This document shows, in pieces, positions 1 to 64,000 of a DNA stretch of 64,000 nucleotides; the stretch's first letter is position 1; each line of letters opens with the position of its first letter. The notes under the pieces are model-generated. The model did no database searches. It saw only the letters and a program-made list of their open reading frames with translations, and was not told where the DNA came from. This stretch comes from Squalus acanthias. Taxonomy: Eukaryota. The DNA lies in NCBI GenBank assembly GCA_030390025.1, contig CM059431.1, positions 102,984,001 to 103,048,000 on the forward strand. Direction: 5' to 3'. A program made the position numbers and the translations under genes.

Positions 1-258
1 TAGCAGGCACATGGGAACACCACCACCTCCAAGTTCCCCTCCAAGTCACACACCATCCTGATTTGGAAATATATTGGCCGTTCCTTCATCGTCGCTGGGT
101 CAAAATCTGGAACTCCCTCCCTAACAGCACTGTGGGAGTACCTTCACCACATGGACTGCAGCGGTTCAAGAAGGTGGATCACCACCACCTTCTCAAGGGC
201 AATTAGGGATGGGCAATAAATGCTGGCCTTGCCAGCGACACCCACATCCCATAAAAAA
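1..258 (+). mobile_element. LINE 3' end (CR1/L2-group, WNSLP-type ORF2 C-terminus), partner of the tRNA-derived SINE at 17529
   Basis: Reads ...WNSLPNSTVG...QRFKK...HHHLLKGN* then AATAAA and an A-rich tail; near-identical copies at 875-1160 and 27193-27370(-). Confidence 0.75.
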
Positions 259-270
259 TGAATTGAAAAG

Positions 271-525
271 AAACCCATCTGGCTCACTAATGTCCTTTAG
301 AGAAGGAAATCTGCCGTGCCTTACCCGGTCTGGCCTATACCTATATGTGACTCCAGACCCACAGCAAAGTGTTTGACTCAACTGCTTTCTGAAATGGCCA
401 AGTAAGCCACTCAGTTGTATTCAAGAAGGCCGCTTGCCACCACCTTCTCGCGGGCAATTAGGGATGGGCAATAGATGGTGGCCTTGTCGGCGACACCCAC
501 ATCGAATGAATGAATTAAAAAAAAT
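271..525 (+). mobile_element. 3' half of tRNA-derived SINE plus LINE-type tail
   Basis: aaacccatctgg...gactccagacccacagca...aagccactcagtt matches 19280-19430. Confidence 0.75.
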
Positions 526-874
526 ATAGATTCTATGTAAATGATTTACAGAGAACTTGTAACTCCAAAGGAGCATTTTGCCAATCCCGAACACCTTGCA
601 GCAAGAGATGCAATGTGAGGGATAAGCTAATTGCACAGTGATTCCGCTGCCCTGCTCATTCCCCTGCCCTGAAATCTTACTCAAAGGGCCCCTGCATTAA
701 CAATCCTTATTACACATCCTTCACCACTCCTGCATTGAAGAACATTGAGCCCAATCAGCCAGCTTCTATATCAATGACATACAGACGATGTAGACTCTCA
801 AGTTGCTATAAAACCACACTGCTGACCGCAGAGCCAGCGGCAATAATGGTGATGAACTTAACACCAAACACAAT

Positions 875-1160
875 AAGGACAAGGGCAGCAGGCGCATGGG
901 AACACCACCACCTCCAAGTTCCCCTCCAAGTCACGCACCATCCTGACTGAGAAATATATCGGCCGTTCCTTCATCGTCGCTGGGTCAAAATCCTGGAACT
1001 CTCTCCCTAACAGCACTGTGGGAGCACCTCACCGCACGGACTGCAGCGGTTCAAGAAGGCGGCTCACCACCACCTTCTCAAGGGCAACTAGGGGATGGGC
1101 AATAAATGCTGGCCTTGCCAGCGACGCCCACATCCCATAAACGAATAATAATTAAAAAAA
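875..1160 (+). mobile_element. LINE 3' end, same family as 1-258
   Basis: Direct similarity to 1-258. Confidence 0.75.
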
Positions 1161-1351
1161 ATTGCCTTGAATTCATTTCCCACTCAAGCGTCAATGCAGG
1201 TTGCCTTTCTTATAAGAAGGTTTCCTAACTCTACTGCTACTATGAGGTGCTTCCCCTAGTGGCCTCAGCGAAGCTGGTGGAAGGCGACTGTTCCTCATGT
1301 TGGGACCCTTGAGATGCTAGTGTCCAGCGGCTTCTGGGTGCTTGAACCTGT

Positions 1352-2580
1352 GAAAGAAAGAACTTGCATTTATATCGCGCCTTTCACAACCTCAGGACAT
1401 CCCAAAGCACTTCCCAGTCAATGAAGTACTTTAGAACTGTAGTCTCTGCTGTAATGGGGAGGGCTAACAAGGAAAGGGAATACACATTAAATGGTAGGAC
1501 ACTGAGTAGTGTAGAGGAACAAAGGGACCTTGGAGTGCATGTCCACAGATCCCTGAAGGTAGCAGGCCAGGTAGATAAGGTGGTTAAGAAGGCATACGGA
1601 ATGCTTGCCTTTATTAGCTGTGGCATAGAATACAAGAGCAGGGGGGGTTATGCTTCAACTGTATAAAACACTAGTTAGGCCTCTGCTAGAGTACTGCGTG
1701 CAGTTCTGGTCACCACATTACAAGAAAGATGTGATTGCACTAGAGAGGTACAGAGGAGATTTACAAAGATGTTGCCGGGAGTAGAGAATCTTAGCTATGA
1801 GGAAAGACTGGATAGGCTGGGTCTGTTTTCCTTGGAACAGAGGAGGCTGAGGGGAGACCTTATTGAGGTGTATAAAATTATGAGGGGCAGAGATAAAGTG
1901 GATAGAAAGGACCTATTTCCCTTAGCAGAGGGGTCAAAAACCAGGGGGCACAGATTTAAAGTAATTGGTGGAAGGTTTAGAGCGGATTTGAGGGGAAATT
2001 TCTTCACCCAGAGGGTTGTGGGGGGTCTGGAACTCACTGCCTGAAAGGGTGGTAGATGCAGGAACCCTAACCACATTTAAAAAGTACTTGGATGTGCACT
2101 TGGGATGCTGTAACCTGCAGGGCTACGGACCAAGAGCTGGGAAGTGGGATTAGGCTGGATAGCTCTTTGTTGGCCGGCGCGGACACGATGGGCCGAAATG
2201 GCCTCCTTCCGTGCTGTAACTTTCTATGATTCTATAATGTAGGGAAACGCAGCAGCCAATTTGCACGAGACAAGCTCCCACAAATAGCTTTTGTTTAGTG
2301 ATATTAGTTGAGGGATTAATTTTGGCCAGGACACCAGGGAGAACTCCCCATCTCTTCTTTGAAATAGTGGCGGTGGGATCTTTAAGGTCCACCTGAGAGG
2401 GCAGACGGGGTCTCAGTTGAGCATCTCATCCAAAAGACGGCATCTCCGACAGTGCAGCACTCCCTCAGTACTAGCACTGAGAGTGTCAGCCTAGATTTTG
2501 TGCTCAAATCTCCGGAGTGGGACTTGAACCCTGGACCTTCTGCCTCTGGAGGTGAGAGTGCGACCCACTGAGCCACAGCC
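1352..2580 (-). mobile_element. Deu-domain SINE (SacSINE1/AmnSINE1-like) split by a CR1 insertion
   Basis: Tail at 1352-1456, body and tRNA head at 2235-2580; TAATG duplicated at 1452-1456 and 2235-2239. Confidence 0.8.
1457..2234 (+). mobile_element. 5'-truncated CR1 LINE, frameshifted ORF2 C-terminus
   Basis: EEQRDLGVHVHRSLK, LGLFSLEQRRLRGDLIEVYKIM, TRGHRFK; ttctatga tail. Confidence 0.9.
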
Positions 2581-3600
2581 TAGCTGAAGCCGGTGGCACC
2601 TGGGCCAGGGCAGTCTGGCCCAGCTGACTTCTTGGCACTGTCGCGGGTATTGGTTGAGGGGGTGGCGAAAGAGCAAATATACTGTTCCCATTGCGGCACT
2701 GGCATTTTCGCGGGGCTGGGGCCCATCACTTCCACTGATCTGCGGGGAGAGCAGACTCGAGAAGGTGAGTCTGCTCGATCCATCAATGTGACCCAGTGGC
2801 GGACATCTGTCTCTCCAAGGTGGAGCCCAGAGTTTGCGTGGCAACCGTGTGAGTTTCCACCAAAGCTGCCAAAGCTGCTGACCTTGGCTTCCTTTGTGAG
2901 GGCCCGACTGCAGAGTCCCAGGAGGTGGCCACACTTACCATGCTGGACTGCAGAGTGCTGATGCCACGCGAGGTGACACACTGGAAACGGACTCCTCCAT
3001 ACTTTCAGCCATAGTGCTGACATTCCTTGGCTGTATTTGCACAAAGGGTAGTGGAAATATGGAACTCAGCACTCCCCCCCCCCGCCACCAAAAAAAAGCT
3101 GTTGAGGCTGGGGGTCAATTGAAAATTTCAAAACCGAGATTGATAGATTTTTGTTAGGCAAGAGTTTTAAGGGCTATGACACCAAGGCGGGTAGATGGAG
3201 TTAAGATACAGATCAGCCATGATCTAATTGAATGGCGGAACAGGCCCGAGGAGCTGAATGGCCTCCCCCTGTTCCTATGTTCCTAGTCCTTCCAATACTG
3301 GTACAACCTTTCACAGTTGGGCCCCTGATGTCCTCACCTTTGTCCTGCTCAGCAGAGCTGGGAGAGGACCATCACCCTCTGGTGAGCTGTCTCCTGAGAA
3401 GTCCGCGCCACTGGTACCGGCTGCTGCTCACTCACGCTTGGTGTTTTGACATGTGCAGACCCCACTGACTCCTTGTCCAACCCACAAACTAATGGACATG
3501 TTTCTGGAGAAGGAGAGGATTGAGGGATGAGACAAGAAGGTAGCTGGATGAGGTGGAGACCAAAGGAAAAGGCCAAATGACCTCTTCTCATTACTCAAAT
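2581..3600 (-). pseudogene. Possible decayed C-terminal exons of a Harbinger Myb/SANT partner gene (interrupted by CR1 at 3045-3285)
   Basis: GC-rich, not LINE/SINE; minus-strand acceptor ctccccgcag and donor catg|gtaagt; resemblance is from memory only. Confidence 0.3.
3045..3285 (+). mobile_element. CR1 3' fragment
   Basis: gatcagccatgatc...aatggcctc...cctatgttcc terminal module. Confidence 0.8.
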
Positions 3601-3642
3601 TTCCTGCGCTCCTTTCTTGTATTGTGCCATGATATGTACATT

Positions 3643-3886
3643 TCATAGTGTCATACGGCACAGAAGGAGACCATTCGGCCCATCGAGTCCATGCTGGCCC
3701 CAGCACTGACCCTTGGGGAACACCACTGTCTACCATCCTCCAGTCTGAAAAAACAGCCATTTACCACAACTCGCTGTTTTCTGTCCTTGAGCCAATTCCT
3801 TATCCAAGCTGCCACTGACCCACCTATTCCATGAGCCTCAATTTTGTTAACCAGCCTTCTATGTGGTACTTTGTCAAATGCCTTCA
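3643..3886 (-). mobile_element. Internally deleted CR1: RT core joined to the 3' tail
   Basis: KAFDKVPHRRL...WIRNWL...GVPQGSVLG followed directly by the terminal module. Confidence 0.8.
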
Positions 3887-4499
3887 ATGCAAAAATATCA
3901 AAAGATTTAAATCACTTTGAAAATAGGAAAATATTGATTTATGTAAAGAAATTTAGAGTTAGGCTTACCTTCCATAAGGATCCAGAGGTTGCAAGATATA
4001 GAAAAATCTATGTAATTCTGTGTAATTCTGATTCTATAGCCTAGAAATGACTGCTTCAGCACTATTATTGAGGGGTTAACTGAATATTGCTTGGGTTTTT
4101 TGAGAATTATTAAATGTTCTGGTTAGCAATCCCTTCTTAATGTTCCTTGGAGTTGCACTGAAACATACACTTTAACATCCACACAGCAGGTCATCTAATG
4201 AAGTTGCCGAATCAATAATATAGCCTATCAGCTATGAACTGCAATAATGAGTCATTTGAAAAGCTGAAATAGTGCAAGGGAGCCCCAGGCAGCTGTTTAC
4301 TGAGCGATCTTTCTGCAAGAACGGCCTATTGCAGACAGAGGAAAGATGGGTTTACGACTCAATTCCTTGAAGCCCTGCTGCAAAGAATTCGCAGAGTGTT
4401 TATTGACACCACTGTGTTAGCCAATGAGCTGGAAACTTACGGCAGGACTCACAGCAAACAGTCTATTTTACAGCGAACAGAAATTATTTACTCAGTAAA

Positions 4500-4592
4500 C
4501 AGAGTCTGTTTAAGCAGCGCACAACAGCAAACAGTCTACAGAGTCTATTTAAACAGCGCACTACAGAAAACAGTCCACAGAGTCTATTTAAA
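4500..4592. repeat. 39-bp imperfect tandem repeat, about 2.4 copies
   Basis: cagagtctgtttaagcagcgcacaacagcaaacagtcta / cagagtctatttaaacagcgcactacagaaaacagtcca / cagagtctatttaaa. Confidence 0.75.
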
Positions 4593-5061
4593 AAAAGAGG
4601 CTGTATGAACTACAGCAAACAGAACTCATGACCGAAACTACAGCAAAGTCTCCCGATAAAAGCAGGATTACTTCTCCAACACAATGCAGTGAGGATAGTT
4701 ACAGAATACAAATTATGTGAGTAACATCAATCCCAGTCACTTACACCAAGGCATGATTGATGGGAGAATTACCGAATCATCTCCATTCTGGGCAGGACCT
4801 GTGGTGTCACTATATGTAGTTAAAAATTAGGGAGCAGAGGGACAGAATGTATGGGACTGATGGCTACTCAACCCTCTCCTCGGGAGTGCCTGGTCTAGCA
4901 AGGTATGGAGGGGGTAGCCAAAAGGGTAAATGCTGTGCTCAGGCACGGTAGGAACTGGAAAGGTATTGGGGGAAAAAAAAAGATGTCATACCTGCAGAAG
5001 TCTGATAAGTTAAGCCGACATCACTGCTATGCCTAACAAGCACCTGCCAGTAGAAGATAGT

Positions 5062-5490
5062 TTTGAAATCTTCAATTGACCCCCCCCCCAGCCTCAGCAG
5101 CTTTTTCTGGGGAGTGAGTTCCAGATTTCCACCACCCTTTGTGTGAAGAAGTGCTTCCTGACATCACCCCTGAACGGCCTGGCTCTAATTTTTAAGTTAT
5201 GCCCCCTTGTTCTGGACTCCCCCCGCCAGAGGAAATAGTTTCTCCCTCTCTCTACCCTGTCAAATCCTTTAATCATCTTAAACACCTCAATTAGGTCAAC
5301 CATTAATCTTTTATACTCGAGGGAATACAATCCTAATCTAGGCAGCATTTCCTCATAATTTAGCCCTTTTTAGCCCCGATATCATTCTGGTGAATCTGCG
5401 CTGCACCCCCTCCAAGGCCAATATATCCTTCCTGAGGTGTGGTGCCCAGAGCTGAACGCAGTTACTCCAGATGGGATCTAACCAGAGCTT
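5062..5490 (-). mobile_element. CR1 fragment
   Basis: CVQLWAPHLRKDILALEGVQRRFTRMI; TRGHNLK; WNSLP. Confidence 0.88.
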
Positions 5491-5825
5491 TTTACAACTA
5501 TATGGGTGCTTGAGTTGCAGGAGCCTGACTGTGCACACTACTTGGAGGCCTAGAGCCAGTGAAACCCCATCAGGGTGTCGGTGAAACATGTCTACCAGCC
5601 AGCATCCAATCTCCGGCCACTAGGGAAGAAAAATTAGGTTAGGTGTTAGACGTAACACAAAATCCATTATCACAAAGAGGAAGGCCCTTCAAAAAACATT
5701 ACGATAAATTGATTAAGTACACTGCACTTGATTTGTCTAATGTGCTGAGTATTTATATCTCATTGGTTAGAATAAAGCAGGAGCCAGGCAGAAGATGGGA
5801 AAAGATGATATTTGATGTGGATGAA

Positions 5826-6503
5826 AGGTGGCAGGACATACTGAGAGAGTGGTTAGCAAAGCATATGGGATCTTGGGCTTCATAAATAGAGGTATTGAGT
5901 ACAAAAGTAGAGAAGTTATGCTGAACCTTTATAAAGCGCTGGTTAGGCCACAACTGGAGTATTGCATCCAGTTCTGGTCACCACACTTTAGGAAGGATGT
6001 GAAGGCACTTGAGAGGGTGCAGAGGAGATTTACCAGAATGGTTCCGGGGATGGGGGATCTTAGCTACAAGGACAGGTTGGAGAAGCTGGATTTGTTTTCA
6101 TTAGAGCAAAGGAGGTTGAGGGGTGATTTGATAGAGGAGTACAAGATTATGACGGGTTTGGATAGGCTACGCGGGGAAAGGCTGTTCCCACTATTTGATG
6201 GTACAAGGACTAGGGGACACAGATTTAAGGTTTTGGGCAAGAGATACAGGGGGGACGTGAGGAAAAACTTTTTTACGCAGCGAGTGGTGAGGACCTGGAA
6301 CTCGCTGCCGACGGAAGTAGTGGGAGCGGAGACACTCAATGTTTTCAAGGGGAGACTGGATAGGCGCTTGAGGGAAATAAACTTGCAGGGCTACGGGGAT
6401 AGAGCGGGGGAATGGGACTGACTGGATTGCTCTGCAGAGAGCCGGCATGGACTCGATGGGCTGAACGGCCTCTTTCTGTGCCGTTATGACTCTATGACTC
6501 TAT
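5826..6503 (+). mobile_element. CR1 3' portion, open ORF2 C-terminus (5828-6421)
   Basis: LYKALVRPQLEYCIQFWSPH...LFSLEQRRLRGDLIE...WNSLP; atgactct tail repeats. Confidence 0.92.
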
Positions 6504-6804
6504 GTATCACTCTATTTGAGGAACAGTGCAAAGTCTAGGTAAAAATGGTTTTCGGAAGGTTAACTTGCAGATTTAAGAAAAGTGGCAGCTCTGAGCGCAT
6601 TGGAAGACATCTTGAATTAGTGTCTGTGGACCAGTTTTCATTGCTACATGGCTAGTCGTGCAGCTAATTCTTCCACGCCATTTCCTCAGTCTCACTTGCC
6701 TTGCCTTCCACAGGTGTATTCAGATGGGTGAAGGAAACAGCATGAACTGAAAGGAAATTTGGGCAGATGAAGTCATCACATCATTAGGAAATATTGACAC
6801 GTAA

Positions 6805-7370
6805 CTGCCGCAGCTAGAATGCTGCGTGCGTGCAGTTCTGGTCACCACATTACAGGAAGGATGTGATTGCACTAGAGAGGGTGCAGTGGAGATTTACGAG
6901 GATGTTGCCTGGGCTGGGGAATTTTAGCTGTGAGGAAAGATTGGATTGGCTGGGGTTGTTTTCTTTGGAACAGAGGAGGCTGAGGGGAGACCTAATTGAA
7001 ATGTATAAAATTATGAGGGGCCTAGATAGAGTGGATAGGAAGGACCTATTTCCCTTAGCAGAGAGGTCAATAACCAGGGGGCATAGATTTAAAGTAATTG
7101 GTAGAAGGATTAGAGGGGAGTTGAGGAGAACTTTCTTCACCCAGAGGGTGGTGGGGGTCTGGAACTCACTGCCTGAAAGGGTGATAGAGGCAGAAACCCT
7201 CATCACATTTAAAAAGTGCTTGGATATGCACTTGAAGTGCCGTAACCTGCAGGGCTACGGACCAAGAGCTGGAAAGTGGGATTAGGGTTGGATGGCTCTT
7301 TGTCGGCCGGCACAGACACGATGGGCCGAATGGCCTCCTTCCGTGCTGTAAATATCTATGATTCTGTGAT
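6805..7370 (+). mobile_element. CR1 3' portion
   Basis: ORF 6830-7285 with CR1 C-terminal motifs; same subfamily as 62610-63170. Confidence 0.9.
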
Positions 7371-7599
7371 TCTTGCTGCACCAATTCAAAGAACTGCAAC
7401 AGAGAAAAAATAGGTAGAGATTTTAAAAGGGAATAATAATCAGAGATTCTAAAGGGAGTTGGATATACACTTAACAAGCAAATATTTGCAGGGCTGTGAG
7501 GAAAGGACAGGGGGGGTGGCACTAATTGGAGAGCCCTTTCACAGGCATGATGGGGGCTGAATGGCCTCCTTCTGTGCTGTGAGATTCCGCGATTGCATT

Positions 7600-7760
7600 T
7601 GGCGTAACGAATCACTACCTGATTTTCCGGGTTGAAATGTAAACTTTACGCCGCGGGAAATAAAAAATGGCCATTACCGATCGATCACAACATCTCGGCT
7701 GTTGCATCTGGATCACATCTGCATCGGTCACACTTCCGGCGCCATGCTGTCACGCACGCA
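7600..7760. promoter_or_regulatory. CpG-rich promoter-like patch with ETS and YY1-like motifs
   Basis: cacttccggcgccatgct at 7731-7748 (reverse ATGGCGCCGGAAGTG); not recognised as repeat. Confidence 0.4.
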
Positions 7761-7915
7761 AATTTCTATTTTCCTACTTTTTAAAAAATAATTATTTAAA
7801 TGTCTGTCCGACCTATAATGAAACTCATCTTCTGCTAAAAGCAATTACCCTCTGAACGAGACACAGAAACTTCGAACTTATTTCTGACACTTAAGAAAAA
7901 AAGATATATATATAT

Positions 7916-9423
7916 TGTAGGGGGTGGTGGTTTGTGTCAGCTTTACCTCTGACAGCTGAGCGGTTCGAATCGCTCCCGCTCCCTTGGTTCTAGACCTTGG
8001 ACTTATTTGGGGGTTGTGACAAAAGGTGCAGCAGACAACTGAGTTTGATGAAAATAACTTCAATCTTTATTAAAAGGTAAAACACAAATGACAACACTCT
8101 TAACACTCTAAAGGTGGGGAACACTTCGGGACAAGCGAGGGAAATGACAGTAGAACAATACTTCACCCCTCCCAACCCCACTTTACTAGCTAAGTTAGGT
8201 TTTGAAGGACCAGGGATAATGCTCACCAATCCTTTGACAGTTGGGCTAAATCGCAGTTTTGGGGTTCGCTGTTTATGGCGGTTAGTGTCTGCCGTACCCC
8301 GTACGCGGTAGAGGACTTCACCTGAGTCTCTGGTCAGTCTTCGCGAGTCCGCTGATGCGGTAGGATGTCGTTTTGGATTTATCTGGTGAGTACCCTATTT
8401 CTTTGGTTTAGCAGTAGGGTTTAGAGTCTTTGGGGAAAATCTTACCCAGGGGTAAGTCAGGAGTAGATTGTAGAGTGGAAACTTTGCGGTTCTTTGGGTT
8501 TTCTTCCCTTGAGTTGGTCTTTGTTGGTCGCGGTGGCCTGCTATTACCCGGTCAGTTGGGGGTAATGCACGGTTGTTGGTTACTTGAGGCCTTTAGTTTC
8601 CGCGATGGTTTGAGGCCTTGTCTAGTGTGTCGGTCGACCTTGTGGAGCCGTCGGTGACTTGTTGCTGCTTGTTGCTCTGGGTGACTGTGTTGGGACCGTT
8701 GTTGGAGGTCCGTTGAGGTGGTATCTTCACGAGCTGGACTCAGGTGTGTCTGAGTGGTGAGCGATGCCGACTCGCTTCCAGCTCGGTTTGTCTTCTTCCT
8801 GGTTTCTTCTTCTTCTGATGACCACGGACTGCGACCTTGAACTGCTTAACGGGCCTTCAATTATACGGAATTGAAGTGGCCTTATCTACCCGCCAAATCT
8901 ACTCAGTTCATTGTCTGATTTTGGCGGGCCTGTTACCAGTAAGTGTCAAATGGCCTTTGGGATGGTTTGCATCCTGTCGATCTCCTTGGCTGATCACTGG
9001 TGATTGATTTCATGTTTGGGTTTCTAGGCTGGACTCAGTCTTTCTATAGAATGGTCCTGAGTGGGTTTTATTGTGCATGTTTCTGATGGGCCCTGTAATT
9101 GGTTTGATGGGGCCTGTCTTTGGGTGGGACTGTCTTCTCCCAGGGTCTATTGTTCAAATGTTAATGTCTGCTGGGGCTTGAGTGGGGTCATCCCGGTTCC
9201 CCAGACAGTGTAATTAACTGCAATAACCAAAACTGCTTTTACAGAGGTCGAGCCCACCCCCTTGTCCCTTTACAGGCCCAGACATAGTTTTAAAATGCCA
9301 AAACTTGGTTTTTGGTCTTAAATTCCTTAGGTTAGGCCCAAATGCATTTTTATCACTCTGAGGTACTGCCAAAGTCCTTTTTCCTTAGGTTTTTGGGGAT
9401 CTGCAAATTTTGGAAACCTTACA
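7916..9423 (-). mobile_element. Solo LTR, 1508 bp
   Basis: TGT...ACA termini, ATAT TSD (7912-7915, 9424-9427), minus-strand AATAAA near 8070; both ends match 58786-59953. Confidence 0.85.
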
Positions 9424-9581
9424 ATATATAAAGAAAGCCTGTCTGATCTCTAATTGGCATGAGGAGTAATTACACTTTGTTAACCCTAAAGGCACAAAGA
9501 CCCACACTTTAGTTCCACTCACATGCACTTTAACAGCAGAATATTAATAGCGCGTGACATGCTCCTGTCCTTATGAAATAA

Positions 9582-9721
9582 TTGAGAGGTCGCACAACAC
9601 CTGAGGAAGGAGCAATCGATAGCTCCGAAAGCTTGTGATTTCAAATAAAACTGTTGGACTATAACCTGGTGTTGTGCGACCTCTCAATTTTGTCCACCCC
9701 AGTCCAACACCGGCATCTCCG
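9582..9721 (+). mobile_element. Mini Penelope-like element with inverted 5' end
   Basis: 13-bp TSD ccttatgaaataa (9569-9581, 9722-9734); 22-bp inverted repeat 9580-9601/9668-9689. Confidence 0.8.
9597..9638 (+). ncRNA. Minimal type I hammerhead ribozyme motif
   Basis: CAC-CTGAGGA-A-GGAGC..GCTCC-GAAA-GC-TT-GTG. Confidence 0.7.
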
Positions 9722-9971
9722 CCTTATGAAATAACACATTCTCTGTCTTACTTTGAGCAGGGTCATGGTAAATCTGCTACAATGTGGAAAAAAAGATGTC
9801 TTGCATCCAGTGTGGGCCTCTCACACTTCATTACAGACGCAAAATAACCTTCAAAAAGAGAGAGTGAGAGAGAGGAAGCCAAACACTTCTTGCTAGGCTC
9901 TTCTGCCCTGCAGTCAGAAACTTATAAGCAATTGCAAATAACTGCCCACGTTGATCACTTTTCCACATGAA

Positions 9972-10315
9972 ATTCGATGCTGGGAGGCTGTTTCCCCTGG
10001 CTGGGGAGTCTAGAATCAGGGGGCACAGTCTCAGGATAAGGGGTCGGCCATTTAGGACTGAGATGAGGAGGAATTTCTTCACTCAGAGGGTTGTGAATCT
10101 TTGGAATTCTCTGCCCCAGAGGGCTGTGGATGCTCAGTCGTTGAGTATATTCAAGACTGAGATCGATAGATTTTTGGACTCTAGGGGAATCAAGGGATAT
10201 GGGGATAGGGTGGGAAAATGGAGTTGAGGTTGAAGATCAGCCATGATCTTATTGAATGGCGGAGCAGGCTCGAGGGGCTGTATGGCCGACTCCTGCTCCT
10301 AATTCTGATGTTCTC
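9972..10315 (+). mobile_element. CR1 3' fragment
   Basis: LFPLAGESRIRGHSLRIRGRPFRTEMRRNFFTQRVVNLWNSLP. Confidence 0.88.
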
Positions 10316-10359
10316 ATCAAGTACTCAAAGTTTGGCTTCCAAGGGACTGGTTAGTTGAA

Positions 10360-10620
10360 ACATAGAATTCCATAGAATGTACAGCACAGAAACAGGCCAT
10401 TCGGCCCAACTGGTCCGTGCCGGTGTTTATGCTCCACACGAGCCTCCTCCCACCCCTCTTCATCTCACCCTATCAGCGTAACCCTTTATTCCTTTCTCCC
10501 CTCTTGTGCTTATCCAGCTTCTCCTTGAAATGCATCTGTGCTATTCGCCTCAACCACTCCCTGTGGTAGCGAGTTCCACATTCTCACCACTCTCTGGGTA
10601 AAGAAGTTTCTACTGAATTC
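10360..10620 (-). mobile_element. CR1 3' fragment (different subfamily)
   Basis: catagaa tail and ggccattcggccc terminal stem. Confidence 0.75.
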
Positions 10621-10951
10621 CGTATTTTATTGATTAGTGGCTCATACCTGAATAAATTCCGCAATTAGGATCTGCTAAAATATACAACTATTCACATCTT
10701 ATTAAAATCTCACATCTGTGTAAACCTCTAGTCTGCACCGCTTGACTTCCTGTTGCAATATTTATGTTACACTTTTTCCCATTATAGGTTCACTAAGACC
10801 ACATTTGGAATGGGTTTTGTCTCTGGAAAATTGCCATGTTGTAGTAACATCCTCCCACCTTTAGTATTCCTGCAGGATATCTTCTGGTCCATTCTGGTTT
10901 TTTCCCTCACTAGAAATATTACTTTATGGCTGAAGGAATGTTTATCTGCTA

Positions 10952-11412
10952 ACTGGGCTGGAGCGCTTCAGCTATGAAGAGAGACTGGACAGGCTGGGGT
11001 TGTTTTCCTGAGAGCAGAGAAGGCTGAGGGGGGACCTGATCGAGGTGTACAAAATTATGAGGGGCATAGATTGGGTAGATAGAAAGGAACTTTACCCCTT
11101 AGTAGAGGGGTCAATAACCAGGGGGCATAGTTTCAAGGTAAAGGGGCAGGAAGTTTAGAGGGGATTTGAGGAGAAACTTTTTCACCCAGAGGGTGGTTGG
11201 AATCTGGAACTCACTGCCTGAAAGGGTGGTAGAGGCAGGAACCCTCACAACATTCAAGATGCATTTAGATGAGCACTTGAAACGCCATAGCATACAAGGC
11301 TACGGACCAAGTGCTGGAAAATGGGATTAGAATAGACAGGGCTTGATGGCCGGCGTGGACACGATGGGCCGAAGGGCCTCTTTCTGTGCTGTATAACTCT
11401 ATGACTCTATAA
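10952..11412 (+). mobile_element. CR1 3' fragment
   Basis: CR1 C-terminal coding motifs; ctctatga tail. Confidence 0.88.
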
Positions 11413-11499
11413 CTGTGCTTTCTGCAATGGTTAATGGGACATCTGCTGTTGAACTAACAGCTGCTGCAGGACTGTACGTGGTTGATGTGAATTTCTTGG

Positions 11500-12074
11500 T
11501 AAAGCTGGGGAATCGCTGACGGGGGCCAAGCAGCGGGGGCGAGAGGAGGAGTAAACCTGGATGTCCCGAGAAACCCGGCAGCTAAAGGGAGGAGGGGACT
11601 GCTGCATGGAAGAGGTAAGTGCTTTTCCCAGTGCTGTTTGTGGGCCAGGAGGAGCAGGAGTGCTTCCCCGCCAGCCCACCAAGCAAACCTACTTCCACCG
11701 CAACCACCCCACCCCACCCCACCCAAGATCACTGACTCCTCCTCCAGGATTGCCAACCTCCCCACCCTAGGATTGGAACCCCTCCCAAGATATGGACTTC
11801 CCCCCCACCCCCCACCCCGCCACGCTATCACTACCTCAGCAGTAGGCTCCCTACCTACCTGCACCTGGGGCTGCGGCCTCCTCCAGCGCGTTCCCTGCCT
11901 GCCAGGGAGCCACGCCCGCCAATCAGGCTGGCTTCCGGGTGGGGAACCCGCCGGGAAAGAAAAAAAAAAGATGCCCGCTGTGAAGTTAAAACTCCGCAGC
12001 ATGCGGGGGAAACTTCCGGGTTGACTCCTTCCCCCGCCCCGCTCGGGAAAACCCGCCCCAGTCAAGATCGTGGC
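11500..12074. mobile_element. GC-rich Harbinger-type MITE, left end not resolved
   Basis: Ends aagatcgtggcc; shares ggactgctgcat..gaggtaagtgc with 13202-14006. Confidence 0.5.
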
Positions 12075-12099
12075 CATTATTTCTTTGTTTGTGTTTAGA

Positions 12100-12670
12100 A
12101 CAGGAAGCAATGAGATCGCTGATCGGGAGTGGATTTTTTAAAGGGCGCGACTGCTGCCGAACGAAGCGGAAGTCATTGCGCCTGCGCTTTTCCAGCGGGT
12201 TCATTTTTTGTTTTCTGTCACCGGGCTTCCCAAAATGAGGAATAAAGAAGCGGATATAAAAAAAAAAAAAAAAATCTTGTTCAGTTGTAGTTTAATTTAT
12301 TAATTGTGTGAATTGCGGTATTTATTCAGGTATCAGCCACTTGTTTGCGCACTAAGTTGTGGTTGGTCAGAGTCGGCAGTTAGTTTGGCCCCAGCTCCGT
12401 CTACTTTGACTACGGGAGAGTTGGGTTTGTTAATATTTCGCAAGTTACTTTGCTGAGACTAGAAGCGTTCGGAGATTCCTGCAGCAGTCGTGGGGACGGT
12501 AGATCGGGAACCTCTAACATTAATGAAACTTTATTAGTGATGTTCTTCAGCACTTCTCCGATCCTCCCTCTGTTGTGGTGACCGCTATTTAAAAAAAAAT
12601 TTGCGACCCGACAGTGAGGCGCAGAATGCTTCTGTGCAGCTTCCGGTTCGTTGTCAGGAGTCACGATGTT
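12100..12670. promoter_or_regulatory. CpG-rich promoter-like region with ETS and NRF1-like motifs
   Basis: GCGGAAGT 12166-12173 next to TGCGCCTGCGC 12177-12187; cttccgg at 12641. Confidence 0.5.
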
Positions 12671-12679
12671 TTTTTAAAT

Positions 12680-13126
12680 GATATGGCACAGAAGGAGGCC
12701 ATTCGGCCCATCGTGCCTGTGCCGGCTCTCTGAAAGACCTCTCCAATTAGTCCCACTCACCCCTGCCCTTTCCCCATAGCCCTGCAAATTTTCCCCCTGC
12801 AAGTATTTATCCAGTTCCCTTTTGAAAGTTACTATTGAATCTGCTTTTGTTATTTGGCTGAGGAATAAATATTGGCCCCAGGACAACTCCCCAGCTTTTC
12901 TTCGAAATAGTGACCGTGGGATCTTTTACGTCTACCTGAGAGAGCAGACGGGGCCTCGGTTTAACATCTCAACCAAAGGACGGCACCTCTGACAGTGCAG
13001 CACTCCCTCGGCATTGCACTGGGAGTGTCAGCCTAGCTTTGTTATGCTCAAGACCGTGGAGTGGGACTTGAACCCACAACCTTCTGACTCAAAGAGCGGG
13101 TGTGTTACCCACTGAGCCACAGATGA
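12680..13126 (-). mobile_element. CR1 tail (12680-12846) adjoining DeuSINE 5' half (12846-13126)
   Basis: Similarity to other copies in the window. Confidence 0.8.
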
Positions 13127-13201
13127 CACTTGGGATGTTTTATTATGTTAAAGGCGCTATTTAAATACAAGTTGTTGTTGTTGTTGTTGATCGGCATTTA
13201 C

Positions 13202-14006
13202 AGGGGGATTTTTAACCTAAGAAACGGGTGGGTTCGGAACGTGGGGATAGTTAAATTGTTAAAAAATCGGAATCCCGACCTGATTCTGCCTCCAAGCCAC
13301 CCACTTCTGGTTTTACTGGGGGCGCGAGGACGGGGGCGAGTGACCAATCTGCTCCCAGGGGGCGGGATGTCAATTTAAATATTATAATGAGGCTGGAAGC
13401 CTCTTTTTTAACCTCCATTTTGTTTTTAACTGCACGTGGACGGGTTTTACACACTTCGTAAAACCCAGCAGTTACAGCAAGGCGAGGACTGCTGCATCCA
13501 GGAGGTAAGTGCCTTTATACCTACCTCCTGGATCCAGGGTCCCTGCCTAACCCAGCGCCCCCCCTGCGATCGGAGACCCCGCTCAGGCCTCCGACCACCC
13601 CCCCCCCACCAACAGGCATTCCCAACCCCCCCCACACCAGCACCCCAGCGATGATGCTGAGGCCCGCCACGATCTTCCGGTGGCCGGCCTCAAGCCTCCC
13701 TTCACCGCTGCCCCCATCATCCAGCCCCGATCCTCTCTCTCCCCCCCCCAGATCCTCTGCCTAAATCCCCCCACCCCGAACCAGTTAATGGTCCGGACCC
13801 CCACGCAGATTTTCCTATTAGTCTCTGTGCAGCCGCAAGGCCTACCCGCCCGCAGCCAGTCAACCTCTCAATCCGGGAAACCGAGGCCTCGCGTGCAAAT
13901 CAGGCCCTGCCATTAAAGTCGGCAGGCCCTGTTTCCCGACTGCCACGGAGGCCCCCCCCCCCAACCCTGCCCCCCCAACCCGCCTTCCTCCTTAAAATTC
14001 CGGCCG
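13202..14006. mobile_element. Harbinger-type MITE, degenerate TIRs
   Basis: agggggatttttaa ... ttaaaattccggcc. Confidence 0.5.
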
Positions 14007-14223
14007 ATGAGATAGCAAAACTCAAAAAAACAATGCTTTTCACCTGCACCCAACTCCAGCCCTGCTAAATCCTGATTGCCTTTTTCTTTGGATTTAGCCA
14101 GTTTGTGCTTGTTTGGTGACTGTCGTGTGGAATTGCCTCGCTCGCTTCAAACTGAGGGGCTGAAGTTGAAAGCCTGTAGTACTTTCTTGCCATATTACTA
14201 AGTTCCTTGTTTCTATAATCAAC

Positions 14224-15007
14224 GGCCCGGATTTTGCTGTGGCAGGGCATCTAACTGCGTCTGCCGTTAGTTAGACTCACGCTTGCTCGTTTAGGTTTAT
14301 TAAATTTTTTGCGTGGCAAGTTGTTGAGAGTGCGAGCTGATAACGGCGCGGCGATGGGGAAACCGGGCAGGGCGAGCAACAGGGTATCTCCTTCACCAAT
14401 CAGATTGAAGGCTGGTGAAATTAACAGGGGCAAGGACTGAGAAAGAAGTGTAAGTTGGAGTGGGTGAATTCAATGTCAAATCAGGTACAGAAAAAGAAAT
14501 AAAGAGAGGGAAAGAAAGATTGGATTAAGAGAGAGAGGGGAAAAAGAGACAGAAAGGAAAAGAAAAAAAATGAAAATTTAACATTTGACATTTAAAAAAA
14601 ATCTCCAACAACAATTAAAACCTGAAGGAATGAGACTCCAGACTTTGAATAGTTAATTTTCAGTGCCAGAGCAGTTGATTGGCAGCAATTAACAATCATC
14701 ACGTCGTTAAAAGGGTACTTACGGTTGTAATGACTTGACTTAACTTTCTGTGGCGACTTTAGTTCCTACCTACTGCGCATGTACGGGAACATCACGCCAC
14801 TCGATACATTTCAATAGCGAGTCAGGCAGGCGGCGAGATGTCATTTTCGCGAAGCTAACGGCGGAGCGGCGCAACTCGGACAGCAACTTTTGGATTTCCA
14901 CGTTGAACCGCGCGTCTGCCCCTCGCCTGAAGTCGCTGTGGCAGTTGTGCGTAAATAACGGCGAGCGCCGTTAGCCTCCCCGGTATTTTGACAGCAAATT
15001 CTGGGCC
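14224..15007. mobile_element. Harbinger-type MITE
   Basis: 17-bp TIR ggcccggattttgctgt / acagcaaattctgggcc; flanks AAC/AAT. Confidence 0.75.
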
Positions 15008-15689
15008 AATATTTTACACTTCTCCACACTGAATAGCTGTGCCTTTAATATATATATGTTCAGGCAGGACTAGTTCACTGAATTTTTGATTTTTGTAGCG
15101 TTGATCGATACTTTTGGAAAATAAATTTCAGTAATAATTTATACTCTCCATCTTGCCCGCTGATTTCTGCAGAGAAGATTGGGGTAGAACAGCTAAATTA
15201 GATGAACTCCCCTTCCGTTGCCTCCTTCCTTCAGGCGATTCGCTAACATTCGTGCGTCTGCAGCAGGGCTCAGGAGTACACAAGGTCAGCTGTCCCCGTC
15301 CATGATAGACCGACAAACTTTAATTGATGTGCAGCAAGCAAAAGCATGTCAGTTTTGCCTTGCCTGAGATGGAATGGCTTACTGTAATGCAGCAATCAAT
15401 GTCACAACTTGGCGAAGGTCTAATGAAACTCAACCAACTTGAAGTAAATGGATTGCAGGAAATAACAGATAGCGCTCCCACTTGAACCCATGACCTTCAT
15501 GTCTAAATGCAAGCCCTTTAACATTCGTGGTATTGCCCTGCGTCTGTGAGGATGTTTTTTTTTTCTGCATTGACCCAATTCCACTGAGTGTAGAATTTAG
15601 CTACTTCTTTTTGGAATAGATTTGCTATTTTTTTCCCCCTTGGCATTTTTTTTTTTGTTAGTTTTTTTTTGTTTTCTGTGTCCATCAAG

Positions 15690-15944
15690 AATATTTCTGT
15701 TACTTCCTCCGAAAAGCTCGTTACGTCCGCGATCTGCGGTGCTGTGTGGTCCAGTCCCAATGGGCTTTGGAGGATCCTGGTGTTTTCGGTTTGTTGTCCA
15801 TCACACAGTGAGGTTTTTCGCCAAGCCTTCCTTTCCTTTCTTCGCGATAGCAGAATTCACGCTGCGCTTATGTTGTTGGGAAATAGTGACGCCGGCAGCG
15901 GCGGAACTCAGTTGAAGCTTTTGTAGCATGGAAACTGAAAAATG
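15690..15944 (+). other. Candidate exon of an unidentified transcript
   Basis: Long T tract plus AG at 15688-15689; CpG-rich body; ends AAAATG|GTAAGT. Confidence 0.4.
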
Positions 15945-15967
15945 GTAAGTCAGGAACTTGATTAATA

Positions 15968-16232
15968 TCATAGAATCATACAGCACGTAAAGAGGCCATT
16001 CGGCCCATCGTGCCTGTGCCGGCTCTTTGAATGAGTCCCACTCCCCCCCCCCCCTGCTCTTTCCCCGTAGCCCTGCAAATTTTTCCTCTTCAAGTATTTA
16101 TCCAATTCCCTTTTGAAAGCTACTCTTGATTCTGCTTCCACCGCCCTTTCAGGCAGCGCGTTCCAGATCATTAGAATCCTCTGTAAAAAAAAGTTTCTCC
16201 TCATCTCCCCTCTGGATCTTTTGCCAATTACC
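15968..16232 (-). mobile_element. CR1 3' fragment
   Basis: MRRNFF...WNALPERAVEA; tcatagaa tail. Confidence 0.85.
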
Positions 16233-16512
16233 TCAAGCTTTTCCATTGTGTTTTTATTTATTATAAGTAAGATAAATGATACTTCAGATGTAAATGGTGG
16301 CATTGTGTTCTTCGGTCCACTAATATGGTAAATTGCCCTGCAATTGCTCATTTGCTGGCCTCCCTGCTCATGGAATATAAATTGGAGCTCATAGGTCTCC
16401 CTGACAGGTCTATCTCTCCTGGCCTCTGTGTTATGTTCTGTTGCCATTTTACACAGCCATTCTTCCCACTTGGCCTCTTTTTTTTAAATATCTGATTTCT
16501 ATGCCCTCCCCG

Positions 16513-16975
16513 TCAGGTAGAACTCACTCTCCTCTGAGTCAGAAGGTTGTGGGTTCAAGCCTCACTCCAGGAGACTTGAGCACAAAAATCTAGGCTGACA
16601 CTCCCAGTGCAGTACTGAGGGAGCGCCGCACTGTCGGAGGTGCCGTCTTTCAGATGAGACGTTAAACCGAGGTCCTGTCTGCCCTCTCAGGTGGGCGTAA
16701 AAGATCCCACGGCACTATTTCGAAGAAGAGAAGGAGAGTTATCCCCGGTGTCCTGGACCAACATTTATCCCTCAATCAACATCCCTAAAAAAATCGGATG
16801 ATCTGATCATTATCACATTGCTGTTTGTGGGAGCTTGCTGTGCGCAAATTGGCTGCTGTGTTTCCCACATTACAACAGTGAGTACACTCCAAATGTCCTT
16901 CATTGGCTGTAAAGTGCTTTGGGACGTCCTGAGGTCGTGAAAGGCGCTATAGAAATGCAAGTCTTTCTTTCTTTC
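16513..16975 (+). mobile_element. Near full-length Deu-domain SINE
   Basis: B box ggttcaag; Deu core ctgtcggaggtgccgtctttcagatgagacgttaaaccgagg; L2-type tail aaaggcgctat..aaatgcaagt. Confidence 0.88.
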
Positions 16976-17687
16976 AATGTCTTATTCTGTATTCTCTCCA
17001 CCACCTTCTAAGTTTAACAGGAAAACCACATTTATATCATAATTGTTCTCACTCCAATCATGCTTTTGCACAAACGAAGGCAACAATTTTTTTTTTCTTT
17101 CGCTTTATGTTTCTTTGAAAATGCTGTTACTGAGAAATAATTACTGTCAGAATATTCACCACGAGCACCCTTAGCCTGAGGGACTGAAGTTGGCTCTTCA
17201 CGTGATACAAAACCTTGAAAGAGATTTGAAAGCGTTGACATGACAATAATTACACTTCCCTGGGTTTTTTACATTGTCCCTGGGTACACTGCCACTGATT
17301 TCAGTAAGTTTCCCACTCTGTATTGATCAGTCACTTGTTACTTTGAGGTCGGTCTGATATGTTGAAAGTAAATCGTTTGGAGTGCCAGTGCTAAGTTAGT
17401 AACTCAACCATTTGACAAGAGATTTATGAGCTATATATGAGCTCCCAGATTATTTCTGCCATATTCATATTGAAAGATTGTTTGACTTAATTTTTTGGTG
17501 AATGATAAAGCAACAGTGATTAGATAATGGTAGCCTAGTGGTTATGTTTCTGGACTAGTAATCCAGTAGGCCTGGACTAATGATCCGGAGATGTGAGTTC
17601 AAATCTCCACCACGGCAGCTGGGGAATTTAAATTCAGTTAATTAAATAAATCTGGAATAAAAAGCTAGTATCAGTAATGTTGACCAT

Positions 17688-19256
17688 AGCCGAGATTTTC
17701 CTTACCTTGGAGGGTCCGGGGCGGGCGATGTTGGTGGTGGGTCGCGGCCCCGCTGCTGGCTCCATCCCGCTCTGGGAAATGAATTGACCTTGATTGGGCT
17801 TGTTAAGCCCCGACCAGCGCGTTACCCGGCCCAATTAGAGGAAGCGGGTCCGGTGACGTCATTCATGACGAGTCATCAGCCGGTTTCCTTAAAGGGACCA
17901 TGGCCAACTTTATTTTGATGTTTGTGCTGTCAGTGTTCTACAGCATTGGAGTGCTGCAAACACTGACAATCACTGCACAGAGGCAGAGGGCTGCACCCGG
18001 GTTCTCCCATGACTCCCTTCATATGCTTATGGAGGGAGTCACAGCACGCAGGGAGGTCCTCTCCCCTTCCGATGGGTGGAAGAGACCTCCCCAGGAGATC
18101 AACACAGCCTGGTTGCACATTGCAGAGGAGGGCACAAGCAGGGATGTGGTCAGGAGGACCTGGGTGCAGTGGCGCAAACCTTTCAATGATCTCATTAGAT
18201 CACGAAACATTAGTACAAAGCCACACTCAACCTCATCCTGCTGTGCCTCTCATCACATCCCCATCACTCTGCCTTCCCTACCCTACTCCTGCACATCCTT
18301 ACTCACACCAACTTACCTTGCACCTCCACCCATCCCTCTCTATCTACATTATCACTTCCCCATCTCACTAGCCACCCCTCACACTCACCCTCATGCTAGT
18401 GCAATCATATCAACTAACAACACACAAGGGTAGCCACTTGGGTGTTTTATCCAATGTTTGTGTAAAGTTTCTATTAATGTGCTGTCAAACATTGAAATCT
18501 TTATTTGCATCATGTGGCAGCCAGGGTGTACAGCATAACGTTAAGTAAATCTGGCCATGATGAGGCCATCCCTGGCCTCCCGGGCAGCAATGTGCTCGGG
18601 TGCTGATGCCCTCTGTCCTGTGCAGCATCAGGTGATTGCGGAGAAGGTTGGTGTTGTTGTTGGTGCTGCTGGTGTGCCTGGTGCTGCTGGTGTTGGGGCT
18701 GATCGTGGTGGGATTCTGAGGACCAAGGTGAGAGAGTATAAGCAGTACCCATGCTGATGGAATAGATGGCAGGTGAAGTACAGATGACAGAAGCGATCTG
18801 TCAATGGTGAGAGAGGTAATGAGGTGAGACTGGATGGAGACTTGTGGAAAGACTTGCAGCATTCTGAATCTGTTGTGGAAATACAGTGAGGAACAGCTTG
18901 TGGTCAGGTGGGAGCTTTTACTGTTCATTTGAAGGTGTCAAGTAATCAGCTGGAGCAATGGCCACTGATCTCCCGCCTCAGGTTGACAGACGTGGTCACC
19001 GAACAGTGTGGTTCCTGTGGCCATGAAGTTAAAGTTTAAAAGTAAGGTTAAGGGTCTGGTAAGTACATTATAATGAGTTTAATTGGGTCGCCCGCCACTG
19101 CCTGTCGGGTCTGCTCAGCGCTGACAGACCCGACATTGTGAAAGGCACGTTGCGGTGGGTTGACAGCGGGTTCCTGACCTGTTGTCAAAAAAAATAACAC
19201 ATTCCCACCCGACCTGCCACCAATCCCGCCCGCTGACACCCCGGAAAGTTCCGGCC
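17688..19256. mobile_element. Internally deleted PIF/Harbinger transposon
   Basis: TSD CAT (17685-17687, 19257-19259); TIR agccgagattttc / gaaagttccggcc; Myb/SANT exon on +, transposase-like ends on -. Confidence 0.8.
17968..18205 (+). pseudogene. Myb/SANT-like DNA-binding domain (Harbinger partner protein, NAIF1/MSANTD-type), degenerate
   Basis: RAAPGFSHDSLHMLMEGVTARREVL...AWLHIAEE...RRTWVQWRKPFNDL fits the F-S/W/RT.QC.K.W.DL trihelix pattern. Confidence 0.75.
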
Positions 19257-19535
19257 CATGTAACTACCGGATTGGCGTAAAAACCCATCTGGTTCAGTAA
19301 TGCCCTTTATTAGGGAAGGAAATCTGCCATCCTTACCTGGTCTGGCCTATATATGGCTCCAGACCCACAGCAATGTGGTTGACTCTTAACTGCCCTTTGA
19401 AATGGCTGAGCGAGCCACTCAGTTAAGGGCAATTTAGGGATGGGCAATAAATGCTGGCCTTGCCGGCGGCGCCCACATCCCGTGAATGAATAAATTAAAA
19501 AAAATAAAGAATGTAAAATTTAGTGGCTATCAGAA

Positions 19536-19940
19536 GAACATAAGAAATAGGAGCAGGAGTCGGCCATTTGGCCCCTCGAGCCTGCTCCGCCATTTAATGA
19601 GATCATGGCTGATCTGATCTTGCCCGCTCCCCATAACCCTTGACTCCCTTATCGTTCAAAAATCTGTCTATCTCCACCTTAAATATATTCAATGACTCCA
19701 CCTCCACAGCACCCTGGGGTAGAGAATTCCAAAGATTCACCACCCTCTGAGAGAAGAAATTCCTCCTCATCTCCGTTTTAGATGGGCGACCCCTTATTCT
19801 GAATGTGCCCCCTTGTTCTAGATACCCCCACCAGGGGAAACATCCTCTCAGCATCTACCCTGTCAAAGCCCCCTCAGAATCGTATACGTTTCAATAAGAT
19901 CACCTCTCATTCTTCTAAACTGCAATGGGTATAGGCCCTA
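19536..19940 (-). mobile_element. CR1 3' fragment
   Basis: KTEMRRNFFSQRVVNLWNSLP; aacataag tail. Confidence 0.88.
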
Positions 19941-20829
19941 TGGGGTGTTCAAATCCTGAGGAACAGATAATAGCTGTAAGGCCAACTAACAAGCGTGCAC
20001 AGACGCAATGGTGAAGGGGATTGGAAATAGTTTATCTTCCTCACTCTACTAAAAGTCATTTTTTAAACATAAAGGTTTAGGATTTCCAATTTGGGCCCAG
20101 TCTGGGCGCAAATTGCGCTCAAATTTGCACTAGTTTTCCACAGTCAAGCTACGGTTCCAGTTTCCGCTCCAGTTAACTTGCATAATCGCAAACATGAAAG
20201 CTTCCATGAACCAGCGCAATCGGGCAGCGGCATAGAAGGGAACTGTTTATTTTTTTCCCCTTGCATGTGTAAGACGTTCTGATTGTCTGACAGTTTACAG
20301 AGTTCAGACCCGCGGAACAGACAACACAAAACCCAATGAATCTGTGAGACTTCTTTTTACTTAAAAAAATCAACAAGAGGTTTCAAGTAATTTCCAGAAT
20401 ACAAACTTGTACTCAATTCATGTGCTTATCACAAGCAAGCATCTAAAATCATTTACTTTAAGCTCAGGCGATTATAAGCAAAACCACATCCGTTACTATT
20501 CACCAGATGAGGGGTCAATTCAACGATGAACTAGACGTAGACTAACTTTAACTGGCAACTGACCAGGTCACCATCGTCTATAGCCCCCGCTGCAGCCCTG
20601 AATGTTTTGAAACAGCACCTTTTATACCCACTGACGTAAGAAAACTACTCGGCACTTGGTCTAAGCATTAAACAAAGCTTTAATCAACTGTTTTACAACA
20701 TGGAGGTCTAGTTGTGTCCTGCACTGGTTCCTGTTAAGAATGTCCTGCGCAAGCTGGGCCCGTGCCCGAGTATTTATACTCTCCCTGGACAGCGCCACCC
20801 GCAGGCCACTCAGTATTATTTCATAAATG

Positions 20830-21366
20830 TGAGAAGTCGCACAACACCAGGTTATAGTCCAACAGCTTTATTTGAAATCACAAGCTTTCGGAGCGCTGCT
20901 CCTTCATCAGGTGAAGTGAAGAGATGCATATAGACACAGCATATATAGTCAGAGAACACTGCCAGATGATTACAGTTAATCTTTCCAACTGCCCTTTATC
21001 ACACCTCGGCAGAGAGATAATCACGGCAATCACAGGTGTGGATGGTGTCCAAACAGGTCAGTCAGGAAAACATTACATCAAAGACAATGAGGTGGGGTCA
21101 CAAGGGGTCAAATGTGGCAGATGCTGGGGTCTGTATGGAAAACAAAAAACTTTTTTTGCTGGAAATCACAACAGGTCCGGCCGCATCTGTGCAGAGAGAA
21201 CAAACCAACGACGACTCGAGTCTGGATGACTCTACGTCAGGTGGGGTTACATGTAGCGTGACATGAACCCAAGATCCCGGTTGAGGCCGTCCTCATGGGT
21301 GCGAAACTTGGCTATCAGTTTCTGCTCGATGATTTTGCGTTGTCGTGTGTCTCGAAGGCCGCCTTC
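20830..21366 (-). mobile_element. Penelope-like element 3' end (family A)
   Basis: GGLRDTRQRKIIEQKLIAKFRTHEDGLNRDLGFMSRYM* (GIY-YIG C-terminus) plus terminal repeat. Confidence 0.85.
20878..20914 (-). ncRNA. Minimal type I hammerhead ribozyme motif
   Basis: TCAC-CTGATGA-A-GGAGC-AGC-GCTCC-GAAA-GC-TT-GTGA. Confidence 0.8.
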
Positions 21367-21395
21367 AAATCTTTACTTGTCTTACTTCTGCTTCT

Positions 21396-21855
21396 GAGTG
21401 TCAGCCGTGGCTCAGTGGGTAGCACCCTCGGCTCTGAGTCAGAAGGTTGTGGGTTGAAGCCCCTCTCCAGAGACTTGAGCACAAAAATCCAAGCTGACAC
21501 TCCAGTATAGTGCTGAGGGAGTGCTGCACTGTCAGAGGTGCCGTCTTTCAGATGAGACGTTAAACTGAGGCCCCGTCTGCTCCCTCAGGTGGATGTAAAA
21601 GATCCCATGGCACTATTTCAAAGAAAAGTAGGGGAGGGTTTCCTGGCCAATCATTCCTCCCTTAACCAAAACAGATTATCTGGTCATTATCACATTTCTG
21701 TTTGTGGGAGCTCGCTGTGCGCAAATTGGCTGCCGCATTTCCTACATTACAACAGTGACTGCACGCCAAAAAGTACTTCATTGGCTGTAAAGCGCTTTAA
21801 GACGTCCAGTGGTCGTGAAAGGTGCTATATAAATGCAAGTCTTTCTTCCTTTTCT
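21396..21855 (+). mobile_element. Full-length Deu-domain SINE
   Basis: Head gtcagccgtggctcagtgggtagc, Deu core, L2-type tail. Confidence 0.88.
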
Positions 21856-21895
21856 TTTTCCTCCTGGCACTCTTTGTCTCGTTCGGAGAATTGAA

Positions 21896-22237
21896 ACATA
21901 CGATACAGCACAGAAGGAGGCCATTCGGCCCATCGTGCCTGTGCCGGCTCTTTGAACGAGCTCTCCAATTAGTCCCACTCCCCCCTGCTCTTTCCCCACA
22001 GCCCTGCAAATTTTTCCCCTTCAAGTATTTATCCAATTCCCTTTTGAAAGTTACTATTGAATCTGCTTCCACCGCCCTTTCAGGCACGCATTCCAGATCA
22101 CAACAACTCGCTGGGTAAAAAAAATTCTTCTCATCTCCCCTCTGTTTCTTTTGCCAATTACCTTAAATCTGTGTCCTCTGGTTCCCGACCCTCCTGCCAG
22201 TGGAAACAGTTTCTCCTTATTTACTCTATTAAAACCC
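21896..22237 (-). mobile_element. CR1 3' fragment
   Basis: KLFPLAGGSGTRGHRFK...FKRELDKYL. Confidence 0.85.
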
Positions 22238-22632
22238 ATGTTTAAAAATGGTTGGATGAAAACCAGCTGTTTTCTAGCAACTGAGAGGACATTGAAGACT
22301 GACATCGCAGATGTGACCAGGCCAATCTTTGACGTGAATCTGTTCATCAAAACATGAAAGGTGCTGCCGAATGCGTCATTTGGTGCCCCATGATTCCCAT
22401 AGGCATCAGGACAAGTACATTTATTTGCTGCATTGAAAGAATGAGAGTATTTGATACAATCATTAGGACCTTACATTCAAAAGGATGGACAGTACTGTGA
22501 TTACTTCAGCACTCAAAATGTTGTCAGAAGGATAGAACCGGGCCTGTTGTTATTACAGAAAAGATTGAGAGGGAATATGATCAAGGTGACTGGACAATGT
22601 GGGCTTTGAAAGTTAAACTGCAGTCGAATATT

Positions 22633-22920
22633 TAACACAACAACTTGCATTTATACAGCGCCTTTAACGTAGTAAAAATATCCCGAGGCACTTCACAGGA
22701 GCGATTATCGGACAAAATTAGGGCCCAGGCAGCTGAAGGCGCGGCCGCCAAAGAGGCCAGAATTGGAGGAGCGCAGAGATCTCGGAGGGTTGTAGGGCTG
22801 GAGGAGGTTACAGAGATAGCGAGGGGGGCGAGGAGGCCATGGAGGGATTTCAACACAAGGATGAGAATTTTAAAATCGAGGCCTTGCCAGACCGGGAGCC
22901 ATTGTAGGTCAGCGAGCACT
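22633..22920 (-). mobile_element. L2 LINE 3' fragment, internally deleted
   Basis: LQWLPV..LDFKILILVLKSLHG; (TTG)n tail. Confidence 0.8.
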
Positions 22921-23048
22921 TTAGAATATAAAATTAGCAAACCTCAATCAAGGGTAAGGGTGGAGATAAAAATAACTATTTTGGAATAGTGAATAAAAAA
23001 AAACATTTGGAAATGATTCTTACCAAGTTCAGTTAACACTGTGGGAAA

Positions 23049-23542
23049 AGGTTCACGAGGTTGATTCCTGGGATGGAAGGGTTGTCTTATGAGGAAAGGT
23101 TGAGCAAGTTGGGCCTACACTCATTGGAGTTTAGAAGAATGAGAGGTGATCTTATTGAAACATATAAGATTTTGAGGGGGTTGGACAGGGTAGATGCTGA
23201 GAGGATGTTTCCCCTCGTCAGGGAATTTAGAACGAGGGGGCATAGTCTCAGAATAAGGGGTCGCCTATTTAAGACGGAAATGAGGAGGAATTTCTTCTCT
23301 CAGAGGGTTGTGAATCTTTGGAATTCTCTACCCCAGAGAGCTGTGGAAGCTGAGTCATTGAATATATTCAAGGCGGAGATGGAGAGATTTTTGAGCAACA
23401 GAGGAGTCAAGGGTTATGGGGAGTGGGCAGGAAAGTGGAGTTGAGGCCAAAATCGGATCAGCCATGATCTCATTAAATGGGTTCGAGGCTCGAGGGGCCG
23501 AATGGCCTACTCCTACTCCTATTTCTTATGTTCTTATGTTCT
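23049..23542 (+). mobile_element. CR1 3' portion
   Basis: ORF 23061-23444; cttatgtt tail. Confidence 0.9.
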
Positions 23543-23615
23543 AAAAGATTTCCTCAGTTTTCTATTTGTAGTGAGAATGTAAATGTATGTGTTTACACTA
23601 CAAATAGGAAACAAT

Positions 23616-24355
23616 GGCTCAAAAATTAGTCCCGCGACGCGAGAGTACGCACTGCATACTCTCGCGTATTCTGTCACCAATTGCCGGTTTTCTGCATGCA
23701 CTGGGCATGCGCTGAAAACCGGCACTTGGTTTTTGGAAAAGGGGGCGGTTCCTCGGTGCACCGCGTGCGCGCTACAGGCTGCGCGCATGCTGTGCACTTA
23801 GTGCTTTGGACGCGCAGGTAAGGACGGAAGATTTTAGAAATGAAAAAAGGAGGAGTAAGACCCACTTTTAACAAGGTAAGTAGTGAATTAAGTATTATTT
23901 TGAATTTTTTTTAACAGGTATATCTTTTTTAGAGACTTTAAAGACAGGTAAGTTTATTTTTATAACTTTTTAAAAGATTTTAAATTTTTTCAAAAATTTA
24001 ATTTATTTAAAATGGTTAATTTATTTAACTATACTTATTTTATTAATGTGATGGTTTTTTAAAAAATTTAATTGAGGTTTAGCTGTTATTTTGGGTGTGT
24101 GTAAGATTCATAGCTTTCACAGCACTTATGTGAAACTTATGAATGGAAGATGGTGTGCTGCCATTGGCTCTAACTGAGTCACGTGATCCCACAGCTCGCA
24201 CGAATTCACTACGCCGGTGGGATACGCAAGCACTGCCCAGCTGATGTCTAGAACATCAAGTTCGTGCGAGCTGGATCTGAAAAAGCCAACGCGGAGTGAG
24301 AGATCGCGGGGAAGCCTTACCCCCGCGTCAACACTCAGTCTTTAATTTCTGGGCC
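23616..24355. mobile_element. Harbinger-type MITE
   Basis: TSD AAT both sides; TIR ggctcaaaaatta / taatttctgggcc; AT-rich core. Confidence 0.78.
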
Positions 24356-24364
24356 AATGAATTA

Positions 24365-26205
24365 CATAGAAACGTAGAAACATAGAAGATAGGAGCAGGA
24401 GTAGGCCATTCGGTCCCTTGAGCCTGCTCCGCCATTCGATGAGATCATGGCTGATCATCCAAACTCAGTACCCTGTACCTGCCTTCTCCCCATATCCCTT
24501 GATACCTTTAGCTTTAAGAAATATATCTAACTCATTCTTGAATATATTTAATGATTTGGCCTCAACTACCTTCTGTGGTAGAGAATTCCACAGGTTCACC
24601 ACTCTCTGGATGAAGAAATTCTTCCTCATTTCTGTCCTAAATGGCTTACTCCTTATCCTTAGATTATGACCCCTGGTTCTGGACTCTCCGACCATCGGGA
24701 ACATTCTTCCTGCATCTAGTTTGTCCAGACCTGTCAGAATTTTATATGTTTCGATGAGATCCCCTCTCATTCTTCTATACTCCAGCGAGTATAAGCCTAA
24801 TCGACCCAATCTCTCCTCATATGTCATTCCTGCCATCCCAGGTATCAGCCTTGTGAATCTTCGCTGAACTCCTTCCATGGCAAGAACATCCTTCCTCAGA
24901 TAAGGCGACCAAAACTGCACACAGTACTCAAGGTGTGGTCTCACCAAGGCCCTGTACAACTGCAGCAGGACATCCCTGTTCTTATACTTAAACCCTTTCG
25001 CTATGAAGGCCAACATACCATTTGCCTTCTTCACCGCCTGCTGCACCTGCATGCTTACATTCAGCGACTGGTGCACAAGGACACCCAGGTCTCGTTGCAC
25101 TTCCCCTTCTCCCAATCTATTACCATTCAGATAATAGTCTGCCTTTCTGTTTTTGACACCAAAGTGGATAACCTCGCATTTATCCACGTTATATTGCATC
25201 TGCCACGCTTCTGCCCACTCACCCAACCTGTCCAAATCATCCTGGAGTTTCTCGGTATCCTCCTCGCAGCACACACGCCCACCCAGCTTTGTGTCATCTG
25301 CAAACTTGGAGATATTACATTTAGTTCCCTTATCTAGATCATTAATGTATATTGTGAATAGCTGGGGTCCAAGGACTGATCCCTGCGGTACCCCACTAGT
25401 CACTGCTTGCCACTCGGAAAAAGACCCATTAATTCCTATTCTCTGCTTTCTGTCCGCCAACCAGTTCTCTATCCAAGTCAATACCTTGCCCCCAGTCCCA
25501 TGTGCCTTAATTTTACACGCTAATCTCTTATGCGGGACCTTATCGAAAGCCTTTTGAAAGTCCAAATACACCACATCTACTGGTTCTCCCTTATCTATTT
25601 TCCCAGTTACATCCTCAAAAGATTCCAGTAGATTAGTCAAGCACGATTTACCTTTTGTAAATCCATGTTGACTTTGTCTGATCCTGTCACTGTTTTTCAA
25701 GTGCTCAGCTATTACATCCTTTATAATGGACTCTAGCATTTTCCCCACTACCGATGTCAGGCTTACCGGTCTGTAATTCCCCGCTTTCTCTCTACCACCC
25801 TTTTTGAATAGTGGGGTAACATTAGCTACCCTCCAATCCATGGGTAAAGTTCCAGATTCCATCGAATGTTGGAAGATGATCAGCAATGCATCTACTATTT
25901 CTAGGGCCACTTCCTTAAGTACCCTAGGATGTAGATTATCAGGCCCTGGGGATTTATCGGCCCTCAATCCCGTCAATTTCCCTAACACCATTTCCCTGCA
26001 AATACTGATTTCTTTCAGTTCCTCCCTTTCATCAGACCCTATGTTCTCCAACATCTCTGGGAGGTTATTTGTGTCCCCCTTTGTGAAGACAGAACCAAAA
26101 TATGCATTTAATTGGTCTGCCATTTCTTTGTTCCCCATTATAACTTCCCCCGCTTCTGACTGCAAGGGACCTACACTTGATTTCACTAATCTTTTTCTCT
26201 TCACA
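24365..26205 (-). mobile_element. 5'-truncated CR1 LINE, 1.84 kb
   Basis: catagaaa tail; continuous ORF2. Confidence 0.95.
24465..26205 (-). CDS. CR1 ORF2 reverse transcriptase, uninterrupted but lacking the endonuclease
   Basis: KSPGPD, NYRPVSLTSVVGK, YLDFQKAFDKVPH, GVPQGSVLGP, KFADDTKL, LVRPHLEYCVQFW. Confidence 0.93.
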
Positions 26206-26321
26206 TTCTTCTCCAGTGTTGCTTTAAAGAGGAATGTGATGAATATTTGGTTAAGAAATGTATTGGCAGTTATAGGGAGAATGATTTGCATCACATACCC
26301 TATGGAATACTTGGAAACGCT

Positions 26322-26645
26322 CCGAGACATCTGCGCTCCTCTAATTCTGGCCTCTTGAGCATCCCCGATTTCAATCTCTCCACCATTGGCGGCCGTGCCT
26401 TCAGCTGTCTGGGCCCTAAGCTCTGGAATTCCCTCCCTAAACCTCTCCACCTCTCCACCTCTCTCTCTCCTTCTTTAAGACACTCCTTAAAACCGACCTC
26501 TTTGGCCAAGCTTTTGGTCACCTGTCCCTAATATCTCCTTATGTGGCTCGGTGTCAAAGTTTGTTTGATATTCGCTCCTGTGAAGCACCTTTGGACATTT
26601 TACTACGTTAAAGGCGCTCTATAAATACAAGTTGCTGTTGTCGTT
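26322..26645 (+). mobile_element. L2 LINE 3' end
   Basis: TIGGRAFSCLGPKLWNSLP; aaaggcgctctataaatacaagttg tail. Confidence 0.85.
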
Positions 26646-27192
26646 GACTGCAGTCTTGCAGGGACTAAGTGGGAATGTCATCTGCGAACTGCAACTGTTC
26701 AGGGTTGAATAAGATGTATTACAATGTGAATTAGTAGCCTGAAGTTTTTTTGTTCGATTTGCTTTTTAAATTGGCTGGGATAGAGCTTGGCGAATACACG
26801 CACAACTTTAATCATGTTCTCTTTTCTTGAGATTTTACATCTTTTTGTTGCTCCTTTTCCCGAAGGTGGCTAAATAAGTCGGAGAGAGTTCAGGGAAGTG
26901 TAAATCTTGCACGGTACTTCAGAGGGAGTGGCTTACCCTTGCTTTTTGTGGCCGTTTCTCATTGTAAGCTTTCTTATGTTCATACATGTCTATCCCTATA
27001 GGCTTTCAACAGGAGGGGTCTGATGCCAGAGCGGAGGGATGGCGGCAGATATTTCCCCACAAACTATCAATACTGGATATTAGAGCTGTGTTGGCACCAT
27101 ATAATTTGCCCAGTTTATCAATGTATTTTACTATCTGCGCTTTCTTTCTTAATAGTTTTAGAATTTTCTTTTACTACTTTTTGAAAATCTCT

Positions 27193-27370
27193 ATTCATTC
27201 ATGGGATGTGGGCGTCGCTGGCAAAGCCCAGCATTTACTGACCATTCCCTAGTTGCCCTCGAGCAGGTGGTGGTGAGCTGCCTTCTTGAACCGCTGCAGT
27301 CCGTGTGGTGAAGGTGCTCCCACAGTGCTGTTAGGGAGGGAGTTCCAGGATTTTGACCCAACGACGATAA
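27193..27370 (-). mobile_element. LINE 3' end, family of 1-258
   Basis: Reverse complement match. Confidence 0.75.
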
Positions 27371-27820
27371 AGGATCGGTTGATATATTGCCACAGGATAT
27401 CTTTTCAGATCTTTGGCTCCTTTGATCTGAGGTCAGAAGAAGCTCTCTCTGTACCTGAGACTGCGCCAGCGGCAATCAGGAGGAAGCGTAAAAATCAATA
27501 ATAAATATGGTTAAAAAATTATGCAAGGATGGATTATGTTAAATATTACCACTTGAAATATTAAAGATTTTAATAATCCAGTAGAATTGCCAGAAATTCT
27601 AACTCAGTAGAAGGTGTTTGATTTTGCACTAGTCTAGGAGACTTGCATCAGATGTTAAAACTTCATAGAGATGACAAAAAATAACATGATTGTAAATTTT
27701 GTTCTTAAAATCGATCTTTTGTCTGAAAATCAAATAAATAAATGCCTTACTATTACAAGAAAGGTGTAGAAAGGGTCATCTTGAAAGTACCCTCACATGT
27801 GAGTCAGAAAGTTGTTGGTT

Positions 27821-28421
27821 CATAGAGTCATAACGGCACAGAAGGAGGCCATTCGGCCCATCGAGTCCGTGTCAGCTCTCTGCAGAGCAATCCAGTCAGT
27901 CCCATTCCCCCGCTCTATCCCCGTAGCCCTGCAAGTTTATTTCCCTCAAGTGCCTATCCAGTCTCCCCTTGAAAACGTTGAGTGACTCCGCTTCCACCAC
28001 TTCCATCGGCAGCGAGTTCCAGGTCCTCATAAATAGAGGTATTGAGTACAAAAGTAGAGAAGTTATGCTGATCCTTTATAAAGCGCTGGTTAGGCCACAA
28101 CTGGAGTATTGCGTCCAGTTCTGGTCACCACACTTTAGGGAAGGATGTGAAGGCCCTTGAGAGGGTGCAGAGGAGATTTACCAGAATGGTTCCGGGGATG
28201 GGGAATCTTAGCTACAAGGACAGGTTGGAGAAGTTGGATTTGTTTTCATTAGCGCAAAGGAGGTTGAGGGGTGATTTGATAGAGGTGTACAAAATTATGA
28301 CGGGTTTGGATAGGCTAGACGGGGAAAGGCTGTTCCCACTAGTTGATGGTACAAGGACTAGGGGACACAGATTTAAGGTTTTGGGCAAGAGATACAGGGG
28401 GGACGTGAGGAAAAACTTTTT
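27821..28421. mobile_element. CR1 with 5' inversion (27821-28027 minus, 28027-28421 plus)
   Basis: Both halves match adjacent parts of 5826-6503 in opposite orientations. Confidence 0.85.
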
Positions 28422-28479
28422 ACAAGTTAAATTCACACTCCAGGTTCTGAGCATGTAATCTTGCCTCACACTTCAACAA

Positions 28480-28917
28480 CAGGAAAGACTGGATAGGCTG
28501 GGTTTGTTTTCCTTGGAACAGAGGAGGCTGAAGGGAGACCTTATTGAGGTGTATAAAATTATGGGGGGAACAGATAGAGTGGATAGAAAGGACCTATTTC
28601 CCTTAGCAGAGGGGTCAAAAACCAGGGGGCACAGATTTAAAGTAATTGGTGGAAGGTTTAGAGGGGAGTTGAGGGGAAATTTCTTCACCCAGAGTGTTGT
28701 GGGGGGTCTGGAACTCACTGCCTGAAAGTGTGGTAGAGGCAGAAACCCTCATCACATTTAAAAAGTACTTGGATGTGCACTTGGGATGCTGTAACCTGCA
28801 GGGCTATGGACCAAGAGCTGGGAAGTGGGATTAGGCTGGATAGCTCTTTGTTGGCCGGCACGGACACGACGGGCTGAAATGGCCTCCTTCCGTGCTGTAA
28901 CTTTCTATGATTCTATG
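28480..28917 (+). mobile_element. CR1 3' portion, same subfamily as 1457-2234
   Basis: Near-identical to 1800-2234. Confidence 0.9.
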
Positions 28918-28919
28918 AA

Positions 28920-29118
28920 CAGCAACAACTTTGGTTTATTGAAAACCTTTAACATAGTAAAACGCCCCAAGGCGCTTCACAGGAGTGTCATCAAATATAT
29001 TTTGACACTGAGACACATAAGGAGATATTAGGACAGGTGACCAAATGCTTGGTCAGAGAGGGAGATTTTAAGAAGCGTTTTAGAAGAGGAGAGAGAGGTG
29101 CAGAGGTTTAGGGAGAGA
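28920..29118 (-). mobile_element. L2 3' tail
   Basis: Reverse match to 29880-30065. Confidence 0.75.
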
Positions 29119-29402
29119 ATGGTGCTGCATTGTTGGAGGTGATGTCCTTTGAATGAGATGTTAAACTGAGGCCCCCTGCATCTGCTCAGTTGGATGTGAA
29201 GGTCCCATGGTACTGTCTGAAGAAGAGCAGGAGTTTTTTGTTAAATGTTCTAGCCAACACTCTTTCCTCAACCACCCTCACCAATCGTTCATGTTGTATG
29301 CACAGTGACTGCACTTCAGAGTTATCACTTTGGGACCTCCTGAGAATATGGTGCAATATAAATGCAAGTTTTTTTTTCTCTAACAGTGCGAGTTGAATAG
29401 TT

Positions 29403-30065
29403 TAACCAAGACCGCCTACTTCCACCTCCGTAACATCGCCCGTCTCTGCCCCTGCCTCAGCTCATCTGCTGCTGAAACCCTCACTCATGCCTTTGTTACC
29501 TCTAGACTTGACTATTCCAACGCACTCCTGGCCAACCTCCCAACTTGCACCCTCCATAAACTGGAGCTCATCCAAAACTCTGCTGCCCGTATCCTAACTA
29601 GCACCAAATCCCGATCACCTATCACCCCCCTGTGCCCGCTGACCAACATTGGCTCCCGGTCCGGCAACGCTTCAATTTTAAAATTATCATCCTTGTTTTC
29701 AAATCCCTCCATGGCCTCACCCCTCCCTACCTCTGTAACCTCCTCCAGTCCTGCAACCCTCCGAGATCTCTGCGCTGCTCCAGTTCTGGCCTCTTGAGCA
29801 TCCCCGATTTTAATCGCTTCACCATTGGCGGCCGTGCCTTCAGCTGCCTGGGCCCTAAGCTCTGGAATTCCTTCTCTAAACCTCTCTGCCTCTCTCTCCT
29901 CCTTTAAGATGCTCCTTAAAACCTACCTCTTTGACCCAGCTTTTGGTCACCTGTCCTAATATCTCCTTAAGTGACTCGGTGTTAAATTTTGTCTGATAAT
30001 CGCTCCTGTGAAGCGCCTTGGGATGTTTCATGTTAAAGACGCTATATAAATGCAAGATGTTGGTG
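29403..30065 (+). mobile_element. L2 LINE 3' portion
   Basis: AYFHLRNIARL...HAFVTSRLDYSNALL...LELIQNSAARILT; HWLPV; WNS. Confidence 0.92.
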
Positions 30066-30082
30066 TTGAATATGGAGATGAT

Positions 30083-30939
30083 GGCTGCGATTTTCTCAGC
30101 AGTGTCGGGATGGGTGCGGGACGGCTGGTTTCCGGGTTCCGGTCCCGCCCCCAGCTGCCTCCGCTCCACAGACGTGATTTTTCCTTGATTGACTTTGTTA
30201 AGCCCGCCCTGCGGGCTTGCCGGCCAATTAACAGGAAGCGAGTCTGATGATGTCATTTGATGATGCATCATCTGCCGGTTTCCTTAAAGGGACCATGCAC
30301 AATTTTATTTTGACAGGTGATTTCTCAGTGTTTGACAGCATTGAGGTGCACAAAGGTGAACTCTTGCACCCAGGCTCTCCAATGACTCCCTCCATATGCT
30401 GGAATAGATGGCAGCTGCAGATGAGATGACAGAAGCGATCTGTCACTGGTGAGAGAGGTTCTCCCAATGAAGTGACACTGGACATACAGTTGGATTTAAA
30501 AACTTGTAAGCTAAAGAAATCTATATGTTTTAAAAATGCAGTAACCAACATTTTCTTTGCTCTGAAACTCACTATGTGCAACATGGCATCCTTCACACCA
30601 CTTCTGCAACTGTCATCTTTTCACAAACATTAGACCAGACTCACCAGACTCACAACATGCCACACTTACCTGGCGTGGTGTCCGGACGTCGGGAAACCCG
30701 ACCCAGAAGCGGGAAAATCCAAAACCAGGCTGACAACTACTGACAAGTACCTGTTAATAGGCAGGTAATTGACTTTAATCCGTTTCCCGCTGCTAGGCGT
30801 CGGGTCCATTCGCAAATTGGGGACCCGACACTTGGGAAAGCTGTTTGGAGGCGGGTTGACGGTGGGTTCGGGACCCGCCGTCAACCAATAGCACTTTAAC
30901 CTCTGACCCGCCTCTCTGAGCGCCGGCGAAATCGGGGCC
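30083..30939. mobile_element. Harbinger-type non-autonomous element related to 17688-19256
   Basis: TSD GAT both sides; TIR ggctgcgatttt / gaaatcggggcc; shares ccggtttccttaaagggaccatg and acagaagcgatctgtca. Confidence 0.8.
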
Positions 30940-31516
30940 GATGTACGTGTGCCCACTTTCTGGGATGCAGCTGAAGTTACCCGAAAAGTAAAATAATCTT
31001 ATTCTTCGTACAGGAAAGGAAGGATAGAGAAAGAGATTAAATCAATGGAATTAGAGATTTAAGAATTAAAGTAATCTCATACAATGTCAGGAGGTATTGC
31101 ACATCCTTAAAAAGAGATTTCAAGTAAATAATTTGCTGCTTTCTGGACTAAAATGATCTTATCAGAATACTGGCGAAGAATGCGTCCAGCAAGCTGGGTA
31201 ATCATCAGGACATCAATAAAGAGTGAGCTTAATGTTCCAGCAACTGAAAATCAGCGTGATATATTGGATACAGGATAGGGTTCAGTTATTCACTGAAAAA
31301 CAAACCAGGGGTACTGCTGCATTAGATAACCCAAGGGTCTGGAGACCAAAAGCAGCCATCAAAGTCCGATTCAGTCTACGGGGCATTTTCAGTAATCACC
31401 CCAGCGATCCCATTGCTGACGCTGCTTACACCGAGCGCGTACATCAACTTGATATGTATTAAATTAAATAGGTTATTTAAATCGAAAACAATATTGATTT
31501 TTTTTTGCAAACTCAC

Positions 31517-31624
31517 GGCCACAGGGATCAGCTGTCTGCGTCCTGACACATGCCAGTGGTGCTGTTGTACAGTAGCTACAGTAACATCAAGCACTGAAGC
31601 CTCTCGGTCTGTGACGAGCTGCAG
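31517..31624 (-). other. Candidate 108-nt internal exon, unidentified gene
   Basis: Long pyrimidine tract plus CAG, donor GTGAGT, one open frame LQLVTDREASVLDVTVATVQQHHWHVSGRRQLIPVA. Confidence 0.4.
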
Positions 31625-32299
31625 CTGCAGAAAGAGTGGAAGACAAAGGGAGGCTGAGAGGAAAAGTAAAAGATTGTGGTGAAAGAAAAAACAAACGCTC
31701 CAGAATTATAAAGGATTTGTACTAAAATTAGGTGAACATAGTTATTTACAATATCTGTTTTTCCTCTACGTTACAACAGCGACTACATTTCAAAAGTACT
31801 TCATTAGCTTTGAAGCACTTCGGAATGTCTTGAGGTCATGAAAGATGCCATATAAATTAAAGTTCGTTCTTTCTTTCTTTCTCTCTCTCTCTCAGGAGAT
31901 TATTAAACTCTTCTCTATGAGCGAAAAAGAAACCCATATAAAATTATATTTGCATGAAAAACAGAATGCCTCTTTTTTCTCTGCAATCAATGACCTTGCG
32001 GCTTTCAAATGCTTGATATCTGAGAAGTTGATTTTGTTAGCAGGTTATTAATTATGGAGAAAGACAGACATTCCCACTAAAGGCGGAATTATACCCCCTA
32101 GCTAAATAGAGAGATGTGAAGCCTAAGATATCTTGATAGACTTGCATGTAATGAATATTATCCCAGTCCTATCTTCACACAGCAGTACAATCCTTAGTTA
32201 AATATTGAAAAAAATACGTGATGTGATATTGCATCTTCCTGCTTTCTATGCACAGATCATAAATTATATTCTAGATATACAGATTGCATATCATTACAT

Positions 32300-32455
32300 A
32301 GATAAGAACAGAAGAAATAGGAGCAGGAGTCGGCCATTTGGCCCCTCGAGCCTGCTCCGCCATTCAATAAGATCGTGGCTGATCTTCTACCTCAACTCCA
32401 CTTTCCTGCACTATCCCCATATCCCTTGATTCCCTTAGTGTCCAAAAAGCTATTG
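32300..32455 (-). mobile_element. CR1 3' tail
   Basis: aataggagcaggagtcggccatttggcccctcgagcc. Confidence 0.8.
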
Positions 32456-33024
32456 AACTTGCATTTATATAGTCCCTTATTACATCTTTAGGAAGTCCCA
32501 AAGCATTTCAAAACCAATGCATTACTTTTGAAGTGCAGTTAGTGAGGTTATTACACACAAGGTCCCAACAAACAGCAATGAGATAATTGACCAGCTAATC
32601 TGATATTTTTTTGTGGGAGAAATGTTGGCCAGGATTCAAGGATGAAAGAAGAGCAGGGTATCTCGGAACTCCTTGCTCCCAATCTTGCCCTGCTTTTCTT
32701 CAAATAACGTCATAGGATCTTTTAAACCTAAGATGGGGAGTAATACCACCGACAATGATACAGGACTCGCTCAAGATAAAAATTCATCAATGTGAAAGAG
32801 TCTTCTATTTGTAGGATGAGTTAAAAGATAAAAGGGGGGGGACATCTTCATTTGAAGATTTATTTGGTCTTTTGCCTTTCGAAAAATGTTTCTTGCGACC
32901 CACGATTAAAATACTGGGCAAAGATGTCCTCTGTACACTGTGTGTCGCAAAATCATAAACCCATTCTTTAAGGATTTTCCCATACTCAGTGCCTATTGGG
33001 GAATTGGAGGCGAGGGGAAACTAT

Positions 33025-33871
33025 GGGCTGGATTTTCAATGACCCGTGGAGTCGGGTTTGGAGGCGGGGGGGGGGGGGTTAAAGTTGCAGATTCGGGGGT
33101 CCCGACCCCATCCCGCCTCCAACCCGCCTCCATGCCAGTTTCTCTGGCGGCGGGTACCCGACCTGGTCTGAGACCCGACTCCCCGAGGCGGGAAGGGATT
33201 AGTGACAATTAACTGCCTGTTAACAGGTAGTTAACAGGCAGTTTTTTGCATAATCCCTATTTTAAAAAGAAAAGTGTGGGCTTCCCGACAGGTGGCTACC
33301 ATGCCAAGTTATCGGGTCGGGCCATGGGTCTGCAGGGGTTGGAGGGGTCGATATGTCCGGTGGGCAGGTGAGTGATGGGTGCATGTGTGCAGAGGTAAGT
33401 GTGTAAGGTAAGTGCTAAGTGTTGGAAAAAGTTTTACTTACCTTAACTTCCTCCTGCAAGTGTCAGCCCTTCAGTTCTCGGGAGTCAGAAATCTCACCGG
33501 CACAGAAAGCAGGAAAGCCGTGGTTCTGTCAAATACTGCAGCCTTCTGTTTTCTGTGCTGGAATGATTTCTAACTCAGCCTGAGAGGAAGGACTGAAGTT
33601 AGAAATCATATTGTCAGTGTTTGACAGCTTCACAGAGCTGTCAAACGCTGATATTTCATCTGTCAAAAGCTCTTGACAGATGAAATGTCAGTCTGTGACG
33701 TCACCTGTTGCCGGGTGGCCCTTAATTGGCCTGCTGAGCCCACTGGGCGGGCTCAACAAGGTCAATCAAGGGAAAATACAGTGGGTTGGCCACATCTCGA
33801 TGGAGGCGGGTTCACAAGCCAGAATGTGTGATTCCCGACCCCAACCCGACCCCAGATTCAAAATCCAGCCC
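33025..33871. mobile_element. Harbinger-type MITE
   Basis: Perfect 12-bp TIR gggctggatttt / aaaatccagccc; TSD TAT both sides. Confidence 0.85.
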
Positions 33872-34024
33872 TATCAGTGCTGAAGTTAAGTCCAGAAAAA
33901 AACTATTGAAGAGAAACCCAGGCTCCTGAAACACTTCCATTCAACATACAAAATGTTGATTACATAGAATGTTTCAGATCTGAACCAGGCCATTCGGCCC
34001 AACCGATAGGGTCATGCCTTTGCT

Positions 34025-34831
34025 TTTAAAGTTTCGTAAAAAAAAAAAATCGTAATTTTTACTATAATGGATAAATTTGACACTCCACAAAATTAAAATT
34101 AGTTTTTTCAGGGCCATAATGTTTGTTCAGCAGTCAATACCAGTTACACCGAATCCAACAAGGTCTAACTTTTGACGGGGTGTTTAACAGCGATATTCGA
34201 GCGGATAAGCCCAAGTTTTCATCAGTTTCCCTGATTGCACTGATTGCCGGCTGTGGACGGAGGGGTGGGGGGGGGAGGGGGGGGGGATTCCACAGCGCAG
34301 CCAGTGTCGGAGCAGTGAATGACTGACCCGCAACTTCAGGGTTTCCACGTTAGGATGCGCAGGCGCTACATCCTGAAGTTGTGCTCAGTTTCAAGGAAAG
34401 AAAGAAAGACTTGCATTTCTACAGCGCTTTTCACAACCACCGGACGTCTCAAAGCACTTTACAGCCAATGAAGTACTTTTTTGGAGTGGAGTCACTGTTG
34501 TAATTTAGGAAACGTGGCAGCCAATTTGCGCACAGCAAGCTCCCACAAAAACAGCAATGTGATAATGACCGGGTAATCTGTTTAGTGATGTTGATTGAGG
34601 GATAAATATTGGCCCAGGACACCGGGGAGATCTCCCCCTGCTCTTCTTCGATATAGTGGTTTGGAATCTTTTACGTCCACCTGAGAGGGAAGATGGGGCC
34701 TTGGTTTAACGTTTCATCCGAAAGACGGCACCTCCGACAGTGCAGCACTCCCTCAGCGCTGCACGGAGCAAAGGGGTAATAACAGTGAGTGCTGTTCGTT
34801 CGCTGTTACTACCCACCGCATATTCTGGGCC
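34025..34831. mobile_element. MITE remnant (14224 family) containing a DeuSINE at 34396-34762 (-)
   Basis: Ends gcatattctgggcc|aat; internal similarity to 14600-14900. Confidence 0.6.
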
Positions 34832-34877
34832 AATGCACTGTGTAGATGAAATAAAAATAATTTAGCGCTTGGAACTA

Positions 34878-35965
34878 AAGAAAGAAAGAATTTGCATTTC
34901 TATAGCACCATCACAACCTCAGGACATCCCAAAACGCTTTACAGCCAATGTAAGTATCATTACAACTTTTGACTGTTGTAATCTAGGAAATGTGGCAGCC
35001 AAATGCGCACAGCAAGCTCCCACAAACATGTGATAATGACCAGATAATCTGTTTTAGTGATATTGGTTGAGGGATAAATTTTGGCCAGGACACCAGGGAG
35101 AACTGGCTGCCCGTGTCCTAACTCGCACCAAGTCCTGTTCGCCCATCACCCCTGTGTTCGCTGACTTTCATTGGCTCCCGGTTAAGCAACACCTCGATTT
35201 TAAAATTCTCATCCTTGTTTTCAAATCCCTCCATGGCCTCGCCCCTTCCTATCTCTGTAATCTCCTCCAGCCCTATAATCCCCCGAGATATCTGCGTTCC
35301 TCTAATTCTGCCCTCTTGAGCATCCCTGATTATAATCGCTCAACCATTGGTGGCCGTGCCTTCTGTTGCCTCGGCCCTAAGCTCTGGAATTCCCTGCCTA
35401 AACCTCTCCGCCTCGCTACCTCTCTCTCCTCCTTTAAGACGCTCCTTAAAACCTACCTCTTTGACACAGCTTTTGGTCATAAAATCATAGAATGGTTACA
35501 GCACGGAGGAAGGCCATTCGGCCTGTCGAGCCCGTGCCGGCTCTCTGCAAGAGCACCTCAGCTAGTCCCACTCCCCCGCCCTTTCCCTGTAGCCCTGCAA
35601 ATGTTTTTCTTTCAGGTACTTATCCAATTCCCTTTTGATATCTCCTTATGTGGCTCAGTGTCAAATTTCTTATCTTATAATACTTCTGTGAAGTGTCTTG
35701 GGACGTTTAACTATGTTAAAGGCACTATATAAATACAAGTTGTTGTTGTTGTTCTTCTTCTTCTTCAAAATAGTGCTATGGGATCTTTTACATCCACCTG
35801 AGAGGGGAGATAGAGCCTGGTTTAACCTCTCATCGAAAAGATGGCACCTCCGACACTCCCTCAGTACTGCACTGAGAATGTCCGCCTGGATGTTGTGTTC
35901 AAGTCGCTGGAGAGGGACATGAACCCATAACTCTTCGGTGAGAGTGCTTTCTACTGAGCCACGGC
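34878..35965. mobile_element. Nest: DeuSINE (-) split by L2 (+, 35104-35752), itself split by a CR1 tail (-, 35483-35638)
   Basis: Each host resumes after its insert; explains chimeric ORF 35067-35732. Confidence 0.8.
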
Positions 35966-36387
35966 TTTGGCTAGGACAAGAAGAAAAGCTAAGGTTCCCT
36001 TTTCACTATTGATTTTGGTTCTCCAGAACAAAATTCTGATCTCTGATGCAGGAATACATATGAATGCGAACAGACGAACAATGACAGACAGGTAAAGACA
36101 CTCTGGTCCATCCAGCCTGTTCCACACAATTGCGATACCTTGTGTATCACAACATATACACTCTCCACCCCACCCGAAACCATGGGATCTCCTGGGAGAG
36201 GCAAAAAAAACCCAGATAAAAATACCCAATGGCCAATCTGGGGGAAAGATAATCTGGGAAATTCCTCTCCGACCCATCTTGGCGATGGAAACTAGTCCAG
36301 GAGATCACTCTGGCCCTGAATTCCCTGCAGTACCTTCCTTCTGTAAGAGGTGATCTCCGCCTCAGCTCTCGCTTGAAGGAATTCAGC

Positions 36388-37800
36388 GAATATAAACTAA
36401 AGGGTACAATCCTAAAGGGGGTGCATGAACAGAGAGACCTGGGGGTATATGTGCACAAATCGTTGAAGGTGGCAGGGCAGGTTGAGAAAGCGGTTAAAAA
36501 AGCATACGGGATCCTGGGCTTCATAAATAGAGAGGTCGCACAACACCAGGTTATAGTCCAACAGTTTTATTTGAAATCACAAGCTTTCGGAGCTTACTAC
36601 TCCTTCGTCGGGTGAAGTAAAAAGATACAGAATCGCCAAAGCATATATAGATAGAGAACAATGCATGTGTACCTTACAATTGCAGACAACTAAATTAAAT
36701 CATCCTGACTATCTGCCGAGGTGTGATAAAGTTAATCAGGTCAGCCAGGAAGGTACCACATCAAAGACATAGCAAGATACAACTGAGACAATGAGGTGGA
36801 GTCGCAGGGGGTCTAACATGTCAAAAGCTGCCGTCTGTATGTAAAACGAAAAGCTTTAAAATTTTTACTTTTTTACTGGGAAAATTTTTACTTTTTTACT
36901 GGGAATCACATCTGTGAACAAGCCAACGACGACTCGAGTCCGGATCACGTCATGTATCGTGACATAAACCCAAGATCCCGGTTGAGACCGTCTTCATGAG
37001 TGCGGAACTTGGCTATCAGTTTCTGCTCGATGATTTTGCGTTGTCGTGTGTTCCTAAGGTTGCCTTGGAGAACGCTTACCCGCAGATCCGAGGCTGAATG
37101 TCCTTGACTGCTGAAGTGTTCCCCGACTGGGAGGTAACAATCCTGCCTGGCGATTGTTGCGCGGTGCTCGTTCATACGTTCATAAATAGAGGCATAGAGT
37201 ACAAAAACAAGGAAGTTAGATGAACCTTTATAGAACACTGGTTTGGCCTCAACTGGAGTATTGTGTCCAATTCTGGGCACCGCACTTTAGGAAGGATGTG
37301 AAGGCCTCAGAGAGAGTGCAGAAAAAATTTACAAGAATGATTCCAGGGATGAGGGACTTCAGTTACGTGGATAGACTAGAGAAGCTGGGGTTGTTCTCCT
37401 TAGAGCAGAGAAGGTTGAGGGGAGATTTAATAGAGGTGTTCAAAATCATGAGGGGTCTGGACAGAGTAGATAGAGAGAAACTGTTCCCATTGGCGGAAAG
37501 GCCGAGAACCAGAGGACACAGATTTAAGGTGGTTGGCAAAAGAACCAAAGGCGACATGAGGAAAAACTTTTTTATGCAGTGAGTGGTGGTGATCTGGAAT
37601 GCGCTGCCTGATAGGGTGGTGGAGGCAGACTCAATCGTGGCTCTCAAAAGGGAATTGGATAAGTACCTGAAGGAAATTTTTTTTGCAGGGCTATGGGGAA
37701 AGGGCGGGGAGAGTGGGACTAGCTGAAGTGGTCTTGCAAAGAGCCAGCACGGGCTCGAGGGACTGAATGGCCTCCTTCTGTGCTGTAACCATTCGATGAT
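36388..37800 (+). mobile_element. CR1 split by a Penelope-like insertion
   Basis: EQRDLGVYVHKSLK...GILGFINR, resuming after 37191. Confidence 0.9.
36533..37178 (-). mobile_element. Penelope-like element 3' end (family A)
   Basis: RMNEHR...PVGEHFSSQGHSASDL...EQKLIAKFRTHEDGLNRD; 13-bp TSD ttcataaatagag (36520-36532, 37179-37191). Confidence 0.88.
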
Positions 37801-37811
37801 TCAGTGAATCA

Positions 37812-38012
37812 GCATCCATCGCACGAGACAGCAGCCTGTGCCAGAGGTCCACTATTCTCTGGGCAAAGAACCACCTCCTGACATCTAACCTAGATCTGGC
37901 CTTGTACAACTTAAATTTGTGACCCCTGGTCCTCTCTGACCCATTTAATTGGAACAAACTGTCAACTGGAACACAATCGTTTCCCTTCATTATTTTATAA
38001 TCCTCAATCAGA
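37812..38012 (-). mobile_element. Older CR1 fragment
   Basis: YKIMKG...RTRGHKFKL...FFAQRIVDLW. Confidence 0.75.
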
Positions 38013-38113
38013 CTGTTTGCGTTCGAATAGCAAATTGTGACCAGTTGCTTAAAATAAAGAAAGAAGAAACACATTTGAAACATTGAGACTGCCTCCACAA
38101 CAAGTTATTAACG

Positions 38114-38568
38114 TACAGAAGCAAAATACTGCGGATGCTGGAAATCTGAAATAAAAACAGAAAATGCTGGAAATACTCGGCAGGTCAGACAGCATCTGTG
38201 GAGAGAGAAACAGAGTCAACGTTTCATTTACACCTCCTCTAGACCCATCCTTTGTTTCTAAACTTGTCCCATTACCATCTCCTTTTGCCTTGCACCATCA
38301 TCCCTTTTGTCATTTAGTCTCTCCTGCCTTCCACCCTATCACAGACCTTCCCTTTTGTTCTTTCCTCCCCCTCCCCCCTCTCCCTGCCCCTACACTTGCT
38401 TAAAAACCTGTTCCATCTCCAGCTTCTTCCAGTTCTGATGAAGGGTCATCGACCTGAAACGTTTAACTCTGTTTCTCTCTCCACAGATGCTGCTTGACCT
38501 GCTGAGCATTTCCAGCATTTTCTGTTTTTATTGCAGGTTTCCAGCGTCCGCAGTATTTTGCTTTTGTA
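38114..38568 (+). mobile_element. Penelope-derived foldback element (family B)
   Basis: About 110-bp inverted arms (38114-38226 / 38455-38568); matches the terminal repeat at 39480-39590. Confidence 0.8.
38431..38469 (+). ncRNA. Minimal hammerhead ribozyme motif
   Basis: AGTT-CTGATGA-A-GGGTC-ATC-GACCT-GAAA-CG-TT-TAACT. Confidence 0.7.
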
Positions 38569-39546
38569 ACAAATTCCTTGTTCAACTTCTTTACTTCTGA
38601 GTATTCGGTTTATTACGCAAGAAAATTGAATTTTTATTTCATTACCACATCGATTGTAATTGAGTGTCCCTATTATAAATTACTTCAATATCTCCTTTAT
38701 GTCTTTACATGAAGTAGTTTACACCACTCTCTGGAGAATCTTGTCTGTTGTCTTGAAAATCCTATTAGCGAAGATTAATGTGTACAGTCTCAATGACTGT
38801 ATATTTTAATAACTTATCACGGGGCTGGTTTGCATTTGCTGAACCCGAGCTTCTTAGCATTCTAAATCGCACAGAACTGTAAATAAATGTTTCAACCGCG
38901 GCGCCCTGCTATCTTCGCACTAACTGCTGGTTAACAGAACAACCTCCTCCCCTCAGCTCTATCCCATAACGGCACTTTAAACTGCGTTAATATTTAAAAC
39001 GCCGGTGAGCACATGGCTATAAATTCAGACTTGGACTGTGAGAGGTTATTTTGAAATGTGCTGCCTTCGCAGAGCTGCGTCTGAGACAAACGTGGATCTG
39101 AGCGGAGCAGGAAATGACTCCCCACTCCCCACAACCGTACAAAACAGGGAAATACGACACAATTTATCCATTAGGCCTTTCCTTGACAGGAGTGGCATTA
39201 AAAAAAAAAACATCTCGCTCAGCACTGTTTCGGTTTTGATTTTATTCGTAGGCATCTCAGCTTTGAATATTTTTATTATACATGAAATGACAGTATGTTT
39301 CACAAGTGCAGTTGTAAGAGCCGTCAAATTGAACAGAATGGGCTATGCCGTGCTTAACATTGTTTTGAAATGCACTCAAGAAGATTTAGTGAAACTGAAG
39401 AATTCTCTTTTTGTTTGAGGAGGCCCTTAGGAGTCACCCATAAAATACATTACAGAGTTCTTAACGAGCTCTTTTAGGGAAATAACAACAGAAAACGCTG
39501 GGAAAAACTCAGCAGGCCAGGCAGCATCCGTGGAGAGAGAAACAGT

Positions 39547-39581
39547 GTTAACGTTTCAGGTCGAAGACCTTTCGTCAGAAC
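39547..39581 (-). ncRNA. Minimal hammerhead ribozyme motif
   Basis: GTT-CTGACGA-A-AGGTC-TTC-GACCT-GAAA-CG-TT-AAC. Confidence 0.75.
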
Positions 39582-39707
39582 TGGAAAAAAGCAGGAAATG
39601 AAATAGATTTTAAAGCAAGTTAGGGCTGGGAAAAGGGGGAGGGGATGAAAGAACAAAAGGGAAGGTCAGTGATAGGATAGAAAGCAGGAGAGATTGAGAG
39701 ACATTAA

Positions 39708-40601
39708 GGGGTAAAAATTCACTTGGTTGCGCCTCCCGTTAGCGCCTTAAGAGGGCGCTAATGGGGCGCAAAGCCGCTAACGCCCGTGCGCAGCGATGTT
39801 TGCGCCGCTCGAGAACTTAACTTGAGATTGTGCGGCGGCGCTAAAACTTACCGCTGCGACCACCTGCGCGCGCAGATTGTGACGTCATTCCATGGTGCAA
39901 CGCCCTTGTGGTGCCCCGGAGCGGAAATTGAGTGGCGCCCCCTGCCTTACCGCCTGGCGCATCCAACGACCAGAAGACTGGAACGCTATCAATCGCTGTG
40001 GGGCTGGGGGGGGGCGCTATTTAAAGGGGGCCTCTTCCTGTCTTTTATTGTTGGTGGCATTTTTGAACTACGCATTCTGAGAGAGAGAGGGAGAGACTTC
40101 TGGAGAGATTCAACGTTGTGGGAAGGAGTTTTGGGTACTGAGCAGCACTTTGCAGGTTCATTTTGATTTGCCATTCCTTGTATCGATTTAGCAGAGACTG
40201 TGGGAGCTGCACTCTGAGCTCTTTGCCTGTTACTCTCCATTGTTCTTTCCAGCACATTTGATGTGCAAGTCTCTCCAGGCCGAGATTCAAGGCTGCAATG
40301 AACAGGATGTGGATGGAAAGCAAGATTAACCATCCCCTTTAAGAACTGGCCCGTGCCATTGTGTGTGTGTTTCATTGCTGACTGACATTACATGAGCTTC
40401 GCCAGCGCTCTGAGTTAGCGCCTCACTCCTTGGCCTTTGCGCCTTAAGACAGGTGTGCAGCGCCTGCTTTAGCGCTCCACTCACCTCCCGGGGCGGTAAA
40501 AGTGAAGTTTCCTGTCAGTGCCGATAATTAGCGCCAGGCGCTAATATTTGCGTCCAGACGATATTTGCGCCCCAAATGGGGCGCGACCTAATTTCTACCC
40601 C
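39708..40601. mobile_element. Harbinger-type MITE
   Basis: TSD TAA (39705-39707, 40602-40604); TIR ggggtaaaaatt / aatttctacccc. Confidence 0.85.
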
Positions 40602-40784
40602 TAAGAGATATTCAAGGCAAAAGGAGGTGGAAATGGGACAGGTTGAGGAACAAAGGATGGCTCTAAATGAAGTGTGAAATGCGCTGGCAGAATGAAGGAC
40701 AGCTGCCATGTGGAAGGGAAGAAAAAGGGTCAAACAAAAGTGTGGATAAAAAAATGAAATATATATATGTGGTAGGGGCCGGGG

Positions 40785-41606
40785 TTATGATCTGAAATTG
40801 TTGAACTCGATGTTGAGTCCAGAGGGCTGTAGCGTGCCTAAACGAAAGATGAGGTGCTGTTCCTCGAGCTTACGCTGAGCTTCCGTGGAACAATGCAAGA
40901 GGCCGAGGACGGTGAGGTCTGAGTGGGAGTGAAGCAGTGAATTAAAGTGACAGGGCACCGGGAGCTCGGGGTCCCCCTTGCGGACTGAACGGAGGTGTTC
41001 CGCAAAGCGGTCACCCAATCTGCGTTTGGTCTCCCCAATGTAGAGGAGACCACATCGTGAGCAGCGAATACAGTATACTAAATTGCAGGAAGTACAAGTA
41101 AATCGCTGTTTCACCTGGAAGGGGTGTTTGGGGCCCTGGACAGTGGGAAGGGTGGAGGTATAAGGGCATGTGTTGCATCTCCTGCGCTTGCACGGGAAGG
41201 TGCCGGGCGAAGGGGAAGGGGTGCTGGGGGTGGTAGAGGAGTGGACTAGGGTGTCGCGGAGGGAGCGGTCCCTGCGGAATGCTGAAAGGGGAGGTGAGGG
41301 GAAGATGCGTTTGGTGGTGGGATCACGCTGGAGGTGGCGGAAATGGCGGAGGATGATCCGTTGAATGTGGAGGCTGGTGGGGTGAAAGGTGAGGACAAGG
41401 GGAACTCTATTGTGGTTCCGGGAGGGAGGGGCAGGGGTGAGGGCAGAAGTGCGGGAGATAGAACGGACACGGTCGAGGGCCGTGTCAACCACCGTAGAGG
41501 GGAATCCTCGGTTGAGGAAAAAGGAAGACATGTCGGAAGCTCTGGTATGGAAGGTGGCATCGTCAGAGCAGATGCGGCGGAGACGGAGAAACTGGGAGAA
41601 TGGAAT
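40785..41606 (-). CDS. Penelope ORF C-terminus: RT thumb plus GIY-YIG endonuclease, 5'-truncated
   Basis: FLNRGFP, PLVLTFHP, PCKRRRCNTC, NLVYCIRCSRCGLLYIGETKRRLGDRFAEH, EQHLIFRLGTLQPSGLN. Confidence 0.9.
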   Translation of the reverse strand: MPFSQFLRLRRICSDDATFHTRASDMSSFFLNRGFPSTVVDTALDRVRSISRTSALTPAPPSRNHNRVPLVLTFHPTSLHIQRIILRHFRHLQRDPTTKRIFPSPPLSAFRRDRSLRDTLVHSSTTPSTPSPSPGTFPCKRRRCNTCPYTSTLPTVQGPKHPFQVKQRFTCTSCNLVYCIRCSRCGLLYIGETKRRLGDRFAEHLRSVRKGDPELPVPCHFNSLLHSHSDLTVLGLLHCSTEAQRKLEEQHLIFRLGTLQPSGLNIEFNNFRS

Positions 41607-41784
41607 AGAGAACAGGGAACAGGTTTCAGGGAATAGGTTTCAAGTACTGCTATAAAACAGAACTTTACCTTGGAATTAGGAATTATTTTAAAGCAAAGGT
41701 GGAATATTTTTCACTTTCCATTCATTTCAATGCAAGCTGAGTTTGCAAAACCGAATGTCAACAAATGAGACGAAAACAAATCGT

Positions 41785-43243
41785 TTTAAGGTGGCAGGGC
41801 AGGCTGAGAAAATGGTTAAAAAAGCATAGGGGACCCTGGGCTTCATAAATAGAGGCTTCGGGCTAAAAATTCCGTAGCAGGCCCATTTGGGGCGACAACT
41901 TTCGAAATCTCGGAAAAGTATCGCCGGGCGATAATCATTTTCTGGTCCCGGGAAATTGAGCTTCAGCGCTCCAAGAGGGAAGCGGAGCGCTAAATCAAGC
42001 GCCAACCACTTCTCTTAGGGCGCTAAAGTGCGAGAGTGGGGCAGTAGTGGCAGAGCGCTGGACAATGTGGAGTGCAAAGATACCGGCATCGGAGGCTGCT
42101 TCCCTCGCTTAAAGGGAAGGGCCAATGATGGCGCGCAAGATTCTTCTGCTCAGTTCTGTGTTGCCAGGTGACCTGCCATTACAGCCCCGAACACTCCCAG
42201 AGAGTGCAGGGCTTGGACATCTCGCAACATAAAGCATCGAAAACTTTCAGCAGGCAACAGACTGGCGCAAAGAATAAAGTTTGGCCGACCTGAAAACCAT
42301 TCCCTTTAATTAGCGCTCCCCAAGCGGCCAGCCGAGGTGACAACGCCTCCTCTTCCTGCCGTTGTTTACGCCCGGTGATACAGCAGGGGGCGGGAGGCAA
42401 TTTCACATCCGGGGCGGTAACGGGGCGCTGCGCACTTTATGATGTCACGATCTGCGAGGCGTTAGAGGCCCAGGCGGTAAGTGTTAGCACCAGCGCTAAA
42501 CCGGCACTGAAGTTCGTGGGCGTCGCTGAATTCGCCGCGCCCGGTCGCTAACCACTTAGCGCCCCGTTACCGCCCCCCCCCCGCAAGCGCTAACGGGAGG
42601 CGCAAAGCAGCCGAAATTCTACCCCATAGAGTACAAAAACAAAGAAGTTATGATGAACCTGTATAAAACACTGGTTCGGCCACAACTGTAGTATTGTGTC
42701 CAATTCTGGGCACCACACTTCAGGAAGGATGTGAAGGCTTTAGAGAGGGTGCAGAAAAGATATTCAAGGATTGTTCCAGGGATGAGGAATTACAGTTACG
42801 TGAATAGACTGGAGAAACTGGGGTTGTTCTCCTTAGAGCAGAGAAGGTTGAGAGGAGATTTGATAGAGGTGTTCAAAATCATGAGGGGTCTGGTCAGAGT
42901 AGATAGAGAGAAACTGTTCCCATTGGCGGAAGGGGCGAGAAGCAGAGGACACAGATTTAAGGTGATTGGCAGAAGAACCAAAGGCGACATGAGGAAAAAC
43001 CTTTTTTTACTCAGCGAGTGGTTATGATCTGGAATGCACTGCCTGAAAGGGTGGTGGAGGCAGATTCAATCGTGGCTTTCAAAAGGGAATTCGATAAATA
43101 CCTGAAGGAAAAAAATTTGCAGGGCTACGGGGAAAGGGTGGGGGGAGTGAGTAGCTGAAGTGCTCTTGCTGAAAGCCGGCACGGACTTAATGGGCTGAAT
43201 GGCCTCCTACGCTGCTGTAACCATTCTATGATTCTGTGATTCT
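41785..43243 (+). mobile_element. CR1 split by a MITE
   Basis: aatagaggc|...|atagagtacaaaaac rejoins the CR1 sequence seen at 37185-37210. Confidence 0.88.
41860..42625. mobile_element. Harbinger-type MITE related to 39708-40601
   Basis: TIR gggctaaaaattc / gaaattctacccc; 3 extra bases but degenerate TSD; many agcgc motifs. Confidence 0.75.
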
Positions 43244-43629
43244 AAGTAAAAATAAACTTACTTAAGGTTTCTACTCATTTAAATGGTAAAACTCATAGGG
43301 TAGATATGTCCTGGATGAGGGAGTTGGCGTGTAGGTGGTAAATGTGCAGTACTTATAACCAGGGTCATCGGTCAGATACTAACATACAGTTCACTGCACT
43401 TTTAGAAGACTGCAGGAACACCTTAACAAACTGAAATTGGAGTCAATGGAGAAGATGGTTGAAAATAAAATTTCTAGCCCGAAGATAGGATGTTGGTCAA
43501 GCAAGACACTGTATAGTAACTTTCTTTGACGTACAGATGCAACAGTGTTTAACCAGAAAGAAAGTAGTAGCTTCTCAAGAAAAAGGATGGATCGAGTCCC
43601 TTGTTCTTGGGAGAATGAAGGTTCCTCTC

Positions 43630-44025
43630 CTACTCTCTGGAGTTTAGAAGAATGAGAGGTGATCTCATTGAAACATATAAGACTCTGAGAAGGATTGACA
43701 GGGTAGACGCTGAGAGGCTGTTTTCCCTGGTTGGGGAGTCTAGAACTAAGGGGCATAGTCTCAGGATATGGGGTCGGCCATTTAGGACTGTAGATGGGGA
43801 GACATTTCTTCACTCAGAGGGTTGTGAATCTTTAGAATTCTCTACCCCAGAGGGCTGTGAATGTTGTGAGTCGTTGAGTATATTTTGCACACTAAGGGAA
43901 TCAAGGGATATGGGGATAGTGCAGGAAAGTGGAGTTGAGGTCGAAGATCAGCCATGATCTCATTGAATGGTGGAGCAGGCTCGAGGGGCCGTGTGACCTA
44001 CTCCTGCTCCTAATTCCTTATGTTC
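43630..44025 (+). mobile_element. CR1 3' fragment
   Basis: MRGDLIETYK...TKGHSLRI. Confidence 0.85.
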
Positions 44026-44256
44026 CTTCACTGCCTTGTCCTGATGTCACATGTGATTCTCCTGAAAACCTTTGTACAATGGAATGTTTTATATGTCTGT
44101 TCCTTCAATATCTGCTGTTGAAAATCATACCATATCTGGATTGTTTTTGAACTCTGAACACTAAAGGATCTCTTATCAGGTCCACAGGCCTCGCTTCCTT
44201 ATCTCTGCAAATGCCAGCATTGTTTTATCTTATCAGTTACTCGGGTCTTGTAGTTT

Positions 44257-44672
44257 ACAACAACAACAGCAACAACTTGCATCTATATAGCGCCTTTAAC
44301 ATAGTAAAACGTCCGAAGGCGCTTCACAGGAGTGTTAACAATCAGTATTTGACACCGAGCCACATAAGGAGATATTAGGACAGATGACCAAAAGCTTGGT
44401 CAAAGAGTTAGGTTTGGTGGAGCGATGAAAATAGGGGATGAGCAAGAGGCCAGAATTGGAGGAGCGCGGTGATCTCTGAGGGTTGTGGGGCTGGAGGAGG
44501 TTACAGAGATAGGGAGGGGCGATGCCGTGGAGGGGATTTGCAGCAAGGAGGAGAATTTTAAAATGGAGGCGTTGCCGGACCGGGAGCCAATGTAGGTCAG
44601 CGAGCGCAGGAGGTGATGGGCGAACGGGACTTGGTGCGAGTTAGGACACGGGGCAGCAGAGTTTTGGATGAG
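44257..44672 (-). mobile_element. L2 3' fragment
   Basis: (CAA)n tail; reverse match to 29565-30065. Confidence 0.82.
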
Positions 44673-45299
44673 CCTGTCTTGTTGTCACATCCTACCTACT
44701 GACTCAGCAAAACGGCATCCTTCCCAGTACTGTAGTAAACACATCCATGATCCTTGGTAGGACTTATCAATGGCCTAATTTCCTAACCTTCTGAATTTGC
44801 TCAAGTTCTGCGTTCTTTCACCAAGTAATCGAGTCCATTCTTTTAGTCTTCTTTCAAAACAAGTATTAAAATTCCATATTGAAAAGCCTACAATCCTTCA
44901 GGACCTTTTTGAAAAAGTAACACCTTTATAGGAACTATCTTAGCCTTTGAATAATGCAGCAGATGTGACAGAAGATTATTTCCAACGATGGATATATTTC
45001 AACACTTGATCTGTATCCTGGACACCAGAGATATGATTTCATTAAAGCTGTGCATTCTTTGACTTCAGTGAAGTGACCTTAAGTGTACATTTTATTTTGT
45101 TATTGATGAGCTTTATATTGAATTTCGTAGGTAGCAGATTTCCATTGTTTATGATCTTTCGATACACTGCAGTCCCGTCAGAGCAAACTCACAATTGCGG
45201 AAGCTTAAAGTTCCTACTTTGTATTTCTGTGGTGTATGTGCAAATGAAAAATGCTTGGGTTGGAACTGATCGTTACAAAAACTGCATAGACATCTTAAA

Positions 45300-45962
45300 G
45301 CAAGCGGTGTAAGCTTTTTATTTCGACTGGCATTAAATTGACAGCAAGACCAATTCTTTTGAAACAATTTGGAATAAGTTTATTAAACACACACACACTC
45401 ATGCACATCAAAACAATAGCCTACTGGTATTTATGGACTCCACTCGATTACAACACGGAAGGTAATGGGTTAGATTTACACAGACTGGTACTTCCCTGAG
45501 TCAGGCAATGCACGCGGCCTTTTTCCTTGCTTCTTGGCCTGGTCTGTAGAGGGAGGGCTTCTTGTTTTACCGTGTGGTCATCCAGAGAGAGAGAGAGAGA
45601 GAGAGAGCCTTTTGGGTTCCTTGTTTTATATCTTTTTAAGTCCATTGTCTCTAGTCTAAATTGCTAAGACCCCAGGATTGGGTCTTAGTTTCATGGCAGT
45701 TCTTGATTGGCTTTCCTTTGAACATGTGTCTGTCTGCAGTGGCTGGTGCCATTTCTTGATTAAGTTAATTGTTTGTTGACACCTTTTAATGGATCTTGAG
45801 TTTCGATGGTGAGTTTCGATGGTGTCTCTGTGGGGGGTTATCCTGTTATGCAGGTTTCCTTTGTTAAGCTTCGCGCCGTTGCCTTACCCAGGGGAGATCC
45901 ATACACATTAAATTTATCTTTATTACATACATCTTATATTAATAGTCTCGAGTCCATCACAC
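45300..45962 (-). mobile_element. Possible solo LTR, boundaries uncertain
   Basis: Minus-strand CCAAT, TATAAAA and AATAAA in LTR order; no convincing TSD. Confidence 0.35.
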
Positions 45963-45987
45963 ATACAAAACGTATATTTTTATATTT

Positions 45988-46063
45988 AAGGGCAGCAGCT
46001 CCGAAAGCTTGTGATTTCAAATAAAACTGTTGGACTATAACCTGGTGTTGTGCGACTTCTCAC
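45988..46063 (+). mobile_element. 76-bp Penelope family A terminal fragment (half hammerhead)
   Basis: gctccgaaagcttgtg...gtgttgtgcgacttctcac; flanking ttttatattt duplicated. Confidence 0.75.
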
Positions 46064-46309
46064 TTTTATATTTTTATTGTTACAGTGGCCGTTACTCAGG
46101 GGCTGCTGCTGATGGGTGGCCTGTTTTACACCCTGCCCAATTTGGGGTGTGAAATGGATGAGTGATTTGCTATCGCCCGTCTTGCACTACCGTCAAAGTT
46201 GAATTTCACCCTGATTGTATTTGGCAGAAATGCGTAGTGGACCCTTAACTGATGCATGGGGGTGAGTGATGGTTGTTGGGAGTGAGAGAGGATGAGAGCC
46301 TAATGAAGA

Positions 46310-46772
46310 AAAAAGAAAGACTTGCATTTATATAGCGCCTTTCATGACCTCAGGACATCCCAAAGGGCTTTACAGTCAATGAAGTACATTTGAAGTGCAG
46401 TCACTGTTGTAATGTAGGAAACGTGGCATCCAATTTGTGCACAGCAAGCTCCCACACACAGCAATGTGAAAATAACCAGATAATCTGTTTTAGTGATGTT
46501 GATTGAGGGACAAATATTGGCCCAGGACACCGGGGAGAACTCCCCTGCTCTTCTTCGAAATAGTGCAAGCGATCTTTTACGTCCACCTGAGTGAGCTGTC
46601 AGGGCTTAATATCTCATCCGAAAGACAGCATCTCCGACAGTGCAGTGCTCTCTCAGTACTGCACTGGTGTGTCAGCCTAGATTTTTATGCTCAAGTCTCC
46701 GGAGTGGGATTTGAACTGCACAACCTTCTGACTCAGAGGCGAGAGGGCTGCCCACTGAGCCTCTGACTGACA
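46310..46772 (-). mobile_element. Full-length DeuSINE
   Basis: Reverse match to 21396-21855. Confidence 0.88.
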
Positions 46773-47262
46773 CTAATGAAGGGTCGTTGGTCTTTGAGGT
46801 GCTGGAATGGGAACTGGACTCACGGCGGAGGAACATCAATGAAGATATTAGAATCAGATCTGATTAAGATCAGCTACTGTTCTATTAGTTTTGACAGATA
46901 CATTAGATTCATCGATTACATAACAGGGATCATAAAATTATCGGTATCTGTCCTTTGGGTGAAAAATGACATGGCGTTTCCAGACATGCTCAGGCCAAGA
47001 TGATTGTATTCACTTCAGAGGCTTTTAAGAAACTGTGAAAATAATTTGTATTCATTGTGAATGTTAATCTGATAGAAAGACATTGGAGGTTAAAACTGTT
47101 GCTGACTGTAGGAAATGTTCTGTTGTTCCAGTCATTAACAAGCTTCCTGAGGTGACACTGGAGTTTTTTATAAGCAGCTCATTATTTGCACCAAATTAAA
47201 ATGACGTGGTTCGATCTGATGAGGAAGATATGGGGTATATTTCCCTTCATTTGCTAATTTTA

Positions 47263-47738
47263 GAGTCAGCCGTGGCTCAGTGGGTAGCACCCTCGCCTCT
47301 GTAGGTCAGAAGGCTGTGGGTTCAAGTCCTCACCCCAGGGACTTGAGCACAGAAAGCTAGGCTGACACTCCCAGTGCAGTGCTGAGGGAGTGCTGCACTG
47401 TCGGAGGTGCCGTCTTTCGGGTGAGACGTTAAACCGAGGCTCCCGTCTGCTCTCTCAGGTGGATGTAAAAAATCCCATGGCACTATTTTGAAGAAGAGCA
47501 GGGGGAGTTATCCCCGGTGTCCTGGGCCAATATTTATCCCTCAACCAACATAACAAAAACAGATTATCCGGTCATTATCACATTGATGTCTGTGGGAGCT
47601 TGCTGTGCGCATATTGGTTGCCGCGTTTTCCATATTACAACAGTGACTACACTTCAAAAAGTACTTCATTGGTTGTAAAGCGATTTGAGACGTCCGGTGG
47701 TCGTGAAAGGCGCTGTAGAAATGCAAGTCTTTCTTTTT
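47263..47738 (+). mobile_element. Full-length DeuSINE
   Basis: tRNA head, Deu core, L2-type tail. Confidence 0.9.
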
Positions 47739-48361
47739 TAATCGAGTATAAAGGCGAACAGAAAATAGGTGCGAGGACAAGTTAGAAAGTGAGGAGAAAG
47801 CAGATGCAAGTATAAAATGAGCAGGAAGTCGGACAGTACAGCAGCTCCAACCGGGCAGAGGCGGTTGCTGTACACTTCATTATGTACCTAAATGGAACAA
47901 ATTGCCTTCTTTAACTGCATACTTCAAATTAATTTCCACTCGTTTGATCTCAATGAAAGGCAAGATTGCCAATAAGTAATGAGAGTCGGAATTTGTAACG
48001 GGATGGGGGCGGATGGTGAAACATGGGCTGAGCTAGACTGCTGTGCTTCAAAGTACTTTGTAATGTTCAAGTGTTATTAGCCCCATAAATTAAGGCACTG
48101 ATTTATATCATTTAAAAATTAATTTTGGTTTGTGAATACAATTAAATGCTGTGCGCTCATTGTTTTATTAAAACTCTATGCAATTTAAGTTTAAAACTAT
48201 GTCAGCTCAAATTAATTTTACTGAGTTAAAGTTACCCAGCCTGCTTATTAAAAATAAGTTTTTCTCGTGAAATGTGTTCTGAATATATTCGAGTTTTCAA
48301 TCAAGAAACATCAGATATGTGTATTTGCACCCCTTGATCTTCACTTTGACTCTAAGCTCCA

Positions 48362-49042
48362 GGGCAGTGCTGAGGGAGTGCTGCACTGTCGGAGGTGCCG
48401 TCTTTCGGATGAGACGTTAAACCGCGAAGGCCCCGTCTGCCCTCTCGGGTGGACGTAAAAGGTCCCATTGAACTATTATGAAGAAGTGCACTGGAGTTAT
48501 CCCCGGTGTACCTGAACCAATACCACTAAAGCAGATTATCTGGTCAGCATCACTTTGTTGTTTGTGCGAGATTGTTGCGCGCGAAAAAAAAAGAAAGAAC
48601 TTGGATTTATATAGCACCTTTTCATGACCTCAGGATGTCCCAAAGCGCTTTACAGCCAATGAAGTACTTCTGAGATGTAATCACTGCTGTAATGTAGGAG
48701 ATGCGGAAGCCAATTTGCGCACAGCATAGTCCCACAAACAGGAATGTGATGACCAGATAATCTGTTTTACGGTTGACGGATAAACATTGGCCCAGGACAC
48801 CAGGGAGAACTCCCCTGCTCTTCTTCGAAATAGTACCGTTGGATCTTTTACATCCACCCGAGAGAGCAGACGGGGCCTTGGTTTAACGTCTCATCCAAAA
48901 GACAGCACCTCTGACAGTGCTCCCTCAGCACTGCACTGGAGTGGTCAGCCTAGATTTCTTTTTGTGTTCAAGTCTCGGGAGTGGGACTTTGAACCCATAA
49001 CCTTTAGGCTCAGAGACGAGACTGCTGCCCAGTGAGCCACGG
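48362..49042. mobile_element. Two DeuSINEs tail-to-tail (48362-48582 +, 48590-49042 -)
   Basis: Deu cores in opposite orientation. Confidence 0.82.
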
Positions 49043-49171
49043 GGCCTGACAGATTATCACCTCCTAGGACCTGGGTTCAATTTAGGAAATGTTTCAATGA
49101 TCTGACGAAAGTGGCAAGGGTGAGTAAAGCGCTTCATTTCTCCATCTTTCTCAATAACACCTGGCAACGGC

Positions 49172-49440
49172 CCTCCATTGGCGGCCGTGCCTTCAGCTGC
49201 CTGGGCCCCAAGCTCTGGAATTCCTTCCCTAAACCTCTCCGCCTCTCTACCTCTCTTTCCTCCTAGAGATGCTCCTTAAAAACCTACCTCTTTGACCAAG
49301 CTTTTGGTCACCTGCCCTAATTTCACCTTATGTGGCTCGGTGTCAATTTTTTTTATCTTACAATACTCCTCTGCAGCGCCTTGGGACGTTTTACTACGTT
49401 AAAGGCGCTATATAAATACAAGTTGTTGTCGTTGTTGTTG
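49172..49440 (+). mobile_element. L2 3' end
   Basis: ccattggcggccgtgccttcagctgcctgggccc; (TTG)n tail. Confidence 0.85.
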
Positions 49441-49689
49441 TACATTGTCAAATGCAAATAGTATAAAGTAATTTATTCACATGCCATCAAAAAAGAAAAG
49501 AAAAACTTGCATTTCTATAGCGCCTTTCACGACCACCGGATGTCCCAAAGCTCTTTACAGCCAATTAAGTACTTTTTGAAGTACATTGTTGTTGTTATTA
49601 TTTTTTGTCTTACAATAATCCTGTGCAGCGCCTTGGGACATTTTACTATGCTAAAGGCGCTATATAAATACGACAGATTATCACCTCCT

Positions 49690-50860
49690 GTGGAATTTTC
49701 TACCACAGAAGGCTGTGGAGGCCAATTCATTGAATATATTTAAGAGGGAGATAGATAGATTTCTAGACACAAAAGGCATCAAGGGGTATGGGGAGAGAGC
49801 GGGAATATAAGAACATAAGAACATAAGAAATAGGAGCAGGAGTAGGCCAATCGGCCCCTCGAGCCTGCTCCGCCATTCAATAAGATCATGGCTGATCTGA
49901 TCCTAACCGCCAATCTACTATCTATCACAGAACCATCTCCTGCATCTAACAGAATTGCACACACGAAATAGGAGCAGAATCAGGCTACACAGTCCCTGGG
50001 CCCGCTCCACTACCCACAGGGCCATGACCGATCCGAACCTAGACTCATGTCCAAATTCCTGCCCGCTCCCCGTAACCCTTAATGCCCTTTACTTCTAGGA
50101 AACTGTCTATTTCTGTTTTAAATTTAATTAATGTTGTAGCTTCTACAGCTTTTTGTGGCAGCATATTCCATGGACCTACCACCCTCTGAGTGAAGTAGTT
50201 CCTCCTCATCTCAGTTTTGAAAGAGCAGCCCCTTATTCTAAGACTATGTCCCCTAGTTCTCGTCTCACCCGTCATCGGGAACATCCTCCCCGCATCCACC
50301 CGATCCAACCCCTTCACAATCTTATATGTTTCAATAAGATCGCCTCTCATTCTTCTGAACTCCAATGAGTAGAGTCCCAATCTACCCAACCTCTCCTCAT
50401 ATGACCACCCCCTCATCCCCGGGATTAACCGAATGAACCTTTTTTGCACTGCCTCGAGAGCAAGGATGTCTTTCCTTAAGTAAGGACACCAAAACTGTAT
50501 GCAGTATTCCAGGTGCGGTCTCACCAATACCTTGTACAACTGAAGCAATACCTCCCTATTTTTATATTCTATCCCCCTAGCAATGAAAGCCAACATTCCA
50601 TTTGCCTTCTTAATCACTTGCTGCACCTGCATACTAACCTTTTGAGTTTCGTGCACCAGGACCCCCAGATCCCTTTGCACTTCAGTACTCTCCAGTTTCT
50701 TGCCATTAAGATAATAAATTGCTCTAGGATTTTTCCTGCCAAAGTGCATATATATGGTATTGAGATAGAGGATCAGCCATGATCATATTGAATGGCGGAG
50801 CAGGCTCGAAGGGCCGAATGGCCGACTCCTGCTCCTATTTTTCTATGTTTCTATGTTTCT
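49690..50860. mobile_element. CR1 (-, 49808-50750; ORF 50045-50749) nested in a CR1 tail (+)
   Basis: Host gggaatat|ggtattgagatagaggatcagcc rejoins across the insert. Confidence 0.88.
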
Positions 50861-51484
50861 ATTACTACACAAAATGCAGATTAGAGGCTTTGGAAAAAAA
50901 GTCAGGTTACTAATTTACAACCAAAATACTAACAGTGCAGTCTGGTGCTCTAGTTAATCTGCTCATCACCTGTCCCAATATCTCCTTATGTGGCTCAATG
51001 TCACATTTTGTCTGATCACGCTCCTGTGACGCGCCTCGGGTTGTTTTTAACTACATTAAAGGCGCTATATAAATGCAAGTTGTTGTTGTTGTTGGTTCAA
51101 ACTAGTGTGAACATTTGATGGCGTGGAGCCTCGAAAACACAGCACAAACACAAGAATTCCCTGACAAGGATTGGAGGGACAAATGGAAATAAATAGCCTG
51201 CGTTGTACAAACCATGACTAACAATACTGTCGAACTCAGAACAATCGCTAATTAAGGAGCAAAATAAAAGCAGATAATTAAATTCATGTTGCCATTGGTG
51301 AACACATCCATCAGAGAGAGCCGAGGTACGTCGAAGTGTGGAACAGAAGAACATGATTTTGTTTTTCTATCTCGTACTAACTAGTATTAGAAGCACTGGT
51401 TCAAAAGGAAAACCTATTTTTCTCATTCCACAGACAAAGTAACCACCCATCTCAGACAGTTAAAAAGTAGCCCTCACTCTCGTC

Positions 51485-52390
51485 TCACAGTAGTTGAGGC
51501 GAACAGCATAGATGCATGTAAGGGGAAGCTAGATAAGCACATGAGGTAGAAAGGAATAGAAGGATATGTTGATGGGGTGAGATAAAGAGGGGTGGGAGGA
51601 GAATATAAGAACATAAGAACATAAGAAATAGGAGCAGGAGTAGGCCATTCGGCCCCTCGAGCCTGCTCCACCATTCAATAAGATCACGGCTGAACTTCCA
51701 CCTCAACTCCACTTTCCCGCGCTTTCCTCATATCCCTTGATTCCCTTAATATCCAACAATCTATCGCTCTCTGTCTTGAATATACTCAACGACTGAGCCT
51801 CCACAGCCCTCTGGGGTAGAGAATTCCAAAGATTCACCACCCTCTGAGTGAAGAAATTTCTCCTCCTCTCAGTCCTAAATGGCTGACCCCTTATTCTGAG
51901 ACTGTGGCCCCTGGTTCTAGACTCCCCAGCCAGGGGAAACATCCACCCTGCATCCACCCTCTCAAGTGCCTTAAGAATTTTATATGTTTCAATGAGATCA
52001 CCTCTCATTCTTCTAAACTCGACAGAATATAGACCTAGTCCACTCAATCTCTCCTCATAGGACAATCCCCCCATCCCAGGAATCAGTCTGGTGAACCTTC
52101 GTTGCACTCCCTCTATGGCAAATATATCCTTCCTTCGGTAAGGAGGCCAAAACTGTACAGAATACTCTGGGTGTGGTCTCACCAAGGCCCTGTATAATTG
52201 TAATAAGACTTCTTTACTCTTAGACTCCAATCCCTTTGTAATAAAGGCTAACATAACAATTTGCTTTCCTAATTGCTTGCTGTACCATGTTAACTTTCTG
52301 TGATTCGTGTACAAGGCTCGTGTGGAGAATAAACACCGGCATAAACCTGTTGGGCCGAATGGTCTTTTTCTGTGCTGTAAATACTTTATA
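51485..52390. mobile_element. CR1 (-, 51607-52315) nested in another CR1 tail (+)
   Basis: Host ggtgggagga|ggctcgtgtggag matches the reverse of 10430-10455. Confidence 0.85.
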
Positions 52391-52904
52391 ATACTCCTTA
52401 TGTACAGCAATGTGACCCTATGCACAAAGTAATCTGGGATGTAGTACGTCCTCAGTGAATAATAAAACGTATTTACTGTCATTATCTGCACTGGAAAAAG
52501 TAAAGGTTGTCAGCATGCACTCCTGATCCCTCCAACTGATGGACATACCTCTGACAGGCCACACGGCTTGGGCTAAAATCTATGAATCATATTTATTTAG
52601 AAGCACGATTACAGAGAATGGGGAGTTAGTTTGTTTACAGTGTCTCTTTCAAAACAATAAATGTCGCGACCTAGCAGTTCTTGGTAGAAACACTTTTAAT
52701 TTGGACCAGGCATCTGTGGTGAGATGTTTTTGCGTGATGCTAAACTCTCAGAGACCTACATTAACTTCTACGCATACATTTGTATAGTGGGAAAGGAACT
52801 GAAGTGTAGTACTGCCATCCTTGGCTATTCATGTTTGTTGTTAAGATTATCAAAAGGAAGATCAAATAAAATAAAAATAAAACTGACAGTCAAAAACCTT
52901 CTTA

Positions 52905-54065
52905 CATAAGAACATAAGAAATAGGAGCAGGAGTAGACCACACGGCCCCTCGAGCCTGCTCTGTCATTCAATAAGATCGTGGCTGATCTTCGACCTCAAC
53001 TCCACTTTCCCGCCTGATCTCCACATCCCTTGATTCCCCATGAGTCCAAAAATCTATCTATCTCAGCCTTGAATATACTCAAAGACTCAGCATTCACAGC
53101 CCTCTGGGGCAGAGAATGCCAAAGATTCACAACCCACTGAGTGAAGAAATCCCTCCTCATCTCGGTGATCAAGAAAGCCAATGGAATGTTGGCTTTTATT
53201 GCTAGGGGGATAGAATATAAAAACAGGGAGGTATTGCTGCAGTTGTATAGGGTATTGGTGAGACTGCACCTGGAGTACTGCATACAGTTTTGGTGTCCAT
53301 ACTTAAGAAAAGACATACTTGCTCTCGAGGCAGTACAAAGAAGGTTCACTCGGTTAATTCCGGGGATGAGGGGGTGGACATACGAGGAGAGGTTGAGTAG
53401 ATTGGGACTCTACTCATTGGAGTTCAGAAGAATGAGAGGCGATCTTATTGAAACATATAAGATTGTGAAGGGGCTTGATCGGGTGGACGCGGTGAGGATG
53501 TTCCCAATGATGGGTGAAACTAGAACTAGGGGACATAATCTTAGAATAAGGGGCTCCTCTTTCAAAACTGAGATGAGGAGAAACTTTTTCACTCAGAGGG
53601 TAGTGGGTCTGTGGAATTTGCTACCCCAGGAAGCTGTGGAAGCTACTTCATTAAATAAATTTAAAACAGAAATAGACCGTTTCCTAGAAGTAAAGGGAAT
53701 CAGGGGTTACGGGGAGCGGGCTGGAAATTGGACATGAGTTTGAGTTTGGATCGGTCAAGGCCCTGTGGGTGGCGGAGCGGGCCCAGGGGCCGAGTGGCCT
53801 GGTCCTGCTCCTACTTCTTGTGTTCTTTAGAGTTGAGGTTGGATCAGATCAGCCATGATCTCATTGAATGGCGGAGCAGGCTCGAGGGGCCGATTGGTCT
53901 ACTCCTGCTCCTATTTCTTATGTTCTTATGTTCTTAAATGGCCGACCCCTTATCCTGAGACTATGCCCCCTGGTTCTAGACACTCCAGCCAGGGGAAACA
54001 ACCTCTCAGCATCTACCCTGTCAATCCCCCTCAGAATCTTGTAAGTTTCAATGAGATCACCTCTT
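52905..54065. mobile_element. CR1 (+, 53164-53935; ORF to 53737) nested in a CR1 (-)
   Basis: Host ctcctcatctcg|tcttaaatggccgacccc rejoins. Confidence 0.88.
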
Positions 54066-54067
54066 AC

Positions 54068-54305
54068 GGGTTCTCCCCGGTGTCCTGGGCCAATATTTAT
54101 CCCTTAATCAACATCATTAAAACAGATTATCTGGTCATTTATCACATTGCTGTTTATGGGACCTTGCTGTGCACAAATTGGCTTCCCCGTTTCCTACATT
54201 ACAACAGTGACTACGCTTCAAAAAGTACTTAATTGGCTGTAAAGCGCTTTGGGATGTCCTGAGGTCGTGAAAGGCGCTGTAGAAATACAAGTTCTTGCTT
54301 GCTTT
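54068..54305 (+). mobile_element. DeuSINE 3' half
   Basis: ccccggtgtcctgggccaatatttatccc...aaaggcgctgtagaaatacaag. Confidence 0.85.
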
Positions 54306-54881
54306 CTTTTTCTTTATCATGGTTAACTCTATTTCACCCAACCCCAGTGCACTATATCTTGGGCTTTTCTGTGAAGGACTCTGCAATGGGATTCATGTTG
54401 CTTTCTAACTGTTTGGAAATAGACTGTAATACCAACTTCTTCAGTGGTGTAGGAGTGATAATGGCAGACGACTCAAACAAGATAATTACGTACCCCATTT
54501 GTCTGTATCGGGCAAAATTTCCTTGCGGATGGCCTCCCTTTCTGAATTGCTGTGGGATAGGGGAGCAGGGGTTATGCTAGTCTCAGTGTTCTCAATTGGC
54601 TCTCAGCTCTACTCCAGGAGAGTGGCCAGCTCTGGTTGGTCGTATTCTTGGAGGTTTCGTCACATGACCTCCTGCCTCCAGCCACCCCACCCCCCCCACG
54701 CTCTCGCCATTGGCCGCCCGACATGTCCATCCTCGTGTTGCCCCGCCTTCCCCCCGCCAATCGGAAAGCGAATTGACTCTTCAATGACCAATTGGATGAT
54801 TCCTCGATGTCAGTCAAACAGCCTTTTTCCCATGTCTGATATTTTTATCAATAGTAAACAAATGTGTTCAAAGAAAATACT

Positions 54882-55642
54882 GGCCCGTAATTTCCGATAG
54901 AAGGCTTCTTGAGTGCGGAGGCCTCCTATCGGGAAAAAATCTACGCCCTTACATGAGGGCTCCCGAGGTCCGGACACTTCCGATCCTGGGCCTCTCCACA
55001 GTTGAAATGCGCAGGACCCAGGTATCCCAGGGGCGCAGGCGGTTCACAAGCGTCCCTGGGATCACGTGGGCCATGGGGAGCCAATGGGAGAAGGGATTCC
55101 CCCTTCATACTTTTGACAGATAGACCCGTCAAAAGTATGAATGGGGATCACTGAAAAAAGACATCAAAACGTTAAATAAATTTGTTAAAAAACCATCATG
55201 TTTTTTAAATGAGTTAAAATTACATTAAATTAAATATTTTAAACAAAAATTAAATTTTTTGAAAAAATAATTAAAGTTTTTTACGGGGCTAAAAATAAAC
55301 TTACCTTTTTTCAAAAGTATTTTTAAATTATAAATAAAAAAAATATTTTTTTTACTTTTTTTTAAACTCTTATGCTGGTAAAAGCAGGCCTTATGCAGCC
55401 TTTTACCAGGTGTAAGATTTCTAAGGGTTTTCAGTGGGCGGAGGGTCTGCAGAAAGCGGAACTCTCTGCCCGCAGAGGCCCTTCTCTAGGGCAGGCGGAG
55501 GATCTGCCAAGAGGATTCTTGACAGATCGGAAATGCCGGTTTTCAGCGCGTGCGCTTCGCATGCCTGAAACCGGCATTTCCGATGTCCCTACGGGTGTGT
55601 ACACAGCCCGCACACACCCGTAGGCATCGGAAAATACGGGCC
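54882..55642. mobile_element. Harbinger-type MITE
   Basis: 17-bp TIR ggcccgtaatttccgat / atcggaaaatacgggcc; TSD not conserved; AT-rich core like 23616. Confidence 0.75.
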
Positions 55643-56669
55643 AAAATCAACCACAATATTTTGTTGGCCCAATGATTTTTCTCCCTGGTGTTTGCTGGCA
55701 GCGGTGTCCTGGAGATTAGTCTTTCATTCCTGGAGACTCCAGGCCAATCCTGGCGGGTTGGAAACCCTGCATTCCAGACCTGGAATTGGTGGTCCTCTCA
55801 CAGGCCCCGGTACAACTCTCAGACTATGGGGTGGCAATCAAGCCGCCTAACTGAAAGTAAGTTCTCAAATTCTGATTTTACAAAAATCATTGTTGAATTA
55901 TATCCCTTTCATTAACAAATTACTGGACGATTACGAAATCTTACTGTTTTAAGGTAAAATGATGGTAGCAATGGAAATAGAAGTCTGGATTAACTCCACC
56001 TGGCGGGCAATCTGTTGAAAGAATTACAGGTTGGCACTGGTAGGAACAGTTAACTGGGGTAATGCTCTGAGTTTGTGTTGTTGTTGGGGAGTCCCTCCTG
56101 CCAACTGCACATTCCAGGAAATCATGGGCATGCTGACCATAATTACCCATTCATTAAGATTAATGGATAGCAAATTCTGGGCAGGAGCTCTGGTGATTTC
56201 CCAGTATCTGTGGCTGATCGGCGCAAAGCTCGCTGTCATTCGCCCAGGTTCGGAGACTCAGTCCCAGAATGTAGTCACAGAAGTTGATTTAGCGTTTTGT
56301 TAAGTTTAAATCACAGAGGCAGAAAACAAACCCCGACATTGAACTGTTGTCTTCCGGTTTCCAAATGGAAAGTGCGTCTTTCGCCTTGTAACCCAGTGAA
56401 ATTGGGGAAGAGAAATGGATCACCCTGAACTAGGAGACAGTAGCTGGAAACCATCAATCTCCTGCATAAATCCAGAGATCTGTCAAATATGGATATCTGC
56501 TAGAGTCGATGAAATTGCATTCACTCTCATTCAGTTGTAAGGTTCTGCCAGTGCAGAATGAATCTGGAATACAGATTTTGACAAAGTCTACATGGCACAG
56601 TTTGCTTGACAGCTGAAATTGCTCTTTATTTATTTCAGATTTTAAAATGCCTTGGACACACAGCTATTT

Positions 56670-57103
56670 CCTATGCTCGCTGACATACATTGGCCCCTGG
56701 TCCAGTCAACTCCTTGACTTTTAAATTCCCACCCTTGCTTTCGAATCCCTCCGTGGCCTCGCCCCTCCCTCTCTCTGTAACCTCCTTCAGCCCCACAACC
56801 CTCCGAGATCGCTGCACTCCTCCAATTCTTGCACATCCCCCAATTTTAATCGCTCCATCATTGGCGGCCGTGCCTTCAGCTGCCGGGGCCCTAAGCTCTG
56901 GAATTCCCTCCCTAAACCTCTCCGCCTCTCTCTCCTCCTTTAAGGTGTTCCTTAAAACCGACCTCTTCGACCAAACTTCTGGTCACCTGTCCTAATATCT
57001 CCTTATGCGGCTCGGTGCCAAATTTTGTTTGATAATCGCTCCTGTGAAGCGCCTTCGGACGTTTAACTATGTTAAAGGTGCTATATAAATTCAAGTTGTT
57101 GTT
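56670..57103 (+). mobile_element. L2 3' end
   Basis: Similar to 29640-30065. Confidence 0.85.
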
Positions 57104-58182
57104 ATAAAGCTGGTGCGTCTCTGCGGTGCAAACTGTGGACAAGCAAGGAGATAGACTTGCTCTAATTACAGGACTGATTGTTGTTTTGCCTTGTTCCTGA
57201 ACACAGCATCTTAAATAATTGCCAATGGGTAAATACGCACATTGATAAGAGTGTGAAATGGCTCGCAGCAGCATCTTAACTGCAGCTCCCTTTGTGTATT
57301 TATTTTGTTCAGACCTTTATTGTATTCTGCTCTCTTCACAGCTGAGTCTAATAATGAACTTGCGACTGTGCTTCCAATTACGTCCAGCACATTAGAGGAA
57401 CAGTCAATACTCAATTACAAGCTTGTCCCTGAAACAGCAACCTTCCGTGACCTCCACTCTTTTGGTGATCGCAGAGATAACACTAGCTCATGTCTGACAT
57501 TTTCATTTCGGGCGCTTTGCGCAGGAGCTAGGCTTGTTTTACCAAATGACGCCTTCAGCTGCAAGATGATGCTCGGGCAGCCATGCTGATGCAAGCGACA
57601 GAATAAAACCAATTGGGTTGTTCTCACAAAAACCTGCAGTGTGACAGGACAATTTGCATATGTAGTAATATTGAATTACTATCTCCTGCGTGAAATTAAT
57701 TGTGGATGATCGGTTTGCTAGGTCCAAACTCCTTGCATGTCCAATAATTGCACAGATCAATTATCATTGAATCATTCTGAGCTTCAACTGCTGTACAGTA
57801 ATCTTCCCCCGAAGGGCAATTAGCAGTCTTCATACTTTTGATTTTTCAATGATTTCTCCTCCATCATTTTGATACCACATATCAAGCACTAGTTTGTTCA
57901 CCTCTCTGGACCTTGACATCATTGAAAAGAAAGATTGGCTGTATTTTAAGCAAATTCTTCCAGGTTATAATCACAATTGTATGGAATTGCTCTGACCCTG
58001 TTTGACAAAGGTGTTATCCCTTTAATAATAAATAAATGGTTAACACTTTCCTTAAAAATAATGGATACTGGTATCTCATATTTCATGTCAATGTGCATGT
58101 TACTAATATTGTTTAGTTAGATTTCAACCCTTTGTCTTCACTTATGGCATGTGAACACTGTTGATTGATACCACATTACCAA

Positions 58183-58640
58183 TGAATGGTACCAGGGATG
58201 GTGGACTTCAGTTACACGGAGAGAAGCTGGGATCGTTCTCCTTAGAGCAGAGAAGGGTAAGGGGAGATTTAATAGAGGTTTTCAAAATTACAAGGGATTT
58301 TGATAGAGTAAGTAAGAAGAAACTGTTTCCACTGGCAGGAGGGTCGGTAACCAGAGGACACAGATTTAAGGTGATTGGCAAAAGAACCAGACGGGAGAGG
58401 AGGAGAATTTTTTTTACACAGTGCCTTGTTATGATCTGGAATGCACTGCCTGAAAGAGTGGTGGGAGCAGATTCAATGGTAACTTTCAAAAGGGAATTGT
58501 ATAAATACTTGAAAAGGAAAAAATTTGCAGGGCGATGGGGGAAATAACAGGAGGGAGTGGGACTAATTGGAGAGCTCTTCCAATGAGCCAGCACAGGCAC
58601 AATGGGCCAAATGGCCTCCTTCTGTGCTGTACGACTCTAT
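58183..58640 (+). mobile_element. CR1 3' portion
   Basis: FSLEQRRVRGDLIEVFKI...WNALPERVV. Confidence 0.88.
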
Positions 58641-58785
58641 GAAGACACTATTAAGACATGGCATGCCACCACCACAGATGCCACCACCTCAGAGCAGTAG
58701 CTCTATGTTACCATCCACATTAACTTTAAAGATAAAAAACTGTGACCTTATAAAACCTTGACCTGAATGGATCACAAGTTCCCAG

Positions 58786-59953
58786 TGTAAGGTTTCCAAA
58801 ATTTGCAGATCCCCAAAACCTAAGGAAAAAGGCCAGAGTGACAAAAATGCATTTGGGCCTAACATAAGGAATTTAAGACCAAAAACCAAGTTTTGGCATT
58901 TTAAAAGACATGTCTGGACCTGTAAGGGAGAAAAGGCTGCACAGGAGGTGGGTTCAACCTCTGTAAATAGCAGTTTTGGGTATTGCAGTTAAATTGCATT
59001 GTCTGGGAATCGGGATGACCTCACTCAAGCCCCAGCAAGCATTAACATTTGGACAATAGGCCCTGGGAGAAGGCAGCCCCACCCAAAACACAGAACCCAT
59101 TAAAGACATGCATAAAGATAGGAGTCCTGGGCCCAGCAAGAAACCCAAAACATGAGGACAATGCAAACTCCGATTAAACAACAGATCGTAGGATGGAGAA
59201 CCACTTCACACATTTACAAAACCAGTTAACATGCTAGTAGAGTCGTTACTGTTAACAAGGTCTTACAATGACCAGGATTTGATTTGGTTTTGACCAGGCC
59301 ACTTCAGTTTAGTATAATTGAAGGCCCATCAAGCAGTTACAACAGTTCAGTAAGAAGGGAGTTCAAGTTCAACAGAATTCAAAGCCTGTGTTGAACAGAG
59401 GACAAGCAGGCAGAAGGCAGTTCCACAGCTCGGAAGAAGACAGTTTAAACAGAGGCAGAGTTACAGCAAGAAGTTAAACAAAGAAGGCCAACAACTTCAC
59501 AAGCAGACCGACACGCAAGAAGAAACCAGAGCGACTGCCTCAGTGACCATCGGACACCTCGCGGCAACAAGAGCCTCACGAAACCTTTTACTCAAAAGAC
59601 TCTAAACCCTAACTCTAAACTGTCAAGGATTCGTTTGGTGAGCATTATCCCTGGTTCTCCAGAGTCCAACCTAGCTAGTGAAGTGGGATTGGGAGGGGTG
59701 AAGTATTCTTCTAATGTTATTTCCCTTGCCTGTACCGTGTGTTCCCCACCTTTAGAGTGTTAAGTGTGTTTTAAGTTTGTTACCTTCTTTTCTTGTTAAT
59801 AAAGTCAAAACTCTTTAATCAAAACCTGTTGTCTACTGCATCTTTGTTCACAACCCCCAAATAAGTCCAAGGTCTAGAACCAGGGGCATGGGAGCGATTC
59901 GAACCGCTCACTGAGTCAGAGGTGAACCTGACCCCCACACACCACCCCCTACA
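58786..59953 (+). mobile_element. Solo LTR, 1168 bp, family of 7916-9423
   Basis: TGTAAGG...CCCTACA; CCAG on both sides; TATAATT near 59313, AATAAA 59798. Confidence 0.88.
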
Positions 59954-59957
59954 CCAG

Positions 59958-61663
59958 TGTAAGGGTTTTTGTCTCTCAGCCTGTGAGATTCGTGTGGCTC
60001 TGTGCAGCCCAGGTGCTAGTGCGGGTTTAGGCCTTGTTGCCTGTTCTGGTCTCCAGCCAGTCTGGGAGCACTATACACACCTGTGAGTGGTTCGACCCAC
60101 TCGCCCTTACGGTTCTAGACACTGGACTTAGATGCGAGAGCAATAATGGAGATGAAACTCAGGTAGACTCGGTTGAATGGTACGAAATGGAAAATCTTTA
60201 TTGCATAATATTTAAGATTACGAAATACATGTCATAAGCACAGATTAATGACAGTACAATCTTACACGCAGTTATGTAACTAATTTCAGGGAAACGAGGA
60301 ACGAACGACACATCGTAAATGGGGGCACGCATTACAATTATCCTTAATACTTAAAACCCTCCCCTATCAATATCTGTCCTAAGCTAGATTCGTAGGATTC
60401 GAGACTCATGCTCACCACTCGTGATAACTCGGAGAATTCCGAAAACTCTGATCGGATATTTTTCACCGCAGCGCCCACGTGTCGATCAGGGGGTCTCCTG
60501 GCCCCACTTGTTTACTCATTTCTGCTCCGGCTAGCAGGCTGGAACGTCTGCTGTCATGAAGATCTGTGTTGTCCTCGGAGTTCCGACTATACTCAAAAAA
60601 GAGTCTTCCTGTGCCCTCGCACGGATGCGATAGAATTCGAAAAATAGTCTTCCTGGCAGTTCTGTAAAACTCGAAGAAGTCTTCCTGGCAAGGAAAATGT
60701 CTATTCGACCTACAGGCGCGGTCGGAGCTTACTGACCGTGGCGATAAGTATGGTCTTCTTCTCTTTTCATCTTATCTCATCTCATCTTATCTCATCTCAT
60801 CTCATCTCGTCTCGGGCCTTCGGTTCCAACACCGTTTACCGACTTATCGGGATGGTGCGCCCGCTTCAAGGCTTCAGAGCCCAGTTCTACACAGGTCTTC
60901 GCGACACGACCCGGGGTAGATCTGAGCGGATCGTAAAGTTCAACAGTCTTTTGAAAAGAGACACGAGGCAAGCAGGAACAAGACGGCGAGTCAAGAGCAG
61001 CTACGAGGATAAAAGTCAACCGAATAAGAGAAAGATGGACGGTTTGGGGCTTGCAATTATAGTGCAAAATCTTCCGTTTCCCGCCCAACCTTAATGTCTT
61101 TTCTTTTGTTAGGGTTTGGCGCTCAAATGTCTTGTATAGGGTGATCTCCGTTTTAATGGGTTTCGGGGCTACTCGTAAATGTCTGAGTACCTGTTAATAT
61201 TTCTCCCATTGTTTAATCGGTCGGTGTTCTCCCTGGAGGGGTTTTGGGGCTTCCAAGTGTTTTCTGTAACTACCCGCTAACGGCTCTCTCATCGTAGAGT
61301 CGTTGGGATTTTACATATTAATGTCTTTGGATGGGTTCTTGATTACTTGGTACAATAGCTTTTATTCGTACCTGGGAGACCGATTTCAGTATTTATGTGT
61401 ATACTGTAAACCCATGATGTCTCGTGTATTATCTTAAATGTGCTGAGTCTTAATCGATCTTGCACAAATGTTTATTGGAACGCCATCTTGTCTGCCTGTC
61501 GAAAAATCTAGAATGTTCTGTCACGAGGTGCGGCGGCCATTTTACAAGCTGCTTGTGTCCACTTTGAAAACCTGACAGCATTCTGCTGAAATAAAAGCTG
61601 TTTGAACGAAACTATGTGTTTTCCTCCTTATTAATAAAATCGCGATATATTGCGAATTCTACA
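59958..61663 (-). mobile_element. Solo LTR, 1706 bp, distantly related family
   Basis: TGT...ACA; CCAG on both sides; minus-strand AATAAA near 60200; shared terminal hairpin block; (ATCTC)n at 60766-60813. Confidence 0.8.
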
Positions 61664-61964
61664 CCAGTGACCTTCACACCATCATGGAGATCTTTTGTAT
61701 TTGAAGCCCACAGAGCAAACGGCCGACAGCATGTGAAACCATTCCATCCTTGCTACTCCGTCATAATTCTAGCACACCAATGGAAAATTAGTTTAAAGAA
61801 CCTCATGAATATTTATTTAACAGGGCAAACCTGCACCTCATGCTGTGGAACAAGATTGATTTTTCTTGTGTTACGGTGCTCACATTGAACTTTGTGTTGA
61901 GGTTAGCACTAGTGCAAGCTCCAGCTATCGGGTGTCCCCGTTAATATTTAATTTGAGCAACGGT

Positions 61965-63170
61965 TTATATTTGCGTAGAATATAAGAGCAGGGAGGTTAC
62001 GCTTGAACTGTATAAAACACACTGTATGGACCTTGTACAGCAGGCACCTCAAAGCACTGGAGAGGTAACACCAACGTTGCCTCCGCAAGATAGGCGCGCC
62101 AATGTCAATGTTCTCGCTCAGGCCAACATCCCCAGCATCAAAGTTTTGATCAGCTCTGATGGACCGGCCACATCGTCCGCATGCCTGATACGAGACTCCC
62201 AAAACAAGCGCTCTACTCTGAGCTGCGACACGGCAAGAGAGCCCCAGGTGGGCAGAGGAAATGCTTCAAGGACACCCTCAAAGCCTCCTTGAAAAAGTGC
62301 AACATCCCCACCAACACCCGGGAATCCCTGGCCCAAGACCGCACAAAGTGGAGGAGAAGCATCCGGGAAGGCGCCGAACACCTCGAGTCTCTTCGCTGGG
62401 AGCAAGCGGAAGCCAAGCGCAAACAGCAGAAGGAGCGCACGTCAACCCAAGCACCCCACCCACCCGACCCTTCAACCACCGTCTGCCCCACCCGTGACAG
62501 AGACTGTAGGTCCCGCATTGGACTCATCAGTCACCTGAGAACTCATTTTTAGTGTGGAAGCAAGTCATCCTCAGTTCCGAGGGACTGCCTAAGAAGAAGT
62601 ATAAAACACTAGTTAGGCCACAGCTAGAGAATTGAATACAGTTCTGGTCACCACATGACAGGAAGGATGTGATTGCCCTAGAGAGGATACAGAGGAGATT
62701 TACGAGGGTGTTGCCTGGGCTGGAGAATTTTAGCTATGAGGAAAGATTGGATAGGCTGGGGTTGTTTTCTTTGAAACAGAGGAGGCTGAGGAGAGACTTG
62801 ATTGAGGTGTATAAAATTATGAGGGGCCTAGATAGAGTGGATAGGAAGGACCTATTTCCCTTAGCAGAGAGGTCAATAACCAGGGGGCATAGATTTAAAG
62901 TAATTGGTCGAAGGATTAGAGGGGAGTTGTGGAGAACTTTTTTCACCCAGAGGGTGGTGGGGATCTGGAACTCACTGCCTGAAAGGGTGATAGAGGCAGA
63001 AACCCTCATCACATTTAAAAAGTGCTTGGATGTGCACTTGAAGTACCGTAACCTACAGGGCTACGGACCAAGAGCTGGAATGTGGGATTAGGCTGGATAG
63101 CTCTTTCTCGGCCGGCACAGACACGATGGGCCAAATGGCCTCCTTCTGTGCCGTAAACTTCTATGATTCT
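61965..63170 (+). mobile_element. CR1 split by an RTE insertion
   Basis: ORF 62669-63091; host rejoins at gtataaaacac. Confidence 0.88.
62021..62598 (+). mobile_element. RTE-clade LINE 3' end
   Basis: MPDTRLPKQALYSEL..GKRAPGGQRKCFKDTLK..AQDRTKWR..GLISHLRTH; (AAG)n tail; 11-bp TSD gtataaaacac (62010-62020, 62599-62609). Confidence 0.88.
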
Positions 63171-63396
63171 TTAATCATTGTGTTGTGTTATCTGGGTTTT
63201 ATCTGTGTCCTAGTCTTTCTGTGTAATGATATTGGGAGAGGGCGATCCTGATTCATTTGTAATGGGCTACACTTGGTCACTGTTTTGATATCAATTACTT
63301 TGAATTATGAAATAACATTGACGTTGGTCCAGATTGACAGACACTGAATTATTTTTGATTTATTAATATTTAAATTCAAATACAACAACTTCTTAG

Positions 63397-64000
63397 AGCT
63401 GGATTTTGGCAGCCGACACGAGTTGGGGGTGGGTCTGCTGCCTTCCGGGTTCTAGTCCCGCTCCCCAGCGACATCTGACGAATGCACGCTATTTTCCCTT
63501 GATTGGTCTTACCGGCCAATTAAGGGAAAGCTGGTGACAGATGATGTCAGCGTATGACGCTTCATCTGTCGAAAAAATTTTGACAGATGAATTATCAGCG
63601 TTTGACAGCTTTGAGAAGCTATCAAACACTGACAACCTCTGTTCTAAGGTGAGCCCTTGCACAAAGGCTCACCAAGACCTCTCTCCTCAGCAGAAAGCAG
63701 ATGGCTGCTGCATCTGAGAATGCAGCAGCCATTCTGTCATCTCTGCCGTTGAGATGAGGCACCTCCGGTTCCCCAAGGGTTGAAGCCTACAGAAAGAAGC
63801 AAAGGTAAGGAAACTTTTTCCAACTCTTTACACTCACCTCTCATACTTTCCTGTCCACACTTACACCCATCACTCACCTCTACAGCTGACATTTCGACCC
63901 CTCTCACCCCCGCAGACCCACTGCTCGCCTCGCTGACCCTGGCGAGGGTCGCAGCCGTCGGGAAGCCCGCAATTGCAGGCGTAAAATGGGGAAAAGCCTC
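63397..64000. mobile_element. Harbinger-type MITE related to 33025-33871, running off the window
   Basis: Starts gagctggatttt; shares tttgacagatga and tttgacagctt...tcaaac with 33610-33690. Confidence 0.7.

Follow-up and report, generated by a model that had tools for sequence, protein, structure and literature searches.

Two solo long terminal repeats (LTRs) of different families lie tail to tail on a single 4-bp site in the stretch of Squalus acanthias DNA analyzed here (64,000 nucleotides, referred to below as the window). This raises the question of whether the two LTRs arrived in separate events and, if so, whether the second element reached an occupied site by chance or because its integrase was drawn to the ends of a resident LTR.

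Organization of the locus

The tetranucleotide CCAG is present at positions 58782 to 58785, 59954 to 59957, and 61664 to 61667 of the window, and the locus reads CCAG, LTR-A (plus strand), CCAG, LTR-B (minus strand), CCAG. LTR-A (58786 to 59953, 1,168 bp) starts with TGTA and ends with TACA, and LTR-B (59958 to 61663, 1,706 bp) has the same TGTA...TACA termini when read on the minus strand. At the middle junction (59950 to 59961, TACA-CCAG-TGTA), the termini of both LTRs are intact. The outer copies of CCAG are the left and right 4-bp target duplications, and the middle copy is the right duplication of A, which was probably reused as the target of B according to the contigs described below. 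For a junction 4-mer unrelated to the outer two, the match to CCAG has a p value of 0.0046. The surroundings of the locus in the window consist of LINE fragments. The first-pass annotation had described a tail-to-tail pair of different solo LTRs on one 4-bp site; all coordinates hold, and the stacking of two solo LTRs from two different families on one 4-bp site is confirmed.

The TGT...ACA end pattern alone is weak proof of an LTR, since a scan of the window for this pattern with a 4-bp repeat returned 74 candidates, 18 of them with TGTA...TACA. The ends are fixed by copies outside the locus. A 6-bp CCAGTG duplication was rejected because a second family A unit (A2) and the contigs assign the TG to the ends of the LTRs. 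A tyrosine-recombinase array was also rejected in view of the varied 4-bp targets and the TG...CA ends.

Sequence features of the two LTR families

A2 (7916 to 9423, minus strand, 1,508 bp) has the same termini as A and matches it at 80 to 83% (83% over the first 319 bases and 81% over the last 336). It is an independent solo LTR that carries its own ATAT duplication within an (AT)n run, and it served as an internal control for the ends and the duplication length. A and B share short motifs only, the best common match being 52 nt at 75%. The TG...CA ends and 4-bp duplications of solo LTRs are found in A, A2, and B, and the LTR units contain ordered promoter and poly(A) motifs without a coding domain. 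All open frames in A are shorter than 110 amino acids, and Pfam returned no families in the two longest frames of B and one frame of A2.

A TATA-like motif, a donor-like motif, AATAAA, and a U5 motif follow one another in all three units (A, A2, and B). In A they run from left to right on the plus strand, with the putative TATA motif at 59313 to 59320, the donor-like motif at 59636, the candidate AATAAA poly(A) signal at 59798 to 59803, and the 3' U5 motif at 59862 to 59909. In B they run from right to left on the minus strand, with the putative TATA motif at 61061 to 61054, the donor-like motif at 60417, the candidate poly(A) signal at 60202 to 60197, and the 3' U5 motif at 60130 to 60089. 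This order indicates that A reads on the plus strand and B on the minus strand, with their 3' ends facing each other. The common U5 motif, near the 3' end of all three LTRs, terminates in a hairpin with a loop complementary to a tRNA T-loop; on the opposite strand the loop reads as a B-box (59896 to 59905 in A). The three U5 regions fold no better than shuffled sequences (z = −0.63 for A, and +0.77 and −1.20 for the others), and the claim is therefore restricted to the local hairpin. The U5 motif had no matches in either the metagenome contigs or the viral contigs searched, and the 5' end of B had none in the metagenome contigs.

As the complementarity of the U5 hairpin to the T-loop suggests, both A and B would be retrovirus-like families primed by a tRNA rather than self-priming Gypsy elements. 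A foamy-like label is plausible for the two families. The foamy-like endogenous retroviruses of fish and sharks, as characterized in the cited part of PMC5512871, have the long TG...CA LTRs and short duplications seen here. In contrast to those elements, no primer site, pol, or env was seen for families A and B.

Abundance and age of the two families

Contigs from 4 of 24 public runs were compared with positions 58400 to 62100 at 85% likeness; 15 of the 195 joints and 32 of the 145,736 pieces were listed. Both LTRs recur apart from each other. In X4, records 21 and 22 depart from the window exactly at 59953, the 3' end of A, with 30 and 32 loose letters, respectively. In X1, one joint links a CR1 tail to 58786, placing the 5' end of A beside another flank, and a second joint links CR1 at 58460 to 59957/59958, placing another B 3' end in CR1. 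Together with A2, these records show dispersed families with constant ends and varying flanks.

The median summed depth, which is not equal to copy number, was approximately 3,700 to 4,300 times that of the unique flank over A and approximately 24,000 to 37,000 times over B in organism A, a B/A ratio of approximately 7- to 9-fold. This difference in depth and the joining of the ends to other flanks indicate that A and B move apart. Positions 59958 to 61663 had been annotated as a repeated unit with these ends, and this is borne out by the high abundance of the unit in contigs and the recurrence of its 3' end beside CR1. The neighboring CR1 tail reached a depth of 110,000 to 120,000, and with three such stretches of at least 85% likeness in the window, this fits a genome of approximately 2 to 3 Gb as a rough check. 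The repeats also suggest a large vertebrate genome rich in CR1.

B is the younger family, as its depth in organism J was close to zero over 60384 to 61623, the 5' three quarters of the LTR (a simple repeat excepted), and its CpGs are undecayed. The observed/expected CpG ratio was 0.98 for B, compared to 0.53 for A2 and 0.30 for A.

Alleles in relatives and order of insertion

An empty site with a single CCAG was found in X24, which represents the more distant relative, organism J. This 505-nt contig (record 15) aligns with letters 1 to 342 on 61664 to 62005 and letters 343 to 505 on 58613 to 58781. The abutment of 58613 to 58781 with 61664 onward fixes the 5' end of B at 61663. The empty site that the first-pass annotation had proposed to look for in relatives thus exists, and the triple CCAG and this site together uphold its proposal that the second element integrated exactly into a duplication of the first.

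Organism A (X4) is the closest relative; its unique flank shows 9 differences from the window over 362 letters. Record 23 of X4 (387 nt) follows the right flank to 61659 and then has 22 loose letters, which match nothing, up to the contig end. Contigs behave in this way on entering a repeat. The position of the stop depends on the neighbor of the flank: an empty site predicts a stop at 61664, and the 5' end of A or the 3' end of B predicts one at 61660. The 5' end of B itself predicts continued alignment with no stop. Among six candidate neighbors, only the 3' ends of A and A2 predict a stop at 61659. Organism A therefore quite likely carries an allele with A only, a reading based on the alignment stop of one contig and not on its 22 loose letters. 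The left-flank bin 58648 to 58771 was partly covered, with depths of 2.0 (X1) and 2.7 (X4) compared to 15.8 and 10.3, and the left junction of organism A is absent from the listed pieces. Record 8 of X1 ends at 61689, before the junction, and X6 does not cover the unique flanks; both are uninformative on the allele.

We favor the order in which A came first and B entered its right-hand duplication, the order being read from the one contig. The first-pass annotation had noted that, if A came first, the target of B was CA-CCAG-TG; record 23 and the comparison of neighbor predictions speak for this order. Two independent events are further indicated by the different families, depths, and species ranges of A and B and by the empty site in organism J and the probable A-only allele in organism A.

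Probable sequential insertion into a regenerated target

We consider it probable that the locus arose by sequential double insertion into a regenerated target, with no recognition of LTR ends needed. The first step would be the entry of a family A element into a unique site of the host, where its 4-bp stagger duplicated CCAG. Solo LTRs arise through LTR-LTR recombination, and A was presumably reduced to its present state in this way. A provirus of B, a related family that is younger and much more abundant, would later have integrated in the opposite orientation, again with a 4-bp stagger, on the right CCAG of A, creating the third copy, and would likewise have collapsed to a solo LTR. Two hits on the target are accounted for in this scenario by the fact that an insertion copies its target and does not consume it, and by the tens of thousands of insertions attributed to B. 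The genome would already have been dense with LTR ends when B inserted, each LTR leaving two sites that a related integrase had previously used. The odds may have been raised slightly by a weak preference for a central pyrimidine-purine (YR) step, such as that in CCAG.

Double insertion is a known kind of event. McGurk and Barbash (2018) described transposon dimers formed by double insertion in Drosophila melanogaster (PMC5932611; 10.1101/158386), and the cited part of their report includes an inverted pair of Rover LTRs whose junction contains a palindromic motif of 6 nt, in agreement with double insertion. As in those dimers, the present pair has intact termini and a single target copy in the junction, the first insertion preserves or copies the target, and the LTRs are inverted; the junction copy is identical to the outer duplications, and the two events are independent. 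In contrast to the Drosophila dimers, whose partners in the cited part belong to one family with a clear site preference, the present pair, found in a vertebrate, involves two families that share short motifs only and are represented by solo LTRs. All three duplications are intact, and the sites (ATAT, CCAG, and one-sided ATGA and GTGG) show no strong preference.

The present locus differs from the published cases cited here in that two families are involved, each as a solo LTR, that the host is a vertebrate, and that relatives have an empty allele and a probable intermediate one. In the literature searched, which lacks most subscription papers, no pair of solo LTRs from two families with a triple duplication was found. 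The locus offers a vertebrate example of one target used by two LTR families, with three states (empty, probably A only, and A plus B), and it is useful for ordering the bursts of the two families.

Chance and target preference

To estimate how many exact re-hits a genome is expected to hold, we multiplied the number of B copies (N_B) by the duplication copies per base and a preference factor. The density of older LTRs was set to 1 or 2 per 64 kb, as in the window, with N_B values of 3,000 to 37,000 and factors of 1, 1.63, or 4; the factor of 1.63 corresponds to the central-YR enrichment averaged over four retroviruses with 4-bp duplications in the cited part of PMC4422553. Over the 24 settings, the expectation was 0.09 to 9.25 re-hits per genome. 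It was 0.78 to 9.25 over the 12 settings with 25,000 to 37,000 B copies and dropped to 0.09 to 0.75 at 3,000 copies. With an expectation of order one per genome at plausible copy numbers, chance can account for a single, rare site of this kind. One such site per genome is therefore unremarkable, provided that most of the genome was examined; if only some hundred windows had been examined, chance would be a poor explanation.

The sites of A and B were also compared with those of known integrases. Each of the four 4-mers that adjoin an end of A or B has a central YR step (CCAG and ATAT, together with ATGA and GTGG, which are one-sided; one of the four rests on an ambiguous joint), compared to a background of 22%; the naive p value of 0.0024 is post hoc. 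A fixed specificity for CCAG was rejected, as A2 has ATAT and the other flanks have ATGA and GTGG. Serrao et al. (2015; PMC4422553) gave a preference of KWK\VYRBMWM for prototype foamy virus and also treated MoMLV, PERV, and XMRV. In line with the cited part of that study, the duplications here are 4 bp, CCAG and ATAT fit VYRB, and the central YR is present in four of four. However, the fit to the foamy virus consensus differs among the sites, with 10/10 for A2, 7/10 for the empty site of A, and only 5/10, the background level, for the site of B. The 4-bp duplication is, moreover, common to gammaretroviruses in that study and not diagnostic of foamy-like elements. Since the flanks of B fit at background level, the contribution of preference is small, and chance has to explain most of the re-hit.

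Targeting of LTR ends by B, which the first-pass annotation had raised as a possible meaning of the locus, is unlikely. None of the six other termini seen in the window and the listed contigs abuts an LTR end (two of A2, two A 3' ends, one A 5' end, and one B 3' end), and none of the 15 listed joints (of 195) links two LTR ends. The other B end seen lies in CR1, and chance predicts of the order of one such site. The caution that one locus cannot exclude chance proved to be the right reading. An attraction of the B integrase to resident LTR ends, whether through a CA-NNNN-TG motif or through the antisense U5 B-box, has in our view a small probability; the evidence (one other B end and the listed joints) makes it unlikely but leaves room for, say, a 10- to 100-fold enrichment. 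If such attraction were real, the endogenous retroviruses of this lineage would stack on each other's duplications, using them as a harmless landing site, and an excess of such junctions would reveal a new rule by which a retrovirus-like integrase of a vertebrate selects its targets.

The first form of this attraction supposes that the integrase of B prefers symmetric CA-NNNN-TG, so that LTR ends supply a half-palindrome and the adjoining duplications are re-hit above chance. With A inserted first, the target of B was CA-CCAG-TG, which has three of five symmetric pairs compared to two of five before A, and such 8-mers make up 0.5% of the background. The other B site (CR1 joint at 58460) would also have TG to the right of the 4-mer, if the CR1 of the window represents that copy, but CA is missing on its left and it contains no LTR, and the six other termini, none of which abuts an LTR end, also speak against the idea. 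In the cited part of PMC4422553, integrases with 4-bp duplications favor T at −2 and A at +5, whereas the site of B has C and G. LTRs are not a common target of nested elements in plants, according to the cited part of PMC6911290. We therefore regard a CA-NNNN-TG preference as improbable.

Other histories of the locus

Sequential insertion could also have followed another course, with B first and A entering its left duplication, with A and B on different haplotypes joined by a crossover within the 4 bp, or with a third, unrelated insertion in organism A. The sequence of the locus itself carries no order, and the loose end of X4 record 23, like the left junction of organism A, leaves space for such histories. 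However, a contig entering the 3' end of an A-type LTR is expected to stop at 61659, as record 23 does, and B is the younger family by its depth in organism J and its CpG content. A homology of 4 bp is a poor substrate for crossover, which weighs against the haplotype variant. Taken together, these other histories are very unlikely, and we retain the order A before B.

It is highly improbable that the 2.9-kb block is one composite element moving as a unit or an assembly artifact. The block as a whole does have TGTA at its start, TACA at its end, and CCAG on either side, and the A-CCAG-B junction is known from the window assembly, with none of the listed contigs crossing it. Against this reading, the 3' end of A (59953) is where the A2 unit and records 21 and 22 of X4 terminate, the X1 contig enters at 59957/59958 from CR1, and the depths differ approximately 7- to 9-fold; a third exact duplication is not expected from an artifact. 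A block that always moves as one, which had been named as the outcome that would overturn the two-insertion reading, is contradicted by A2, the two X4 records, and the X1 joint, and the composite was rejected on its separately recurring ends and differing depths. Blocks of this kind are nevertheless liable to mis-annotation as a single 2.9-kb LTR.

A tandem produced by shared-LTR recombination was likewise rejected, as the pair is inverted, comprises two families, and has a duplication within the junction. Plant tandem LTR retrotransposons sharing an LTR, as described in the cited part of PMC11899658, also have adjacent LTR-element sequence inside one outer duplication. However, in that description they are arranged head to tail, belong to one family, and share an LTR without an inner duplication, whereas the present pair is inverted, of two families, and carries a duplication in the junction, which places it outside that class.

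The second form of LTR-end attraction, to which we give hardly any credence, is a tether in which the antisense U5 of A acts as a polymerase III B-box, TFIIIC and TFIIIB are recruited, and a Ty3-like intasome is guided to a point just outside the 3' end of A. An antisense B-box-like 10-mer is found 49, 47, and 132 nt from the 3' ends of A, A2, and B, respectively, with no matches elsewhere in the window. Under the numbering of tRNA-type B-boxes, position +1 at tRNA spacing would lie within the duplication. The start site at which Ty3 lands is upstream of the end of the mature tRNA, approximately 10 to 15 bp further out than the present duplication. ARAGORN found no tRNA genes in the window. 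Rfam gave no matches at the gathering score over the whole window, and with E values up to 10 over 58700 to 61750 it gave five weak matches below the gathering score, none of them to tRNA. The cited part of PMC6673722 reports that Ty3 inserts within approximately 20 bp of the 5' ends of tRNA genes via TFIIIB and TFIIIC. The likeness of the present pair to yeast Ty3 consists of position-exact integration and a nearby B-box-like motif. In contrast to Ty3 in that report, the only tRNA-type feature here is the B-box-like 10-mer, with no adjacent tRNA-type gene; the spacing is seemingly too short, and the other B end seen lies in CR1. The motif is more simply explained as a U5 complement of the primer tRNA T-loop, as proposed for avian sarcoma virus in the cited part of PMC3185550.

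Variation and motifs within the LTR families

The two family-A solo LTRs, LTR-A (58786-59953, plus strand) and A2 (7916-9423, minus strand), have kept both ends; their middles are strongly divergent in length and sequence. In the contig depth bins of organism J, a more distant relative, the 3' parts of LTR-A and of the family-B solo LTR (LTR-B; 59958-61663, minus strand) were covered at depth, and the 5' parts were hardly covered. Together, the divergent family-A middles and this skew toward the 3' parts suggest that the 5' portion of the LTRs turns over in modules.

The distance from a TATA-like motif to the poly(A) signal is about 480 bases in LTR-A (59313-59803) and about 850 bases in LTR-B (60197-61061), which would make the R region unusually long in both. 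A donor-like 10-mer between these two signals is conserved in LTR-A, A2, and LTR-B. All three LTRs also carry, close to the 3' end, a hairpin with a loop complementary to that of a tRNA T-arm, a stretch that resembles a B-box when read on the antisense strand (59896-59905 in LTR-A, 60089-60098 in LTR-B, and 7962-7971 in A2). The interior of LTR-B includes a simple repeat of 9.4 copies of a five-base unit (60767-60813).

A2 is 1508 bp long and is flanked by an ATAT duplication inside an (AT)n run. Its insertion site matches the target consensus of the prototype foamy virus integrase at 10 of 10 positions.

Flanks of the LTR pair in relatives

The unique right flank (61689-62005) differs by about 2.5% from organism A, which holds the best match, at positions common to two samples. 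At most of these positions, the letter of organism J is that of organism A. The size of the difference and the shared letters make it likely that organism A belongs to a species or population other than that of the window.

The left flank contains a 15-bp tandem duplication (58663-58693). As the empty-site contig of organism J has 18 gap letters across 58613-58781, this organism may lack the duplication.

Other repeats and reading frames

Amid LINE-type repeats lies a 669-codon open frame (24465-26474, minus strand); it encodes a domain of the reverse transcriptase family PF00078 (E = 5e-34). Two further frames may be Harbinger- and Penelope-type remnants. The one at 17807-18433 (plus strand) carries a Myb/SANT-like domain (PF13873; E = 3e-06); the one at 40785-41639 (minus strand) matches GIY-YIG weakly, below the PF01541 cut-off (E = 2e-04). 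LINE fragments at 49959-50617 and 53165-53823 form an inverted pair of 659 nt, 90% complementary and spaced 2.5 kb apart.
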